A DNA stretch of 64,000 nucleotides, from NCBI GenBank assembly GCA_031289145.1, contig JAITQA010000146.1, forward strand, positions 14,072-78,071. Reading direction: 5' to 3'. A model generated the notes under the pieces. It saw only the letters and a program-made list of their open reading frames with translations. It made no database searches and was not told where the DNA came from. Numbering within the stretch: the first letter of the stretch is position 1; every line of letters begins with the position of its first letter. The translations under genes and the position numbers were made by a program. Positions 1 through 64,000 of the stretch are shown here, piece by piece. Source of the stretch: Dysgonamonadaceae bacterium. Its GTDB lineage: Bacteria > Bacteroidota > Bacteroidia > Bacteroidales > Azobacteroidaceae.

Positions 1-591
1 ATGCTCGGTTGTCGCGCCTCTGGTAAGCGCATTCCCTTTTTCATCAATCAATTGCAAGCGTTCGCCTTGTCCAATTGGGTCGACTACCAATACGGCAATG
101 CCGTTGAGCGCCAATACCGGCGCCGTCGGAGAACCGGAGACTTTTCCGTTGATACCGTGTCCGCAAAATTCGAGTACAGCGGGTATTTTTCCTGAAAATT
201 TTGCAGGCAGATACAGGTTGGCCGTTACATAACGCCCCGGTAGACTTTCGAAAATAATATTTTCCACCCGAATTCCCGCGGTCTCGTAGTTTGCAACAAT
301 TTTGACATTCAGTTCGCTTTTAGAAGGGAATGTCCCGGCAATAGAACGGTAATGCAGGCGACAAGCATCAATATATGCCCGCATACTTTCCTTGGTCTTG
401 AAAGCGCGGTTAATCGTTTCTTCACGTTGCAGGTACTGTTGGTGTACCGTCCGCATCAAGTAGGCATTATACGCCAACGACTGGTTCCAAGGCAGTGCAT
501 TGAAATTATTTTGTGCAATTATGGTTTGCTTATTCGGTAACAAGCAAATAGAAGCCATTAAACAAATTAGTATGATTCGACTATTTTTCAT
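1..591 (-). CDS. Secreted alpha/beta-hydrolase, acetyl-xylan-esterase-like carbohydrate esterase (5' part only; runs off window start)
   Basis: Not in the ORF track (no stop inside the window). Manual translation from ATG 591, which overlaps the GH31 TGA (ATGA): MKNSRIILICLMASICLLP...IRVENIIFESLPGRYVTANLYLP...VLEFCGHG...VLVVDPIGQGERLQ...ATTEH. Open for 197 codons with a signal-peptide-like N-terminus and motifs typical of Bacteroidota AXE-like hydrolases. Confidence 0.75.
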   Translation of the reverse strand, partial: MKNSRIILICLMASICLLPNKQTIIAQNNFNALPWNQSLAYNAYLMRTVHQQYLQREETINRAFKTKESMRAYIDACRLHYRSIAGTFPSKSELNVKIVANYETAGIRVENIIFESLPGRYVTANLYLPAKFSGKIPAVLEFCGHGINGKVSGSPTAPVLALNGIAVLVVDPIGQGERLQLIDEKGNALTRGATTEH

Positions 592-3014
592 TGGTAATCG
601 GCAATTAAAGTGAGTCCCGTCCGGTTTCCTCCTGTTGTTTTCACCCACAATCGGCGTTCGTTTTCGTCATAAAACCAGCCTGTTTTTTCCTGCACGGCAA
701 TACGTGTAGTCAGTTCGGAAAGTATTTTTCCATTTTCGGAAACCGTAGAGGGTTTGCTGTCTAATAGCGCTTTTAGCAAGTAAGTATGAGCAGCCGGAAT
801 GTATTTCCCTTCCGGGCGAGCGGCGGTAAATGTCCATGCTTTCGGCTTCAGTTCACTGATAAAGCGGGTACGGGCAAAAACGCCTTTTTCATAATCCATT
901 GTCTTACCATCGTCTTCATACATTTCATAAGAAGAGATTCCGGAGGGATATACATCCAAAGTAAGTACATCTACGGGATATTGGTCAATCCACTGCATCG
1001 GGGGCTGCATCGGAATGATGGCGCCGACGCGGACAAAAATGGGCAATACGGTCAAAGGCGTAAGGAATGATTTGTATTGCCGTCCGGAAATTCTTTCTCC
1101 GGTTTCATAATCAATCCACTCGCCGCCGGGAAAATAAACCGGCTGACTAAGCGCTCCTTTGGTCGTTACGGGACAAATCATCAGGGAAGAGCCGAACATA
1201 TATTGTCCACGCAGGTTATACGTGTTTTCATCTTGCGGAAAATCCATCACCAAAGGAGTCATAAGCGGCTTCGCCGAATCGTATAAATCCCTGGCAGCCG
1301 TATAAATATAAGGAACCAAGGCATAACGGAGATGCGCATATTTACGGAAATTATCCAAAGCCTCCCGGCCATACGTCCACGGTTCATGGTAACGCGGATG
1401 ATCCATACCAAACAGCATGGCGACAGGTGAAAACATACCGAACTGGCACCAACGGATGAACAGTTCCGTATCATAAGGGGAATATTGCTCAAACCCACCC
1501 ATGCAATGTGTCCAGTTTCCCACACCCGAAAGTCCCATATTCATTCCGGCAACAATAAGCGGCTCGAACCATTGCCACTCACTGCCCCAATCACCGGCCC
1601 AGATATAGGGATAACGTTGGATACCGGCATACCCTTCACGGGTATGCGTCAGTCCACGCAAACCGGTCATTTCCTGAAATTTACGATAAGGGGCTTCGGC
1701 ATAAGCCAATGGGAAAAGATTGTGCAGTTCTGCCGACTTATGTCCCAAGACTACATCAACATCTTTGTTTGTGCCGAAAGCGCCGCCGACATCCGTTTTG
1801 AAAAAACTGACGCCTAAACCTGTAACTTTCTTCGCAGCGTTTTCCCACCACCAATTTACGGCAGTCGTATCGAAAAAGTTCACAAGTCCTTCGCTCCGTG
1901 CTTGTGGAACCAATACATTACCGGCTTCTCGCGCCCGGTCTAACAGCTTATAAGCAGGTCCGTTATCAAGGATAGAACGAATATGCAGTCCTACAGCCTT
2001 TACATTTTCGGCATACAAATCCCGAATCATTTTTTCGGGATTGCGGAAAGTTTCGCGCCACTCAAAGGTGCTGCCGCCATTTCCGAATGTGGTATTGAAA
2101 AACCGCCATGTAGAATCGAACCACAGCAAATCGAAAGGAATTCCTTCAGCCCGAAAGCGACGGGCAAGTTCCACGGCATAACGGTCGCCGGTTTCGGATT
2201 CAAATTTCCACGTTCCACCTGCGTAAGTACCTACATGCAAACCCATAGCATAACGCGGCAAGAGCGGAGATTTTCCGGTAAGCGTTGTATAGCGGTCTAA
2301 CATGCGGTACATATCCGGACCGAAAATAAAATAGTAATCCAATTCTCCGCCATACGCACACATTGTATAGCTTTCCGTTGAACGCCAACCCATATCCCAA
2401 AGCGTAGGGAAGGCGGTGTGAAAGAAGATACCGTAGCCGCGCGTACTCATAACAAATGGAACCGGGCAATAATTGGCGCGTAAAATATCTTTCCCTCCAA
2501 CAGCCGGTTTTGGGCCTCTGCCCAGTTCCACATTCAACCAAACCTTTTTGCCTCTTTGGTCTAAAAAATCCATACGTTCCCCCAATCCAAAAAAATGTTC
2601 GTCCGGTCCGAGGGAAACAATATTGCGCACCGAATCCGGAAAAAAACGCTGACCGGGCTGTTCACTGTATAATAGCTGTTCGCTTTTATCCCGCACTTCT
2701 ATCTGCACGGGATTTTTAACGATACGAATATGCAAATCACTTGTCTCAATATACAAAACATCCGGACGGTCATCCGTTTTCAATTCAACCGGAGAAAAAG
2801 TATATTGTCTGACCATCCACTGCTCGTTTTCCTTAAATACTTTGTCCTGACTGCGACGTATACGAAATAGGGCGGGAGAGCAAAATTCCAGCCGGATTTC
2901 TTCTCCGGGAACGGAAATAGCGATATGGTTACCGTTTCGACTCACCGAAGTATTCTGCGCTTTCGGTTCAAGTGCAAAGCACAGGAGAAAAAAGAAAATG
3001 AGTGTGTGTTTCAT
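588..3014 (-). CDS. Glycoside hydrolase family 31 (alpha-xylosidase/alpha-galactosidase-like)
   Basis: Signal peptide; HFFGLGER, NYCPVPFVMSTRGYG, ELDYYFIFGP, LWFDSTW, nucleophile region FFKTDVGG, acid/base region RYPYIWAGD, ELFIRWCQFGMFSP, QYMFGSSLMICPV, YEMYEDDGKTMDY. Confidence 0.9.
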   Translation of the reverse strand: MKHTLIFFFLLCFALEPKAQNTSVSRNGNHIAISVPGEEIRLEFCSPALFRIRRSQDKVFKENEQWMVRQYTFSPVELKTDDRPDVLYIETSDLHIRIVKNPVQIEVRDKSEQLLYSEQPGQRFFPDSVRNIVSLGPDEHFFGLGERMDFLDQRGKKVWLNVELGRGPKPAVGGKDILRANYCPVPFVMSTRGYGIFFHTAFPTLWDMGWRSTESYTMCAYGGELDYYFIFGPDMYRMLDRYTTLTGKSPLLPRYAMGLHVGTYAGGTWKFESETGDRYAVELARRFRAEGIPFDLLWFDSTWRFFNTTFGNGGSTFEWRETFRNPEKMIRDLYAENVKAVGLHIRSILDNGPAYKLLDRAREAGNVLVPQARSEGLVNFFDTTAVNWWWENAAKKVTGLGVSFFKTDVGGAFGTNKDVDVVLGHKSAELHNLFPLAYAEAPYRKFQEMTGLRGLTHTREGYAGIQRYPYIWAGDWGSEWQWFEPLIVAGMNMGLSGVGNWTHCMGGFEQYSPYDTELFIRWCQFGMFSPVAMLFGMDHPRYHEPWTYGREALDNFRKYAHLRYALVPYIYTAARDLYDSAKPLMTPLVMDFPQDENTYNLRGQYMFGSSLMICPVTTKGALSQPVYFPGGEWIDYETGERISGRQYKSFLTPLTVLPIFVRVGAIIPMQPPMQWIDQYPVDVLTLDVYPSGISSYEMYEDDGKTMDYEKGVFARTRFISELKPKAWTFTAARPEGKYIPAAHTYLLKALLDSKPSTVSENGKILSELTTRIAVQEKTGWFYDENERRLWVKTTGGNRTGLTLIADYQ

Positions 3015-3026
3015 GGCAAATTCGAA

Positions 3027-6000
3027 TTATCGTTTTACAACTTCTTTCAGCAAATTAAAGAACAATTGCCGCCCCACAATATTGGCCGGATTATCAGCCT
3101 CTCGGTCGAAAGTTCCCATTGCTTCATTCATACCGTCGCTGTCAACCGGAGAAACGTGTCCGATTGCTTGCTTCAGACAGGCAGGAATATCAAGGGTGGT
3201 GATGATGATTTTACCTCTTCCCAAAGGAATGAGGCTCAAAGCCGAATAGACTTCCTTGCGGTGATCGGATACACAACCGACAAGCGTTTCTCCGCTACCA
3301 GTGCGCAAACCTATCCGTCGGCGGTTATATGCGGCAAAGCACCGATATTCCCAATTAAAAGCGCAATCAACAGGTAATCCGTCGAATACAGGATGTGCCC
3401 GGTTGAAAAAATTTCCGCCGTACCACGAACGGCCTAATTCTTTGTATCCCCTGAAATCAAGCGCTTCCTTATCAGCCAAGTATTCCGCCCAACGCACGGG
3501 ATTATCTACAATCAGTAACGAACCGCCTTTCTGTACCCAATCAATGATGTCGCTCATTCCGCTTCCCCATTGCTGCGGTTCAAAAGCGCCAACCACTAAG
3601 TAATCGCCTTGCGGAATGCCTTTCTCATACGTTTTTACATCTAATCCGGTTCGGCGCAAGAAAGCCGTCAATATGCCGGTGGTATCCGCCACAAGGCCTT
3701 TTCCGGTGATAGCGCCAATGGTGGGCTGTACCGCAAAAATTTTATCGTCGCCTGTTGCCAACACCTTTCCTTTAGCAATAAGTGTAGATTTTACACTTAT
3801 ATATCCGGCTTCCGGAATGGCAAATTTCCAGCCGCTCAACAAGTTCTGCCCATAAACAATTCCACCGTTTATTTTTACTTTACGGGAAAATGAAGACAAT
3901 ACTTTCCCGGTCTCATTTTCAGCGGAAATCGTCAGTAAAAAATCGCCATGCAAGTTTTCTTCATTGACGATGTGTATGTCAACTGTTGTGGTATCGCCGA
4001 CCGCCAACACTTTCCGGTTCATTTTCACACTCAGGAAAAGCGGTGCATTGTAACGGGCTATCAAATCAGGGTCGCCTTTATGATTCCGGTAATTATCCAC
4101 AATTCCGGAATGATTTTCCAACTTCATGGATTCCCATCCGTTCACGGCATAACCGTCGATGATATTGTTGATACGGATATTCTCAATAATTCTCCCTTGG
4201 TAATAATAGGCTACATTACCCATCGCTACGGTCAAATCATCAACAGTTGGAAAAGCTTTATCAAAACCGGCTTCATGCAGAAACCGGTCGTAAGCCTCAT
4301 ACCAGCCTAAGTAATCGACAGCTTCCCATCCGCCGATTTTATGGGTTTGCAAAATATCCTTGCGGATTTTTTCCAGACGGGGAGGCGTACCGATCGCACC
4401 TTCTTCCCCCCAATAAATAATTTCCGCCCGATTGTTGTTGTAGCGAAGATAATCCGTCGGACTGCGATACAAATTATCGTGATATACGCCCGGACCGCCT
4501 GCATGGTGACGGTCATACCAACCTATATCATAAAATGTTGTATCGTAAGGAATCAAATGTAATTTAAAACGGGGGCTGGCTTGTCCTTCGGGATTTTCTC
4601 CATTACTCGAATTGTAATTAATCTGACGGGTAGGGTCTAATACATGCGCCATACGCATTTCTTTGTAATCTTCGGGCTGAGGCGGAGCGCTGCGTTCATT
4701 ATGAAGATTGTATAGCACCAAACAAGGGTGATTACGGTCGCGAAGAATCATTCGTTTCAACTTTTCGTTGCGATAGCTTACATAAAAACGGGTTTGCAGG
4801 CTATTGTCGTTGAATTTACCGGCAGCATATTGGTTTCCTCCGGGTTCTTCCCAAATCAGTAAACCCAACTCATCTGCATAATCCATCACATTTTTCTGTC
4901 CGATAGCCCGGTGAAAACTCAGCATATTCAGGCCAAGACGTTTGGCAGCCAAAACCTGTTTTCGCGCCAATTCATCTGTGGGTGTTATGCCATTGTCCGG
5001 CCAATAACCCCAAGATATAGCGCTACGCAAAACCATACGTTTCCCATTCAGATAAAACTGACGGTCGCCATCAATCGTACGTACCTCGAACCAACGGAAC
5101 CCGAAACGTTCACTCACTTTATCCTCCGCCAAGGCGATATTGAGAAGATACAGGTTCGGTTCGTCCACGCTCCAGCGTTTCGCGTCGGGTACCACTATTT
5201 TGTATGAAAAAACAGTTTCGCCTTCCGGAATCAAATCCAGCACCGATTCTTCGGCATATACCTTGCGACCGCTACCATATTCACCTATTTCGATAAGTAA
5301 TTTTTTGTCTTTGACGGTAGCGCCGGAAAGATTGGTAACCGTAAGTTCAACATCTATTTCTGCCGGATTGGGATGGTTCTTGATAAAAATATTGCTTGTA
5401 AACAGTTTTTCAGACGCCTGAAGCGAAACAATTCCGGTTATTCCGCCGAAGCCGTGGGTGGGATTGGTATCATAATCGCCCCATGTATAGAGCTGGGAAT
5501 CTTTCCAGTTAAAGTTCCCGTTGGGATCGGTAATCCGGAAAGCGATTTCATTTTCAATCCCGGCAATCAGCAATTGGCTGAGGTCTGTCTCAAACGGTGT
5601 ACTGTTTACCAAATCGTAAGCGGCTAATTTCCGGTTGACAAATATTTCTGCCCGGAAACGCACGCTGCCTACTTTCAGTACAATGTGCTTTCCTTCCCAT
5701 TCGCGGGGAATAAACACTTTGGTCGTAAACCACGACACACCTGTGTAATTACCCGTTACCCCGAAAGTTTGCCCGGTTCGTCCCCAAAAATACTGCTCCA
5801 CTGTCGCCGGAAGATGTATGTCGAAAGTATCCGGACGGGAAAAAACGGCATCCCAGCCTTGCGCAGGCTCATTCACCTGCAAGGCTTTCACATCAACAGG
5901 GGGGAGAAATAATACGTCATTTCCCCATTTTGCTGCATAGTCAAGCGTAATATTCCACGGCGACTGCGACAAATCAATATCCATGCGCGGTTGAGCGGAA

Positions 6001-6050
6001 ACCTCAACCGCAAGCAGGATAATGAGAACGATACCGGCAAATTTATTCAT
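3027..6050 (-). CDS. Glycoside hydrolase family 2
   Basis: Signal peptide; sugar-binding domain (GSVRFRAEIFVN), ERFGFRWFEV, FYLNGKRMVLR, acid/base RDRNHPCLVLYNLHNE, nucleophile region YWGEEG, GYAVNGWE. Confidence 0.85.
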   Translation of the reverse strand: MNKFAGIVLIILLAVEVSAQPRMDIDLSQSPWNITLDYAAKWGNDVLFLPPVDVKALQVNEPAQGWDAVFSRPDTFDIHLPATVEQYFWGRTGQTFGVTGNYTGVSWFTTKVFIPREWEGKHIVLKVGSVRFRAEIFVNRKLAAYDLVNSTPFETDLSQLLIAGIENEIAFRITDPNGNFNWKDSQLYTWGDYDTNPTHGFGGITGIVSLQASEKLFTSNIFIKNHPNPAEIDVELTVTNLSGATVKDKKLLIEIGEYGSGRKVYAEESVLDLIPEGETVFSYKIVVPDAKRWSVDEPNLYLLNIALAEDKVSERFGFRWFEVRTIDGDRQFYLNGKRMVLRSAISWGYWPDNGITPTDELARKQVLAAKRLGLNMLSFHRAIGQKNVMDYADELGLLIWEEPGGNQYAAGKFNDNSLQTRFYVSYRNEKLKRMILRDRNHPCLVLYNLHNERSAPPQPEDYKEMRMAHVLDPTRQINYNSSNGENPEGQASPRFKLHLIPYDTTFYDIGWYDRHHAGGPGVYHDNLYRSPTDYLRYNNNRAEIIYWGEEGAIGTPPRLEKIRKDILQTHKIGGWEAVDYLGWYEAYDRFLHEAGFDKAFPTVDDLTVAMGNVAYYYQGRIIENIRINNIIDGYAVNGWESMKLENHSGIVDNYRNHKGDPDLIARYNAPLFLSVKMNRKVLAVGDTTTVDIHIVNEENLHGDFLLTISAENETGKVLSSFSRKVKINGGIVYGQNLLSGWKFAIPEAGYISVKSTLIAKGKVLATGDDKIFAVQPTIGAITGKGLVADTTGILTAFLRRTGLDVKTYEKGIPQGDYLVVGAFEPQQWGSGMSDIIDWVQKGGSLLIVDNPVRWAEYLADKEALDFRGYKELGRSWYGGNFFNRAHPVFDGLPVDCAFNWEYRCFAAYNRRRIGLRTGSGETLVGCVSDHRKEVYSALSLIPLGRGKIIITTLDIPACLKQAIGHVSPVDSDGMNEAMGTFDREADNPANIVGRQLFFNLLKEVVKR

Positions 6051-6062
6051 AAACGATGTTAT

Positions 6063-8162
6063 TTATTCCTGAGAAAAACCATAGCCGTTAGTTATCAAGC
6101 CTTTTGATTGCAGAATAGTTTCAGATGAAAACGGCATCAGATAACGAGGTGGAACTCCGGAAGTATAAAAATCATCCGGATAACCTTTGAACAAGTCAGC
6201 GGAATAATGACTCTTATTGTCCAAAATAAATTCTCCCCAGTTGGTTCTTGTATAACCGGCTGCTTCAAGTGCAACAGCTTTAGCGCCTGCCGGATCTATA
6301 TATTCAAATAAACCTTCAATAGCCAGACTGCGATTACCGCTTGTGTTATTGGCTCCGTTGGTGTAATTGTTGTATTGACCTCTCCATCCCGGAAATTTAA
6401 CGGGATAGGCCGGATCGCTCGATGCAACATCACATTCGTAGGTCAACAGGGTATTCATTCCCAGAGTGGCAGAATTTACTTTTTTAACCCATATATACTT
6501 GGCTATCGTATGTCCATTGGGGAAAGTGTAATAACCCTGCGTTTCCAGACCGGCAATCATAGCTTCCTGACGGTGGCGCAGTTCTACAATTTTTTCAGGC
6601 AATTTCCCGGTACGAATCAGATCGTAACGGCGCAAACCTTCTCCGGCAAATTCTAATTTCCGTTCTTGCGCAATCGCTTCTTTCAAAGCGGCGCCTGCTA
6701 ATGAATTGACATAATTTGTAACCTGAGTGGCCTTATAGGCAGGAGCAAAGGCTCTATCACGCACTTTGGTCAATTCGGCTTTAGCGCCGTTATCATCACC
6801 TAATTCCGCATTTACTTCGGCAAGCATCAAGATTACATCAGCCATTCGCATATAAGCGGTATTGATACCGGTTCGGCGTTGACTGGCCGTATAAGGCGGA
6901 TTCATACGATTTTCATCCCATTTATTGTTAGACAAACCGCCTTTCAGCCCTGATCCGGGTTCCAATGTAATCAATTCTTCGGTAGCAGCGCCGGAACTTC
7001 CGGTTACGGTTACACTGGCGTCGCGGCGCAAGTCGCCGTCATTGAAGTCGCCATAGTAGAAACTCGGATGTATTCGACTTTGTCCATACGATTTACAAGG
7101 ATAAGCATTCGATCCGCCTCCGGCAGAAGGACGTCCGAAAGCATAAGGTCTTTCACTTTGAACGCCTTGTGTTTCAGCTATTTCAAACAACGATTCCGGG
7201 CTGACTATCAAATCCGCCTGGTATTGAAAATTACGCTGAAAAGGATTGCCGTAACCTCTATCATCCGTTGTGATCAGGCGTGCCGTTCCGGGGTTGGAGA
7301 TGCAGGTCGACAAATACGTTTTTGCCAATTCATAATACTTTTTGTAATCGCTACGGCGTACATATTTTGCCTTCCAGCGTTCGGCGCCGATTTGTTCGAA
7401 ACCAAGATCCCCATAATCAAAGTCCGTGCGGCACAAGCTGTAGCCGCCTGCATAAAGCGCTACTCTTCCGATAAAACCTTGTACAAATGTACGGGAAATA
7501 CGTTCGCCGCCAATTTTCCCTTCGCCCTGACGATACATATAAGGCTCTACCTTTTGCAAATCTTCCAGGAGCCTGTCGTAAATATAATACCTTGATGTGC
7601 AAACAGCGCTTTTTGTCTGTTCTTCCGTATAAATAGGTTTGTCGAAATAGGGAACATCACCGAAAAAACGCACCAATTCGTGATAGGCGATTACACGAAG
7701 CGTAACAGCCTCTCCGTACAATTGCGTCCATTCGGAAACCTGACCGGCAGCCCAGGCTGTCTGGAAACCCGGCTTGGTTTCAATCTGACTGACCACAATC
7801 GCCAAACGGTTAGCCATTCTGTAAAGAGCCGACCAGGCATTGACGGAAGTCGCATAATTAATGGTAATTTCAGTAGCATATAAGCCTTCCGGAATATGGC
7901 GGGTTTGTGATGAATACCCTTCCGGATGCGCTTCCGAATCCGATCCGCCAATCAATATATCGTAAAACAATCCGTTGGAATGTACATTCGAATTGGCGCG
8001 TAAGATTTCATAACAACCCATCAACACCTTGTATGCTTCACTCGGATCGGCAAAAACAAAATCTTCATCTACTTGCGATGGAGACGTTACATCCAGATAA
8101 TCACTGCATGTTGTAAGAGAAAACATCAATGTAAAAATGACAATATAGATTAATTTCTTCAT
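6063..8162 (-). CDS. susD: SusD/RagB family outer-membrane glycan-binding lipoprotein (pair 2)
   Basis: Lipobox SLTTC-SDYLD; GEAVTLRVIAYHELVRFFGDVPY, MRMADVILMLAE, ERKLEFAGEGLRRYDLIRTG; directly downstream of a susC. Confidence 0.92.
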   Translation of the reverse strand: MKKLIYIVIFTLMFSLTTCSDYLDVTSPSQVDEDFVFADPSEAYKVLMGCYEILRANSNVHSNGLFYDILIGGSDSEAHPEGYSSQTRHIPEGLYATEITINYATSVNAWSALYRMANRLAIVVSQIETKPGFQTAWAAGQVSEWTQLYGEAVTLRVIAYHELVRFFGDVPYFDKPIYTEEQTKSAVCTSRYYIYDRLLEDLQKVEPYMYRQGEGKIGGERISRTFVQGFIGRVALYAGGYSLCRTDFDYGDLGFEQIGAERWKAKYVRRSDYKKYYELAKTYLSTCISNPGTARLITTDDRGYGNPFQRNFQYQADLIVSPESLFEIAETQGVQSERPYAFGRPSAGGGSNAYPCKSYGQSRIHPSFYYGDFNDGDLRRDASVTVTGSSGAATEELITLEPGSGLKGGLSNNKWDENRMNPPYTASQRRTGINTAYMRMADVILMLAEVNAELGDDNGAKAELTKVRDRAFAPAYKATQVTNYVNSLAGAALKEAIAQERKLEFAGEGLRRYDLIRTGKLPEKIVELRHRQEAMIAGLETQGYYTFPNGHTIAKYIWVKKVNSATLGMNTLLTYECDVASSDPAYPVKFPGWRGQYNNYTNGANNTSGNRSLAIEGLFEYIDPAGAKAVALEAAGYTRTNWGEFILDNKSHYSADLFKGYPDDFYTSGVPPRYLMPFSSETILQSKGLITNGYGFSQE

Positions 8163-8181
8163 GAGTAATAAATTTTAATGA

Positions 8182-11100
8182 TTAAAAAACCACATTTAAA
8201 CCAAAAGTAAATGAGCGTGCACGCGGATAGGCACCCCAATCCAAGCCGGTGGTAGGATACACGGCTCCACCCTGACTTGTATTGGTATTCACTTCCGGAT
8301 CAATACCGGAATAACCGGTCAAAGTGAGTAAGTTATAAATGGTAGCATAAAGCCGAATATTATTTATCCCCACCTTTTTTAAGAAAGGTTTCGGTAAAGA
8401 ATAACCCAAAGAAAGTGTGTTCAAACGTAAAAATGAACCGTCTTCAATACCGAGAGAAGACACAACAGGATTCTCATGATACGGCAGATAGAGCGTTGCA
8501 TTAGCGTTCAAGGCATCTAATTCGGCAGGCGTTGTAACACGCGATAATTGCCCGTTTTTAATATCGTATATTTTATATGCACCTGATAATTCCGTCAAAC
8601 GATTGCGATACAATCCGTCATTTTTACTCCCGTATAAAGCAGCCAAATGATTGGCATTATAGACTTTATTTCCATAACTCCAATTGAAGCCCAATGCTAA
8701 ATCAAGTCGTTTGTAAGTTGCATTCAGATTGAAACCTCCGGTATGTTTCGGATTCATATTTCCGATTATGGTAACATCGTTTTCATCAATAATTCCATCC
8801 GGAACGCCATCAGGTCCACTGATATCCTTGTATTTTATCACACCCGGATAAGCAACTTGTCCGGAAGGACGCTCGCTATTCCCGATTCCGAACAAAGGAC
8901 CGATAACGCCGGAGGCAACATCAGCCATACCATCTTTCAAGGTATAGACGCCGTTTGCATAATTGAAATCGGAAGTTGTGTACCAACCATCATAAGTATA
9001 GCCGCGTACCATTCCTACCGGATAACCTTCTTTTAGAATATAATCGCCTGTATTCGGCTGAGTCATAGTCGATCCCCATTCTGTTTTATAAAGGCCGTTA
9101 ACACCTTCCGCCAGTTCGTCTACATTTCCTTTGTTAAAATTAATGTTCATACCCATTCGCAGTGAAAAATCTTTGTTTTCAACAACCACCCCCGAAAGCG
9201 CAATCTCCAAACCTTTATTGCTTGTTTGCCCTACATTGTCGTAGGTAGAAGTGAAACCGGAAATGGATGAAATAGAGGTTAGCATTAACAAATCTTTGGT
9301 TGTATTCCAATAGAGGTCAATTGTACCGAACAAACGACTTTTTAGAAATCCGAAATCAAGGCCGAAATTGCGGGTCACCGTCGTTTCCCATTTCAGATTC
9401 GGATTCGACATTGTGGAAGAAGCCGGTTCGTATCCGGGTTGTTTCACTTCATCGACGGAATAATTCAGCAGTCCGGAAGACTTCCAGTTCATCCGCCATA
9501 AGTTAGCGCTGATTCCATCGTTGCCTACTTCTCCATAAGAGAGGCGGAATTTCAGATTGCTTAACCAGTCCGTGTTTTTTAGGAAAGCCTCTTCAGATGC
9601 ACGCCAAGCCAAAGCCGCTGCAGGAAAATAGCCCCAACGATGGGAGGGTGCAAATTTGGAAGAACCGTCAGCACGGAAAGTCAGCGTCAACAAGTACCGA
9701 TCGACAAATGAGTAGTTAAGCCGTCCGAAATATGACTGCATACGGTCGGGAGTACCTATGCTGGAAGTCAAAGTATGATTGGGAGTTAACATATCCTTGT
9801 TATACTGATCCATCATGGCGAAAGCACGTTCTGCATCAAACGAAACAGGAAAATATTGGGCGGTAATTTTCATGTTTTCAGAGCCGGAATCAGAAACTTC
9901 CTGACCTGCTAAAATATTTAATGCATGGTTCTCTCCTAATCCGGCAACATCGTAATTCAAAGTGTTCGCCCAACGCAAGCTCCATCCGTCGGAACGTTCA
10001 ATATCAGCATTACCGCCATAAGTCTGATTTCCATCGGCGTCAAAATAATTCTGATAAACCGGACCGTACCATGTTTTTGTTTTGTTCCAATTTGTTGACA
10101 AACCCAATTCACTGCGAGCCACAAGACCCTTCAATACTTTCCAGTTTAAGGAAGCGTTGGCACGAATGTTTTGGTTCAAGCGGTGAGGTTTATAGTCTTT
10201 GGTGCGTTCTACCGGATCAAACCGGTCTTGCAAAATCTGGTCGTACATACCCAACATTGTATTGTAACGATCATCCAGTTCACCCAATACCTCGGAACTG
10301 TCAACAGGACGGAAACGATAAGCCGACGACAATATCGAACCTGTTGCATTAGAGGTGCTTTCACCTACCACTCTTTGCATATTGGCATAACGGGTATCTA
10401 GGTTGAAATCCAGTTTTTTATGCAATTTCTGATTCAACTTGAAAGAAACATTGGCACGCTTGAACCATGAATTTACTTTCAAACCTTCATCATCAATATA
10501 ATTTGTGGCAAAAACGAAACGGGTATTTCCACTTCCTCCGCTCATAGATAAATTATGGCTGTGCGAGAGAGAATTGTTATACACGTCTTTGGTAATATTG
10601 CGGGCATTCACGTCTTTGTAGTGATCGATACCGCCGGGATTGCTGTACGCAGTGCCGCTCGCGGAGGTAAAAGACGTCTGGCCGCCTATAGCCCACAGAC
10701 GCTCCCAAGCATCGCGATACGTAGAACCGATGGCATCGGCATAGGCCCAATTATATGCCACATAATCGTAAGCATCCATCGTTTCTAAATATTTGGCCGG
10801 TGTATTAAATTTCACATAGCTATTATAATTAATCGTAAGTTTTTCTCCTTTAGGCGTTTTTGTTGTAATAATAATTACCCCGTTAGCGCCACGGGCGCCA
10901 TAAATAGCGGTAGACGAAGCATCTTTCAATACATCAATGCTTTCAATCAAATCTGCGGGGATATCGCTGATGGAACTTACGGGAAATCCATCCACTAAAA
11001 ACAAGGGTTCATTGCTCTGAGAGATAGACCCTCCTCCGCGCACCCGAACAGAAACCGAAGCATCCGGACGGCCGTCTTGTGTGATAATATTAACGCCCGG

Positions 11101-11553
11101 CAATTTTCCCTGTAGCGCCTGCAAGGCGTTGGCAACCGGCGCCGAAGCGATTTCTTTGCCACTTACAGAGGCCACAGAGCCGGTCAGGTCACGTCTTTTC
11201 ATCGTCCCGTAACCCACTACAACCACTTCGTCCAATGCCTGCATATCTTCTTTCATCACTACGCTGAGATCACCTTGGTTCCCTACTTTTATTTCCTGGG
11301 CGACATATCCTATAAAAGAAAATACCAGCGTCGAATTTTCATTAAGACCCGAAATACTGAATTTTCCATCAATAGCAGATATAGCGCCGTTTGTCGGAAC
11401 GCTTTTTTCTTTTATGTTTACGCCGACCATCGCTTCCCCGCCAATATCCGTAATCACACCGGAAACCGTATAATTCTGGGCAAAAGAAGACAAGTAGATC
11501 GCACTCATAAACAGCAGTACAATTGTTCTTTTAAATAGTTTTTTCAAATCCAT
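8182..11553 (-). CDS. susC: SusC/RagA TonB-dependent transporter (pair 2)
   Basis: [74 protein letters not shown] (C-terminal Phe). Confidence 0.95.
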   Translation of the reverse strand: [1123 protein letters not shown]

Positions 11554-11597
11554 AATTTTTTATTGTTATAATATTTATTTAGTAAACAAGACTTTTT

Positions 11598-11945
11598 TTA
11601 TTTGTCGGAAAGAAAATCAGCTCTCACAGGACTGAATGTATCAATCAGCACACCAGCCTCAAGACATACGCAACCATGCAAGACATCGGGTTCGACATAA
11701 TAACCGTCGCCCGGTTTCAAAATCAGCTTCTCATCACCGATGGTTAGTTCAAATACACCGGCAGCAACATAAGATGCCTGAGAATGATAATGTGCATGTA
11801 TTGAGCCGATGGCTCCTTTCTGAAACTCAACCTTGACCAACATCAGTTGGCCGTCATAAGCCATGACTTGTCGGCGGACGCCTTCGCCCGCCGGTTCCCA
11901 TGGTATTTCAGATGCGATCTGAAAAGTTTTACTTCGTGTTTTCAT
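11598..11945 (-). CDS. kdgF: Cupin, KdgF-like uronate ring-opening protein
   Basis: WEPAGEGVRRQVMAYDGQLMLVKVEF, HAHYHSQASYVAAGVFE, HGCVCLEAGVLIDTFSPVRADFL; pectin PUL context. Start moved to ATG 11945 (2 nt after the upstream stop). Confidence 0.8.
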   Translation of the reverse strand: MKTRSKTFQIASEIPWEPAGEGVRRQVMAYDGQLMLVKVEFQKGAIGSIHAHYHSQASYVAAGVFELTIGDEKLILKPGDGYYVEPDVLHGCVCLEAGVLIDTFSPVRADFLSDK

Positions 11946-11947
11946 AT

Positions 11948-13519
11948 TTACCACCATCTCGGATCTCCGGCAATGCCGATCAAATCCACATTAGAAAGGG
12001 TAAAATCACCGTTAGCAGCATCCTTAAATCCCGGATTGGCCTCTGTTGCAGCACATGTCGTTGCCGGAAAGGCCGCCGTCCACAAATTCTTACAATTGTA
12101 ATAATAATTTTTCGCAAAAACAGGTGTAATAGAAGCCAACAGATAATTGGCTTGGCGGATAAAATTACCGGAACCGGTATTTGCCACAGGGTCGGTTGTA
12201 GGACCTGTTTCCACCATGATACAATTACTTACGCTGAATGACGTGGATTTAGGCGCCCTGAAAAATCCGGTGTTATTGCTGTTATCAACCGTGCAAATCT
12301 TGTAGAATGTACAGTTTTTAACCGATACGGTAGCGTTGCCATTATCATTTTGAAGGCGAACGAAAGCACGGAAACTGTTGCTGAATGTAGAATTTTCAAT
12401 GGTCAATGAAGCAAGGGTTGAACCGGCACGAAAATCAATGCCATCTCCCCCACCCGCTCCCACGGGATTCATATTATTGAAGATGCAAGCTTTAATGGTA
12501 ATATCGCCAAAAACAGAAGCATTGCCATAAATAAAATGAGTAGCATAATCATGTATGTTACAATTGGTAACAGAAAGATCACCTAAGTTACATCCGGCTT
12601 TTGCTTCCAAGAAATTGCTACCTGTCGCTGCTCCATCAATATTCAAGTCTTTTAAAGAAAGTGAAGCTACTGTTACACTACAAACGAATCGTCCGCTGAT
12701 TATCGGCTTGTTGCTGGGCAAGTAGCCGGAAAGGCTAAGCGATTTAGTAAGTTCATACTCTCCAAGTGCATATTCACCGGGGAAGATAACAAAGGATGCG
12801 CCCTCTGCAGCAGCGTCCAAAATGGCTTTCAAATCATCTCCCGGATTGATTGCTACGGCTCCACCCAAATCAATCAGGGTGGTAAAAGTCACCGTTCCTC
12901 GCGTTTTCTGGCCGTTCATTAATTTGGCCGTATAGGCCGTTTCAGCGGTCAAACCGGTAATGACAGCTGCGCCTGCAGCTATTTCGGAAGCCGTTACGGC
13001 ATGGTTGATGTCGCCTGGCGTCAAGCGTATTTCGGTTGCCGTTTCTCCGGCAGGCCAACGCAAAGTAACTTGTGTTGCCTGAATTTCTTCAGGATCAACC
13101 GCTTTAAATATTTGTTCGGCGCCTGTTTTAAAAGTAACACTTGTCCATTTTGAGGGATTAATATCACTCCCAACGGCTTGTACCCGTACCGAATAATCCG
13201 TTTCACCTTCAAATCCGGGAACAGTATAAGGAACTTCCGCAAAACTCACTCCTGTGACGGATTTTACCGGCGATCCCGAAAAATCCTGATTCCCATTGGC
13301 AAAAAATTCTATATTGTAGCTTTTTGCTTTACTCGTTTCACCCCATGTGAGACGAACCGAAGTCTGATTCAGAATCCGCGCTTCCAAGTTCAAAGGCGAG
13401 AAAAGACGATCGGCATCAATAGAAGTCATAAGCGGATCAATATCATCGGAGCATCTTGTGCAGAAAGCGACCGCAACAATACTCAAAATAACTGCAATTT
13501 GTTTTATTAATTTATTCAT
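11948..13519 (-). CDS. Surface glycan-binding lipoprotein, FN3 domains plus beta-helix (DUF4957/DUF5123-like)
   Basis: Lipobox FCTRC-SDDID with acidic export signal; two FN3-like repeats (LTWGETSKAKSYNIE, ETDYSVRVQAV, ETAYTAKL); C-terminal NPGFKDAANGDFTL...AGDPRWW; follows susD. Confidence 0.8.
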   Translation of the reverse strand: MNKLIKQIAVILSIVAVAFCTRCSDDIDPLMTSIDADRLFSPLNLEARILNQTSVRLTWGETSKAKSYNIEFFANGNQDFSGSPVKSVTGVSFAEVPYTVPGFEGETDYSVRVQAVGSDINPSKWTSVTFKTGAEQIFKAVDPEEIQATQVTLRWPAGETATEIRLTPGDINHAVTASEIAAGAAVITGLTAETAYTAKLMNGQKTRGTVTFTTLIDLGGAVAINPGDDLKAILDAAAEGASFVIFPGEYALGEYELTKSLSLSGYLPSNKPIISGRFVCSVTVASLSLKDLNIDGAATGSNFLEAKAGCNLGDLSVTNCNIHDYATHFIYGNASVFGDITIKACIFNNMNPVGAGGGDGIDFRAGSTLASLTIENSTFSNSFRAFVRLQNDNGNATVSVKNCTFYKICTVDNSNNTGFFRAPKSTSFSVSNCIMVETGPTTDPVANTGSGNFIRQANYLLASITPVFAKNYYYNCKNLWTAAFPATTCAATEANPGFKDAANGDFTLSNVDLIGIAGDPRWW

Positions 13520-13534
13520 GGTTTCCTACTTTAA

Positions 13535-13562
13535 TAATTCATAATTCATAATTAATAATTAA
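13535..13562. repeat. Heptamer tandem repeat TAATT(C/A)A x4
   Basis: taattca taattca taattaa taattaa, read directly; overlaps the susD stop and fills the susD-SGBP spacer. Confidence 0.85.
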
Positions 13563-15352
13563 TTAGTTGGCGTACTATAACCATCATTATTCAACGATCC
13601 ATTGCTGGTATCCAAGAATATCTGCCAGATAGGCCAAAATTGTTGTGCATCCGGATTGCGAACGTACAAAGCATCCCAGTAGGTAACTCTATCATCGGAA
13701 GCCGATAATTTCCACGTTTTTTGAGATTCATAGCCCAAGGCTGTGCCTGCTGCATCCGTATCGCCGTGATTCAGGCCATAGATAAGCACATTTTCGCCCT
13801 CATTTTTGTAGTAAATATTCAGGGGCAGGTCTGCATATTCGCCTGTCCGGTTTTCGAGTCTTTGTAGTTTTTCTTTGGCCTCATTGAGTTTCGTTCCGAG
13901 CAGATTCCAGCGGATAAGGTCGCCTTTCCGCAACATTTCGCCTGTAAATTCGAGTGCACGTTCATCCACGATGGCATTGAAAAAAGTGGTTTTGCTTTGT
14001 GTTGCCTGCGCCATAAAAGCATTCACTTTTGCGGGATGATTCGGGAAAGCTCTGTCACGGATCATTTTCAGATAAGGCGCAGCGGCGGCGGGGCCATCAA
14101 GTTCGTTGATGGCTTCGGCTGCCATCAAGACAACATCGGCATAACGCATATACAGCCAGTTCAATCCGTCATCGTTGGTAGAAGTCACCAGGCGGGGCAA
14201 CCACTCGTAACGGTATTTACCAAAATACCATTTATTCAGATTGGTAGGCACCTGAACGCCATCCGTCCATTCATAAGGCACACAAGTTACATCACGGCGG
14301 GCATCATCCACATCATAAGCATAGTATATAATGGGATTAGGCCCGTTGGTACCGCCCTTGTTCTGTTGGGTATATTTATCGACAGTGGTATGCTTTACGC
14401 CTAAGTCAAAAATAACGCGGCCACGGCCTTCACTAAACGGAATTTCCCAAAGGGACTCCAAACCGGTCAGGCATTTTTCCTGACAGAGTGACTTGAATAC
14501 GTCTTCAAATGCTTGTAACTGGCAGGCGCCGCTATTGATAATATCCAAACATTCCTGTTTGGCAATGGCATACATTTTTTCCGGAGCCAAATCAGGGTCA
14601 TTACTGCGGCGTACTGTTCCGTCGGCACGTTGCGAATAACCTCCGGCAGCAAGCGCCAAGCGGGCGCGAAGGCCTTTCACAAAGGCTTTATTGATTCGTT
14701 CTGTGGATTGAGTTACGGTCGTTTCATTCGGCCATGCAACCAATCCGGAAGCCTCTTCCAAATCGGCAAGTAACTGTTTGTAAACCACATCACGATCGCT
14801 TTTCGGAAGATAAATGGTTTCCGTATTAATCGGCTCAAAACGGGCAGGCACATCGCCCCAAGCTTTCACTAAGTCGTTGTAAACAACCGCCCGAAGCGTA
14901 AGCATTTCTCCCAATATCTGGGCTAATTCTTTATTACTTTCGACATTTCCGTAGGTGCGTAATCCTCTGATAGCCAGATTGGCACGCTCGATACCTTCAT
15001 AAAATTTCGCCCACGCATTGTTGTCGGTATTCATTTGGCTATTGGAAACATTGGTGTTGTAATTTGCCAAACGAGATTTATCATCTGTTGTACTTTTCAA
15101 AGATATGATTACTTCACAGTCTGTATTGATGCCGTAATAAACCAAGTAACGTCCTCTATACGAGTTTGTTTCACAAAACGATTGAATTACGCCGGCAATA
15201 GCGCCTTCCGCCAAACTGGGTGTTGAGAAGATAACCGATTCATCCATGGTTGATTTTGTCGGTGCATCTAAATAATCATCGCAGGAAATTGTTGTTCCCA
15301 ACAAACAAGCGATTGCCATAAAGCTAAATATTATTTTTTTAATTGTTTGCAT
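13559..15352 (-). CDS. susD: SusD/RagB family lipoprotein (pair 1)
   Basis: Lipobox TTISC-DDYLD; GEMLTLRAVVYNDLVKAWGDVP, YMRYADVVLMAAEA, ERALEFTGEMLRKGDLIRW. Confidence 0.92.
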   Translation of the reverse strand: MQTIKKIIFSFMAIACLLGTTISCDDYLDAPTKSTMDESVIFSTPSLAEGAIAGVIQSFCETNSYRGRYLVYYGINTDCEVIISLKSTTDDKSRLANYNTNVSNSQMNTDNNAWAKFYEGIERANLAIRGLRTYGNVESNKELAQILGEMLTLRAVVYNDLVKAWGDVPARFEPINTETIYLPKSDRDVVYKQLLADLEEASGLVAWPNETTVTQSTERINKAFVKGLRARLALAAGGYSQRADGTVRRSNDPDLAPEKMYAIAKQECLDIINSGACQLQAFEDVFKSLCQEKCLTGLESLWEIPFSEGRGRVIFDLGVKHTTVDKYTQQNKGGTNGPNPIIYYAYDVDDARRDVTCVPYEWTDGVQVPTNLNKWYFGKYRYEWLPRLVTSTNDDGLNWLYMRYADVVLMAAEAINELDGPAAAAPYLKMIRDRAFPNHPAKVNAFMAQATQSKTTFFNAIVDERALEFTGEMLRKGDLIRWNLLGTKLNEAKEKLQRLENRTGEYADLPLNIYYKNEGENVLIYGLNHGDTDAAGTALGYESQKTWKLSASDDRVTYWDALYVRNPDAQQFWPIWQIFLDTSNGSLNNDGYSTPTN

Positions 15353-15368
15353 ATTTTTTCGTATTAAA

Positions 15369-18300
15369 TTAAAAAGTTAAGTTCAATCCAAGTACTATCG
15401 AACGGCTTCTGGGATAAGCCGAGTAATCTACTCCCGGAGTCAACGCGGTTTTACGAAGCGTAGAAACTTCAGGATCGAAACCGCTGTAATTCGTCCAACA
15501 GAAGACATTGTATCCGGTTACATAAAACCGGCAGGTTTTTATCAAAGCTTTCTTTGTCAGTTCCGATGGAAAAATATAACCCAAAGTCAAAGTGCTCAGA
15601 CGCAAGAAAGAGCCGTCTTCCACCGCCCAATCGGTAAAAGTGAAAGCCCGCATGTAAGGCGACCAAAGCGTAGTATTACGGTTCATTTCCGCTAATTGTA
15701 CAGGGTCGTTACAGATAGTGCCATCCGGAAGCAGGTTGTTCCACCGTTCTCCTGTAGCCATTGTAGCAATCATATTCCGTGAATGGTATTTGCTGGTGGT
15801 AGTATATTCTATTTTGTTTGCATTATAAATATCGTTCCCATAGCTCCAGTTAAAATTGGCGGATAAATCAAAACCATACAAACGGCTGTTTACCGTGAAG
15901 CCGCCCGTATGTAAGGGATTAGCATCTCCGATAATTACCTTGTCTTCTTCGTTAACCAAGAGGTCGCCTTCCGTCTGATTGGACAATTTCATCGTACCGG
16001 GACGGAGGGTTCCGACAACCGGTGAACTATCCACCACGCCATCTTTCAAAATCCAGGTTCCTTTTGCTGCATCATATCCTGCAAAATCCGATACTTCATA
16101 ACGTCCGGCGCTTTTATAACCAAACATCCTGCCAACAGATCCGCCGGTAGCTATCCAGTAATCGGTTCCGATTTCCGTAGATGCCCAGCCCGATGACCCT
16201 GTAAAATTATCCATTAAGCCCAGTGATTTAATTTCGTTTTTATTAAATCCGATATTGCCGCTAAAATTCAATCCGAAATTTTTCTTGTCGGCAATTACAT
16301 AATTTAACGTAAATTCTACCCCTTTGTTCTGGGTTTCTCCCATGTTGCGGTATTGGTTGTCATAACCTGTTCCGGGGGTAGGAAACTGTATCAACAAATC
16401 TTTGGTATTGTTTTGGTATAATTCGACAGAACCGCTCAAACGCCCGTTAAGCGTAGTTATATCCAAACCCAGGTTGCGAGTAACGGTTGTTTCCCATTTC
16501 AAATCAGGATTGGCCATCGTTTTAGAGGCTGCCCAATAACTGCCAAAGCCGTTTACCCACGATGTGCTTGATGAGGAATAAGTTTGCGCCATTTGTCCGG
16601 AAGGAATTTTATTATTTCCGGCAGTCCCGTAACTGGCACGCAATTTCAAGTCGGTAAGCCAACTCCGGCTACCCTCCATAAAAGATTCGGAAGAGATACG
16701 CCAAGCGCCGGATACGGAGGGAAAATAGCCCCATTTGTTACCTTCGGAAAACTTGGAAGAACCGTCGGCGCGATAGGTTGCGCTCAACAAATATTTACTT
16801 TGGTAATCGTAATTGATACGACCGAAGAAAGAAATTAATTTATCGTCCGGTTTAAATTGATTATCAATGGAGTAAGGATGTCCTTGCGTCGAAAGCCTGG
16901 AAGCGTCTTCAAAAGTAAAACTACTTGGAAAACCATGTACGGTTGATTTGAGTTCTTCTTCATACGTGAAAATAGTTTCTTGCCCAAGCAAAAAATTCAA
17001 TTTATGATTATCGGAAAGAAGTTTTTTAAAATCATAATTCAAGGTATTTGTATTCCGATACGATTTACGGGAAAGTTTGGATAAAACAATAGCCGGAAGC
17101 CCTTGATCTCCTCCTGCCGGCACATTTTTTACATAATACGTGGTCTGCCCATAAAAGCGGTCATCCGCCAAACGATAATCATCCAAGCCGACTTCGGTTC
17201 TTAAACGTAAATTATCTATTACTTCCCAGGTAATACCTCCGGCTAAGTTAAAAGTAGTTCTTACCTGTTTCCTGTCGTTATCAGAAATCGTAACCAATGG
17301 ATCGTACAGGTTAAATTCCTGATCGGTATTTCCCTCATCAGTCAAACCGCTTACCGGAATCGGAGGAAAAATCATGGCATATTTTAAACGGTAATCAGCC
17401 GAAGATACGGTATTTTGTTCATTCATTCCACTCCCGTTAATCGCCGTATTTGAGTAACGCACGGAAAAATCAATTTTTACATCCTTATGGGGCGTATTGT
17501 TTAATTTCAAGCTCAGGTTGTCGCGTTTGAAATCGGAGCCTTGCATAATCGCTTTATCATTGATATGATTATAACTGAAAGCGTATTGCGTTTTTTCACC
17601 TCCACCGTTGATGCTGAGATTATGGTTGAAGGTAGATCCTATGCGCCCGAAAACCTGCTCTTGCCAATTATTACCTGTTATATTGTCATAAATATCTATA
17701 TCCTGATAATTACCGAAAAACCGCGCATAAGCATCCGGTTTATTGTCGGCAAGCATTGCCCTTTCATACTGCCAATGCACATAATCGGAAGGTGTCAAAG
17801 TTTCCAAGGTGTTGGCAATTTTCTTCCAACTATAGTAAGCATTATAACTGACAGTAGTTTTTCCTTCTTTCCCACTTTTAGTAGTTACAATAACTACCCC
17901 GTTCGCACCACGGGATCCATAGATTGCTGTGGATGAAGCGTCTTTCAAAACATCTATCGATTCGATATCTCCCGGTGGAATATCGGATATAGATTGAACC
18001 GGAAAACCATCCACAATAAACAAAGGCATATTGTCGCCTGTAATAGAGCCTCCTCCACGTACCCGAATTTTAATTTCGGCATCCGGAGAGCCTTCTGTGG
18101 TAGTGACCTGCACACCGGCTAATTTACCGGTTATCGCTTCAGCCGCAGAAGAAACCGGTATCGCCGCTAAGGCCGACCCACTCACCGAACCTACCGAACC
18201 CAGCAAGTCTTTTCTTTTTGCCGTTCCATAACCAATCACAACGATTTCTTCCAGCATACTTAAATCTTCTTTTAAAGTAATAGCGAATGTCGTTTTATCA

Positions 18301-18575
18301 ATAGGTAATTCCTGCGTGATAAATCCGAGATAGGAAATAATCAAAATTTTGCCGACCTCCGGAACAGCCAAAGTAAATTTACCATCTATATCTGTTGACG
18401 TTCCAACAGATGCAATTCCTTTCACATGAACATTGGCTCCGATAATCGGCTCTCCCGAAAGATCCGACACAAGCCCCGAAACAGTTTTTTGTTGCGCACT
18501 GACAGTTGCCGAACAAAAAATGAACAATAGAAGAAATGCCATTAAGCAATGCACTCTTTTCATAATTCTTCGCAT
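15369..18575 (-). CDS. susC: SusC/RagA TonB-dependent transporter (pair 1)
   Basis: [64 protein letters not shown]. Confidence 0.95.
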   Translation of the reverse strand: [1068 protein letters not shown]

Positions 18576-18621
18576 AATAATCTTTTTTTATTATTAATAA
18601 TTTTTATATGTTAATACTCGC

Positions 18622-20265
18622 TTATATTCTTACTTTCAATACTTTATCTGAAAGACCGTTTTCACAGCCGATTTTCACAATATACACGCCTGACGGGAAA
18701 CCGGCCAACAAAACCGTTTCCGTATTTTTCTTCCTGTCCGCCGAATATACCTTCACTCCGACCAGATTATACAAGTCTATTCTCCGAATGGTTTGCACGG
18801 ATTCGATTCTCAATGTTTTAGCAGACGAATCGAAATAACAGTTTACCCCCGGATGATTTTCTGCAACAACCTTGATTCCCGCTACAATTCCGTCTTCATA
18901 TTCTCCACGGGTAATTTCAGCGACCAAACCATTCAGGTAAACTTCCAAATAAGTATAACCCTCTTCGTTCAAATCCGTAGCTATTTTGCCCGGATAATAC
19001 TGCGCTATCCAGCCATCGGGAATCCCGTCGTCATCGGCGTCCGGCGGAGCTGTCGTTGTATTGTAAGCCGGCCAACCACCTACATCCGCCTGCGTATCAA
19101 TCAATCCGTTCTTGCTTCCTTTGCTTCCCGTGTAAGTATAGATGCTGTCCGTTACTTCGCGGACAATGCGTGCATCAATAGCGTCCCTTACAAGCGATGC
19201 GCCTGCGTAAGCCAGCACTTTTTCGTATGCCTTTGCCGCACTGTACGTAGTAACTGCCGGAACAGCGAAAGGAACGGCAGACTTCAACTCATCCTTGCTT
19301 TTTGAAGCCGGATTAGGCGTAATCCCCTGCCAATTATCATGGGTAACGGCTAAGCTGCTGCTCATATAGTTCCCTTCTACATAAAATCGTCCCCACACAC
19401 CAATAGCCTGTGCATTTCCACCGGCATCGGCGTTTGGTTGGAAAATCCGGGTGCGGTTGGAAGACGCCGGCCCCGGCTTATAGTAATTATTGACAAAATT
19501 GTAACTGCCGCCTTCCCCGGCATAACCGCTGTTGGCGCCCCAGTTGTAAATCACATTGTTACGGAAATCCACCAATTCAAGGTCGGGACGATTGGAATAA
19601 CGGCTTCCGCACATCCGGGGATTCCGGCTGTCGTGATGCGCCAATAAGTTATGGTGAAAACTGGCCGTATGACCACCCCATATTCCGCCATAGCCATGTT
19701 GTCCTTTGCCATGTACCGAAATTCTCAGACTTTCGGAAAGGAGACACCATTGCAAGGTGAAATGGGTATTATCGTAAAAGGAGGCGCATTCGTCCGTACT
19801 CCAACTGATAGAACAATGGTCAATGACTATATTTTGCTGATTGCGTCCCCATGTAGCGTCGTCTTCCGTTTGTTTTTCATCACCCATCCGAAAACGAATG
19901 TAACGGATAATGACATTATTCGCACCTATATAAGTGGTATAGTTCTTGATACAAATTCCGTCTCCGGGCGCAGATTGTCCTGCAATGGTCAAATCTCCGT
20001 TGGAGATGGATAATCTGCTTTGTAATTCAATAATGCCCGAAACTTTAAAAAGGATAATCCGTGCGCCTTTTTGCCCCACAGCCCAACGCAACGTTCCTTC
20101 GGTGTTTGTATCTGCTAAAGAGGTGACATAGATAACTTTCCCGCCCCGTCCGCCGGTAGTGAACTTTCCGCCGCCTTCCGCTCCGGGAAATGCAGGCGTC
20201 TGCGCATGTAACAATGCCATTGCACAAAGCGAAAACCATGCGGTCAATAAAATTGTATTCTTCAT
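18622..20265 (-). CDS. Pectate lyase family PL1 with T9SS type-A C-terminal sorting domain
   Basis: [73 protein letters not shown]; C-terminus [11 protein letters not shown]...GVYIVKI...KVLKVRI matches a T9SS CTD; Sec signal with no lipobox. Confidence 0.9.
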
Positions 20266-20328
20266 TTTATTTTTCAGGTATTTTGAATTTCAGTACAATA
20301 TTAGTGCATATTTTCCAATCGGAAGGGA

Positions 20329-20359
20329 GATAAATCGTTTTTCAATGGGGGACAAATTG
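20329..20359. promoter_or_regulatory. Candidate HTCS operator: direct repeat GA(T/C)AAAT(C/T)G with 22-bp period
   Basis: GATAAATCG at 20329-20337 and GACAAATTG at 20351-20359, upstream of an imperfect minus-strand -7 box (TAATATTG, 20296-20303) for the PL1 operon. Confidence 0.45.
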
Positions 20360-20384
20360 ATTAAAAGTTGATAATTTTCTTTTT

Positions 20385-20419
20385 TTTGCCACTTTTCATA
20401 AATTTCCGCTATAAATTTG
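20385..20419 (+). promoter_or_regulatory. Bacteroidota sigmaA-type promoter for the HTCS
   Basis: TTTG 20385-20388 and TAAATTTG 20412-20419, upstream of ATG 20466. Confidence 0.55.
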
Positions 20420-20465
20420 CACACAACAAGCAAAATACCTAATTTTACTGTATCAAACAACGTAC

Positions 20466-23400
20466 ATGAACTACAAATACCTCTTTGCGCTGATTGTCAG
20501 CCTGCTTTGGATGCTCCCTTGCCGGTCGCAACCGCTTTCCTGTCATTTCGAGCATTATTCCATCGAAAACGGATTACCCCAATACACAATTATGGGCATC
20601 TTGCAAGACAGCAAAGGCTTTATGTGGTTTGCCACATGGAACGGTATTTCCAAGTTCAACGGCCATTCTTTCCAAAATTATAAAGTGCAATCGAGTGACA
20701 GTTATTACATGAACAGCAACCGCATCGAAAGTATGCAGGAAGATAAATATGGTAATATCTGGATGCGCTCTTATGATGGCGCCACCCATTGTTTCGACCC
20801 GCACAGGGAAACATTCAAGAATTTGCAAGCCATTCCCGGATACAAAGATTATCCGGCGCTTTTGTCGAAAATAGAAGTGAAAGAATCGGGGAAAGTATGG
20901 CTGTTAATCGAAAAAAACGGCTGCGTCTGCATCACGGATTCCGTATTTTCGGTACATACTTATAATGTGAACGATGGTCGGCTGAAAGGAAATACCGTCT
21001 TCACCGTTTTCGAGGACAAAAACTACAATTCATGGATATTGACAAATAACGGCTTATTTCTCGCTAAAAACGGACAATACGAAACGACACCTTTCTTTTT
21101 TGATAACAGTCCCAATCGCGATAATCAATCTTTTCGCTCTGCCATCGAACTGAACGACGAAATCTGGTTCGGAGCAAACCGGGGAAGAATCTGGAAATAC
21201 AAAAAATCGACCGGCAAATTCAACTTGCTCGAAACAAATGTAGATTCCTATATCACAGGATTCACGATTTTGTCTGCAAACGAACTGGCCATTGCCACCT
21301 CAAACGATGGGCTGTTGGTCTACCGGCACGACACAAATGCGTTTGAACCTTACCATTCTTCGAACACAAAAGAGCTGAAAAATGACAATATTGAGTTGAT
21401 TGCCTACGACAGTTTGCATCAATTGTGGTTTGTAACAAATGACTTGGGGATATACAAATACGATGCGGATACAAAAAAAATAAAGTATTTTCTCGTAAAA
21501 ACGGAAGACGCCACAATGGCGTCCTCTCCTTCCCTGCCCTTGGTCATCGAAGATATTTTTCACCAAATATGGGTACATCCGAAAGGCGGCGGATTGTCGT
21601 TCTACAACAAACATACCGATAGCTTAGACCCTTTTTACAACGATTCGTCTTCGCCCGATTGGCGGTTTTCCAATATCCTGCATACCGCTTTCACCGACAA
21701 ACAGGGTATTCTCTGGTTCAGTACACGCTCCAATGGTCTGGAAAAGGTGACTTTTGGGAACAACAATTTTAATACGATTGAGATAAACCCGGACATCAAA
21801 TCTTCTACTGCCAACGATGTCCGCGCTGTACTTCAGGACGCTGATAACAATATCTGGGTTGCAACCAAAAACTGCGGACTCGCCCTCTATGACGAATATT
21901 TCAACCGCTTGGGAGACCTTTCCAACGACGGCTCCATCCGTAAAAATCAATTGCTTTCAAGTTCCGTTTACAGCATGATGCAGGACGATGCGGGAAATAT
22001 CTGGGTGGGTACCCGGAACGATGGATTGCTGAAAATCCGAAAAACCGCTCATCCGCTACAATACAGTGTTGAACATTACAGGAAAACTTCCGACCCGTAC
22101 AGTCTCAGCGAAAACGCTATTTACAGTATTTTTCAGGACGCGAAGAAAAATATCTGGATAGGCGCCTACGGTGGCGGCATCAATTTAGTCAAAACCAATC
22201 CGGACGGAAAAATTTCTTTCATCAATTACCGCAACCGCTTGAAAGGCTATCCCATCGAAACCTGCCATCGCGTAAGATATATCTCGGAAAATAAGGCCGG
22301 CAATATCTGTGTCGGTACCACTGCCGGGCTTATCCTGTTTGCATCCGCCTTTTCCACCCCGGAAGAAATTGCATACAAATATTATGCTCGCATCCCCCGT
22401 AATGAGGAAAGTCTGACAAACAATGATATACACGGCATTTGCAATACACGGGACGGAGAAATGTTTATCGCTACCTTCGGAGGTGGATTGAACAAAGTGA
22501 CGGAAGTTGACGCCAAAGGTTTTCCGCTTAAATTCAAATCTTTTACAGTGCAAAACGGATTGCCTTCGGATGTTTGCCTTGCCGTCCTCGAAGATGGGAA
22601 TGGAAAACTGTGGATAAGTGTAGAAAATACACTGATTAAATTTGACCCCAAGGAAGAAAAATTCGAAACTTTCGCCGAGATACGCCGCGTCATAAGTAAA
22701 TACAATTTTTCGGAAGCATCCGCTATCCGATTGGAAAACAATGATATGGTATTTGGTTTTTCGGATGGCATCCTGACTTTTTCCCCGGAAAAAGTAAAGA
22801 GCAGCGAATTCAAACCCTATATCGCCCTTTCCGATTTCAGGTTATTCAACCAAAGTGTGTCCATAGCCGACGAAAATTCGCCTTTGACAAAGGACATAGA
22901 CGACATCGACCACCTGGTATTGAAACACAACCAGAATTTTTTCAGCATAGCCTACAACGCTTTGGATTTCATTTTGCCGGATAATATTCTGTATGCATAT
23001 AAATTAGAGGGTTTTGACAACGACTGGATTTATCCGCAGAAACAGCAAATAGCCAATTATACCAATATCCCCAAAGGGAAATATACTTTCCGGATTAAAT
23101 CGACCAATTATGAAGGCATCTGGGTCGACAATGAGCGGCAATTGTCTGTTCAGATTCTGCCTTCTTTCTGGGAAACCGCCTGGGCGTATAGCTTGTATTT
23201 TCTGTTGCTGCTCTTGTTGGTTTTTTTGATTGTGTATCTTTCCGTCACATTTTACCGCCTGAACAGCAAGATGAAGATGGAAAAACAAGTATCGGAAATC
23301 AAATTACGCTTCTTTACCGATATTTCGCACGAGATACGTACGCCCTTGACCATGATTACAGCGCCTGTCGATTACCTGATTACAGAAAAGGAAACGCCGG

Positions 23401-24851
23401 AAAATATAAGAAAACAATTGAAACTGGTTTCCCAGAATACAAATCGCCTGCTGCATTTAGTCAATCAGATATTGGATTTCAGAAAAGTGCAGCAATTCAA
23501 GCTGGCAGTCAAAGAAACCGATTTGGGTGCGGCAGTGGCAGATTTATGCCATAGTTTTGAGGAAGTCGCCCAAAAACGGAAAATCAACTTCCGGTTTATC
23601 AATCAAGCTGAAAACGAAAAGGTATGGCTCGACCCCGATTGCTTGGAAAAAATCGTAATGAACTTGCTTTCCAATGCATTCAAATACACACAGGACAAGA
23701 AAAGTATCAGGGTCGTAGTAAGAAAAATTGAAAATTCCCTGCAAATCGAAGTGGCCGATGAAGGGAAAGGAATACCCAAGGAAAAACAAAAAAACCTGTT
23801 CACCCGTTTTGCTTCGTTCAACGACGATAAGAGCAAACCCAGCACAGGTATCGGTCTTTTCATCGTGAAAGATTTAGTGGAAAAACACGGTGGAAAAATT
23901 GAAGTCGATAGCGATAGCTATACCGGGAGTGTCTTCACCGTGAGTTTCTTGTGTGGAACCAATCATTTTGGCAAAGAAGTTGAAATCATTGCCACAGAAA
24001 CGCTTTCCCGGACGAATGAATCAATGGCCGACAGTGCAAAGCCCGAACTTGAAGCCGAGCCGGAAAAACAGGATAAAAAGCACAGCCTTTTGGTAGTGGA
24101 AGATGATACGGATTTGAGAAAATTCATCAAAACACTACTCGAAAACGAATATACGGTGATAGAAGCCGTTGACGGCGAGGATGGCTGGGAAAAAGCAAAA
24201 AACACGAATCCGGCGTTCATCGTCAGCGACATCATGATGCCCCGCATGGACGGTATTCAGTTGTTGCAAAAAATAAAAGACGACATCCGCACCAGCCATA
24301 TCCCTGTTGTACTGCTGACCTCGAAGACAACCATTGAGAGCAAGTTGGAAGGACTTGCCCACGGGGCAGACGATTATATCACCAAGCCCTTCAATGTCCC
24401 GTATTTCCGGGCGAGAATCCATAATCTGTTTGAACAGCGGAAACGCCTTCAGGAAATTTACCGGAACCAACTGACCGAGTTGAGCGAACCGGAACCGGAA
24501 GAACCGAAACCGTTCATCATTAGCTTGCAGGACGAGAACATATTGAAAAAAGCCGTCCGGATTGTTGAAGAGAACATGGATAACAGTGATTTTTCCGTTG
24601 AAGAATTATGCCTCGCCGTGGGAATGAGTCGTTCGGTCTTTTTCAATAAGGTGAAAAGCCTGACCGGTCTTGCCCCCATCGAATTTATCCGTGACCTGAA
24701 AATGAAACGGGCAGCCCAATTACTCGCCACCAATGATTATTTGGTAAAAGAAGTTTCGTTCATGGTGGGAATATCCGATACCAAATACTTCGGCAAATGC
24801 TTCAAAACCAAATACGGCGTAACACCACAAGCATACAAAAACTATCAATAA
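20466..24851 (+). CDS. Hybrid two-component system (beta-propeller sensor, HisKA, HATPase, REC, AraC HTH)
   Basis: Reg_prop repeats (DNNIWVATKNCGL, NIWVGT), Y_Y_Y domain (NYTNIPKGKYTFRIKSTN), TM helix, H-box FFTDISHEIRTPLT, STGIGLFIVK, REC SDIMMPRMDG and GADDYITKPF, HTH SDTKYFGKCFKTKYGVTP. Confidence 0.96.
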   Translation: MNYKYLFALIVSLLWMLPCRSQPLSCHFEHYSIENGLPQYTIMGILQDSKGFMWFATWNGISKFNGHSFQNYKVQSSDSYYMNSNRIESMQEDKYGNIWMRSYDGATHCFDPHRETFKNLQAIPGYKDYPALLSKIEVKESGKVWLLIEKNGCVCITDSVFSVHTYNVNDGRLKGNTVFTVFEDKNYNSWILTNNGLFLAKNGQYETTPFFFDNSPNRDNQSFRSAIELNDEIWFGANRGRIWKYKKSTGKFNLLETNVDSYITGFTILSANELAIATSNDGLLVYRHDTNAFEPYHSSNTKELKNDNIELIAYDSLHQLWFVTNDLGIYKYDADTKKIKYFLVKTEDATMASSPSLPLVIEDIFHQIWVHPKGGGLSFYNKHTDSLDPFYNDSSSPDWRFSNILHTAFTDKQGILWFSTRSNGLEKVTFGNNNFNTIEINPDIKSSTANDVRAVLQDADNNIWVATKNCGLALYDEYFNRLGDLSNDGSIRKNQLLSSSVYSMMQDDAGNIWVGTRNDGLLKIRKTAHPLQYSVEHYRKTSDPYSLSENAIYSIFQDAKKNIWIGAYGGGINLVKTNPDGKISFINYRNRLKGYPIETCHRVRYISENKAGNICVGTTAGLILFASAFSTPEEIAYKYYARIPRNEESLTNNDIHGICNTRDGEMFIATFGGGLNKVTEVDAKGFPLKFKSFTVQNGLPSDVCLAVLEDGNGKLWISVENTLIKFDPKEEKFETFAEIRRVISKYNFSEASAIRLENNDMVFGFSDGILTFSPEKVKSSEFKPYIALSDFRLFNQSVSIADENSPLTKDIDDIDHLVLKHNQNFFSIAYNALDFILPDNILYAYKLEGFDNDWIYPQKQQIANYTNIPKGKYTFRIKSTNYEGIWVDNERQLSVQILPSFWETAWAYSLYFLLLLLLVFLIVYLSVTFYRLNSKMKMEKQVSEIKLRFFTDISHEIRTPLTMITAPVDYLITEKETPENIRKQLKLVSQNTNRLLHLVNQILDFRKVQQFKLAVKETDLGAAVADLCHSFEEVAQKRKINFRFINQAENEKVWLDPDCLEKIVMNLLSNAFKYTQDKKSIRVVVRKIENSLQIEVADEGKGIPKEKQKNLFTRFASFNDDKSKPSTGIGLFIVKDLVEKHGGKIEVDSDSYTGSVFTVSFLCGTNHFGKEVEIIATETLSRTNESMADSAKPELEAEPEKQDKKHSLLVVEDDTDLRKFIKTLLENEYTVIEAVDGEDGWEKAKNTNPAFIVSDIMMPRMDGIQLLQKIKDDIRTSHIPVVLLTSKTTIESKLEGLAHGADDYITKPFNVPYFRARIHNLFEQRKRLQEIYRNQLTELSEPEPEEPKPFIISLQDENILKKAVRIVEENMDNSDFSVEELCLAVGMSRSVFFNKVKSLTGLAPIEFIRDLKMKRAAQLLATNDYLVKEVSFMVGISDTKYFGKCFKTKYGVTPQAYKNYQ

Positions 24852-24858
24852 AAACGAC

Positions 24859-25323
24859 ATGAAATCATCCTTATTTGCTTTTTCACTTATTACCGTCCTG
24901 TTATTTTTCAACTGTTCCGGCACCAAACAAGTTACGGGTTCGAATGAAAAAAATAGCGTAGCAAGCAAAGTTCAAGCTGAAAATTTCCCCCAAACAACGG
25001 AAGATGAGAAAATCTATACCGAAGTTGATGAAGCGCCGCAATTCGACGGTGGTCTGCCAAGCTTGTTTAATTGGTTGGCAAATAATATTTCATTCCCGCT
25101 AAAAGCCATGGAACAACGTGTTAACGGTAGAGTTGTGGCTTTGTTTATTGTAACTTCAACCGGTAAGATTAAGAATGTTACGATTACACAATCGCTTTCG
25201 CGGGAATGTGATGCGGAAGTTGTGAATAAACTGAAAAAAATGCCTGACTGGATTCCGGGAAAATTGAATGGAAGGCCGGTAAGTACATGGTATAGCCTGC
25301 CGGTATCATTCAGGATGCGGTGA
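24859..25323 (+). CDS. Lipoprotein with TonB C-terminal domain
   Basis: Lipobox LLFFNC-SG; PQFDGG...ISFP...GRVVALFIVTSTGKI...DAEV...WIPGKLNGRPVSTWYSLPVSF. Confidence 0.8.
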   Translation: MKSSLFAFSLITVLLFFNCSGTKQVTGSNEKNSVASKVQAENFPQTTEDEKIYTEVDEAPQFDGGLPSLFNWLANNISFPLKAMEQRVNGRVVALFIVTSTGKIKNVTITQSLSRECDAEVVNKLKKMPDWIPGKLNGRPVSTWYSLPVSFRMR

Positions 25324-25336
25324 AATTTAGCATATT

Positions 25337-25370
25337 TTTGCTGCATAATTAAAAAAAATTGATACCTTTG
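25337..25370 (+). promoter_or_regulatory. SigmaA-type promoter for the SDR gene
   Basis: TTTG 25337-25340 and TACCTTTG 25363-25370. Confidence 0.5.
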
Positions 25371-25409
25371 TATCATTAAATTTTGAAAAATTGATATAAT
25401 TATTTTTTT

Positions 25410-26225
25410 ATGGGTAACTTATTTAGTATTAAGGATAAAGTTGCGGTAGTAACCGGAGCTGGAGGCGTTTTAGGCGGTAGTATTTCCAAAAGTCTGGCAC
25501 AGGGAGGCGCCAGAATAGTTGTGTTGGATATCCGACAGGAAAATATTGACACCCAAGTTAATAGCATAAAGTCTTTGGGTGGAGAAGCTATTGGCTTTCT
25601 TTGCAATGTGCTGAGCATGGAAAGTTTAGAAGAAACAATAAAAAAGATTATTGAAAAATGGAAATGCATTGATATTCTGATCAATTGTGCCGGAGGAAAT
25701 GTACCGGGCGCTACACTTTCTCCCGATCAGACTGTTTTTGACATGAAAATCGAAGATTGGGAAAAAGTAATCAGCCTGAACCAAAACGGTACGGTTTATC
25801 CCTGTCTGGCATTTGGAAAAGAAATGGCTAAACAGAAGAAAGGCAGTATTATCAACATTTCGTCGATGGCTACCTATTCAGCCCTGACACGTGTTCCCGG
25901 CTATTCGGTAGCCAAAACGGGAATTAATATTTTCACCAAATGGTTGGCAACGGAAATGGCACAGAAATTCGGTGAAGGCGTTCGTGTAAATGCCATTGCA
26001 CCCGGATTTTTCATCGGAGACCAAAACAGGGCGGTTTTAATCAACCCGGACGGTTCTCTGACCGATAGAAGTAAAAAAGTATTGGCCAAAACACCTATGG
26101 GAAGATTTGGCGATATCACAGAATTAAACGGCGCTGTTCAGTTTTTGTGTTCAGATGCCGCAAGTTTCATTACGGGCGCAATCCTTCCGATTGATGGGGG
26201 TTTCAGTGCGTTCAGCGGCGTTTAA
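25410..26225 (+). CDS. uxuB: SDR oxidoreductase, D-mannonate oxidoreductase/fructuronate reductase-like
   Basis: TGAGGVLG NAD motif, NCAGGN, YSVAK catalytic motif, VNAIAPGFFIGDQNR, PIDGGFSAFSGV, resembling the Bacteroides uronate-pathway SDR; next to a pectin PUL. Symbol is tentative. Confidence 0.65.
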   Translation: MGNLFSIKDKVAVVTGAGGVLGGSISKSLAQGGARIVVLDIRQENIDTQVNSIKSLGGEAIGFLCNVLSMESLEETIKKIIEKWKCIDILINCAGGNVPGATLSPDQTVFDMKIEDWEKVISLNQNGTVYPCLAFGKEMAKQKKGSIINISSMATYSALTRVPGYSVAKTGINIFTKWLATEMAQKFGEGVRVNAIAPGFFIGDQNRAVLINPDGSLTDRSKKVLAKTPMGRFGDITELNGAVQFLCSDAASFITGAILPIDGGFSAFSGV

Positions 26226-26251
26226 TAGACACCCAAAAGCATGACTCCACT

Positions 26252-26283
26252 CTCTCTTCCCTTTGTGAGGAGGGGGTCGGGAG
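26252..26283. repeat. Degenerate REP-like GC-rich hairpin
   Basis: ctctcttc-cctttgt-gaggaggg followed by gtcgggag in the SDR-GHL10 spacer; pairing needs G-U pairs. Confidence 0.35.
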
Positions 26284-26298
26284 CGCGATATTTCCATT

Positions 26299-27756
26299 AT
26301 GAAACGAACTTATTTTCTCCTTTTTTTTGCCTGCGCCTGCGCCTGCATCCGGGCGCATCCGAAGCAGGAGATAAGAGCCGTATGGTTGACCGTTAACTAT
26401 GGATTGGATTGGCCTGAAAAACCGTTTCAGAATGTCCAAGACATCGTTCGACAGCAATACGAATTGGACCAAATCCTCGACAAACTGGGAAAGTCCCATA
26501 TCAATACGATTTTTATTCAGACACGGATGGGAGGAAATGTTATTTATCCATCCAAAATAGAATCACGCAGCGAATATATCAGAAGTCCGTATGCTACGGC
26601 TGATTATGATCCTTTGGCCTATATGGTGAACGCTTGTCATAAACGGGGAATGGAATGTCATGCATGGTTTGTCGTTTATCCCTTTGGACGGGAAAAAAGC
26701 AAGCATTCCGGCATCATGAAGAACAATAAAAACGGCGTAAAAACGCTCAAAAAAGAATTGTATTTAGACCCCGGATATCCGGGAACGACGTCTTATTTGA
26801 CCGGTATTATCCGGGAAATTGTCTCGTCTTACGATATTGACGGCATTCATTTCGATTACATCCGTTATCCCAATAACGCCAATTTCCCGGACCAGGATAC
26901 TTACAGCCGCTATGGAAGCGGAAAAAACAAAGCCGATTGGCGAAGAGAAAATATAAATCGCTTCGTCTATACGGCTTACGATGCTATAAAATCTTTAAAG
27001 CCTTGGGTTCAGGTAAGCAGCTCTGTTGTAGGAATGTATAAAAACATACCGGAAAACGCCCGCAAACATTGGACAGCCTATCATTCGGTTTTCCAAGATC
27101 CGATTGATTGGTTAAGCAAGGGGAAACACGATTTTATTGTGCCGATGATGTATTATTCCGACAATTTATTCTTCCCGTTTGTACAAGATTGGATGGCAAA
27201 AAGCACAGGACGTTATATCGTACCCGGTTTAGGCCTTTTCCAGATGAATGAAAAAGAAGCCGCCTGGGATGAGGAAACATTGTTGGAACAGATGCAGTAT
27301 TCCCGCAATAAGCATACTGCCGGTAATGCATTTTTCAGAGCGCAATCGTTGATGGAAAACCAGAAAGGAATTTTGGACAAGATGAACACGCGATTTTACA
27401 CCTGTCCGGCTTTGTTGCCTGCTTTGACTTGGTTAAGTAATAAAGTCCCTTCTTCCCCATCTTTGATTCGTGCGGAAAAATCAAACAAATACTTACAGTT
27501 GAAATGGGACAAAGTGTTCCAAAAAGAAAATCAAGCGATTTATTACAATATTTATCGCGCCGAAACGATCCCTGTTGACATCGAAAATTCCGAAAATTTG
27601 GTCGCTATGCGAATCATGGAAAATCATTATGAAATTTCTATCGACCACTCGAAAGAAACAGGATATTATTATGTTGTAACAAGCTATGACAGGTATCACA
27701 ATGAAAGTCGGGCTTCAGCTCCCGCTTATTTTGTAACAGGCAATTTCGAAAAATAA
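26299..27756 (+). CDS. Glycosyl hydrolase-like family 10 (YddW/DigH-like) with C-terminal FN3
   Basis: Signal peptide; EIRAVWLTVNYGLDWP, YDPLAYMVNACHKRGMECHAW, YDIDGIHFDYIRYP, DFIVPMMY, YYYVVTSYDRYHNES. Confidence 0.85.
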   Translation: MKRTYFLLFFACACACIRAHPKQEIRAVWLTVNYGLDWPEKPFQNVQDIVRQQYELDQILDKLGKSHINTIFIQTRMGGNVIYPSKIESRSEYIRSPYATADYDPLAYMVNACHKRGMECHAWFVVYPFGREKSKHSGIMKNNKNGVKTLKKELYLDPGYPGTTSYLTGIIREIVSSYDIDGIHFDYIRYPNNANFPDQDTYSRYGSGKNKADWRRENINRFVYTAYDAIKSLKPWVQVSSSVVGMYKNIPENARKHWTAYHSVFQDPIDWLSKGKHDFIVPMMYYSDNLFFPFVQDWMAKSTGRYIVPGLGLFQMNEKEAAWDEETLLEQMQYSRNKHTAGNAFFRAQSLMENQKGILDKMNTRFYTCPALLPALTWLSNKVPSSPSLIRAEKSNKYLQLKWDKVFQKENQAIYYNIYRAETIPVDIENSENLVAMRIMENHYEISIDHSKETGYYYVVTSYDRYHNESRASAPAYFVTGNFEK

Positions 27757-27767
27757 AAAATAGTACG

Positions 27768-29894
27768 ATGACACAAGACATTTTCTCCAAACTTATTTCC
27801 CAAGCGCTCGCTATTTCCGAAAAGCAAATTTCCAGCACAATCGATTTGTTGGACGAAGGGGCTACCATTCCCTTTATCAGCCGTTACCGGAAAGAAGCGA
27901 CCGGTGGATTGAATGAAGTCCAAATCGGAGATATCAAACAACAATACGAGAAATTGAAGGAGTTAGAGAAACGCAAAGCGACTATTCTCCATTCGATAGA
28001 AGAGCAAGGTAAACTGACGCCCGAATTGAAAACAAGAATCGAAAATTCATGGAATGCCACGGAAATAGAAGATATTTACCTGCCGTACAAGCCCAAGAAA
28101 CAAACCAAAGCCGAAATTGCCCGCAAAAAAGGACTCGAACCTTTGGCCAAAATATTGATGGTGCAAAACGAACAGGACATAACCGCCAAGGCTGAGCGCT
28201 TTCTCAATGGGGACGTAAAAAATGTGGAGGAAGCTTTGCAAGGCGCCCGCGACATCATTGCCGAATGGGTGAACGAAAGCGAACCGGCACGCAACTCCAT
28301 ACGAAATATTTTCCGGCGCGAAGCAGTGATTTCTGCCAAAGTGATAAAAGAGAAAGAAAAAGAAGGCGCAAAATTCAGGGATTATTTTGAATTTAGCGAA
28401 CCGCTTTCAAAATGTTCTTCACACCGGCTTTTGGCTATGCGGCGCGGCGAAACGGAGGGCATACTTCGGCTTTCTATTTCGCCCGATGATGAACATGCGT
28501 TGGAAGCTTTGTACCGCCGTTTCGTCAAAGGAAGAACCGCATCCTCGGAACAAGTCGAAACCGCTGTCAAAGACGGGTATAAACGATTGCTTAAGCCTTC
28601 TATTGAGACGGAATTTTCCGCTTTGTCCAAGGAAAAGGCCGATGTGGAAGCTATCAAGGTGTTTGCCGAAAACCTGCGTCAACTGCTGCTGTCCCCTCCA
28701 TTGGGTCAAAAACGGGTGATGGGAATTGACCCCGGATTCCGCACCGGTTGCAAATTGGTTTGCCTTGATGCACAGGGAAATTTGCTGCACAACGAAACAA
28801 TTTATCCGCATCCGCCACAGAACGAACGACATGGCGCAAGATCAAAAATCATTGCCCTGGCAAACACTTACGCCATCGACGCCATTGCCATTGGCAACGG
28901 AACCGCCAGTCGGGAAACCGAACAGATTATTTCCAATATCCCGTTCGAAAAAGACATTACCGTGTTTGTAGTCAGCGAAGACGGCGCCTCTGTCTACTCA
29001 GCATCCAAGACGGCAAGGGACGAATTTCCGGAATACGATGTGACGGTTCGCGGCGCCATAAGCATAGGACGACGATTGATGGATCCTTTGGCCGAACTGG
29101 TAAAAATAGACCCTAAATCAATTGGCGTCGGACAATACCAGCACGATGTAAACCAGCCGGAACTGAAAAAATCTTTGGATCAGACAGTTGAAAACTGTGT
29201 CAATCAGGTGGGGGTAAACCTGAATACCGCCAGCAAACATCTGCTGACATACGTTTCCGGTTTAGGCCCGGCTCTGGCGCAAAACATTGTGGACTACCGC
29301 AGTCAGAACGGGCCATTCAAGTCGCGACGGGAACTGATGAAAGTACCCCGCCTGGGAGATAAATCTTTCGAGCAGGCAGCCGGATTCCTTCGGATTCCCG
29401 GGGCGGAAAATCCATTGGACAACTCAGCCGTACATCCGGAGAGCTACTATATTGTGGAAACCATGGCTAAGAATTTGAATTGCAAAGTAAGCGACCTGAT
29501 CAAAGACAAGGAACTGAAAAACAAAATCCGCCCGGAAGAATACCTCTCCGAAAAAACCGGTATGCCTACCCTGCTTGATATCCTGCAGGAATTGGATAAG
29601 CCCGGTCGCGACCCGCGCCAAAGCATCAAAGTGTTTGCGTTCGATCACAATGTGAGGACTATCCATGACTTGCAGGAAGGACAAACGCTACCCGGTATCG
29701 TAAGCAACATCACCAATTTCGGTTGTTTTGTCGATATCGGCATCAAGGAAAAAGGACTGGTACACGTGTCAAATATGGCCAAAGCCTACGTGTCCGATCC
29801 TACAAAGATAGTTTCTGTTCATCAACATGTTATGGTGAAAATCCTGAATGTGGATTTGGAAAGAGGGCGGATACAATTGAGTTTGAATGTATAA
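27768..29894 (+). CDS. tex: Tex family transcriptional accessory RNA-binding protein
   Basis: GATIPFISRYRKEATGGL, GIDPGFRTGCK, SIGRRLMDPLAELVKIDPKSIGVGQYQHDV, HhH repeats, C-terminal S1 domain. Confidence 0.95.
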   Translation: MTQDIFSKLISQALAISEKQISSTIDLLDEGATIPFISRYRKEATGGLNEVQIGDIKQQYEKLKELEKRKATILHSIEEQGKLTPELKTRIENSWNATEIEDIYLPYKPKKQTKAEIARKKGLEPLAKILMVQNEQDITAKAERFLNGDVKNVEEALQGARDIIAEWVNESEPARNSIRNIFRREAVISAKVIKEKEKEGAKFRDYFEFSEPLSKCSSHRLLAMRRGETEGILRLSISPDDEHALEALYRRFVKGRTASSEQVETAVKDGYKRLLKPSIETEFSALSKEKADVEAIKVFAENLRQLLLSPPLGQKRVMGIDPGFRTGCKLVCLDAQGNLLHNETIYPHPPQNERHGARSKIIALANTYAIDAIAIGNGTASRETEQIISNIPFEKDITVFVVSEDGASVYSASKTARDEFPEYDVTVRGAISIGRRLMDPLAELVKIDPKSIGVGQYQHDVNQPELKKSLDQTVENCVNQVGVNLNTASKHLLTYVSGLGPALAQNIVDYRSQNGPFKSRRELMKVPRLGDKSFEQAAGFLRIPGAENPLDNSAVHPESYYIVETMAKNLNCKVSDLIKDKELKNKIRPEEYLSEKTGMPTLLDILQELDKPGRDPRQSIKVFAFDHNVRTIHDLQEGQTLPGIVSNITNFGCFVDIGIKEKGLVHVSNMAKAYVSDPTKIVSVHQHVMVKILNVDLERGRIQLSLNV

Positions 29895-29898
29895 TTAA

Positions 29899-30378
29899 TT
29901 ACAAATCAAAAACTACGCTCATAATCAGATTAAAAACCCCGTGTATCGTTGCCGTAAGTACTACGGCGAAAAAATAGTCCTTTTGTTTTTTGAAAATTAA
30001 AAAAGCGGTAGCCAGAATCCATCCGCCTATAAAACCATATAAAATATATAATACACAATACAAATGCTGCAAACCAAAGCATAAAGAAGATATGAATATG
30101 AGTACCCAATAGGGTATGTTTTTAAGGTAAGACAGCAAATAAATCGGCAGTAACTGGCAAAGCAATGTTTCTATTACCGGAACTATAATAACAGAAATCA
30201 TAATTGTTAAAAAAAGAGAGTCCACTTTTTCCGGTCCCTCAAAATCTCCAAAATGAGCTATATACCAAGGCAATATTAATTGTGTAAGAAAAAACACAAT
30301 CAACATACAGATCAGTGATATACAGACAATCCATGCGGGATGAAATTTAGCTGATTTTTCAATAAAATTTTTAGTCAT
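29899..30378 (-). CDS. CPBP/Abi-family intramembrane glutamic protease-like protein (possible bacteriocin immunity)
   Basis: Multi-TM; PVIETLLCQ (degenerate EExxxR), FGLQH, HGVFN; AT-rich (32% GC in the 60-nt line at 30001). ATG 30378 is preferred over GTG 30390. Confidence 0.75.
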   Translation of the reverse strand: MTKNFIEKSAKFHPAWIVCISLICMLIVFFLTQLILPWYIAHFGDFEGPEKVDSLFLTIMISVIIVPVIETLLCQLLPIYLLSYLKNIPYWVLIFISSLCFGLQHLYCVLYILYGFIGGWILATAFLIFKKQKDYFFAVVLTATIHGVFNLIMSVVFDL

Positions 30379-30424
30379 AACACATTTCACTCACGCCATA
30401 AGCGTTCAAATCCAAATTTTTCAT
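30371..30424 (-). pseudogene. Truncated bacteriocin-type precursor (leader remnant MKNLDLNAYGVSEMCYD*)
   Basis: Manual translation; the first 14 residues resemble Bacteroidota double-Gly leaders (recalled pattern MKNLDLNxYGVxEM...GG), but the GG and core are missing; overlaps the CPBP start; TACCTTTG box upstream at 30525-30532. Confidence 0.55.
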
Positions 30425-30568
30425 AAAGATAATCATTTTTTAATTAATAACCATATTGCAAGCAATTTTTACCTGCAAATCGCCCGGTTTTTCAGCGTGC
30501 ACTCAAAAAAATCGTTTGATGATGCAAAGGTATCTTTGTTTGTATTTGAATATCCCGTATCTTAGCGA

Positions 30569-31672
30569 TTAAAAACGAAGAAAATACCTGTCCAACAACT
30601 GTTTGGCTGCGGTAAAGGAACTCAACTCCGAACGCAAAACCTGCGATTCTTTCACCGACAGCTCGTCGATAATTGAGGGCGATTGGTAAAAATGGTTTTT
30701 CAGTTGCTCGTTAATGCTTTCGTACATCCAGTATTTGGATTGGGAATTTCTCCGGCACTCGAAATAGGCGCTCTGTTTGGTAAAAGCCATGTATTCGTCG
30801 ACCATGTCCCAAATTTCGGTGATGCCGGTTTTGTAATACCCAGAATAAGTCAGTACCTTCGGGCTCCATCCTGAATCCGGTAAAGGAAACAAATGCAAAG
30901 CATTGCGGTACTGGGCTGCTGCCAGATTCGCCTTTTCGATATTACTGCCGTCGGCCTTGTTGACAATGATTCCGTCGGCCATTTCCATAATTCCCCGTTT
31001 GATACCCTGCAATTCATCGCCGGTACCGGCTAATTGTATCAGGAGGAAAAAGTCGACCATCGAGTGCACAGCCGTTTCCGACTGTCCCACCCCGACCGTT
31101 TCTACAAAAATGGTATCAAAACCGGCAGCTTCGCATAAAATAATGGTTTCCCGTGTTTTCCGGGCGACGCCACCCAATGACCCGGCTGTCGGAGAAGGCC
31201 GTATAAAAGCATCCGACTCGCGTGAGAGTTCTTCCATCCGGGTTTTATCGCCCAATATACTTCCCTTGGAGCGTTCGCTGCTCGGATCGATGGCAAGGAC
31301 AGCCAATTTTCGGTTACGTTGGTGAATCAAATGTACGCCGAAAGCATCAATAGAAGTACTTTTCCCCGCCCCCGGAACACCTGTGATACCTATCCGGACG
31401 GAATTGCCGGAATATGGCAGGCATTTTTCTATCACCTCCCGGGCAACGGATTGGTGTTCGTTTTTCTGACTTTCCAACAAGGTGACAGCTTGACTCAAGA
31501 CCGTGATATTCCCTTTCAGAATTTGTTCTACATATTCCGAAAGAGAATAATTGCGCCGCTTCTTTCTTCCGCTCAGATAAGGGTTGACAAGTGGCGGCTG
31601 ATTGATACCCTGATTCACTGTAAGCCCTTTATATTGCGGATCATTTTCAGGATGGTGTTGTATATTGTTCAT
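30569..31672 (-). CDS. meaB: Methylmalonyl-CoA mutase-associated GTPase MeaB
   Basis: GITGVPGAGKST, LAIDPSSERSKGSILGDKTRM, VETVGVGQSE, GDELQGIKRGIME, NKAD. Confidence 0.95.
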   Translation of the reverse strand: MNNIQHHPENDPQYKGLTVNQGINQPPLVNPYLSGRKKRRNYSLSEYVEQILKGNITVLSQAVTLLESQKNEHQSVAREVIEKCLPYSGNSVRIGITGVPGAGKSTSIDAFGVHLIHQRNRKLAVLAIDPSSERSKGSILGDKTRMEELSRESDAFIRPSPTAGSLGGVARKTRETIILCEAAGFDTIFVETVGVGQSETAVHSMVDFFLLIQLAGTGDELQGIKRGIMEMADGIIVNKADGSNIEKANLAAAQYRNALHLFPLPDSGWSPKVLTYSGYYKTGITEIWDMVDEYMAFTKQSAYFECRRNSQSKYWMYESINEQLKNHFYQSPSIIDELSVKESQVLRSELSSFTAAKQLLDRYFLRF

Positions 31673-31705
31673 TCAAGAGTGGACAAAATTTATGGCAAAC
31701 AAATC

Positions 31706-32770
31706 TCAAGACTTTGCTATAATCGTTACATTATAAAGAGGGATCGAGGGATCGTCGGAAACAATGGTAATCGTGGACGAAAGCGCCGATTTCAGCATTG
31801 TTTCATTGACGGTTATGGTCACACCCTCTATTTCTCCCGGATTCACGCTGAATTGTTTTTTCGAAACAGTAATCAGGGGATTAGACAGCTGAATATTTCT
31901 GATATTCAATTGGGTTTTTCCGGAATTGGATATTTTAATAGTCCTGCTATTTCCTTTGCTGAAATTACCGAAATCAATCTGGGAAAAATTGACATTAATC
32001 CTTCCGGAGTTCACTCTTTTTTCCGGCAACCATTTTTCAAAATTATCTAAAATGGTTGCAGAATAAGGGAAAGCGCAGGATACACCATTGATGAGGAGAT
32101 TTATTTCTCCTTGCAGGTTTCCATAGAGACCGGCAACTTTGGTATCAAGCGTCACCTCAACTACAGCTTCTTTTTTCGCAGGAACGGCTGCTTCACTAAA
32201 CTTTACCGTAATATATTTGGGGAGTTTTTGCACTTTCTGGGCAATCGGTTTGTCCGATTTATTAAAGACTTCCAAATGAAGGGTTTTAAGCTCACCCGCT
32301 CCGACTCTGTCAAAATTCAAAGTTTTGGTTTTCAAGGCATAATCACCAAATGCTTCTACATAATCTCTGCTGGGCAATTGTGTTCCGCCAACAGAGACGC
32401 CATTTACGACCTCTCCTTTTATCTGTAAAGTCACAGGATTACTCAAATTCGTATATACCGTAATGCTTTTTGAGAAAGAAGCAACTCCCGTCGGACTGTA
32501 CACAGCTGTTATTGTTCCGGTTTTACCGGGTTCTATAGGCTCTTTTGTCCACGAAGGAGTAGTACATCCGCAAGAAGCCTTAACGTCTGATATCACCAAA
32601 GGTGCATCCGATTTATTGGTTACAACAAAATTGCAGGATACTTTCCCGTCTTTGTACCCGATAACACCGAAATCATGTACCATTTCGTTAAAACTTATTT
32701 TTTCATTTTGTGCAAAAGCGATGCATAAACTTAACATAAAACATGTTACAACAAGACCAATCTTTTTCAT
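31706..32770 (-). CDS. DUF1573 domain-containing Ig-like protein
   Basis: Signal peptide from ATG 32770 (MKKIGLVV); VKASCGCTTP and FSKSITVYTN motifs; repeated Ig-like modules; usual neighbour of meaB in Bacteroidales. Confidence 0.85.
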   Translation of the reverse strand: MKKIGLVVTCFMLSLCIAFAQNEKISFNEMVHDFGVIGYKDGKVSCNFVVTNKSDAPLVISDVKASCGCTTPSWTKEPIEPGKTGTITAVYSPTGVASFSKSITVYTNLSNPVTLQIKGEVVNGVSVGGTQLPSRDYVEAFGDYALKTKTLNFDRVGAGELKTLHLEVFNKSDKPIAQKVQKLPKYITVKFSEAAVPAKKEAVVEVTLDTKVAGLYGNLQGEINLLINGVSCAFPYSATILDNFEKWLPEKRVNSGRINVNFSQIDFGNFSKGNSRTIKISNSGKTQLNIRNIQLSNPLITVSKKQFSVNPGEIEGVTITVNETMLKSALSSTITIVSDDPSIPLYNVTIIAKS

Positions 32771-32807
32771 TATTTTATTTCTGATTAAAAATTTTACTAT
32801 TTGCGTA

Positions 32808-32928
32808 CAAAGGTAAAAAAATAATGTAAAATGATGATTATAGTTGTGGAATAATTTTTCATTCATCCTAAAAAAGGAGGTAAATTTTCAATACATATTT
32901 GTACAAACGAAAAAAAACACTACCTTTG
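32808..32928. promoter_or_regulatory. Back-to-back promoters for DUF1573 and rsfS-ftsH-cdsA
   Basis: CAAAGGTA 32808-32815 (minus-strand TACCTTTG) and TACCTTTG 32921-32928 (plus). Confidence 0.5.
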
Positions 32929-33022
32929 TAAGTCGCAATACAGGCTGGAATGTTAATAGGTATAACTAATGATATGTATTAAAAATATTCCGGTTAGCAA
33001 ACAGAAACGAAAATTTATTTAA

Positions 33023-33382
33023 ATGAGTGAAACAGAAATTTTGGTAAACACAATTATTGAAGCATTACAAGAAAAAAAAGGGAAACGGATTATAACAATG
33101 GATTTGTCTGTATTAGAAGGCGCCATTTGTCAATATTTTATTATATGTCAAGGTAATACACCGACACAAGTTTCAGCGCTGTCTGATTCTGTCTGGGATG
33201 TAGTTTACGAACAATTGCATGAGAAACCGCTGGGCGCTGTCGGAATGCGTGAAGCCCAGTGGGTAGCCATGGACTACGGGTCGGTGATATTACATATCTT
33301 TATTCCCGAACTCAGAGCGTATTATAACTTAGAAAATTTGTGGGCGGATGCCGACACAACAGAAATACCAGATATTTTATGA
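33023..33382 (+). CDS. rsfS: Ribosome silencing factor
   Basis: ALQEKKG, YFIICQG, WVAMDYGSVILHIF, RAYYNLENLW. Confidence 0.93.
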   Translation: MSETEILVNTIIEALQEKKGKRIITMDLSVLEGAICQYFIICQGNTPTQVSALSDSVWDVVYEQLHEKPLGAVGMREAQWVAMDYGSVILHIFIPELRAYYNLENLWADADTTEIPDIL

Positions 33383-35412
33383 GCGAAGAAAAAGACAAGA
33401 ACAAAAACAATAAACCGGGAAACACGGGTCCTAACAACAATAAACCTTTCAAATTCAACATGGGTTGGATGTATGGTTTAATTATCCTCATGTTAATGGG
33501 CGTTTTTTTTACGAACACGAACTCCGGTTCCAATAAAGAATTAGGGTGGACGGAATTTAAAAAATACGCTGAAGAAAATTCCTTTAGCAAAATGGCTGTC
33601 AATCTGTCGGAAAGGAAAGTTGTGGCAACTATCAAGCCCGAACTTGTTCCGGCCATTCTGGGTGCAACCACGGATACTTTCGCCATTAAAAATCCGTTTA
33701 AAAAAAGTGGAGAGGCTACCGTAACCGTCATTATCCCTTCTGTGGACAAATTTACCGATTACTACAACAATTTGGTGGTAAGCAAAGAAATAGACGCTAC
33801 CATCAGTTACAACGAAGGCAATAGCTTGCTATGGACTATTGTGATACAGGTGTTACCCATTGTAATCATTGTTTTTATATGGATTTACCTGTTTCGACGA
33901 ATGTCGGGCGGAGGCTCCGGCGGGCCGTTCGGCGTCGGCAAGACGAAAGCCCAGTTGTACGACAAATCATCTACACAATCCAAAAAGGTAACCTTCAAGG
34001 ATGTAGCCGGCTTGTCCGAAGCCAAACAGGAGGTGGAAGAAATTGTTGATTTTCTCAAAAATCCTGCAAAATATACCGACTTGGGCGCGAAAATTCCCAA
34101 AGGGGCGCTTTTGGTAGGCCCTCCGGGAACGGGGAAAACGCTGTTGGCTAAAGCCGTAGCCGGCGAGGCCGACGTTCCTTTCTTTTCGCTTTCCGGTTCG
34201 GATTTTGTAGAGATGTTTGTGGGAGTAGGCGCTTCCCGTGTACGTGATTTGTTCCGTCAGGCGAAAGAAAAAGCGCCTTGTATTGTCTTTATTGATGAAA
34301 TTGATGCGGTAGGACGCGCCAGAGGAAGAAATCCGAGCATGGGCGCTAACGATGAAAGAGAAAATACATTGAACCAGTTGTTGACCGAAATGGACGGATT
34401 CGGCTCAAACAGCGGAGTCATCATATTGGCCGCCACCAACAGGGTGGATATTTTGGACAAAGCTTTGTTGCGCGCCGGACGGTTCGACCGGCAAATCAAT
34501 GTGGATTTACCGGAACTGAACGACCGGAAAGAGATTTTCTTAGTGCATCTGCGGGATATCAAAATAGATGAATCGGTAGACACTGAGTTTATGGCTCGCC
34601 AAACACCGGGATTTTCGGGAGCTGATATTGCCAATGTATGTAACGAAGCGGCATTGATTGCGGCACGTAACGGCAAGGAATTTGTGCAAAAAGATGACTT
34701 TATGAATGCCGTAGACCGGATTGTGGGCGGTTTGGAAAAAAAATCAAAAGTAACAACCGTAGAAGAACGCCGAACAATCGCTATCCACGAAGGCGGTCAT
34801 GCGACACTCAGTTGGATGTTGGAATATGCCAATCCTTTGGTAAAAGTGACCATCGTCCCCCGCGGAAAAGCATTAGGCGCTGCCTGGTATATGCCGGAAG
34901 AAAGGCAAATTACTACATATCAACAACTTCAGGACGAAATGTGCGCTACTTTAGGTGGACGGGCTGCTGAAGAATTGGTTTTGGGCAGGATTTCCACCGG
35001 GGCCTACAACGACTTGGAAAGGGTTACCAAACAGGCTTATGCCATGGTGGTTTACTACGGAATGAGTAATCTCTTGCCGAATCTGAACTATTACGACGCC
35101 AGCGGGCAAGACTGGGGATTCACAAAACCTTATAGTGACGAGACCGCAACACTGATAGATTCGGAAGTCAAACGCATCATAAACGAACAATATGCCCGAG
35201 CGCGGGCAATTCTGACCGAATGTAGTGTTCAACACCTGGCTTTGGCGGAGCTATTGCTTGAAAAAGAAGTTATTTACGCCGACGATTTGGAAAAAATATT
35301 CGGCAAACGGAAATGGCTTTCCCGTTCTCAAGAAATATTAGCCCAACAGGGACTGACCGACCAGGAAGAGACCGCTGTAGAAAAAACAGTAGATTCTGAG
35401 AAAGAAAAGTAG
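33379..35412 (+). CDS. ftsH: ATP-dependent zinc metalloprotease FtsH
   Basis: Two TM helices, [51 protein letters not shown] zinc site; start ATG 33379 overlaps the rsfS stop. Confidence 0.97.
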
Positions 35413-35425
35413 TAATGAAGCTGAA

Positions 35426-36256
35426 ATGAAGAATTTCTTTGCAAGATTATTCACGGGTACTATTTACGTAGCATTTATATGTTGCGGAATAATGGTGAAT
35501 GCTTATACATTTTTCGCTCTTTTCTCTATTGTTATACTGCTGTGTTTATGGGAGTTTTACGGATTGGTAAACGCACAAAAAAGGACAAGGATAAACCCTT
35601 GGTATAATTGTTTCGGAGGGTTTGTACTTTTCTTGAGTACTTTTCTGTATGCTTCGGGCGTTTTCGATTATTTCATCTTTTTTATCTACCTGTTTTACCT
35701 CGTAATCCTGTATGTATCGGAATTGTATGAAAAACAGCAAGACCCGATTACACACATGGCTTATATCTTTTTGGGTCAGTGCTATATAGCTTTACCGGTA
35801 TCTGTGCTGAATCTGATTGCATTTTCAGGCATAGTCGACGGTACGCCTGTTTATAATCCGCTTTTAATCACTTCTTTATTTATTTTTATCTGGGCAAACG
35901 ACACCGGCGCCTACCTGATAGGAATTTTAATCGGTAAACACAAGCTTTTTGAACGCATTTCTCCCAAAAAATCATGGGAAGGCTTTTTTGGGGGCTTACT
36001 GTTTACCCTTGCCGCCTCTTTGGTTTTCGCCTGTTTCGACAAGGAAATTCCCTGGTATCACTGGACCGGTTTATCCTTGGGAGTTGTAATTTTCGGCACC
36101 TGGGGCGACTTGATTGAATCCCTGATAAAACGGACTTTGGAAGTGAAAGACTCCGGACAGGCCTTGCCCGGCCACGGGGGATTTTTAGACCGTTTCGACA
36201 GTCTGCTTCTGGCTGTTTATGCCATGCTTTTCTATGTGCAGTTGTTTTTTGTCTGA
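35426..36256 (+). CDS. cdsA: Phosphatidate cytidylyltransferase
   Basis: WANDTGAY, RISPKKSWEG, KDSGQALPGHGGFLDRFDS. Confidence 0.95.
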   Translation: MKNFFARLFTGTIYVAFICCGIMVNAYTFFALFSIVILLCLWEFYGLVNAQKRTRINPWYNCFGGFVLFLSTFLYASGVFDYFIFFIYLFYLVILYVSELYEKQQDPITHMAYIFLGQCYIALPVSVLNLIAFSGIVDGTPVYNPLLITSLFIFIWANDTGAYLIGILIGKHKLFERISPKKSWEGFFGGLLFTLAASLVFACFDKEIPWYHWTGLSLGVVIFGTWGDLIESLIKRTLEVKDSGQALPGHGGFLDRFDSLLLAVYAMLFYVQLFFV

Positions 36257-36552
36257 TAAATATGCTTACAGTGGCGTAAAAAAATAAGCCTGTCCGTTAA
36301 TAAAGTACCGTCCGCGCAGGACTGCAAGAAGATGGGAAACTTTAGACAATTTATTTCGTAAAATAATAGCACCTCAAAAAAAAATTAGCCAAATTTATTC
36401 CGTTTTGTCTTTATCTCAAAATATTGTATTAAATTTGTATTCAAATGAAAATAATTAGCGCTCATGGTATAAATAATAAAAAAACATAGTAAAAATGCAG
36501 ATATTTAGATAGGTAGTTAAATAAATATTATCTTGTATCTTTCTTCCTTGAA

Positions 36553-36684
36553 GTTTGACGATTTTGGGACACTGAAAGAAATAAGTATGACGTTCACGTT
36601 TAAGGCGTGGACTTAACTTATTTGCTGTGTCAGGTTTCGTCAAACACCTAAGGAAGCGGGTATTTTAAGTATCACGCTTTTTTT
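36553..36684 (+). promoter_or_regulatory. Structured leader: 9-bp inverted repeat, short uORF and terminator-like hairpin
   Basis: GTTTGACGA 36553-36561 pairs with TCGTCAAAC 36637-36645; uORF MTFTFKAWT* 36587-36616; hairpin AAGCG-GGTATT/AGTATC-A-CGCTT 36654-36679 followed by a T run; TAAATTTG promoter box at 36430-36437. Confidence 0.5.
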
Positions 36685-36721
36685 ATTGATATATGGCAGA
36701 AATATAAAAACAATTGATCAC

Positions 36722-37099
36722 ATGGAAAATAGCGAATTGCTCCGGCATATATTCCAATTAGAATCTAAACTATTTAAAAAGACAGAAATATTCCAAATAA
36801 TTGAGTTGAAAGCAGAAAAAAAATGCTTGATTGAAAACGAGCGACAACAATTACGCATGGAAATCCAGTCTGTTTTTATAAATTTTATTCAAACAATCAA
36901 GATAAATTGTCCGGAGATAACAGATGAAGATATTATATTTTGTTGCTTGGTAAAGACCGGATTAAATACTTCCGTCATTTCCTGTTGCATGGGAAATGCA
37001 GACAATAAAGCAGCAAATCAAAGAAAATACCGCATTAAAAAAAAGATTATGAAAGCAAAATGCGATTCTCTTTTCGACCAAATTTTCAATTGCACTTAA
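36722..37099 (+). CDS. Stand-alone LuxR-like C-terminal HTH protein
   Basis: CPEITDEDIIFCCLVKTGL...AANQRKYRIKKK resembles the C-terminal HTH module of Bacteroidota TPR/LuxR-type regulators; no sensor domain; ATG 36722 preferred over TTG 36686. Confidence 0.6.
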   Translation: MENSELLRHIFQLESKLFKKTEIFQIIELKAEKKCLIENERQQLRMEIQSVFINFIQTIKINCPEITDEDIIFCCLVKTGLNTSVISCCMGNADNKAANQRKYRIKKKIMKAKCDSLFDQIFNCT

Positions 37100-39357
37100 T
37101 CCTTTTTCTTTTCTTGTGCAATGATTTCGATAGCTTTTTCCAATACCTCGTCGCGTCCTTCCCGAATCCCCTTAATGGTCGGATTCACTTCAATATCCGG
37201 GATAATACCTACCCTTTGTGTTTCTCTGCCATCGGGATAATAAACGCCAATGCCGGAAATACTTGTACTTAATCCGCCGGGAAGCGTTATTTCGGAAACA
37301 TTTCCATCTGCACCGGCGGTTGTACTGCCAATAACGGTGGTATTATCGCCTGCTTGAAATGCCATTGCAGTATATTCGGATTGACTTATTGTAAATTCAT
37401 TCACAAGTACCACTAATTTTCCCCGGTAAGTTTCTTCCGGCTTAGGAATTTCGAGGTCTTGTGTAAAAGTAAATTCACCCGGATTATTCGCATTCCCTCG
37501 TGTAAATTTAACAAAAGGAGTGGGCGCTGATACAAAATAAGAACCTAAGCTAAACGGAACGAAAGTAGCCGGATAATTGCGAATGTCAATGATAATTCCC
37601 TTAGTATTCTTAAATTCTTTTTTGATAATTGGAATATCTGCATTTTTAATAGATTCCAAGGTAATATAACCGATATTTTCGTTTAAAAATTTATAACATT
37701 TAGCGTAATTCTTTTTATACCGAATCAATTTTCGGTTATATAAGCAAGTCAGTTCTTTCTCTTCTTTTCGTTTGGAATTAGAAGATATATAATTGATATG
37801 AATCCTGTCGCTGTTCGAGCGCAGTAGGTCATTGGCAATATTTCTCATTCTTGCTGCCTCATTTGATGCCGGATAATATTTTTTGATACTGTCAACAATA
37901 GACTCAACGGGTTGTGTATTAATATGGGTAATAATGTCGCCGATTTCCAATCCGGTTTTTTTTCGTATTTTAGCATAGCTATGGACAATTCCTTCAACTT
38001 GGCGATAATCTTTTACGACCCATTTGTTTTCAATCCATTGGAGTTGAACGGGAACCCGCTTGTTTCCTCTTAAAGAATCTATTTTATCATCGCCGTTTTC
38101 CAGGCCGGCATGTGTATCACAGACTGCTCCTATCAGTTGTGTAACAGCGAATTCATATTCCAATTCGTTTTTTGCCGCAATAAATAGCGGGATATATTCT
38201 TTCAAAACCGTATTCCAATCTTTATCTGTCTGATATTTATAGGGGAAAAAATAGTGAATCATGTTCCAATACCGATAAAGCGCCAATAAGCGGAATCCGG
38301 CATCGGGATAAGGCATTTCGGGGTAGTCATTTTCGTGCAGAAACATTGGATTCCCGACATAAGCTGCCGAATGTATATAATAATGGCTACCTTGCTGTCT
38401 GTTCAAATAAATGTTTTGCAATAAAGCCCTTAACTTTCGGTTCATCGTACTATTGTCTATCCAGGATAAATCAGGTTTTAAAAAAGCGCTGTCAGGCGTT
38501 GCCGTACAGGTTTTACAGGCAGGAACATTTCCGTATTTCTTAATCCAATTCAAAAGTATCCTGTCCCGTCGGTTTGTATCATTTATTTTTAAATAATCGG
38601 GAAGTATCCGGAACAGTTCGTAATCCCAATTGTATTTTCCAGCTGCAATTGCCGGGTGATGATATTTTAAAAATCCCCAGATTCTTCCCAATAATTCCAA
38701 ATCAGAAATCTTTTGTTCATCAAGTTCCGGAAAAACAATCTTAGAGCCGGAGTCAAATTTTTTATCTTTTTCGGCAGGTAAAACTTTCGGTTTATAGGGT
38801 TTTAGATTTTGTATATCTTTATCATCAATCGTTATTTTCAAATCGTCTATCCACATTTTGCCTTTCCCGGATAAATGACCTCCCACTACAATTTTTTCTG
38901 TTATGGCAGGATATAAATCCGCCCTTATCTCAAATTTTTTCCATTCGTTTGTGCCTGTCAGCTTCTCCTGCTCCATGTCATTATATGCAACAGAAGGAAG
39001 TATTGCCATCCATAATCCGGCATAACCTTCCGTCACATTTTCGGTTTTAATATATCCGGATAGGGTAATTTGCTTTCCGCCATAATCATGAGGAAGCGTG
39101 AATGCTAAACTATTATCAATCAGCATATTTCCTTTTGATTCGATGACAACAGCGTATTTTCCGCTTTTGACTTCTATTGAATCCAAAGAGATCGTATTGA
39201 TTAAACCATTGTCACTTATTTTCCATCCGACGGGGAATCCATTGTCAATTTTTTCAAAATCCAAGTTAAACTTGCTGTCGGAATCCTTATTTTGGCGACA
39301 AGCTACTAATAAAATCGTTATAACAATGATTGTGAAAATTAAATGCTTTGTCTTCAT
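37096..39357 (-). CDS. S41 family peptidase lipoprotein (N-terminal accessory domain, PDZ-like domain, S41 catalytic domain)
   Basis: Lipobox LLVAC; LGRIWGFLKYHHP, RLLALYRYWNMIHYFFPYK, PDZ-like LEIGDIITHIN, IIDIRNYP, TISQSEY (catalytic Ser motif), TAGADGN, GIIPDIEV; convergent with the HTH gene, stops sharing TTAA. Confidence 0.9.
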   Translation of the reverse strand: MKTKHLIFTIIVITILLVACRQNKDSDSKFNLDFEKIDNGFPVGWKISDNGLINTISLDSIEVKSGKYAVVIESKGNMLIDNSLAFTLPHDYGGKQITLSGYIKTENVTEGYAGLWMAILPSVAYNDMEQEKLTGTNEWKKFEIRADLYPAITEKIVVGGHLSGKGKMWIDDLKITIDDKDIQNLKPYKPKVLPAEKDKKFDSGSKIVFPELDEQKISDLELLGRIWGFLKYHHPAIAAGKYNWDYELFRILPDYLKINDTNRRDRILLNWIKKYGNVPACKTCTATPDSAFLKPDLSWIDNSTMNRKLRALLQNIYLNRQQGSHYYIHSAAYVGNPMFLHENDYPEMPYPDAGFRLLALYRYWNMIHYFFPYKYQTDKDWNTVLKEYIPLFIAAKNELEYEFAVTQLIGAVCDTHAGLENGDDKIDSLRGNKRVPVQLQWIENKWVVKDYRQVEGIVHSYAKIRKKTGLEIGDIITHINTQPVESIVDSIKKYYPASNEAARMRNIANDLLRSNSDRIHINYISSNSKRKEEKELTCLYNRKLIRYKKNYAKCYKFLNENIGYITLESIKNADIPIIKKEFKNTKGIIIDIRNYPATFVPFSLGSYFVSAPTPFVKFTRGNANNPGEFTFTQDLEIPKPEETYRGKLVVLVNEFTISQSEYTAMAFQAGDNTTVIGSTTAGADGNVSEITLPGGLSTSISGIGVYYPDGRETQRVGIIPDIEVNPTIKGIREGRDEVLEKAIEIIAQEKKKD

Positions 39358-39388
39358 AATTGCTTTTTTTTACCATTGAATCAGGTTG

Positions 39389-39532
39389 CAAATATAAGCA
39401 ATAAATGATATAAAATCCAATGCTAAACAAAATTGTTATTGCGTAAAATGTAACCAACTGATTATTAATGTCGGGAAACGTATTATTGTTATTAAAAATA
39501 TTTGGAACTTTGTTTTTTAGCAACTAATTTTG
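39389..39532. promoter_or_regulatory. Divergent promoters for the S41 gene and the lan operon
   Basis: Plus strand: TTTG 39501-39504, 20 nt, TAATTTTG 39525-39532 (consensus spacing). Minus strand: TATATTTG (plus CAAATATA 39389-39396). Confidence 0.6.
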
Positions 39533-39564
39533 TCAACAGGAATGAAAACAGTAAAATTTTCAAT

Positions 39565-40749
39565 ATGGACACCGTCATCAAACAAAAAATTGACTCAATA
39601 GCCAATTGTATTGTAGACAAAGTTTACGCGCAACAGGCCGGAGAATCCTACGGATTATATTCCGGAGAGTGGGGAATATTATTGTTTTTGTTTTATTATT
39701 CAAAGTATTCCGAAAATAAGCAGTATGCTGAATTGGCTGAGTCTTTTGCAGAAACATTATTTGCTCAATTTCCTGAAAAACTCGAATCCCATACTTTTTG
39801 CAATGGTCTTTCCGGCGTTTTATATTTGTTTGAATTTTTGCGTGAAAATCAGTTTATAGATATAAGCGCCGGTCAATCGAATGTAAATGATTATCTTGTT
39901 TTCAAAATGCGGCAGGATATCAGACAACAACATTATGATTTCATGCATGGCGCTTTGGGTGTAGGTTTGTATTTTCTGAAAAAGAAAACCAATACGAAAT
40001 ATGTACAAGAATTAGTCGATTTTTTATACAACACGGCAGAAAAAGATACAGATAATCAAATATTTAAGTGGAAATCTGTCATTGATATAAAAGAAAATAT
40101 TACAGGGTATAATATAGCGCTATCTCATGGAATTTCCAGTATTATTATTTTTTTATCACGGGTCATTAAAAGCGATATGACAGATAAAAAAGTCCATGAG
40201 ATGTTGGTTGGCGCTGTAAATTATGTTTTATCACAGCAACTTGATGTTTTACAATTTGGGGCAAACTTTCCTCAGTGCTCTGTTGAAGGAAACAACTTTC
40301 CTATTAAAAAAAGTCGATTGGCCTGGTGCTACGGTGACTTAGGGATAGGAATCGCATTGTGGCAAGCAGGAAAAGCAATTAATAAAATAGAATGGGGAAA
40401 TAAAGGATTAGCAGTTCTACTTCAAACTACTCAGCGTTTGTCTTTACCTGAAACTTATGTACAAGAGGCCGGAATTTGCCATGGAAGCGCCGGAATAGCG
40501 ATGATATATTATCGTATGTTTCTCGAAACGCAACGAGATGAATTTAACAAAACTACTCAATACTGGATGAAACAAACGTTAAATTTTGCGCAATTTGAAG
40601 ATGGATTAGCCGGATATAAGGCATTGACCGAAGATGGGTGGAAATGTAATTATTCGCTACTGACAGGTATATCCGGTATCGGACTTGTATTAATGTCTTT
40701 TGTTGCAAATACTCAACAAAAGTGGGATGAATTATTTTTATTGTTATAA
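39565..40749 (+). CDS. lanC: Lanthionine cyclase LanC
   Basis: YNIALSHG (catalytic His), KSRLAWCYGDLG (Arg and Zn-Cys), GICHGSAG (Zn Cys-His), DFMHGALG, LLTGISGIGL; ATG 39565 lies just downstream of the promoter. Confidence 0.93.
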   Translation: MDTVIKQKIDSIANCIVDKVYAQQAGESYGLYSGEWGILLFLFYYSKYSENKQYAELAESFAETLFAQFPEKLESHTFCNGLSGVLYLFEFLRENQFIDISAGQSNVNDYLVFKMRQDIRQQHYDFMHGALGVGLYFLKKKTNTKYVQELVDFLYNTAEKDTDNQIFKWKSVIDIKENITGYNIALSHGISSIIIFLSRVIKSDMTDKKVHEMLVGAVNYVLSQQLDVLQFGANFPQCSVEGNNFPIKKSRLAWCYGDLGIGIALWQAGKAINKIEWGNKGLAVLLQTTQRLSLPETYVQEAGICHGSAGIAMIYYRMFLETQRDEFNKTTQYWMKQTLNFAQFEDGLAGYKALTEDGWKCNYSLLTGISGIGLVLMSFVANTQQKWDELFLLL

Positions 40750-40804
40750 ATAAAAAAATAGAGAGTTAGTTAAAAATTTATGTATCATTTAAATTCAATT
40801 TAAA

Positions 40805-41050
40805 ATGAAAAAATTATCATTAAAAAAAGAGGTAATTATGAACCTCGATGAAACTGAAATGAAGAATGTAAAAGGAGGAACAGGAACAGGAACAGCAGTA
40901 CCCGGAACATTGGTATCTCAGTGTCCTGCTTTATGTTATTCTACGTTTTGCACAAATTTGGTTCCTAAAACATGCGAGGGTAGTGGTAGTGCCCTTTGTT
41001 CAGGAGCTACTTCACAGATACGTTGCGCGCCTGTTGCTGTTTTACCATAA
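40805..41050 (+). CDS. lanA: Class I lanthipeptide precursor (25-aa double-Gly leader plus 56-aa core)
   Basis: MKKLSLKKEVIMNLDETEMKNVKGG / TGTGTAVPGTLVSQCPALCYSTFCTNLVPKTCEGSGSALCSGATSQIRCAPVAVLP; 6 Cys, 8 Thr and 6 Ser in the core, none of the Cys in the leader; lies between lanC and lanB. Confidence 0.92.
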   Translation: MKKLSLKKEVIMNLDETEMKNVKGGTGTGTAVPGTLVSQCPALCYSTFCTNLVPKTCEGSGSALCSGATSQIRCAPVAVLP

Positions 41051-41148
41051 GACAAAATGTTATTCTAAAAAATCTTAAATATATATATTGGGATATGAAT
41101 CATAACCTGTATAAAAATTTATAGCGTTTTAGTAATAATTTATTGTAT

Positions 41149-43329
41149 ATGTATAATCCTTTTAATGAGTTTCTTATACGTACACCGTTGCTGCATTTTA
41201 ATTATTTGAATAAAAATAAATTAGAAACAGCATTGTTAAATCAACAGGTTCAAGAGGCTATTTACATAGCCTCTCCTGTTTTATATGTCGAATTACAAAA
41301 ATATTTGAATGGGGAAGTCAACAATGAAAATGAAAAGAAGCGGATAGAATTTGCATTGTATAGATATATCAGTCGAATGTCTTCTCGCTGTACGCCTTTC
41401 GGACTATTTGCCGGATGCTCGGTTGGCACTATTACAGCGGATAAAACCTGTGTTATAGTGGAACATTTTAATCGACATACCAGATTGGATATGTTCTTTT
41501 TATGCACGCTTGTTCAAGAATTGGCAAAACAGCCTGACATTAAAGACGCCTTGCACTATTATCCAAACACTACCCTGTATCAAATAGGCAATAAATACCG
41601 GTATATTGAATATCAATATAGCAATTCACAGCGCATACATCGGATAACTTCCATCGAACGTTCCTTTTACTTAGATGCTATTCTGAAAATGGCAAAAAAA
41701 GGGGTAAAACCGAATAAATTATCTTCATATTTAATTGATAATAAAATAGATAAAGAAAATTTGCTTGATTTTATACAAGAATTAATTGATTCGCAAATTC
41801 TCGTTAGCGAAATAAGCCCTTCCGTTACAGGAGAAGATTTTTTCACAAAAATAATTGCTGTTTTGGAAAAATCACATGCCAATGAAAGCAGAATAGCAAC
41901 TCTCAAAGAAATCCAAGACTCCATCTGCCAATTAGATTCAAACCAAATCAATGCTATAAAGCTATATCAGGACATTATAAGAAAAATTGAAAAAATTAAA
42001 GCGCCGTACGAAGAAAAATTTTTGTTTCAGGTGGATATAACGAGAAACGTAAGAGAAGCCACAATCGAAAAAAGAGTTACGAATGAACTTCAATCGGCAA
42101 TGTCTTTTTTGAATAGAATTACCCCAAACGGAAAGAATGAAACACTAAGTCAATTCCAACAATCTTTTTATAATCGTTATGAAGATCGTGAAGTGTTATT
42201 GATGGAGGCGTTAGATCCGGAAATTGGTATCGGATACCCTGTTAATACAAATACCGGAGATGTTGCGCCTTTATTGGCTGATTTTCATATTCCCAAGCTA
42301 TCAAGTAAAATTTCTAATTTCCAGCGGGATGCTTTTCAATCTGTTTTATTCAAGAAAACGATGGAAGCGTTAGCTCAGCATAAAAGTGAAATTATTTTTA
42401 CCGATGAAGACGTCAAAAAATTTCATTCGAATTGGGCTGATTTGCCATCCACGATGTATTCGATATTTAGTATTGTAAAAGCTGATTCCGAGACATTATT
42501 GATCAAAACAAATGGTTTTTATGGAACTTGTGGCGCGAATTTATATGCTCGTTTTGCTCATACAGATAAAAAAATTGCACAATTTGTAAGTGAAATCACA
42601 AAGAAAGAACAAGAACTAATGCCGGAAAGCATTTTGGCGGAAATAGCGCATTTGCCTGACTCAAGGATTGGGAATATTTTGTCCCGCCCACATCTTCGTG
42701 ATTATGAAATTCTGTACTTGGCTAATTCGGATATGCCCGATAACTGCTTAATCTACATGTCGGACTTATCTATCTCTATTCGACAGGGAAAAATTAATTT
42801 ACGTTCAAAAAAATTAAACAAAGAAATTATTCCTCGATTAACTAACGCACATAATTATCACAATAATACAATGCCTGTTTACCAATTTCTCTGTGACATG
42901 CAAGATCAAAACGGAAGAGGTGGTTTGGTTTTTAATTGGGGCTACTTGGGCAATGAATTAAACTTTTTACCGCGTGTCAAATATAAAAATACTATCATTT
43001 CTTTGGCTACATGGAGCGTTAAAATAGAAGAAATGAAGCATTTATTTTCAATACAAGCAGAAGATGAATTACTATTAGAAACAAGACGGTGGCGCGAAAA
43101 CTTATCTCTTCCACAAAAAGTTTTATTACCGGATGGGGACAAAGAACTGTTTGTTGATTGGGAAAATGAACTAAGTATTCAATCTCTGTTTTCAATAATT
43201 AAAAACCGACAAATGGTATCTTTTAAAGAATTTTTATTCGAACCTGAAAATTCTGTGGTTAGAGACAAAAATGGCGATTCTTATGTAAATGAATGTATTG
43301 CTGCTTTTTATAGAAATAAAGAAAAATGA
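41149..43329 (+). CDS. lanB: LanB dehydratase, glutamylation domain (split LanB N-part)
   Basis: AIYIASP, YISRMSSRCTPFGLFAG, YQIGNKYRY, ARFAH, NILSRPHLRDYEI, IPRLTNAHN, LPRVKY...LATW, LPDGDKELFVD; ATG 41149 preferred over TTG 41143. Confidence 0.92.
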   Translation: MYNPFNEFLIRTPLLHFNYLNKNKLETALLNQQVQEAIYIASPVLYVELQKYLNGEVNNENEKKRIEFALYRYISRMSSRCTPFGLFAGCSVGTITADKTCVIVEHFNRHTRLDMFFLCTLVQELAKQPDIKDALHYYPNTTLYQIGNKYRYIEYQYSNSQRIHRITSIERSFYLDAILKMAKKGVKPNKLSSYLIDNKIDKENLLDFIQELIDSQILVSEISPSVTGEDFFTKIIAVLEKSHANESRIATLKEIQDSICQLDSNQINAIKLYQDIIRKIEKIKAPYEEKFLFQVDITRNVREATIEKRVTNELQSAMSFLNRITPNGKNETLSQFQQSFYNRYEDREVLLMEALDPEIGIGYPVNTNTGDVAPLLADFHIPKLSSKISNFQRDAFQSVLFKKTMEALAQHKSEIIFTDEDVKKFHSNWADLPSTMYSIFSIVKADSETLLIKTNGFYGTCGANLYARFAHTDKKIAQFVSEITKKEQELMPESILAEIAHLPDSRIGNILSRPHLRDYEILYLANSDMPDNCLIYMSDLSISIRQGKINLRSKKLNKEIIPRLTNAHNYHNNTMPVYQFLCDMQDQNGRGGLVFNWGYLGNELNFLPRVKYKNTIISLATWSVKIEEMKHLFSIQAEDELLLETRRWRENLSLPQKVLLPDGDKELFVDWENELSIQSLFSIIKNRQMVSFKEFLFEPENSVVRDKNGDSYVNECIAAFYRNKEK

Positions 43330-44198
43330 AACCCATTCAACGAACTTACATGCCGGGAAGCACCTGGATTTATATCAAATTGTACGTTGGTATCAAAACG
43401 GCCGATGATTTGTTAATTAAAGTGATAGCCCCGATTATAAGAGAATTACAGCGGAAACAAGCTATTGAAAAATGGTTTTTCATCCGGTATTCAGACCCTG
43501 ATTTTCATTTAAGAATCAGATTATTGGTGACCGATTTCATTTATATTGGAGAAATAATCTGTTTGTTCCAAAAAAAACTTGTTTATTGGAACAAAAATAA
43601 CCTTCTGTGGAAGATGCAGTTAGACTCTTACAACAGAGAATTGGAACGTTATGGGAAAAACCTGATTGAAGAAGCAGAATCTGTTTTTTATGCCGATAGT
43701 GAATGTGTCCTTTCAATTATTAGAAAATTAGGAAACAACGAGAAATATCGATGGATGATTGCTTTAAAATTGATTGATAGTTTATTATCTGATTTTCATT
43801 TAAGTATGGAAGAAAAACAAAAATTGATGGAAAACTTAAGCAAATTATTCAAAACCGAATTTGGATTTAACGAATATAACGCTAAATCTTTTAATACTAA
43901 ATTTAGGGAAAACAAAATGATTGTAGAATCCACATTAAATAATATAATTGACGAAAAAGAATTTAATTTTTTATACAGTCCTATAAGAAAGCGTACTAAA
44001 CAGTTGGTATCAATTGTAGGAAAAATCAATAAAAATAAATTGAAGCATATTAATTTGAATGAATTACTAAGCAGCTATCTCCACATGATGCTTAACCGCC
44101 TTTTTCGCTCAAAAAACCGGATACATGAACTAATTTTATACGATTTCATGCGTAGATATTATGCCGGCGAAATGGCCAAATTAAAATATAATAAATAG
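43326..44198 (+). CDS. LanB elimination domain (Lant_dehydr_C / thiopeptide-type biosynthesis domain), split LanB C-part
   Basis: WIYIKLY, WFFIRYSDPDFHLRIR, YNRELERYG, SYLHMMLNR; ATGA overlap with the upstream gene. Confidence 0.9.
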   Translation: MKPIQRTYMPGSTWIYIKLYVGIKTADDLLIKVIAPIIRELQRKQAIEKWFFIRYSDPDFHLRIRLLVTDFIYIGEIICLFQKKLVYWNKNNLLWKMQLDSYNRELERYGKNLIEEAESVFYADSECVLSIIRKLGNNEKYRWMIALKLIDSLLSDFHLSMEEKQKLMENLSKLFKTEFGFNEYNAKSFNTKFRENKMIVESTLNNIIDEKEFNFLYSPIRKRTKQLVSIVGKINKNKLKHINLNELLSSYLHMMLNRLFRSKNRIHELILYDFMRRYYAGEMAKLKYNK

Positions 44199-44339
44199 TA
44201 TCTTACAATGATGCCTTTAAAAAATTGCAACAGTTCAAAACGATACTATCGCCATCAACTATATTAAATAATAATATTTCTTTTATACGCTTTTGCCATT
44301 TTCTCCGTTATTATTAATGTATTTAATATATTGAGTAAC

Positions 44340-44927
44340 ATGTTAGACTACATCAAGGGAGAAATTGTTGAATTGACTCCGGCTTCGGTTGTGATTGAAG
44401 TCGGCGGTTTGGGTTATATCGCACATATTTCCTTAAATACTTATAGTGCACTCAACGGATTAAAATCATGCAGACTATATGTATATGAGGCTATTCGGGA
44501 AGATGCACACCAATTGTTCGGATTTTTGGAAAAACGTGAAAGGGAGTTATTCCTGCACCTGATATCCGTTTCCGGGGTCGGCGCCAATACGGCCCGTATG
44601 GTTTTATCTTCTATCGCTACCTATGAATTAGAAAGCATTATCTCCTCCGGAAACGCGAATGCCCTGAAAACAGTAAAAGGTATTGGCGGCAAAACGGCTG
44701 AAAGAATCATTATTGATTTGAAAGACAAGGTAAAAATCAGTGGGGAATCCGCTACGTCTTCCGCCGCAGCCAATCCGGCAAACGAAGCGGCCAAAGAAGC
44801 TGTATCTGCACTTACTATGCTCGGATTTAACCAATTAGCTTCGCAGAAGATAATAGATAAGATATATAAAATAAATCCGGCGCTCAGTGTGGAGGATTTT
44901 ATTAAACAGGCGCTAAAAATGCTTTGA
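44340..44927 (+). CDS. ruvA: Holliday junction branch migration protein RuvA
   Basis: [59 protein letters not shown]. Confidence 0.96.
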
Positions 44928-47900
44928 TGAAGCCTTGTAAAAAATACATATTAATTGGGTTGAGTATTCTTTTTGCCGGTAGTTTTTACGGGTCGAATGT
45001 GCATTTATCTTCATCCGGTTTGGAATTTCCGGCAGTTACGTTTGCACCGGAATCTTTCGCGATCGCTCCCGAAGACAGCCTTAAACCTCTTTTTCCGGTC
45101 GAAAAGATTGTCCCTGAAAATTACAAAGAATTGATCCAAAGCCATCCGATAGATTTACGAACACCGGAAACATTCAATTCCGGATTTCAATACAACCCAT
45201 TAAGCAACAGGTATGAACTCAGGTCTAAAATCGGAGATTCCGACCTCATAACACCTATTTCGCTCACGCCTGAAGAATATTACAAATACAGTCTGCAAAA
45301 GAGTATGAGTGCTTATTACAGAGAAAAATATGCGGAAGAATTTCTAAGTGCGGACAGTGCAAAGAAAAAGGACGTTTTATCTATTTTCGATTTTAATTTT
45401 GATTTGGGACCTGCCGATAAAATATTCGGTCCGGGAGGCGTAAAAGTAAATGCCCAGGGAAATATCATTACTAAAATGGGATTTACCCATACTTCGACCG
45501 GAAATCCGACTTTGACGGAAAAACAAAGAAGCCGCACAGCTTTCGATTTCGACGCGCAAATCCAAGCGAGCTTTGCCGCTTCGGTAGGTGATAAAATCAA
45601 CTTTGACCTGAACTATAACACAGAATCGACCATGTCTTTCGACACGAAAAAGATTAAATTAGCCTATCAGGGGAAAGAAGATGAGGTTTTAAAAGTGTTG
45701 GAAGCAGGTAACGTAAGCATGAATACCACGAACTCGTTGATCCGGGGTGGAAATGCCTTGTTTGGTATCAAAACGGAAATGCAATTCGGCAAACTCACTG
45801 TCGGCGCCATATTTTCCCAACAGGAATCGCAATCACGTTCGGTCTCTTCCAAAGGGAATGTGCAAACAACACCTTTTGAGATAACTGTGGATATGTACGA
45901 CGAAAATATGCACTATTTCCTGTCACATTATTTTTATGATCATTACGATGATGCAATGAGTTCTCTACCTTATATCAGGTCAGGAATCAACATAGACCGT
46001 ATCGAGGTTTGGATAACCAACAGACGTTCAGACTATAATGAGGCCCGTAACATCATTGCTTTTACTGATTTGGGCGAAAACCAACATATCAGCACTCCCG
46101 GTTTTATTCATCCGTCCGGTTCGGAAGCGGTTCCCTATAACAAGGCCAATGACCTGTACGCTAATCTTATCAATAATTACCCCGGCGCCAGAAACATCAG
46201 TCAGGCAAACCAGGTTTTGGGAAGCACGCCGCTTGAAGGCGGCCGTGATTATGAGAAAATTGAAAACGCCCGAAAATTAGGAAGTTCCGAATATTCATTC
46301 GATCCGCAACTGGGTTATATTTCCTTGCGGAATCCGTTACAGCCCGACGAAGTGCTGGCCGTATCCTTTAGCTATACCTATAACGGCACAACTTATCAGG
46401 TAGGTGAATTTTCGACCGATAATCCGAACAGTACCACGGATAATTTATATGTGAAACTGATCAAAGGTACAATGAGTTCGCCTGCTTCCGCAACATGGAA
46501 GCTGATAATGAAAAATATTTATACCATTACGAACAGTTATATTGACCAGGATAAATTCCGGCTGAATATTAAATACCAGAACGATACAACCGGTGTTTTT
46601 CTCAATTATATCACGGAAGGCGATATTGCCAATCAACTTTTGCTGCGCGTCATGAATCTGGATAACCTGGATGCACGACAAAATCCTTATTCCGATGGAT
46701 ATTTCGACTTTATTGAGGGCAAAACGATTTACGCGCAATCCGGGAAAATCGTATTCCCCGTAACAGAACCCTTCGGTTCGCATTTGAGAAAGAAAATAGG
46801 AAATGACGCCATCGCCGACAAATATGTCTTTCAGGAATTATACGACTCCACTTTGACCGTCGCCCGCCAGATTGCTGAACAGAATAAATTCATACTGCAA
46901 GGAGAATACAAAGGTTCCGGAGATGCCGCTATCGGATTAAGCGGAAGTAATATTGCCAAAGGATCGGTAGTCGTTATGGCAAACGGCGTCAGGCTAAAAG
47001 AAAATATAGACTATATTGTAGATTATGCCGGTGGAGGCGTGACTGTTATTAATCCGCTTTACAAGGATGCGGATTTGAACATTCAGTCCGAAGACCAATC
47101 TGCGTATGGAATAGGGCTGCAACGCAAAACCATGATGGGATTGAATCTGAATTATGCTTTCAATCCTAATTTCAACATAGGGGCTACCGTCATGAACTTG
47201 AGCGAAATGCCAACTACTATGAAAACTTTGCCGGGGCAGGAATCCGTTAACAATACCTTGTTTGGCTTCAACACCAATTACGCAACGCAATCGCAAGCCT
47301 TGACCAATTTTTTGGACAAACTGCCTTTCCTGGATCTAACCGCCCCGTCGCAGATCACTTTCAATGCCGAATATGCACAGTTGATTCCCGGTCACTACCA
47401 TAGCAAATACGGAGGAGATTATTCCTATATTGATGATTTTGAGCAAGCTAAAACACCTATCGACCTCCGCTCTCCTTATTCATGGAATTTAGCGTCCACA
47501 CCCTCCATGTTTACCGAATCACGCTTAGTGAACAATATTGATTATGGGAAAAATCGCTCGCTGTTGGCGTGGTATTACATTGATGGTTTGTTCACCCGAA
47601 AATCTTCTTTAGCGCCGAATCATATCAAAAATGACTTTGACCAATTGTCTAATCATTATGTGAGGGAAATATCGGAAGCCGAACTTTTCCCAAATAAAGA
47701 CCAACGTTACAATGAATCGGCTATGCTTCCGGTCTTGAACCTGGCATACTATCCTTTGGATCGAGGGCCGTATAACCTGGATGTTATCGGTATGGGAACC
47801 AACGGGAAACTGTTAAATCCGGAGAAACGTTGGGGGGGAATTACCCGGAGAATCGAAAGCGGATACACCGATTTTGAAGCCAACAATTTTGAAACCATTG

Positions 47901-50900
47901 AATTCTGGTTGTTAGACCCTTTCATCTACAATCCGGATGCCAAGGGAGGCGACCTGTACCTGAACCTGGGTGAAATATCGGAAGACATCCTGAAAGATGA
48001 AAAGAAATTTTTTGAAAACGGACTCCCGGTTAACGGGGACAGTACGAAAGTAGAAAGAACCGTCTGGGGTTTGGTTCCCCGACAACAATCCTTGGTCTAT
48101 GCTTTCGACAACACAGAAGGCGCTCGTAAATACCAGGATGTGGGCTTGGACGGATTAATCAATGAGGCGGAATTTTCCTATCCGACTTACAGTGATTATC
48201 TGGAGGCTTTGCAAGACCGCTTATTACCGGAAACTTTACAAGAGATGCGGAATGACCCGTTTTCTCCATTGAATGACCCTGCCGGAGATAATTATCATTA
48301 TTTCAGGGGATCGGATTATGACCGGATGGAACTGCCTATCTTGGGAAGATACAAACGATACAACGGAACGGAAGGAAACTCGGCAGATACGAACGATTCT
48401 CCTGAAAATTACAATACGGCAGCCAAACTTGTACCGGACGTGGAAGATATTAACCAGGATAATACCCTGAATGAAAGCGAAAAGTATTTCCAATACAGGG
48501 TTTCTATCCGTCCGGGAAATATGAAAGTAGGAGAAAATTTCATCACCCAAAAAATAGATGTAAAGCCGAATCCCGTGCTGAAAAACGGCAATAATGAAAC
48601 GATTAGCTGGTATCAGTTCAAGATTCCCATCCGGGAATTCGAAAATAAAATGGGTAATATCCAGGATTTTAAGACCATCCGGTTCATGCGGATGTTCCTC
48701 ACCAACTTTTCCGATTCGGTAATCCTCCGGTTTGGTACTTTAGAATTGGTTTACGGCAGTTGGCGGACATATACCCAAGACTTATCCAATCCGAATTTAC
48801 CGACAACGGGAAATGCAAGTATCAGTTTATCTACTGTTAATATTGAAGAGAGTGGAAGCAAAGAGCCTGTAAATTATGTTATTCCGCCTGGTGTGAACCG
48901 TATTTTAGACCCCAGTCAACCTCAATTGAGGCAACAAAACGAACAAGCGCTATCTGCCCAGATTACCGGTCTACAACCTGGAGACGCCCGTGCCATCTAC
49001 AAATCAACAGGCTTGGATACCCGCCAGTATCGCAGGATCCAAATGTTTTCACATGCCGAAAAATTGGCAGAAGACATTAACGGATTACAAGATAATGATT
49101 TGTCTATATTCATCCGCTTGGGATCCGATTACAAAAACAACTATTACGAATATGAAGTTCCCGTCAGAATAACACCGCCCGGTCGTTACGACGAAAGCAC
49201 CGCTTCCAGAGAAATCGTTTGGCCCAGATCAAACATGTTTGATTTTCCATTCGAATTACTGACCAATCTTAAATTAGCCCGAAACTCAGAAAAACGCAAA
49301 ACAGGCTCTACGGTTACTTATTACACGCCTTTCTCCAGTTACGACCCTGACAATCCCATGAATAAAGTGACCATTATCGGAAATCCCAGTATTTCGGACA
49401 TCAAGGTAATCATGATCGGCGTCCGCAACAATTCCAGAAACACGCAATCGGTAGAAATGTGGGTGAATGAACTGCGTTTGACCGAATTCAACGAAGACGG
49501 CGGTTGGGCAGGAAATGCCAATCTCTATCTGGGCCTTTCGGATATGGGGTCTTTCAACTTTTCCGGAAGTAAGGAAACAGCCGGATTCGGTAGTTTAGAC
49601 CAAGGTATCATGGATCGAAATTTAGACGATACCTACCAATTCAGTGTAGGAACCCAATTGGAACTTGGCCGCTTTTTTCCGGAAAAAGCCAAAATCAGCA
49701 TTCCGTTTTACTATTCCTACCAGGAAAAAGTAATCAGCCCGAAATACAATCCTTTGGATCAGGATGTCTTATTAAAAGACGCTTTGAATGCAGTAGAAAC
49801 CAAAGCAGAAAAAGATTCTATCCGAAATTTCGCCCAAGACAAGGCAACGACCCGATCCGTTAGTTTCAACAATGTCAGGGTTGATGTACGTAGCGAAAAC
49901 CCTATGCCGTACGATCCGGCCAATTTCACATTCTCTTATTCCGTTACGGAAAACAATATCCAAAATGCAACTACCCAGTACGAAAGAACAACCAATACAA
50001 GGTTCGGCCTCAATTACACTTATGCGCCTGTAATAAAACCTTGGCAACCTTTTACAAGCTCCGAAAGTTCCAAATCGGAAAAAGAACAGCCTGCCGGTTC
50101 CACCGGTTCCACCGGTTCGAAAAACAAACTTTTGCAAGAGATTGCAATACAATATCTACCCAATAGTATCTTACTGAATTCGGATATCTCACGGGATTAC
50201 TATGAATTTCAGTTACGTGATTTGGGAAATTTGGGAGAAAATATGATTCCTCCGTCTTTCCGCGAAGATTTTCTTTGGAACAGATCAACAGTTATCCAAT
50301 GGAATCTTACTAAAAACCTGTCTTTGAATTTCAATTCGGGTACAAATGCAAGAATAGAAGCGCCCCACGTATTGGTAAATAAAAAATTCAATCCGGACGA
50401 ATATGCTTTATGGAAAGATTCCGTATTACTAAGTATCAGAAGTTTAGGAACGCCAATGGAATATAAGCAAACTTTTATGGCTACTTATACGATTCCTTTC
50501 CAGCAGATTCCTGTTCTCAATTTTGTCAGCGGTTCATTGAAATTCGACAGCAATTACACATGGCACAAAGGCGCTATGCTTGCTGCGGAAGATATTGACT
50601 TTGGAAACGAAATCAGCAATAACCGCACTATCGGAATAGAAAATGTACGTGTAAACCTGCTTGGTTTCTATAACAAATTTGAATTTCTGAAAAAAGTAAA
50701 TGACAAATATACGCCCAAAAGGACGAGTGTTGCCCGGAGGAATAACCAAAGGGGGTCAGAAGAGAATCTAAAAAAGGAAGCTGCCGAAAAAAGAAAAATG
50801 AAATATGAAGGTGAAGTAACACTCAATATCGATTCCGGAACAACCGTTAATCACCAGTTGAATAACAAACATTTACGAATTACAGTCCGCAAAACGGACG

Positions 50901-52459
50901 GAAGACGGTACGACATACAATTCAAGGCTATCGACAACAATACAATTCGGATAAATAATAAGGATAGCATAAAGTTGAACCTTTCCATTTTACAATTGCC
51001 TCCTATCGAAGAATCAAAATGGTATCAAATCGCACAAGGCACTACACGGGTGTTAATGATGGTAAGAGAGTTCAGTTTTTCTTATTCTGAAAGTAATCGC
51101 ATGATGATCCCGAATTTCAGTCCGGAGATTGGCGATTTCTTCGGACAAGGCGCTACGCCACTTGGCAACTCTCCGGGCTTAGATTTTGCATTTGGTTTAA
51201 CGGGTGAAGGGTATTTGGAAAAAGCCCAAAGAAATGACTGGCTGATAAAAAACAAGGAAAATATTACGCCTTCCATGTTCAATAAGACCCAAACATTTAA
51301 TTTCCAATCGCAATTAGAACCCATTCCCGGAATGCGTATCTCATTGAATGCGACACGATCTAAAACCGAAAGCAATCAGGTTTATTTCATGTACGACAAT
51401 GCGCCGAACAAAGTCACAGGCGATTTCAGAATGACAACCATTTCCTTGAAATCAGCTTTCGAATCGGTGAATGCCGCCGATGGTTATTTTTCCAAAAGTT
51501 TTGACAATTTTTTAAATAACCGGTATATCATTGCCGACCGCTTAGAGCAGGTTTACAACAAAGCAAATTACCCCAATTCCGGGTTTTTGGTCGGTTCCGG
51601 TCTGGCAGATCAACCTTATGACCCATCCATAGGTGCAGTTGATCCGAATACTACCGATGTGCTGATTCCGGCTTTTATCGCTGCTTATACCGGAAGAAAT
51701 CCACATTCTGTTGATATATCCGCTTTCCCTTCTTTGTTGGATTTACTCCCCAATTGGAAGCTTGCTTATGATGGCCTGATGCAGCTACCTTCCATCAGCA
51801 AGCGTTTTCGGAATTTTACAATTGAGCATCAATACAACAGCGTATACTCGGTCGGCGCCTATAATTCCTACCTGAACTGGGTCGCTATCAGCAACAGCGA
51901 CGAATTCGGATTTATACAGAGTATATTGACCGACAATCCATATCCCTCTTCTCCTTACGATATTACGGCCGTAAGTATTACCGAGGGATTTAATCCGCTC
52001 TTCGGAATAAATTCTACTTTATTAAATAATATAAGTCTGACATTCAAATACAATATTTCGCGTAATATTAATCTGAATGTCTCTTCTTATCAAATCAGTG
52101 AAATTTTTAAAAAAGATTTCACATTCGGTACGGGATATAGTTTCGAAAACTTCAATAAAATATTGAAATTAAAAAAGACAGGAGGCGCTAATTTTAATAA
52201 TGAGTTGAAAGTGAAAGTGGATGTTAATTTTGCAAAAACGCAAAGCCTGATCCGCAAAATACAGGAGAATTTCACCCAGGCAATTGAAGGAAATTCACAA
52301 ACAACCATGAAATTTTCAGCAGACTACACTTTGAGCAGATTGATTACTTTACAGGCATTCTTCGATAGACAGGTAAGTAAACCCTTGGTTTCGTCGACTG
52401 CTTATCCGGTATCTAAATCCAGTTTTGGCATCAGTATCAATGTTAGTTTAGCACGATAA
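44927..52459 (+). CDS. sprA: T9SS outer-membrane translocon SprA/Sov
   Basis: About 2500 aa; GGNALFGIKTEMQFGKL, YSYIDDFE, LAWYYID, WGGITR, EDILKDEKKFFENGLP, IRFMRMFL, WVNELRL; adjacent to ruvA as in other Bacteroidota. Confidence 0.95.
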   Translation: MKPCKKYILIGLSILFAGSFYGSNVHLSSSGLEFPAVTFAPESFAIAPEDSLKPLFPVEKIVPENYKELIQSHPIDLRTPETFNSGFQYNPLSNRYELRSKIGDSDLITPISLTPEEYYKYSLQKSMSAYYREKYAEEFLSADSAKKKDVLSIFDFNFDLGPADKIFGPGGVKVNAQGNIITKMGFTHTSTGNPTLTEKQRSRTAFDFDAQIQASFAASVGDKINFDLNYNTESTMSFDTKKIKLAYQGKEDEVLKVLEAGNVSMNTTNSLIRGGNALFGIKTEMQFGKLTVGAIFSQQESQSRSVSSKGNVQTTPFEITVDMYDENMHYFLSHYFYDHYDDAMSSLPYIRSGINIDRIEVWITNRRSDYNEARNIIAFTDLGENQHISTPGFIHPSGSEAVPYNKANDLYANLINNYPGARNISQANQVLGSTPLEGGRDYEKIENARKLGSSEYSFDPQLGYISLRNPLQPDEVLAVSFSYTYNGTTYQVGEFSTDNPNSTTDNLYVKLIKGTMSSPASATWKLIMKNIYTITNSYIDQDKFRLNIKYQNDTTGVFLNYITEGDIANQLLLRVMNLDNLDARQNPYSDGYFDFIEGKTIYAQSGKIVFPVTEPFGSHLRKKIGNDAIADKYVFQELYDSTLTVARQIAEQNKFILQGEYKGSGDAAIGLSGSNIAKGSVVVMANGVRLKENIDYIVDYAGGGVTVINPLYKDADLNIQSEDQSAYGIGLQRKTMMGLNLNYAFNPNFNIGATVMNLSEMPTTMKTLPGQESVNNTLFGFNTNYATQSQALTNFLDKLPFLDLTAPSQITFNAEYAQLIPGHYHSKYGGDYSYIDDFEQAKTPIDLRSPYSWNLASTPSMFTESRLVNNIDYGKNRSLLAWYYIDGLFTRKSSLAPNHIKNDFDQLSNHYVREISEAELFPNKDQRYNESAMLPVLNLAYYPLDRGPYNLDVIGMGTNGKLLNPEKRWGGITRRIESGYTDFEANNFETIEFWLLDPFIYNPDAKGGDLYLNLGEISEDILKDEKKFFENGLPVNGDSTKVERTVWGLVPRQQSLVYAFDNTEGARKYQDVGLDGLINEAEFSYPTYSDYLEALQDRLLPETLQEMRNDPFSPLNDPAGDNYHYFRGSDYDRMELPILGRYKRYNGTEGNSADTNDSPENYNTAAKLVPDVEDINQDNTLNESEKYFQYRVSIRPGNMKVGENFITQKIDVKPNPVLKNGNNETISWYQFKIPIREFENKMGNIQDFKTIRFMRMFLTNFSDSVILRFGTLELVYGSWRTYTQDLSNPNLPTTGNASISLSTVNIEESGSKEPVNYVIPPGVNRILDPSQPQLRQQNEQALSAQITGLQPGDARAIYKSTGLDTRQYRRIQMFSHAEKLAEDINGLQDNDLSIFIRLGSDYKNNYYEYEVPVRITPPGRYDESTASREIVWPRSNMFDFPFELLTNLKLARNSEKRKTGSTVTYYTPFSSYDPDNPMNKVTIIGNPSISDIKVIMIGVRNNSRNTQSVEMWVNELRLTEFNEDGGWAGNANLYLGLSDMGSFNFSGSKETAGFGSLDQGIMDRNLDDTYQFSVGTQLELGRFFPEKAKISIPFYYSYQEKVISPKYNPLDQDVLLKDALNAVETKAEKDSIRNFAQDKATTRSVSFNNVRVDVRSENPMPYDPANFTFSYSVTENNIQNATTQYERTTNTRFGLNYTYAPVIKPWQPFTSSESSKSEKEQPAGSTGSTGSKNKLLQEIAIQYLPNSILLNSDISRDYYEFQLRDLGNLGENMIPPSFREDFLWNRSTVIQWNLTKNLSLNFNSGTNARIEAPHVLVNKKFNPDEYALWKDSVLLSIRSLGTPMEYKQTFMATYTIPFQQIPVLNFVSGSLKFDSNYTWHKGAMLAAEDIDFGNEISNNRTIGIENVRVNLLGFYNKFEFLKKVNDKYTPKRTSVARRNNQRGSEENLKKEAAEKRKMKYEGEVTLNIDSGTTVNHQLNNKHLRITVRKTDGRRYDIQFKAIDNNTIRINNKDSIKLNLSILQLPPIEESKWYQIAQGTTRVLMMVREFSFSYSESNRMMIPNFSPEIGDFFGQGATPLGNSPGLDFAFGLTGEGYLEKAQRNDWLIKNKENITPSMFNKTQTFNFQSQLEPIPGMRISLNATRSKTESNQVYFMYDNAPNKVTGDFRMTTISLKSAFESVNAADGYFSKSFDNFLNNRYIIADRLEQVYNKANYPNSGFLVGSGLADQPYDPSIGAVDPNTTDVLIPAFIAAYTGRNPHSVDISAFPSLLDLLPNWKLAYDGLMQLPSISKRFRNFTIEHQYNSVYSVGAYNSYLNWVAISNSDEFGFIQSILTDNPYPSSPYDITAVSITEGFNPLFGINSTLLNNISLTFKYNISRNINLNVSSYQISEIFKKDFTFGTGYSFENFNKILKLKKTGGANFNNELKVKVDVNFAKTQSLIRKIQENFTQAIEGNSQTTMKFSADYTLSRLITLQAFFDRQVSKPLVSSTAYPVSKSSFGISINVSLAR
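50094..50120 (+). repeat. 9-bp tandem repeat CCGGTTC(C/G)A x3 inside sprA
   Basis: ccggttcca ccggttcca ccggttcga; encodes GSTGSTGS. Confidence 0.85.
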
Positions 52460-52471
52460 TCATCAAAAATA

Positions 52472-53218
52472 ATGAATAATAAAACCCATCTTGATATGCA
52501 AAAAATCGGCACAATATTTATTTTAATCGCTTTATTATTTACGACTAAGGCTTTTGCGGAAAATCCGGAAAATGACGATCCACCCAAAAAAGAAACATCC
52601 ACCGTAGAAAAAGTGGTTGCATGGTATATGGATAACATGAATTACGGAACAATATTGCTGTTGATGACCGTCGAGAGTTCATTTATACCTTTCCCTTCCG
52701 AAGTGATTGTTCCTCCGGCAGCCTACAAGGCAAGCCAGGAAGACAGCGGGATGCATATTGTTTTGGTAGTCTTGTTTGCCACGCTGGGCGCACTGTTGGG
52801 GGCCGTCATCAACTATTACCTGGCGCTGTGGTTAGGCCGCCCTATCGTATACCGTTTTGCCGAAAGTAAAATAGGGAAAATGTGCTTGTTAAGCAAAGAA
52901 AAAGTTATCCGGGCTGAAAACTATTTCACCCGGCACGGTAAATCCTCAACCCTGATCGGACGATTGGTACCGGCCGTGCGCCAATTGATCTCCATACCGG
53001 CCGGACTTTCAAAAATGCATATAGGAAACTTCCTGCTATTCACAGGTATAGGTGCACTGACATGGAACATTGTCTTAGCAATACTGGGATATATAGCACA
53101 CGGACAGTCCGACATGATCGACAAATACAACAAAGAACTTTCCTACGCTTTGTTGGGCTTAGGAACGCTCTTCGTTTGTTATTTAGTCTACAACGGATTC
53201 TTTAAGAAGAAAAAGTAA
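52472..53218 (+). CDS. DedA family membrane protein
   Basis: LMTVESSFIPFPSEV, GRLVPAVRQLISIPAGLSKM; signal-peptide-like N-terminal extension (possible start 52496). Confidence 0.88.
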   Translation: MNNKTHLDMQKIGTIFILIALLFTTKAFAENPENDDPPKKETSTVEKVVAWYMDNMNYGTILLLMTVESSFIPFPSEVIVPPAAYKASQEDSGMHIVLVVLFATLGALLGAVINYYLALWLGRPIVYRFAESKIGKMCLLSKEKVIRAENYFTRHGKSSTLIGRLVPAVRQLISIPAGLSKMHIGNFLLFTGIGALTWNIVLAILGYIAHGQSDMIDKYNKELSYALLGLGTLFVCYLVYNGFFKKKK

Positions 53219-53244
53219 AACAGAATTCTTTTCGCTTTCTGCTG

Positions 53245-54096
53245 TTACAGGAGTTTTAAATCCTGTAGGAATGTCGGAATACTTTGCTCAAAATTGACAC
53301 CGAAACGGATATCTGATCCCGCATCAGCTGTCCTTTTTATGGCTGCGGCGGTAAAGCGAACCGCAATTTCCGCTGCTTTGTGCAAGGGGAAATCGTTCAG
53401 CAAAGCGGACAGCAGCGCCGACCCGAATACATCGCCCGTACCGTGATAATAGCCCGGAATACGCTTTTCAAAAGCATACGCGATTTCGCCCGTAGCCGCG
53501 TCGTATGTAGCCGCACCCAATTGTTCATCGTTGAAAAACACGCCGGTCAGTACGATTTTCCGGGGACCTAATTTACTTAATTTCTTCAACATAGCTTCCA
53601 CGTATGCTTCCGTGTAGGGTCCGGGGTTATAAGGCTCCCCTATCAGCAAAGCTGCTTCCGTAAAATTGGGGATAATAATGTCGGCCTTTTCACACAATTT
53701 GCGCATGCCAACCGCAAATTCAGGAGAGAAAATCTTGTAGAGTTCGCCATTATCGGCCATAACCGGATCAACTAAAATGAGATTGTCTTTCGTTTTGAAA
53801 GTTTCAAAAAATTTCGTAATCAGGTTTAATTGCTCAAATGAACCCAAAAATCCGGTATAAATGGCGTCAAAGCAAATATCCAACGATTTCCAATGGTCGG
53901 AAATTGCCTGAATATCATCTGTTAAATCCCTGTAAGTAAATCCTGTAAAACCGCCCGTATGCGTCGACAATACCGCTGTCGGCAGTACGGTTGTTTCTAT
54001 ACCTGCTGCCGAGATAATGGGTAATGCAACCGTTAAAGAACATTTGCCGAATCCCGAAATATCATGGATTGCAGCCACTCTTTTCAAATTTTTCAT
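53245..54096 (-). CDS. pdxK: Pyridoxal/pyridoxamine kinase
   Basis: AAIHDISGFGKCSL, LPTAVLSTHT, IYTGFLGS, VDPVMADNG, IIPNFTEA, YHGTGDVF. Confidence 0.88.
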   Translation of the reverse strand: MKNLKRVAAIHDISGFGKCSLTVALPIISAAGIETTVLPTAVLSTHTGGFTGFTYRDLTDDIQAISDHWKSLDICFDAIYTGFLGSFEQLNLITKFFETFKTKDNLILVDPVMADNGELYKIFSPEFAVGMRKLCEKADIIIPNFTEAALLIGEPYNPGPYTEAYVEAMLKKLSKLGPRKIVLTGVFFNDEQLGAATYDAATGEIAYAFEKRIPGYYHGTGDVFGSALLSALLNDFPLHKAAEIAVRFTAAAIKRTADAGSDIRFGVNFEQSIPTFLQDLKLL

Positions 54097-54125
54097 GTAT
54101 ACTTTTTTATTTTTTTAATCGGCTG

Positions 54126-54192
54126 CAAAGATACAACTTTTTGGAAAATTTGCATAATACTGCCTCCTATTCCCAAATTATTCGTACCTTTG
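54126..54192. promoter_or_regulatory. Back-to-back promoters for pdxK and nhaD
   Basis: CAAAGATA 54126-54133 (minus-strand TATCTTTG) and TACCTTTG 54185-54192 (plus). Confidence 0.55.
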
Positions 54193-54237
54193 CCTCCGTT
54201 TTAAAATTTTAATTTACATTTATCAACCATAATTTTT

Positions 54238-55524
54238 ATGTTTATGTTTTACCTCATGATCGTAGTCTTTGTGATAGGCTACATTTGCATTGCGCTGGAA
54301 CATCCGATACGTGTCAATAAATCGGCGACAGCCCTTCTTCTGGGAACCCTTATGTGGGTGCTTGGCGTTTCTTATCTTCCGGAAGCGCATAATTCTCTGG
54401 TGGAACATCTGGGAGAAGTGGCAGAAATTCTGTTCTTCCTGATGGGCGCCATGACGATTGTCGAAATTGTAGACGTACACGAAGGATTCAGGATCATCAC
54501 CGACAAAATCCGCACTACGAAAAAAACTTCGCTTTTGTGGATCATCGGCATCATTACTTTTTTCATGTCGGCAGCCTTGGATAACCTGACAACTTCTATC
54601 GTAATGATAGCGCTGCTGCGAAAACTGATAGGAGACAAAAAGGAACGCTGGTTTTTTGCAGGAATCGTTATTCTGGCAGCCAATTCCGGAGGTGCATGGT
54701 CGCCCATCGGAGATGTGACTACCATCATGCTGTGGATTGCCAATAAAGTTTCAGCTACCCATATCATCACAACAACTTTCTTAGCCAGCCTCGTTTCAAT
54801 GATTGTCCCCATATTGATTCTTTCGTTCACAATGAAAGGCAATGTGAGCCGTCCGGAAGCGAAAGATCTCAATACTTACCGTGTCGAATTGAATCAAACC
54901 GAGCGAAACTTGGTGTTCTTTTTAGGCGTCGGCGCCTTGCTGTTTGTTCCGGTTTTCAAAACCATCACCCATCTGCCGCCTTATCTGGGTATGCTTGGCG
55001 GATTGGGCGTTCTTTGGATAGTTACGGGCTTTATGCACAAGAGACGTTCCGAAAGCGATTTGAACCGTTTATCAGTCAATAATATCTTGAGCAGAATCGA
55101 TACGCCCAGTATCCTCTTTTTCCTCGGAATTCTTATGGCCGTCAATGCCTTGCAATCTTGTGGGCAGTTAGGTATGCTCTCAACTTCTCTGGATAAAATC
55201 CCCTTGGACGAACCTGGTAAATACTACCTGATTACATCCATTATCGGCGTACTTTCTTCTGTCGTGGACAACGTGCCTTTGGTCGCAGGCGCCATGGGAA
55301 TGTACAACTTCCCGATTGACCATTACTTCTGGGCGTTTTTAGCGTATGCCGCCGGAACAGGCGGCAGCATCCTGATTATAGGGTCTGCTGCCGGTGTTGC
55401 CGTCATGGGGATGGAGAAAATCGATTTCATCTGGTATCTGAAAAAGATTTCATGGCTTGCATTTATCGGTTACATAGCCGGTTGTGCCACTTACATTGTG
55501 CAAGAATTCCTGCTCTTAAATTAA
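54238..55524 (+). CDS. nhaD: NhaD-type Na+/H+ antiporter
   Basis: LEHPIRVNKSATAL, FFMSAALDNLTT, ANSGGAWSPIGDVTT, SSVVDNVPLV, AGTGGSILIIGSAAG. Confidence 0.9.
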   Translation: MFMFYLMIVVFVIGYICIALEHPIRVNKSATALLLGTLMWVLGVSYLPEAHNSLVEHLGEVAEILFFLMGAMTIVEIVDVHEGFRIITDKIRTTKKTSLLWIIGIITFFMSAALDNLTTSIVMIALLRKLIGDKKERWFFAGIVILAANSGGAWSPIGDVTTIMLWIANKVSATHIITTTFLASLVSMIVPILILSFTMKGNVSRPEAKDLNTYRVELNQTERNLVFFLGVGALLFVPVFKTITHLPPYLGMLGGLGVLWIVTGFMHKRRSESDLNRLSVNNILSRIDTPSILFFLGILMAVNALQSCGQLGMLSTSLDKIPLDEPGKYYLITSIIGVLSSVVDNVPLVAGAMGMYNFPIDHYFWAFLAYAAGTGGSILIIGSAAGVAVMGMEKIDFIWYLKKISWLAFIGYIAGCATYIVQEFLLLN

Positions 55525-55546
55525 TTTTTGATAACGAATTCTTCAT

Positions 55547-57868
55547 TTACTTCACCACCGCCGGTTTCCGGAATGTTTTCACATTCCCCTTTGTATCATA
55601 TATTTCCATGTAGATGATATAGATACCGGCGGTTAGTTTTCGTCCGGAATTACCTTGACCGTTCCAGACCAAGTTTCCCTCAGCGCCCAGCAATTCGTTG
55701 TTGGCAATGATGTTTACGCTTCTGCCGGAAGCGTCAAATACGATTGCCTTGCAACGGTATCCGGGAGCATTGAATTGATAATGAATAATATAGCTATCCG
55801 AACCGATAGTCGGGTAGGCAACGGTTATGCCCTCATCAATTCCGGTCTGACCGGAGCCTTGCGAATTGGCATATCCCGGCGTACCAAATCCACTTCCGGC
55901 CGAAGCGGAATGCCAATTGCCCGGATCATTGGACGGACGATTGAAATCGGAACGTTCCAGTGAGATACCTTTCTTATTGCTGATTCCTTCCGCATGCATT
56001 TTTTCGTCATAAGCAAATTCATCTACAATTTCTTCCGTTTGACTATTCAGCAAAACGACGCAACCGGAAGCATTTGCCAAAGAAGGCATGACGCTTAATT
56101 CGGTGAAGAAGGATTCCGGTCGACAAGAGAAAAATGAGCAGACCAAATCCCGGCTTTTCGTTACCACCAAATAATCGCCCGGATGAAACAGCAAGGGAGC
56201 TGTTGCCAAAGGATATGCCTTATTGAACGAACCGTCCGACGGTTTTCGGCTCGTGATTTGCAGAAGACGTAAATCGAACGACTTGTCCGAATGATTGTAA
56301 ACCTCCACATATTCCGTGCCTCCCGTCGGCGGATTGAACAGTATTTCACCGATCAGAATTTCTCCGGGGAGAGCTGTATGCCCGGAACCAAGCAACACCT
56401 GTTTATCAGCGAGAGCGAATCCGGATAAATCCCTTACACCCGCTAATACCAATTCAATCAGTTCCCCTTGCGGCAGCGGCAAAGACAATTGGATGTCCAA
56501 TTCCGTTCCTTTCGGGTCGTTGCTTTGCAAAGCGATAATCTCGTATTGCGGATCACTGATTGTATACGAATTTTTGTCCGATAAAGTCCGCCTGTCCATG
56601 GGTTTGGAAAAAGTCAACCGGAATCCGCTGTTTTCCGTAGTTTGGACAGCGGTAATTTCAGGGATTTCGGTATCCACATTGCTGTTTTTCACGGAATTTT
56701 CCCTGCCCGGCGTTCCGCCCGCCACATCGGAAGCTATCCAATTGGAAGCGGTATTGCTTTTGTTTGTCAGGTCGATACATTCCAAAGACCAACCGCCGCC
56801 TTTCTTTATGTTGTCGCGATACATCTGGTCGGAGTATTCAAACCATGCAACCAAATTTCCTGCATCGGTAGTCAACGAAAGTAACTTCCCGGTATTGGCT
56901 AAGGTGGGAAAAGATGTTACGCCGATAACACGTACATTTTCCGGAAACGCACTCACCGTCGTTGTTTTAGTCAACACAAAACAGGTATTCGGAGGGATTG
57001 TTTCATCGGGTAGTTTGTAGGAATTATCACCATAGTAATACAAGCAATTTTTCAGGTTAAAAGTTTTCTCACTCGCATTGTACAATTCGATGTATTCGGG
57101 ATCACTTCCTCCAGGATTAGCCATGATCTCGCTGAAAATTATATCGCCGTACTCCGGATTTTCGGTGTTGCCTCCCGGATCGGAAGGGCCTTGCTCATCA
57201 TCCCTCAGTTCACGGACTAAGAAATCGTCGAAATGGAAAGATTTGCTTCGGGTAGAAGTAAAATAACAGACAATTCCGAAATTTTTACCGCCGGTCAACA
57301 ATTCCGAAACAGGGCAAGTCCCTTCTTGAACGTATTCCGGTTCATTTTCCAATTTTGAAAACAAGACTAAATCGCCGTTTTTATTCAAGGTAACTTTGAT
57401 TTGCACGGCAACGGACGATTGATCCAAACGTTTGCTCAGGCCTTCGATCAGCGTCTTGTTGTTTTTCCCTTTCTGCGACAGTATCAGGCTCACATTCTTG
57501 TTGGTATAGCCTACCCGAACAAACAGCCCGTCTAATGTCCCTGTCAGATCATCTTCATCACTACACAAAAAAATCCGGACATAATTGGATGATGTCGGAT
57601 TAAAATCCATTTTCAGCCAAAATTCCCAATACGCATTGGCAAAAAGACCCGAAGCGGTTCGCAATTGTGCGGGAGAACCTGTAGTAGGCGCGTTCAGTTG
57701 CAATTGCAAGGCATCATTTACCATAAACTTATCCACATCGCCCAACCATTCCACGGAACGGCTCTTTGAGGGATTGCTCTGAAAGATACCATCGCTGAAA
57801 TTTTCCGAAAACTGGGAAAAAACGCAGCATGGCAATAAAAACAGCAGTAATAAACTAATTTTTTTCAT
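55547..57868 (-). CDS. Secreted lamin-tail-domain protein with T9SS-type/FlgD-Ig C-terminus
   Basis: Signal peptide; two LTD starts (IIFSEIMANP...EYIELYN; ILIGEILFNP...EYVEVYN), GGWSLE, GTPGRENS, GTPGYANS; C-terminal WNGQGNSGRKLTAGIYII. Confidence 0.8.
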   Translation of the reverse strand: MKKISLLLLFLLPCCVFSQFSENFSDGIFQSNPSKSRSVEWLGDVDKFMVNDALQLQLNAPTTGSPAQLRTASGLFANAYWEFWLKMDFNPTSSNYVRIFLCSDEDDLTGTLDGLFVRVGYTNKNVSLILSQKGKNNKTLIEGLSKRLDQSSVAVQIKVTLNKNGDLVLFSKLENEPEYVQEGTCPVSELLTGGKNFGIVCYFTSTRSKSFHFDDFLVRELRDDEQGPSDPGGNTENPEYGDIIFSEIMANPGGSDPEYIELYNASEKTFNLKNCLYYYGDNSYKLPDETIPPNTCFVLTKTTTVSAFPENVRVIGVTSFPTLANTGKLLSLTTDAGNLVAWFEYSDQMYRDNIKKGGGWSLECIDLTNKSNTASNWIASDVAGGTPGRENSVKNSNVDTEIPEITAVQTTENSGFRLTFSKPMDRRTLSDKNSYTISDPQYEIIALQSNDPKGTELDIQLSLPLPQGELIELVLAGVRDLSGFALADKQVLLGSGHTALPGEILIGEILFNPPTGGTEYVEVYNHSDKSFDLRLLQITSRKPSDGSFNKAYPLATAPLLFHPGDYLVVTKSRDLVCSFFSCRPESFFTELSVMPSLANASGCVVLLNSQTEEIVDEFAYDEKMHAEGISNKKGISLERSDFNRPSNDPGNWHSASAGSGFGTPGYANSQGSGQTGIDEGITVAYPTIGSDSYIIHYQFNAPGYRCKAIVFDASGRSVNIIANNELLGAEGNLVWNGQGNSGRKLTAGIYIIYMEIYDTKGNVKTFRKPAVVK

Positions 57869-58003
57869 ACTAAAAAATGTTTTGGTTAATAATTTTATTA
57901 ATTTTGCAGCCCGATAGGAAACTATCGCATTGCAGGTACAAATATAAGTATTTTTTTACAAAGAATCATAAAATATTAATTATTTTTTCAAAAACGGATA
58001 AAA

Positions 58004-59011
58004 ATGAAAATAGCAATTGTTGGTGTAAGCGGCGCAGTAGGTCAGGAATTCCTTCGCGTATTGGCTGAGCGAAATTTCCCCACGGATGAAATCCTGCTTT
58101 TCGGCTCCTCACGGAGTGCGGGAAGTATTTATGAATTTAGAGGCAAATCAATAACAGTCAAAGAACTGCGGCACAACGATGATTTTAAGGATGTGTCCAT
58201 AGCCTTTACATCGGCCGGAGCAGGGACTTCCAAAGAATATGCTGGAACCATCACGCAATACGGAGCGGTAATGATTGACAACTCCAGCGCTTTTCGCATG
58301 GACGAAGCTATTCCCTTGGTTGTGCCGGAAGTAAATGCCGAAGATGCCAAAATCCGTCCCCGCGGCATTATCGCCAATCCCAACTGCTCTACCATTCAAA
58401 TGGTTGTAGCTTTAAAGCCTTTGGAAGCTATTTCCCATATCAAACGGATACATGTAGCTACTTACCAATCGGCTTCAGGCGCAGGGGCGGCCGCTATGGC
58501 GGAACTGGTCCGGCAACACGAACAAATCGCGAAAGCGGAAGAACCTACGGTGGATAAGTTTGCTTACCAGTTGGCGTTCAACGTGATTCCGCATATTGAT
58601 ATTTTTCTGGAAAACGGATATACCAAAGAAGAAATGAAAATGCACAACGAAACGCGAAAAATCATGCATTCCGATGTGGATGTGAGCGCTACCTGCGTTC
58701 GCGTACCGGCCTTGCGGGCACATTCCGAAGCCGTTTGGATAGAAACCGAACGGCCTATCTCAGTGGAAGAAGCAATTGCTGCGTTCACAAAAGCAGAAGG
58801 ACTTATCGTTCAGGATAATCCGGCGGAAAAAATTTATCCGATGCCGCTGTTTGTCGCATCACACGACCCTGTTTATGTAGGCCGTATCCGGAAAGATATC
58901 GCCCATCCGAACGGACTCTCGTTCTGGTGCGTGGGTGACCAGATAAAGAAAGGAGCAGCGCTCAACGCTGTTCAGATCGCCGAGTACCTGATTAAGGAAA
59001 AAGAATTGTAA
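58004..59011 (+). CDS. asd: Aspartate-semialdehyde dehydrogenase
   Basis: [53 protein letters not shown]. Confidence 0.97.
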
Positions 59012-59114
59012 AACAACGAGGCGCTCAATTTTTGCTTGTCTTCATTTTAAGTACGGGACTGAAAGTGATACCTGGCTTGTATGAGGCATTCCGACGGTGT
59101 GCCTTTGAAGTTTG

Positions 59115-59513
59115 TTAAATTTCGTATAGCAGATTTTCTATTGTTGCGATAAATTCTTTGGCGGGTTCGATTAATGGCTTAACATCACTTTCTTCTATCA
59201 AAATCCAATCTTCATAATCACCTCTTTGCCTGAGATTAAACAAATTACCATAAAGTTTAATCATTGTTTTATCCAATTTGTTTTTTTGAACATAAGACGC
59301 CAATATGCTTTTCACACCGTTATGTGTATGCGCCAAATGACCATCATTTATCAACAATGCGCTCGCAGCGTAAAAGCAAGAATAATACAATCTATTGATT
59401 GCATTTCCCCATAAATCATTTTCAATCAATATTTTAATTTCCGAAAAAGTTCCTTTTGCTTTTTCCAATCTAAAATTTATAATTGATTTTCTTTCCTCTT
59501 CTGTTAAACCCAT
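59115..59513 (-). CDS. HEPN domain protein (putative toxin of an MNT/HEPN pair)
   Basis: NRLYYSCFYAASALL, HTHNGV, LFNLRQRGDY; immediately downstream of an MNT gene. Confidence 0.85.
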   Translation of the reverse strand: MGLTEEERKSIINFRLEKAKGTFSEIKILIENDLWGNAINRLYYSCFYAASALLINDGHLAHTHNGVKSILASYVQKNKLDKTMIKLYGNLFNLRQRGDYEDWILIEESDVKPLIEPAKEFIATIENLLYEI

Positions 59514-59524
59514 AGTGCGATGTG

Positions 59525-59839
59525 TTATTGAATTTCCATCCCTTCGCGTGTCACATTTTTATAAAAAGGGAAATTTTTCCCTTTTTCCCATTCTTCGGTT
59601 GTATAGAGGTATGTGTTAATGACGATTCCGTAGCCCCAACCGATTTCTTCAAACGGAAAGCCAAATTGATTGTAGTGATCTATAGTATGTTTTCCTTTTT
59701 GGTGTAGCAACAGCAGCAAATCCCAGTCGGAATCGGGGCGGGCGTCTCCACGTGCCTGCGAGCCAAACAGTATCAAACGCTCATTGGGTATGAGCTGGCG
59801 TTTGAGCTGGCGGATATTTTCAAGAATCTGTTGATTCAT
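59525..59839 (-). CDS. Minimal nucleotidyltransferase (MNT antitoxin)
   Basis: LFGSQARGDARPDSDWDL (GSx10DxD); ATG 59839; promoter box TAACTTTG (plus CAAAGTTA 59858-59865) just upstream. Confidence 0.88.
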   Translation of the reverse strand: MNQQILENIRQLKRQLIPNERLILFGSQARGDARPDSDWDLLLLLHQKGKHTIDHYNQFGFPFEEIGWGYGIVINTYLYTTEEWEKGKNFPFYKNVTREGMEIQ

Positions 59840-59982
59840 TTTCGTTTTTTGTATGTACAAAGTTAGGAAAATATTTTTATACGGCAGCCATTTTTTGTAT
59901 AAAACCATAATATTCTGCGCTAATCCGCATTATCTGCGCTCGTTCGCCCTCTTAGTACATGCCGAAATTACATTGTGCTTTG

Positions 59983-60064
59983 CGTCATTGGCAACAAAGT
60001 GAAGCAACCCGGTATAGAACGGCTCAATTTCCGGATTGCTTCAGCCTTCAGCCTTGCTATGACG
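59983..60064. repeat. REP-like long imperfect palindrome
   Basis: CGTCATTGGCAA (59983) with TTGCTATGACG (to 60064); inner arms GAAGCAACCCGG 60001-60012 and CCGGATTGCTTC 60031-60042 (1 mismatch). Confidence 0.75.
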
Positions 60065-60085
60065 GCGACAACCGTCAAAAAAACT

Positions 60086-63000
60086 TCATTGCAACTGTTT
60101 CAACATTTCTTCAACCGCTTTTTCCAATTGTTGGTCTTGTCCGGTAACTAAGCGGTCGGGCGCATTGGCAATCTTAAAGTCCGGTTCCAATTGCTGGTTT
60201 TCCAGATAGCTGCCGTCTTCAATCCGATAACCTACTATCGGAATTCCGAATACCAATGTCGGGTCTTGCAAAGTTTCCCATGAAACGGTGGTCATGGTTC
60301 CCGGAACAGGCATACCGACCAATTTCCCAATATTCATGTTGCGGTAAACCCAGGGAGAACCATGTGCATTGGAATAGTTGGCTTCACCGGTAATCATGAT
60401 GGAGGGTTTATCCCAACGGCGGCTCGGCATATCACAACTTTCCACGCCCCGGATAACCTGCGTAAAATATTTTTTTCCGCTGAACAGTATTTCCAAATCT
60501 TCATGCAAACGGCCGCCTCCATTGAAACGGGTATCTATCACGATGGCTTCCTTATTGTTGAACTTACCCAGTATATCGGAATATATCGAACGGAAACTCG
60601 GATCGCCCATGCTTTGGATATGCACATAGCCCAAGCGTCCGCCGGACAATCTGTCTACATCGGCCTCGCGCTGTTTCACCCAGCGTTTGTAGAGCAAATC
60701 AGTCTGAGCGCCGGAGGAAATGGGTTTAATTACTTCTTCCCAGCGTTCCTTGCTTATGGGATCGTAGAACGAAACCAAAGTCAGTTTACCGGCTTGTTTA
60801 TTCAGTAGCGGAAAATAATCCTGTCCCGCAAGAATTTTCTTGCCATTGATAGCTTCCACCACATCACCTTTTTTCACCTTACTGTCTGCAATGTCAAAAG
60901 GCCCTTTTTCGAGGACTTCGTCGACCAACAAGCCGTCTTTTCCGTAATTCCACGAAAACAACAAGCCTAAGCTGGCGGTGACATCCGGATTAACGGGCTG
61001 GGGAGAGTAACGTCCTCCCGTATGCGAAGTGTTCAGTTCACCCAACAGTTCACTGAGTAATTCGGCAAAATCAAAATTATTGTTGATAAACGGCAGGAAT
61101 TTGGAATAGGCTTTCTTCATCAGGTTCCAATCCGTACCATGCAGGTTTACGTTATAAAACCGTTTGAGTTCTTGTGTCCATGCATGATTGAACATGTATT
61201 CCCGCTCAGCGGCTAAATCTATGTCCATCTGGGCGGCTATTGTAATCACGTCTTTTTTGCCTCCGGCAAGCGTGATTTTTTGCGGACTTCTACCCAATAA
61301 AAACAAAGATTTTCCTTCTTTATCCAAAACCAACGAACCTCTACCGGCTCCTTTCACTTCCAATTTGGTTTCTCTTGTGCGGGTATTGATCGACCATAAA
61401 TCATAATCTTTTTCAAAAGTTGCCAGATAGTACAGTTTATCGCCATCGTTCGTCAACACCGCATCGCCCATTTCGGAAGAGTTCGGGGTAAGACGCAGGA
61501 TACGGTCTTCTATATTTTTTAATTCTACCACAATGTCTTTGTTGTTTTTCTTTACCGAATCTTCTTTGGCGGAAGTCTCGTTCTTATCTTTTTTATCGTC
61601 TTTTGTATCTTTCTTTTTGGCTTTTTCCTCTTCCTGCAGCAATTTATAATCGTCTTCGTTCAGGCGGAATTTGTCGTAGGCTTTCTGATTCACAAAAACA
61701 AGCATGGCGTCATCTAACGAACCCCAGGATGCATGATTCCGCATTCCATATCTTTCGGAAAGGAAAAGGATAGCATCGCCGTTTAGTACCCAACGTGGAT
61801 TCCTGTCGGTGTAACCGCTGTTCGTCAGGTTGGTAACAGCGCCACCCTGTGCGCTCACCAAACCGATATCCGAATACGGTTCATGTCTGTTGGGCGAATA
61901 GACAATGGTAAACCATTTACTGTCGGGCGACCATTCGTAATCTACATCCCCCGAACTACCGGGATTTCCGGAACCGTCGGTAACCTGCCGAACTTTTTTC
62001 GTAGCGATAGTGTAAACCATCAGTTTTTTCCTGCCCTCAATGAAAGCGATTTCTTTTCCGTCAGGTGAATATTTTGGGCGTATCCGTTCTATTTCAGACG
62101 GATTGAACAAAGGTTCATCGTCAATAAGCGTGGCATTGAAGAAATAAGATTCTTCGGAGCGGTTGATTTTGGCGATATACAAACTCCATGTCCCTGTTTT
62201 TTCGGAAGCATACACCAACGATTTCCCATCAGAAGAGAAAGAGGGCGCATTGTCTTGAGCGGCGGAATTTGTAATTCGTTTGGTATATTTGTAGTCAACC
62301 GAAGAAACGAAAATCTCACCTCTCATAAGAGCTGCAACCTGTTTGCCGTCAGCAGAAACCGTTTGAACACTTGCCGTACGGCCGCTCAGTTCTTCGACAG
62401 CATTCTTTTTTTCTTCTTCCGTGATTCGGACAGACAGTTTCTTCGGCTTTCCGTTCGCTGCCTGCGTATAGATTTCGCCATCGTACCAGAAGCAAAGCGT
62501 TCCGTTGCCTGCAATCGTCAGGAAGCGCACCGGATGTGTTTTGAAATCAGTTACCTGGCTCACTTTCGAAGGATTATCCAGCGGAAAGGCATGTACATTG
62601 TAAGTACCGGAACGTTCGCTTAAAAAATAAACCGTCGAATTATCGGGACTTAATACGGGATAATTGTCTTCACCGGCATCAGAAATCAGTTCGGTAAATT
62701 TGCGAGTAGTCAAATCGTATTGCCAGATATTCCTGGTTACCGACGATTTGTGGTGCTTGCGCAAACGGTCTTCATTCCCTTTACGGTCTTGATAGACAAA
62801 ACTTTTTCCATCTTTCGAAAAGAAAATATTTTCAGCAGGCGTTGCCAGGATTTGTTCCGGACGGCCTCCGGAGATGGATACCTTGTATAATTCACTCATC
62901 ACGGCCGAGGGAAATGCCGCACTGACTGCGGGCGCTTGTATTTTGGCGCCGAAAACAATATTTTTCCCGTCAGGCGTAAAAGCATAAGGCGATTCGGCGC

Positions 63001-63325
63001 CCGAAAAAGTCGTCAAACGCAAGGCTGCACCCCCGTTGATAGAAACGATATAAATATCAAAATTCCCAAAACGGTTGCTGGCAAAAGCGATGTTCTTACC
63101 GTCAGGCGCCCAGACAGGCATATAATCATGCGCTATGTGCATCGTTAGCTGTCTGGCTTCTCCACCGGAAACAGGAACCGTGTAAATGTCTCCTTTGTAA
63201 CTGAATGCAATTTGAGAACCATCGGGAGATATAGCAGGATACCTCAACCAAAGCGGACTATTATCCGCAACTAAAGCGTTTAAAGAAACAAGCAAATAAA
63301 TTGCAATAAAACCGAAAATCTTCAT
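60086..63325 (-). CDS. Tricorn-like S41 protease with PD40 beta-propellers
   Basis: LWLRYPAISPDG, WAPDG/FSSDG/YSPDG/WSPDS repeats, LGELNTSHTG, PDZ-like domain, GYVHIQSM, IDTRFNGGG, NYSNAH, ENQQLEPD. Confidence 0.93.
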   Translation of the reverse strand: MKIFGFIAIYLLVSLNALVADNSPLWLRYPAISPDGSQIAFSYKGDIYTVPVSGGEARQLTMHIAHDYMPVWAPDGKNIAFASNRFGNFDIYIVSINGGAALRLTTFSGAESPYAFTPDGKNIVFGAKIQAPAVSAAFPSAVMSELYKVSISGGRPEQILATPAENIFFSKDGKSFVYQDRKGNEDRLRKHHKSSVTRNIWQYDLTTRKFTELISDAGEDNYPVLSPDNSTVYFLSERSGTYNVHAFPLDNPSKVSQVTDFKTHPVRFLTIAGNGTLCFWYDGEIYTQAANGKPKKLSVRITEEEKKNAVEELSGRTASVQTVSADGKQVAALMRGEIFVSSVDYKYTKRITNSAAQDNAPSFSSDGKSLVYASEKTGTWSLYIAKINRSEESYFFNATLIDDEPLFNPSEIERIRPKYSPDGKEIAFIEGRKKLMVYTIATKKVRQVTDGSGNPGSSGDVDYEWSPDSKWFTIVYSPNRHEPYSDIGLVSAQGGAVTNLTNSGYTDRNPRWVLNGDAILFLSERYGMRNHASWGSLDDAMLVFVNQKAYDKFRLNEDDYKLLQEEEKAKKKDTKDDKKDKNETSAKEDSVKKNNKDIVVELKNIEDRILRLTPNSSEMGDAVLTNDGDKLYYLATFEKDYDLWSINTRTRETKLEVKGAGRGSLVLDKEGKSLFLLGRSPQKITLAGGKKDVITIAAQMDIDLAAEREYMFNHAWTQELKRFYNVNLHGTDWNLMKKAYSKFLPFINNNFDFAELLSELLGELNTSHTGGRYSPQPVNPDVTASLGLLFSWNYGKDGLLVDEVLEKGPFDIADSKVKKGDVVEAINGKKILAGQDYFPLLNKQAGKLTLVSFYDPISKERWEEVIKPISSGAQTDLLYKRWVKQREADVDRLSGGRLGYVHIQSMGDPSFRSIYSDILGKFNNKEAIVIDTRFNGGGRLHEDLEILFSGKKYFTQVIRGVESCDMPSRRWDKPSIMITGEANYSNAHGSPWVYRNMNIGKLVGMPVPGTMTTVSWETLQDPTLVFGIPIVGYRIEDGSYLENQQLEPDFKIANAPDRLVTGQDQQLEKAVEEMLKQLQ

Positions 63326-63340
63326 CGTTTGTATTATTTT

Positions 63341-63389
63341 TAAAATTCTTAATTTTTAGTTTTTAATTTTTAATTTTTAGTTTTCAATT
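63341..63389. repeat. Heptamer tandem repeat, consensus TTTAATT x7
   Basis: taaaatt cttaatt tttagtt tttaatt tttaatt tttagtt ttcaatt; the last unit overlaps the upstream stop. Confidence 0.85.
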
Positions 63390-63998
63390 TTCCTTCCCAA
63401 TCACCACCAGCACCTCTTCCCCCGTTCCAATGCGGTAACCGGCGGAAGAAAACAAGATGCCTCCGTTACGGGACAAATAGATTGTGAGTGGAAAGTTATC
63501 ATTGAACCCGGTTAGCTGTAAGGCGCCGGTTACGGCTTGCAGTAGATTCCGTTGCTTATCAATGCCCCAAACTGCATTTTCCGGCAAACCTTTGAAGACC
63601 GAAGCATCGAAACCGTTTATTTTGTCATCCGGAACCATCAGGAGTACGCCTCCTCCCCATTCATCAAAGGCTTGTTTCACAGCCGGGAAATCCTGTAAAA
63701 TATGCTTGGAAGGTTCTTTTCCGGGGTCTAACAAGCAGAGCGCCAAGCCTTTCCCTTTCGACAATTCCTTCAATGTCGATTTTGTGTTGTTCTCCAATGC
63801 CACAATCGTATTCATATCCACGATACCTTTGACAAACAATTTCCCTTCCGGCTCCGGCAAACGGATGCTAAGGGTCTGCGATTTACCGGCTTTCAGTGTA
63901 AAGTATTGCGTGTGTACCGAAACCGAACCGTCGTTGGCGCGACCCCCTGTCATCAACCGGTAATACCCTTCATCCAAATCCAGGGAACAGGGAAATTC
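63384..63998 (-). CDS. 3' end of a Bacteroidota transglutaminase-like domain protein (5' part outside window)
   Basis: Frame open to the window end (EFPCSLDLDEGYYRLMTGGRANDGSV...PGKEPSKHILQD...GYRIGTGE); C-terminal motifs recalled from Bacteroides transglutaminase-domain proteins. Confidence 0.6.
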   Translation of the reverse strand, partial: EFPCSLDLDEGYYRLMTGGRANDGSVSVHTQYFTLKAGKSQTLSIRLPEPEGKLFVKGIVDMNTIVALENNTKSTLKELSKGKGLALCLLDPGKEPSKHILQDFPAVKQAFDEWGGGVLLMVPDDKINGFDASVFKGLPENAVWGIDKQRNLLQAVTGALQLTGFNDNFPLTIYLSRNGGILFSSAGYRIGTGEEVLVVIGKEN

Positions 63999-64000
63999 GG

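Follow-up and report, generated by a model that had tools for sequence, protein, structure and literature searches.

Class I lanthipeptide clusters in which the LanB dehydratase is split into two proteins are known from Bacteroidota, among them the pinensin clusters of Chitinophaga pinensis (family I_17), as described before (Walker et al. 2020, PMC7268733). The same authors remarked that the LanCs of the pinensin family resemble the class II LanM cyclase, gave LxLxKx5L...GG as the leader motif of Bacteroidetes class I LanAs, and catalogued uncharacterized Bacteroidota class I clusters with such leaders in large numbers, with thousands of comparable precursors (PMC7268733). The class I LanB/LanC systems of Pedobacter lusitanus NL19 (PedA15.x) and Runella limosa (LanI-101) likewise have a leader ending in GG, and GG leaders of Bacteroidota can be removed by the C39 peptidase domain LahT150 (PMC12328550; PMC9576775). 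A BAGEL4 survey described Bacteroidales as entirely without LanB (PMC10352776).

Here, we analyzed a 64-kb stretch of DNA (64,000 nucleotides, referred to as the window) from a metagenome-assembled termite gut genome whose nearest relatives are Dysgonomonadaceae. Like the pinensin clusters, the locus studied is of Bacteroidota origin and has a split LanB and a LanM-like cyclase. It differs from them in (i) a core peptide without detectable similarity to any database protein searched, (ii) its host, an anaerobic gut symbiont of the Bacteroidales, and (iii) the presence of an S41 peptidase and the absence of a transporter in cis. The hosts of PedA15.x and LanI-101 belong to the Sphingobacteriales and Cytophagales, and their cores are unrelated to the one described here. 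As judged from its sequence, the locus is probably a functional class I lanthipeptide gene set, and we place at about 80% the probability that it is a genuine, probably functional and probably horizontally acquired lanthipeptide island between cdsA and ruvA of a termite gut Bacteroidales bacterium.

The cluster proper consists of lanC, lanA, lanB-N, and lanB-C at positions 39565 to 44198 of the window. ORF coordinates and domain matches agree with an earlier note on this DNA that the four genes are co-oriented, all of them lying on the plus strand. The Bacteroidota consensus promoter that the note had placed ahead of the gene set was found in complete form, TTTG-N20-TAATTTTG, on the plus strand at 39501..39532, 33 nt 5' of the lanC ATG; 5 matches to this motif were observed in the window versus 1.64 expected by chance. 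The four genes may be co-transcribed from this single promoter, and no terminator-like site was found 3' of lanB-C. For comparison, we used related loci from Dysgonomonas spp. (L001, L003, and L004), the metagenome-assembled genome Fux382_bin49 (L002), and Bacteroidia PG1894_155 (L063 and L099), among others.

Strong domain matches and conserved catalytic residues bear out the view that these are class I lanthipeptide enzymes with a split LanB. The gene lanB-N (41149..43329, plus strand; 726 aa) encodes the glutamyl-tRNA-dependent glutamylation domain (PF04738, E value of 2.5e-152), and lanB-C (43326..44198, plus strand; 290 aa) encodes the glutamate elimination (lyase) domain (PF14028, E value of 4.2e-65; TIGR03891, E value of 2.5e-61), both Pfam profiles being matched over their whole length. 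The two domains indeed reside on separate genes that overlap by 4 nt, lanB-C beginning at 43326 and lanB-N running to 43329; for lanB-N, a TTG at 41143 is an alternative to the ATG start at 41149. The glutamylation domain, which contains the SRCTPFGLFAG stretch reported before, aligns with the solved LanBs 9g04 (E value of 1.5e-46), MibB, and NisB, and carries the motifs SRMSSRCTPFG (Arg/Arg/Thr) and TRLDM (Asp). Residues R63, R65, E105, R108, and H253 of lanB-C do not vary among 14 clade members; R108 is located in ELERYG, which corresponds to ERYG in the alignment with MibB and 9g04. An Arg equivalent to NisB Arg826 marks anti-eliminating lyases, whereas syn-lyases have a hydrophobic residue at this site (Sarksian et al. 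2022, PMC9486935). By this Arg, the one located of two markers (the other being Tyr versus Lys), lanB-C would fall into the anti-eliminating group, and with R108 retained the rings are predicted to be of the DL type, formed from (Z)-Dhb.

The lanC gene (39565..40749, plus strand) encodes a predicted Zn-dependent lanthionine cyclase of 394 aa (PF05147, E value of 2.4e-44). Its start is preferably the ATG at 39565, which is supported by agreement with the L002 orthologue, and less likely the upstream TTG at 39502. The His, Arg, and Zn-binding motifs ascribed to the protein were all identified, namely, LSHG (His188), SRLAWCYG (Arg251, Trp254, and Cys255), and CHG (Cys305 and His306). No variation was seen among 8 clade members at D125, H188, W254, C255, C305, and H306, and R251 is present, so that the Zn ligands C255, C305, and H306, the active-site H188, and D125 of a stand-alone LanC are all found. 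Its best NCBIfam match, TIGR03897, is the LanM cyclase domain. Every residue checked in LanC, lanB-N, and lanB-C is in place, and the catalytic parts can be regarded as intact, as had been proposed.

The residues correspond to those of the nisin enzymes of Lactococcus lactis: equivalents of Arg83/Arg87/Thr89/Asp121 and Arg784/Arg786/Glu823/Arg826/His961 of NisB and of Asp141/His212/Cys284/Cys330/His331 of NisC are present (numbering of NisB and NisC, in part from PMC9486935). The same chemistry is expected. The LanA leader would recruit the split dehydratase, LanB-N would esterify glutamate from Glu-tRNA(Glu) onto Ser and Thr residues of the core, and LanB-C would remove it by anti elimination to yield Dha and Dhb, after which the Zn-dependent LanC could join the six Cys thiols into up to six (methyl)lanthionine rings. 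The locus differs from that of nisin in its split LanB, a leader of the GG rather than the FNLD/NisP type, its Gram-negative host, and the absence of lanP, lanFEG, lanI, and lanRK. That the product is instead another RiPP made by a split LanB, for instance one resembling a thiopeptide or a peptide that is only dehydrated, is suggested by the fact that thiopeptide pathways typically have split LanB pairs (PMC7268733) and by the best NCBIfam match of lanB-C, TIGR03891, which is named thiopeptide-type bacteriocin biosynthesis. We consider this highly improbable: the operon includes a LanC whose Zn ligands and active-site His are all in place, the leader fits the class I lanthipeptide leader model, and neither a YcaO/cyclodehydratase nor a dehydrogenase nor a second lyase/[4+2] enzyme is encoded in the island. 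A thiopeptide reading of the TIGR03891 match was rejected because LanC is present and azole- and pyridine-forming enzymes are absent.

The precursor that a lanthipeptide pathway needs adjoins the LanB and LanC genes. The lanA gene (40805-41050, plus strand) encodes 81 aa with a recognizable leader and a Cys- and Ser/Thr-rich core, and matches NCBIfam model NF038153, class I lanthipeptide leader, with an E value of 2.7e-8. The 25-aa leader, MKKLSLKKEVIMNLDETEMKNVKGG (40805..40879, plus strand), fits the LxLxKx5L...GG motif; the core, TGTGTAVPGTLVSQCPALCYSTFCTNLVPKTCEGSGSALCSGATSQIRCAPVAVLP (40880..41050, plus strand), comprises 56 aa plus the stop codon and contains 6 Cys (positions 15, 19, 24, 32, 40, and 49) and 14 Ser/Thr residues. 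Seven related loci have kept this leader while their cores differ, and a constant leader combined with varying cores is the usual RiPP pattern. In the 56-aa core, we found no SxxxCTP(G/S)C, the lipid II-binding motif in the N-terminal core of nisin-like lantibiotics (PMC7268733).

Two claims had been made on this core, namely, that it is unlike any known lanthipeptide and that it is unusually long. The former is supported by both database searches. Among 5.8 billion proteins searched by word index, the query itself was the only match, and exhaustive HMMER scanning of 1.84 billion representatives revealed no core relative. The non-self matches of the latter were a 62-aa LanA aligned through its leader only (E value of 9e-4) and a repeat protein matching residues 30 to 45 of LanA, which was dismissed as spurious; at an E value of 1e-3, the leader-only match was the sole other precursor in the scan. 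The latter claim stands in part. Next to characterized class I peptides, the 56-aa core is unusually long, and pinensin is far shorter than this 6-Cys core. The cores of its own clade, in contrast, are hypervariable, with 41 to 71 aa and 3 to 8 Cys, and the notion that a long 6-Cys core is exceptional there was rejected. On the evidence of sequence, then, the core matches nothing known, whereas machinery, leader, and gene layout are of a well-described Bacteroidota type. The locus adds a sequence-unique six-Cys putative lanthipeptide from Bacteroidales and leaves the known picture of lanthipeptide biosynthesis unchanged, because earlier work has described enzymes of this kind, LanB splitting, and leaders of this type.

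The four genes form part of a larger low-GC island (~36.3 to 44.3 kb) between cdsA and ruvA, with a G+C content of 33 to 36% as opposed to 39 to 47% in the flanks. The island also holds two genes that recur in related clusters. At its left end is a small conserved ORF (36686..37099, plus strand; 137 aa) that has no Pfam domain up to an E value of 10 and, in NCBIfam, weakly matches the BT3442 family in its C-terminal part; homologues are located at the head of the lan cluster of L002 (52% identity) and beside LanC in L099 (54%), and the protein is possibly a regulator. It is followed by a gene for an S41 family serine peptidase (37096..39357, minus strand; PF03572, E value of 1.7e-20, plus a Bacteroidetes S41 N-terminal domain), divergent from lanC and with an N terminus ending in ...LLVAC, a predicted lipoprotein. 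The G+C content falls by ~10 points over the island and the genome is a metagenome assembly of 169 contigs, so that one might suspect an assembly or binning artefact in which foreign low-GC DNA was misjoined. This is scarcely credible, since positions 35289 to 47000, from cdsA through the island to ruvA and sprA, lie on one independent Logan contig obtained from the source run, whose depth is uniform at 26.7 and equals that of neighboring contigs. In addition, a run from a second study contains S41 pieces, the same flanks, and lanB fragments with 0 to 1 differences, and the closest homologues of the cluster come from the same family. The low G+C content, together with the patchy occurrence of LanB, makes horizontal acquisition of the genuine island probable. 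Neither a tRNA nor another known RNA was found at the edge of the island. Among 30 genomes of the same genus, no empty cdsA-ruvA site could be defined because the DNA upstream of ruvA varies from species to species, although ruvA-sprA synteny is kept.

A double-glycine leader has GG at positions -2/-1 and hydrophobic residues at -4, -7, -12, and -15. The LanA leader conforms to this rule for PCAT-type exporters, with Val at -4, Met at -7, Leu at -12, and Ile at -15, next to Glu at -8; the rule is partly backed by PMC12328550. Such a leader calls for a C39 peptidase ABC exporter, but none was found between cdsA and ruvA, nor were genes for a leader peptidase or for immunity detected in cis. In L001, L002, and L089, a PCAT gene (lanT) directly follows lanB-C, whereas here ruvA follows after 132 nt. 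The locus may therefore be a silent remnant in which the modification genes are intact, the dedicated PCAT has been lost, no mature peptide is released, and decay is under way. Loci of this kind do decay in the source genome, as seen from a truncated PCAT on contig C99 (a 417-aa frame without ATPase domain) that lies beside a homologue of the small ORF (36% identity), and none of the RNA runs searched holds the locus. We nevertheless regard a silent remnant as unlikely, given that none of the four ORFs is shortened and none of the catalytic residues has been lost, the consensus promoter is retained, and the lanB fragments of the second sample are nearly identical. Furthermore, a C39 domain search of the genome gave 10 matches, at least 5 of them in full-length PCAT frames that could process this textbook GG leader; one genomic PCAT is 75% identical to the LanT of L001. 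In a functional pathway, the leader would be cut off during export by such a C39 peptidase ABC transporter encoded elsewhere.

The same cluster layout recurs in Dysgonomonadaceae and further Bacteroidales relatives, with LanB-N identities of 35 to 66%. The closest clusters (L001 to L004, L063, and L099) have the same gene set, with 50 to 66% identity for LanB-N and 30 to 66% for LanC, and a near-identical leader (MKKLxLKKExxxxLxxxEMNxxKGG), and several of them hold the S41 and small ORF genes. They differ in that each has a core of its own and in that some have retained the PCAT gene; gene order also varies, the S41 gene of L002 lying between lanC and lanA. S41 homologues were found within or beside the lan genes of L002, L004, L063, L066, L089, L099, and L104, and the linkage recurs in 8 clusters across Bacteroidales and one Flavobacteriales. 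It is not mentioned in the lanthipeptide surveys consulted, including PMC7268733 and PMC10352776. The S41 family as such is not lan specific, since ~54 of 59 homologues from other species have no lan genes nearby, and the paralogue on contig C129 of the source genome is likewise not RiPP linked.

Acting outside the cytoplasm, the predicted S41 lipoprotein might trim the peptide or protect the producer. These data permit a broader and tentative proposal, which we consider possible but well short of probable, that the locus represents the first lanthipeptide pathway of a distinct Bacteroidales subfamily of termite and gut symbionts, in which long, hypervariable, polycyclic cores of 41 to 71 aa are matured in two compartments, by LanB and LanC in the cytoplasm and by a dedicated S41 lipoprotein outside, with export via a shared pool of PCATs. 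If so, the peptidase would act on the core, trimming either its Gly/Thr-rich N-terminal stretch or the C-terminal tail that lacks Cys, or would confer NSR-like self-protection; the precursors linked to S41 genes were inspected for a shared C-terminal motif, and none was found. The cluster offers an entry point to the role of this recurrent peptidase and is a candidate for heterologous production, for which it is relevant that expression of class I clusters in E. coli is often unsuccessful unless the native tRNA(Glu)/GluRS is supplied (PMC9576775). LanB was detected in 9 of 61 related genomes and occurs twice in the source genome, which contains a second class I cluster, and the survey statement on Bacteroidales therefore fails for termite gut and Dysgonomonas-like lineages.

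The four lan genes of the window lie on the forward strand. The lanC gene (39565-40749, with its ATG at 39565) encodes 394 amino acids that match Pfam family LANC_like (E value, 2.4e-44); lanA (40805-41050) is an 81-amino-acid ORF matching the NCBIfam class I lanthipeptide leader model NF038153 (2.7e-8); lanB-N (41149-43329; 726 amino acids), for glutamylation, covers the whole Lant_dehydr_N profile (2.5e-152); and lanB-C (43326-44198; 290 amino acids), for elimination, matches Lant_dehydr_C (4.2e-65). By their coordinates, the 726- and 290-amino-acid ORFs overlap by 4 nucleotides. The Bacteroidota promoter motif TTTG-N20-TAATTTTG is present in full at 39501-39532 on the same strand, 33 nucleotides upstream of the lanC ATG; there were 5 matches to this motif in the 64-kb window, with 1.64 expected. 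Since ORFs, domain matches, and promoter motif were all found as described, the earlier note was right in every detail checked in observing a four-gene cluster behind a consensus Bacteroidota promoter.

The proteins were compared with LanC and LanB proteins of solved structure and in alignments across the clade of related lan clusters. (i) LanC contains D125, H188, R251, W254-C255, and C305-H306, the counterparts of the NisC acid/base residues and zinc ligands; except for R251, these residues (six in all) are invariant in 8 clade members. (ii) LanB-N retains SRMSSRCTPFG, with its two Arg and Thr, and the Asp of TRLDM. (iii) In LanB-C, R63, R65, E105, R108, and H253 are retained and do not vary among 14 clade members. 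R108 is the equivalent of NisB Arg826, a position that separates anti- from syn-eliminating lyases (Sarksian et al., PMC9486935), and on this basis LanB-C is predicted to be an ordinary anti-type lyase. All residues examined in the three proteins are thus retained, consistent with the proposal that the catalytic parts are intact, and together with the domain matches and the leader motif they support the interpretation as a class I lanthipeptide cluster with split LanB.

The lanA leader is hydrophobic at positions -4, -7, -12, and -15, as is typical of double-glycine leaders cleaved by C39 peptidase transporters. Its sequence, MKKLSLKKEVIMNLDETEMKNVKGG, fits exactly the motif LxLxKx5L...GG of Bacteroidetes class I LanAs (Walker et al., PMC7268733). 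The 56-residue core has Cys at positions 15, 19, 24, 32, 40, and 49 and 14 Ser/Thr; because Ser/Thr are found N-terminal to each Cys, up to six rings would be possible. The lipid II motif characteristic of the nisin type was not found in this core. In a word-index search covering 5.8 billion proteins, the query was the sole hit; scanning 1.84 billion representatives exhaustively with HMMER yielded, in addition, just a leader-only match and a spurious repeat protein. Judged by these searches, which gave no core relative, the core is new, in agreement with the earlier view that it resembles no characterized lanthipeptide. Novelty is confined to the peptide, the biosynthetic logic being already known and like that of the Bacteroidota class I pathways of the pinensin, Pedobacter, and Runella type. 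Seven related clusters have this leader too, with unrelated cores of 41 to 71 amino acids that contain 3 to 8 Cys. The 6 Cys of the precursor described earlier are confirmed, but the length of the core is ordinary within the clade.

One of these seven is a second class I cluster in the source genome, spanning contigs C40 (1-5084) and C135 (241-2553) (loci L016/L027 and L058). Its LanA2 has the same leader, and its 67-amino-acid core contains 7 Cys and an acidic tail; the identities of LanB-N2, LanB-C2, and LanC2 are 60%, 59%, and 60%. LanC2 is followed by a further LanC-like ORF in which the zinc ligand motifs are apparently altered (CWTYG; CHG is absent). LanB-N homologues were found in 9 of 61 related genomes, namely, the source genome, 4 of 36 from the same genus, and 4 of 24 from other families of the order. 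The window cluster is thus one of a family. LanB has been reported to be absent from Bacteroidales (PMC10352776), a statement that the nine genomes and the second cluster contradict for these lineages.

At the sequence level, all features that define class I lanthipeptide clusters with a split, anti-type LanB were present; the one feature lacking was a C39-peptidase ABC transporter (PCAT) in cis. A PCAT gene directly follows lanB-C in three related loci: L001 (from a Dysgonomonas sp.), L002 (from a Dysgonamonadaceae MAG), and L089. In the window, ruvA begins 132 nucleotides past lanB-C with no PCAT between, and LanP, LanFEG, and LanI were likewise not found in cis. This absence of a PCAT in cis is the chief reason for giving weight to the alternative that the cluster is a silent remnant that no longer yields an exported peptide, which we consider improbable. 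A C39 domain search of the source genome gave 10 matches, at least 5 of them within full-length PCAT frames. The PCAT on contig C152, 75% identical to the LanT (the lan cluster PCAT) of L001, adjoins an HlyD-like gene, lies near a gene for another GG-leader Cys-rich peptide, and is a candidate trans exporter of the window's peptide; export in trans is plausible.

The C152 region (~4500-14100, partly covered by L010) is a further GG-leader locus, encoding the Cys-rich peptide MKKISLKRVSEILSDKELKNVLGG..., a 476-amino-acid thioredoxin-like protein, and a 1,229-amino-acid protein of which one stretch weakly resembles LanC (PF05147; E value, 2.7e-5). On contig C99 (526-2407; L009), a 36% homologue of the small ORF at 36686-37099 adjoins a PCAT frame that ends at ~417 amino acids and is devoid of the ATPase domain; the pair looks like what remains of a comparable locus after decay.

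The G+C content is 33 to 36% at ~36.3 to 44.3 kb, between cdsA and ruvA, versus 39 to 47% outside. The source is a termite-gut metagenome. An assembly artifact is ruled out, since 35289-47000 is covered by an independent contig from the source run whose depth is 26.7 throughout and a run from another study contains the flanks, the S41 peptidase gene, and lanB fragments with 0 to 1 differences. In 29 same-genus genomes (L029-L057), ruvA-sprA synteny is kept, and a species-dependent thioredoxin-like lipoprotein gene, AAA-ATPase-like protein gene, or ORF-less low-GC DNA lies 5' of ruvA; because this DNA differs between species, the position looks like a variable spot. No empty cdsA-ruvA site was definable in same-genus genomes.

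The unit extends beyond the four lan genes, as the island also holds an S41 peptidase gene with a lipoprotein signal (37096-39357, reverse strand, divergent from the lan genes) and a 137-amino-acid ORF (36686-37099, forward strand) in which domain searches gave no recognizable domain. In L002, the closest cluster (66% LanB-N identity), the order is small ORF, lanC, S41, lanA, lanB-N, lanB-C, and PCAT. S41 homologues are likewise neighbors of lan genes in L004, L063, L066, L089, L099, and L104. The S41 family is common across Bacteroidota, and ~54 of 59 loci, as well as a paralogue on contig C129, are without lan linkage. Because it is widespread and mostly unlinked yet recurs beside lan genes, it looks like a housekeeping-type peptidase repeatedly recruited to lan clusters, where it may act in peptide trimming or producer protection. 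This linkage is the sole aspect of the cluster that might reward more study. At 37096-37099, the S41 gene and the small ORF converge, with overlapping stop codons and their final 4 nucleotides in common, and there is therefore no space for an intervening terminator. Between cdsA and the small ORF lies a short repeated element (36296-36382; an 88-nucleotide stretch with a 37-nucleotide core at 36346-36382) that matched no tRNA or Rfam family; 13 further copies (12 on other contigs and one on C18) are 76 to 92% identical, and the surrounding bin (36170-36603) has an ~10-fold excess depth from source-run contigs.

Follow-up and report, generated by a model that had tools for sequence, protein, structure and literature searches.

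To our knowledge, very few lanthipeptides of Bacteroidota have been characterised, namely the pinensins and two reconstituted products. The class I precursors (LanAs) of Bacteroidetes were reported to carry a leader with the motif LxLxKx5L...GG (Walker et al, 2020, PMC7268733), and their clusters were noted for a split LanB, as in pinensin, and for a C39 protease that is often present (PMC7268733), so that the general architecture of such clusters has already been described. The pinensin cluster of Chitinophaga pinensis, as cited in PMC7268733, contains a split LanB and gave the first characterised lanthipeptide of this phylum. Two other sets, ChmABC from Chryseobacterium and RuiABC from Runella, were reconstituted in E. 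coli, each yielding a product with seven dehydrations and three rings (PMC9993889).

We analysed a stretch of 64,000 nucleotides (hereafter, the window) from an uncultured termite-gut Bacteroidales bacterium whose nearest relatives are Dysgonomonadaceae. A first-pass annotation had marked the ORF at 40805-41050 as the precursor of a polycyclic peptide with up to six rings. From its sequence and context, we put the probability that this ORF is the lanA gene of a class I lanthipeptide cluster at about 0.85. The reading as a polycyclic lanthipeptide is supported by the LanC and split LanB genes that flank the ORF, by the match of its leader and by the pairing of Ser/Thr with Cys across the family. 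Judged by these comparisons, the precursor is of a kind known in Bacteroidota, with a core sequence that is unique.

The lanA ORF lies on the forward strand and its translation of 81 aa consists of MKKLSLKKEVIMNLDETEMKNVKGG followed by TGTGTAVPGTLVSQCPALCYSTFCTNLVPKTCEGSGSALCSGATSQIRCAPVAVLP and the stop codon. The first of these, encoded at 40805-40879, is a leader of 25 aa, and the second, encoded together with the stop codon at 40880-41050, is a core of 56 aa. Translation showed that the leader ends in KGG and that the six cysteines of the core stand at positions 15, 19, 24, 32, 40 and 49, as had been proposed, and a recount returned the same 14 Ser/Thr for these six Cys (T1, T3, T5, T10, S13, S21, T22, T25, T31, S35, S37, S41, T44 and S45). 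The last seven residues, APVAVLP (41027-41047, 3' of the last Cys), had been described as entirely nonpolar and outside any ring, in agreement with the sequence: since they lie past the last Cys and no Ser/Thr stands beyond it, they cannot sit in a lanthionine ring.

In the leader, L4-S-L6-K-K8-EVIMN-L14 ... K23-G24-G25 fits the LxLxKx5L...GG motif at every position. The NCBIfam profile for class I lanthipeptide leaders, NF038153 (lant_leader_L1a), recognised it with 33.8 bits, and with 35.4 in the genome scan (cutoff, 22), and the precomputed Pfam label of this ORF in a public protein collection is PF28317 (Lant_leader_dom). ORFs of similar composition, defined by at least six Cys and at least 14 Ser/Thr within the last 56 residues, are rare in the same genome, where we found 6 among 4,537 six-frame ORFs of 60-120 aa. 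Neither the nisin-type lipid II motif SxxxCTP(G/S)C nor the mersacidin-type TxTxEC, both quoted in PMC7268733, occurs in the core.

The leader also scored 25.0 against TIGR04149 (GG_sam_targ_CFB), exactly the cutoff of that profile, and GG leaders are common to several RiPP classes of Bacteroidota; in the radical SAM cluster of L082, the Cys-rich peptide has a similar leader. These points would favour a peptide that is not a lanthipeptide, in which the cysteines form disulfides or are the target of different enzymes, for instance of the radical SAM class. We regard this as very improbable, given that NF038153 scores higher (33.8 bits versus its cutoff of 22), that the island holds no radical SAM gene and that enzymes for lanthionine formation are encoded on both sides of the precursor.

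Indeed, lanA is placed between an intact lanC and a lanB that is split into two separate proteins. The lanC cyclase gene (39565-40749, forward strand) matched LANC_like over the full profile length (E = 2.4e-44). Its ORF opens with a TTG at 39502, with the ATG at 39565 as the likely start, and the LanC motifs SHG, WCYG and CHG, which aligned with the zinc and catalytic positions in LanC-like proteins of solved structure, are intact. On the other side of lanA, also on the forward strand, the N-terminal part of LanB with the glutamylation domain (41143-43329) matched positions 2-649 of the 649 of Lant_dehydr_N (E = 2.5e-152), and the C-terminal part with the glutamate elimination domain (43326-44198) matched positions 1-255 of the 255 of Lant_dehydr_C (E = 4.2e-65), as well as TIGR03891. 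Upstream of lanC lie a gene for an S41-family peptidase, considered below, and orf137 (36686-37099, forward strand), which encodes a small protein that is a candidate regulator. Counterparts of orf137 with 50-52% identity were conserved at the upstream end of two other lan clusters that contain an S41 gene (L014 and L021). No Pfam family matched it, and its sole family match was a weak one to the C-terminal part of the NCBIfam family BT3442_fam.

A -7 box of the Bacteroidota type, TAATTTTG, is located at 39525-39532 on the forward strand, ~33 nt upstream of the lanC ATG, and a second one, TATATTTG, at 39389-39396 on the reverse strand, ~32 nt upstream of the start of the S41 gene and divergent from the lanC promoter. 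As we found none directly 5' of lanA, this gene is probably co-transcribed with lanC (lanC-lanA-lanB), although the Bacteroidota -7 motif occurs at chance frequency across the window and the boxes represent positional evidence only. A scan for sigma-70 promoters and terminators was set aside; its counts were at the level of shuffled sequences and its promoter type is wrong for the phylum. GC content was 0.31-0.38 over orf137, the S41 gene and the lan genes (window positions 36000-44200) versus 0.40-0.48 in the ftsH and sprA flanks, a dip consistent with an island that entered between cdsA and ruvA by horizontal transfer.

The family sample comprised 46 LanB-anchored loci, from which a leader HMM recovered 45 precursors. 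The nearest lan loci were those of Dysgonomonas and Dysgonomonadaceae genomes, and the usual gene order in related loci was LanC, LanA, LanB_N, LanB_C and C39-ABC exporter. A LanB_N homologue was detected in 37 out of 401 sampled genomes of the order and was absent from the sampled genomes of the same genus. An empty-site comparison did not yield a clean empty site, since even genomes of the same genus differ in the order of their genes upstream of ruvA. The locus itself was confined to the source termite-gut metagenome and to low-depth identical fragments in one other run, with no variant, and no RNA runs holding it were found.

In two loci, lanC and lanB_N are separated by a series of different precursor genes in tandem, 11 in L046 (5484-8431) and 6 in L051 (7009-8590), with near-identical leaders (MRKLKLSLKKEIISDLE...KGG) and a layout like that of a combinatorial library. 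In another two (L037, 316-8984, and L039, 6229-8865), two or three tandem LanC paralogues lie upstream of a single split LanB.

The leaders of the related precursors are alike, but their cores are related neither to one another nor to that of the window, even in the case of L014, with 65% identity between the enzymes. Compared with the medians of the 45 family precursors, the window core is longer (56 versus 41 residues) and richer in Ser/Thr (14 versus 8), its first Cys comes later (position 15 versus 8) and its tail has 7 residues versus 1. It is also much longer than the pinensins, which have 22 residues. A word-indexed search of 5.8 billion proteins for homologues of the core returned the query alone, and an exhaustive phmmer search of 1.84 billion representatives gave no more than two matches, P0002, a spurious repeat protein, and P0003, which was driven by the leader. 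The latter was the sole peptide similar to that of the window past the GG site (GG|TGETG...). No lan enzymes are encoded within 6 kb of it in its locus (L084, 1112-6294), where its neighbours are genes for an M1 aminopeptidase, a thioesterase, a phosphopantetheinyl transferase and an S51 peptidase. The residue that follows GG is variable in the family, being Ser or Thr in ~6 of the 45 relatives by hand count. It had been suggested that Thr1 of the window core could become an N-terminal 2-oxobutyryl group; this is possible, and would need a cut exactly after GG together with dehydration of Thr1, but nothing selects for it.

The first-pass annotation had also drawn attention to Ser/Thr residues standing N-terminal to the cysteines. 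This holds insofar as each of the six Cys of the window core has a Ser/Thr donor of its own 2-7 residues upstream. As evidence from a single peptide, however, the spacing was not significant: 15% of shuffled window cores likewise paired all six Cys with donors at this distance, so that the arrangement in the lone core is what its composition predicts. The signal emerged at the level of the family, where 243 of the 260 Cys in 46 cores had a distinct Ser/Thr donor 2-7 residues upstream, compared with 154 ± 7 (maximum, 172) in shuffled family cores and with 171 when downstream donors were counted. We read this bias towards upstream donors as the directional signature expected of lanthionine formation, to which the window core conforms.

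With regard to export and leader removal, we did not find a C39-ABC exporter/leader peptidase on the 84-kb contig (C18) that holds the window, where ruvA follows directly after lanB_C; approximately half of the related loci do encode one within the cluster. Since neither function is encoded here, the cluster could be silent or need genes in trans. The same genome contains seven full C39-ABC genes. One of them, on another contig (C152:5980-8190), encodes a protein 61-76% identical to LanTs that relatives encode directly after LanB_C, whereas the other paralogues are ~50% identical, and on the basis of this identity the C152 transporter probably cuts at GG. Within positions 4520-13633 of C152, this LanT orthologue (C39-ABC, 736 aa) stands beside an HlyD-type gene and a gene for a thioredoxin-like lipoprotein, and the contig also encodes a 1,227-aa protein that combines Caps_synth, a LanC-like stretch and DUF6625.

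A second class I lan locus is present in the same genome on contig C40 (L002, 1489-1779; L062). Its precursor has a very similar leader, MGTLKKLTLKKEIIANLDNNEMNELKGG, which ends in KGG, and a 68-aa core with six Cys and an acidic tail of 24 residues (ILPEVVITPGEEWDTITPGEEEEG). A split LanB, 59-60% identical to that of the window, is encoded downstream and an erythromycin-esterase-like gene lies upstream, with no LanC on this 5-kb contig. The genes on C152 are like those flanking the lan cluster in L021, so that this stretch may be where the C40 locus continues. In addition, weak leader HMM matches (E ~1e-3) were obtained for GG-leader peptides (MKKINLKEISKIMSESEMKDVKGG...) at C3:789-1139 and C85:599-748, one of which has a Cys-containing core; these probably belong to a different bacteriocin or RiPP family.

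As the second lanA shares the leader type, the most economical reading is that one exporter serves both precursors in trans. We consider it unlikely that the island is cryptic or decaying, with intact genes from which no peptide is made or exported for want of an exporter and a leader peptidase. Such a state would agree with the 84-kb contig on which C39-ABC genes are lacking and ruvA directly follows lanB_C, with the patchy distribution and the absence from the sampled genomes of the same genus, and with the finding that no RNA runs hold the locus. Against it, the profile matches of the four lan genes extend over the full length and the catalytic motifs are intact, a LanT orthologue and its HlyD partner are encoded elsewhere in the genome, and the second lanA shares the leader, so that one exporter could serve both.

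The lan genes of the island are accompanied by the S41-family gene mentioned above (37096-39357, reverse strand), which is divergent from lanC and encodes a lipoprotein peptidase (PF03572, E = 1.7e-20; lipobox LVAC, Cys20). In a structural model of this 753-aa protein (pLDDT 86), we distinguished a beta-sandwich, a helical domain, a PDZ-like domain and a catalytic core. Ser658 aligned with the catalytic Ser of CtpA, and the position of the Ctp Lys is occupied by Ala; Ser658 and His416 were invariant among 26 homologues. The nearest fold to the model was 4GHN, an uncharacterised protease of Bacteroides uniformis, followed by CPAF and Ctp enzymes.

S41 genes were found at or inside lan clusters in five of the 46 LanB-anchored loci, in four arrangements; for example, the gene lies between lanC and lanA in L014, between lanB_N and lanB_C in L032, and upstream of lanC and co-oriented with it in L016 and L034. 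Conversely, when loci were anchored on S41, four out of the nine closest relatives whose context was examined adjoined a LanC gene. The genome of the window has four S41-like genes, and a rough calculation that ignores shared ancestry gave ~0.2 of 46 loci as the chance expectation for such adjacency. This recurrence, the rarity of the gene in the genome and the low GC content of the island argue that the S41 peptidase is a genuine, recurrent accessory of these clusters. In the large 2020 survey (PMC7268733), the tables of common co-occurring families do not list it. In an exploratory comparison with one value per locus and no phylogenetic correction, the cores linked to S41 were longer (median 59 versus 41 residues, p = 0.006) and contained longer Cys-free stretches (17.5 versus 11, p = 0.05). 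That S41 genes recur in lan clusters, variously arranged and with a preference for long cores, is in our view the more useful lead to come from this locus.

Several precursors encoded near S41 genes have particular features. The one in L032 (7001-7270) starts after GG with a Gly/Thr-rich, Cys-free head (GIVGGTGAGTGGVNVSATIGSE), like the TGTGTAVPGT of the window, and the cores of those in L081 and L083 are interrupted by long linkers rich in Pro or Gly. In L082 (1-11468), the neighbour of a LanC-S41 pair is a radical SAM RiPP cluster that encodes two rSAM enzymes and a C39-ABC exporter; this locus also encodes a second S41 peptidase of 516 aa and a GG-leader precursor whose core is full of CGA(A/D/N) repeats. 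S41 peptidases may thus be accessories of several RiPP classes of Bacteroidales.

We considered what the peptidase could do. A role as substitute for the absent C39 leader peptidase is unlikely as a general rule, since L032 and L034 carry S41 and a C39 exporter together, which indicates that S41 is not simply a leader peptidase. A precedent for an S41 enzyme acting on a lanthipeptide is NSR, which removes the C-terminal tail of nisin (Sun et al, 2009, as cited in PMC11251773). NSR shares the S41 family with the gene next to lanC and offers a precedent for cutting an unringed lanthipeptide tail; it differs in being a resistance factor of non-producers, and the window protein, at 753 aa, has extra beta-sandwich, helical and PDZ-like domains. 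NSR was missing both from the PDB sequence matches of the window protein (E <= 0.001) and from its top 50 Foldseek matches, so that we rejected a specifically NSR-like identity and keep the analogy at the level of the family.

Tentatively, and with the odds rather against it, we propose that in Bacteroidales a subfamily of 4GHN-like S41 lipoproteins, with Ser/His in place of Ser/Lys at the active site, are dedicated lanthipeptide-acting enzymes which have been recruited repeatedly into the clusters of producers and act after export on the unringed segments of unusually long cores. If true, the unringed targets in the window peptide would be the 14-residue head TGTGTAVPGTLVSQ or the APVAVLP tail, the S41 protein would be either a second maturation protease or a producer-encoded, NSR-like immunity factor, and the window precursor would be one of its natural substrates.

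A doubtful but reasonable alternative is that the enzyme serves self-protection, degrading or disarming the returning peptide as NSR does with nisin. The secreted product would then keep its tail, which would be one possible point of attack by S41. This would be in line with the precedent of NSR at the family level, with a cluster that lacks immunity genes of the LanI or LanFEG type and with the joint presence of S41 and a C39 exporter in L032 and L034; moreover, about half of the closest S41 relatives have no lan genes beside them, a solitary placement that is frequent for resistance genes. Yet the enzyme has no specific similarity to NSR, the harm that the peptide would do to a Gram-negative producer is an assumption, and the longer cores linked to S41 (59 versus 41 residues, p = 0.006), with their long Cys-free stretches, fit maturation or trimming at least equally well.

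The first-pass annotation had raised the possibility that APVAVLP is a removable follower, and this proposal did not find support in the family, in which tails were rare and not conserved and did not vary in length with the presence of S41. Beyond the last Cys, the 45 precursors had a median of 1 residue, and four of them had at least 7; the window tail is at approximately the 96th percentile of their lengths. The eight precursors linked to S41, with tails of 7, 30, 0, 2, 3, 3, 0 and 0 residues, did not differ from the rest (Mann-Whitney p = 0.58).

It is therefore unlikely that the tail is removed after export to leave a mature peptide of 49 residues. The most plausible agent for such a step would be the adjacent S41 peptidase, acting as an enzyme of the 'tail-specific' type: S41 enzymes are C-terminal processing proteases, and NSR, the family member that clips the tail of nisin, is cited as such in PMC11251773. 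The gene forms part of the island and, in four arrangements, is found repeatedly in clusters of this kind; its product is a lipoprotein and so would meet the peptide only after export, and the window tail is unusually long for the family. These points are opposed by the tail lengths, which do not track S41 (p = 0.58), with four of the S41-linked precursors having tails of 0-2 residues, as well as by the lack of the Ctp catalytic Lys in the enzyme and by the absence of NSR from its sequence and structural neighbours. Furthermore, we found no homologous core in which conservation of the tail could be seen. Many characterised lanthipeptides, including nisin, retain an unringed C-terminal tail, which also counts against its removal here.

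For the lanthipeptide that we favour, the following steps are those of the established class I pathway, from which we infer them. LanB_N would glutamylate Ser/Thr residues of the core via glutamyl-tRNA, and LanB_C would eliminate glutamate to leave Dha/Dhb. LanC would then add the six Cys thiols onto upstream dehydro residues, forming up to six thioether rings. Feasible rings are T10-C15 and S13-C19, which would overlap or be nested, S21 or T22 with C24, T25-C32, S35 or S37 with C40, and T44 or S45 with C49. A point against the lanthipeptide reading is that the Gly-flanked Thr residues of TGTGT may dehydrate poorly under the NisB substrate rules. Up to eight dehydro residues could be left over, and the earlier suggestion that surplus Dha/Dhb could persist in the product thereby gains support, with a precedent of seven dehydrations and three rings in Bacteroidota (PMC9993889). 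By calculation, the unmodified core has a monoisotopic mass of 5,487.63 Da, which 6 to 14 dehydrations of 18.011 Da each would lower to 5,379.57-5,235.48 Da; without the tail, a heptapeptide of 665.41 Da, the product would have 4,588-4,732 Da. A C39-peptidase ABC transporter would cut the leader off after GG25 as it exports the peptide, and the LanT orthologue on C152 with its HlyD partner is the best candidate for this step. By default, the seven-residue tail would be expected to stay on the mature peptide. After export, the peptide would probably be acted on by the S41 lipoprotein peptidase, whose role would be either self-protection or the trimming of unringed segments.

How the locus compares with the described systems can be summarised as follows. 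With the Bacteroidetes LxLxKx5L...GG precursors (PMC7268733, NF038153, PF28317) it shares the leader motif, a core rich in Cys and Ser/Thr and the adjacent LanC and LanB genes; it differs from them in its unique core, which is the Ser/Thr-richest (14) of the 45 sampled and has a late first Cys (position 15), in its seven-residue tail and in a cluster without a C39 exporter. As in the pinensin cluster, glutamylation and elimination are assigned to separate proteins in a Gram-negative Bacteroidota host, whereas the window core is unrelated to the pinensins and its cluster adds an S41 peptidase and has no transporter. ChmABC and RuiABC are likewise LanA/LanB/LanC sets of Bacteroidota, in which the dehydrated Ser/Thr outnumber the Cys and leave free Dha/Dhb; those products have three rings, compared with the six Cys available in the window core. 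To these systems the window adds a unique termite-gut core with six Cys and 14 Ser/Thr, together with a compact, apparently intact enzyme set that could be reconstituted.
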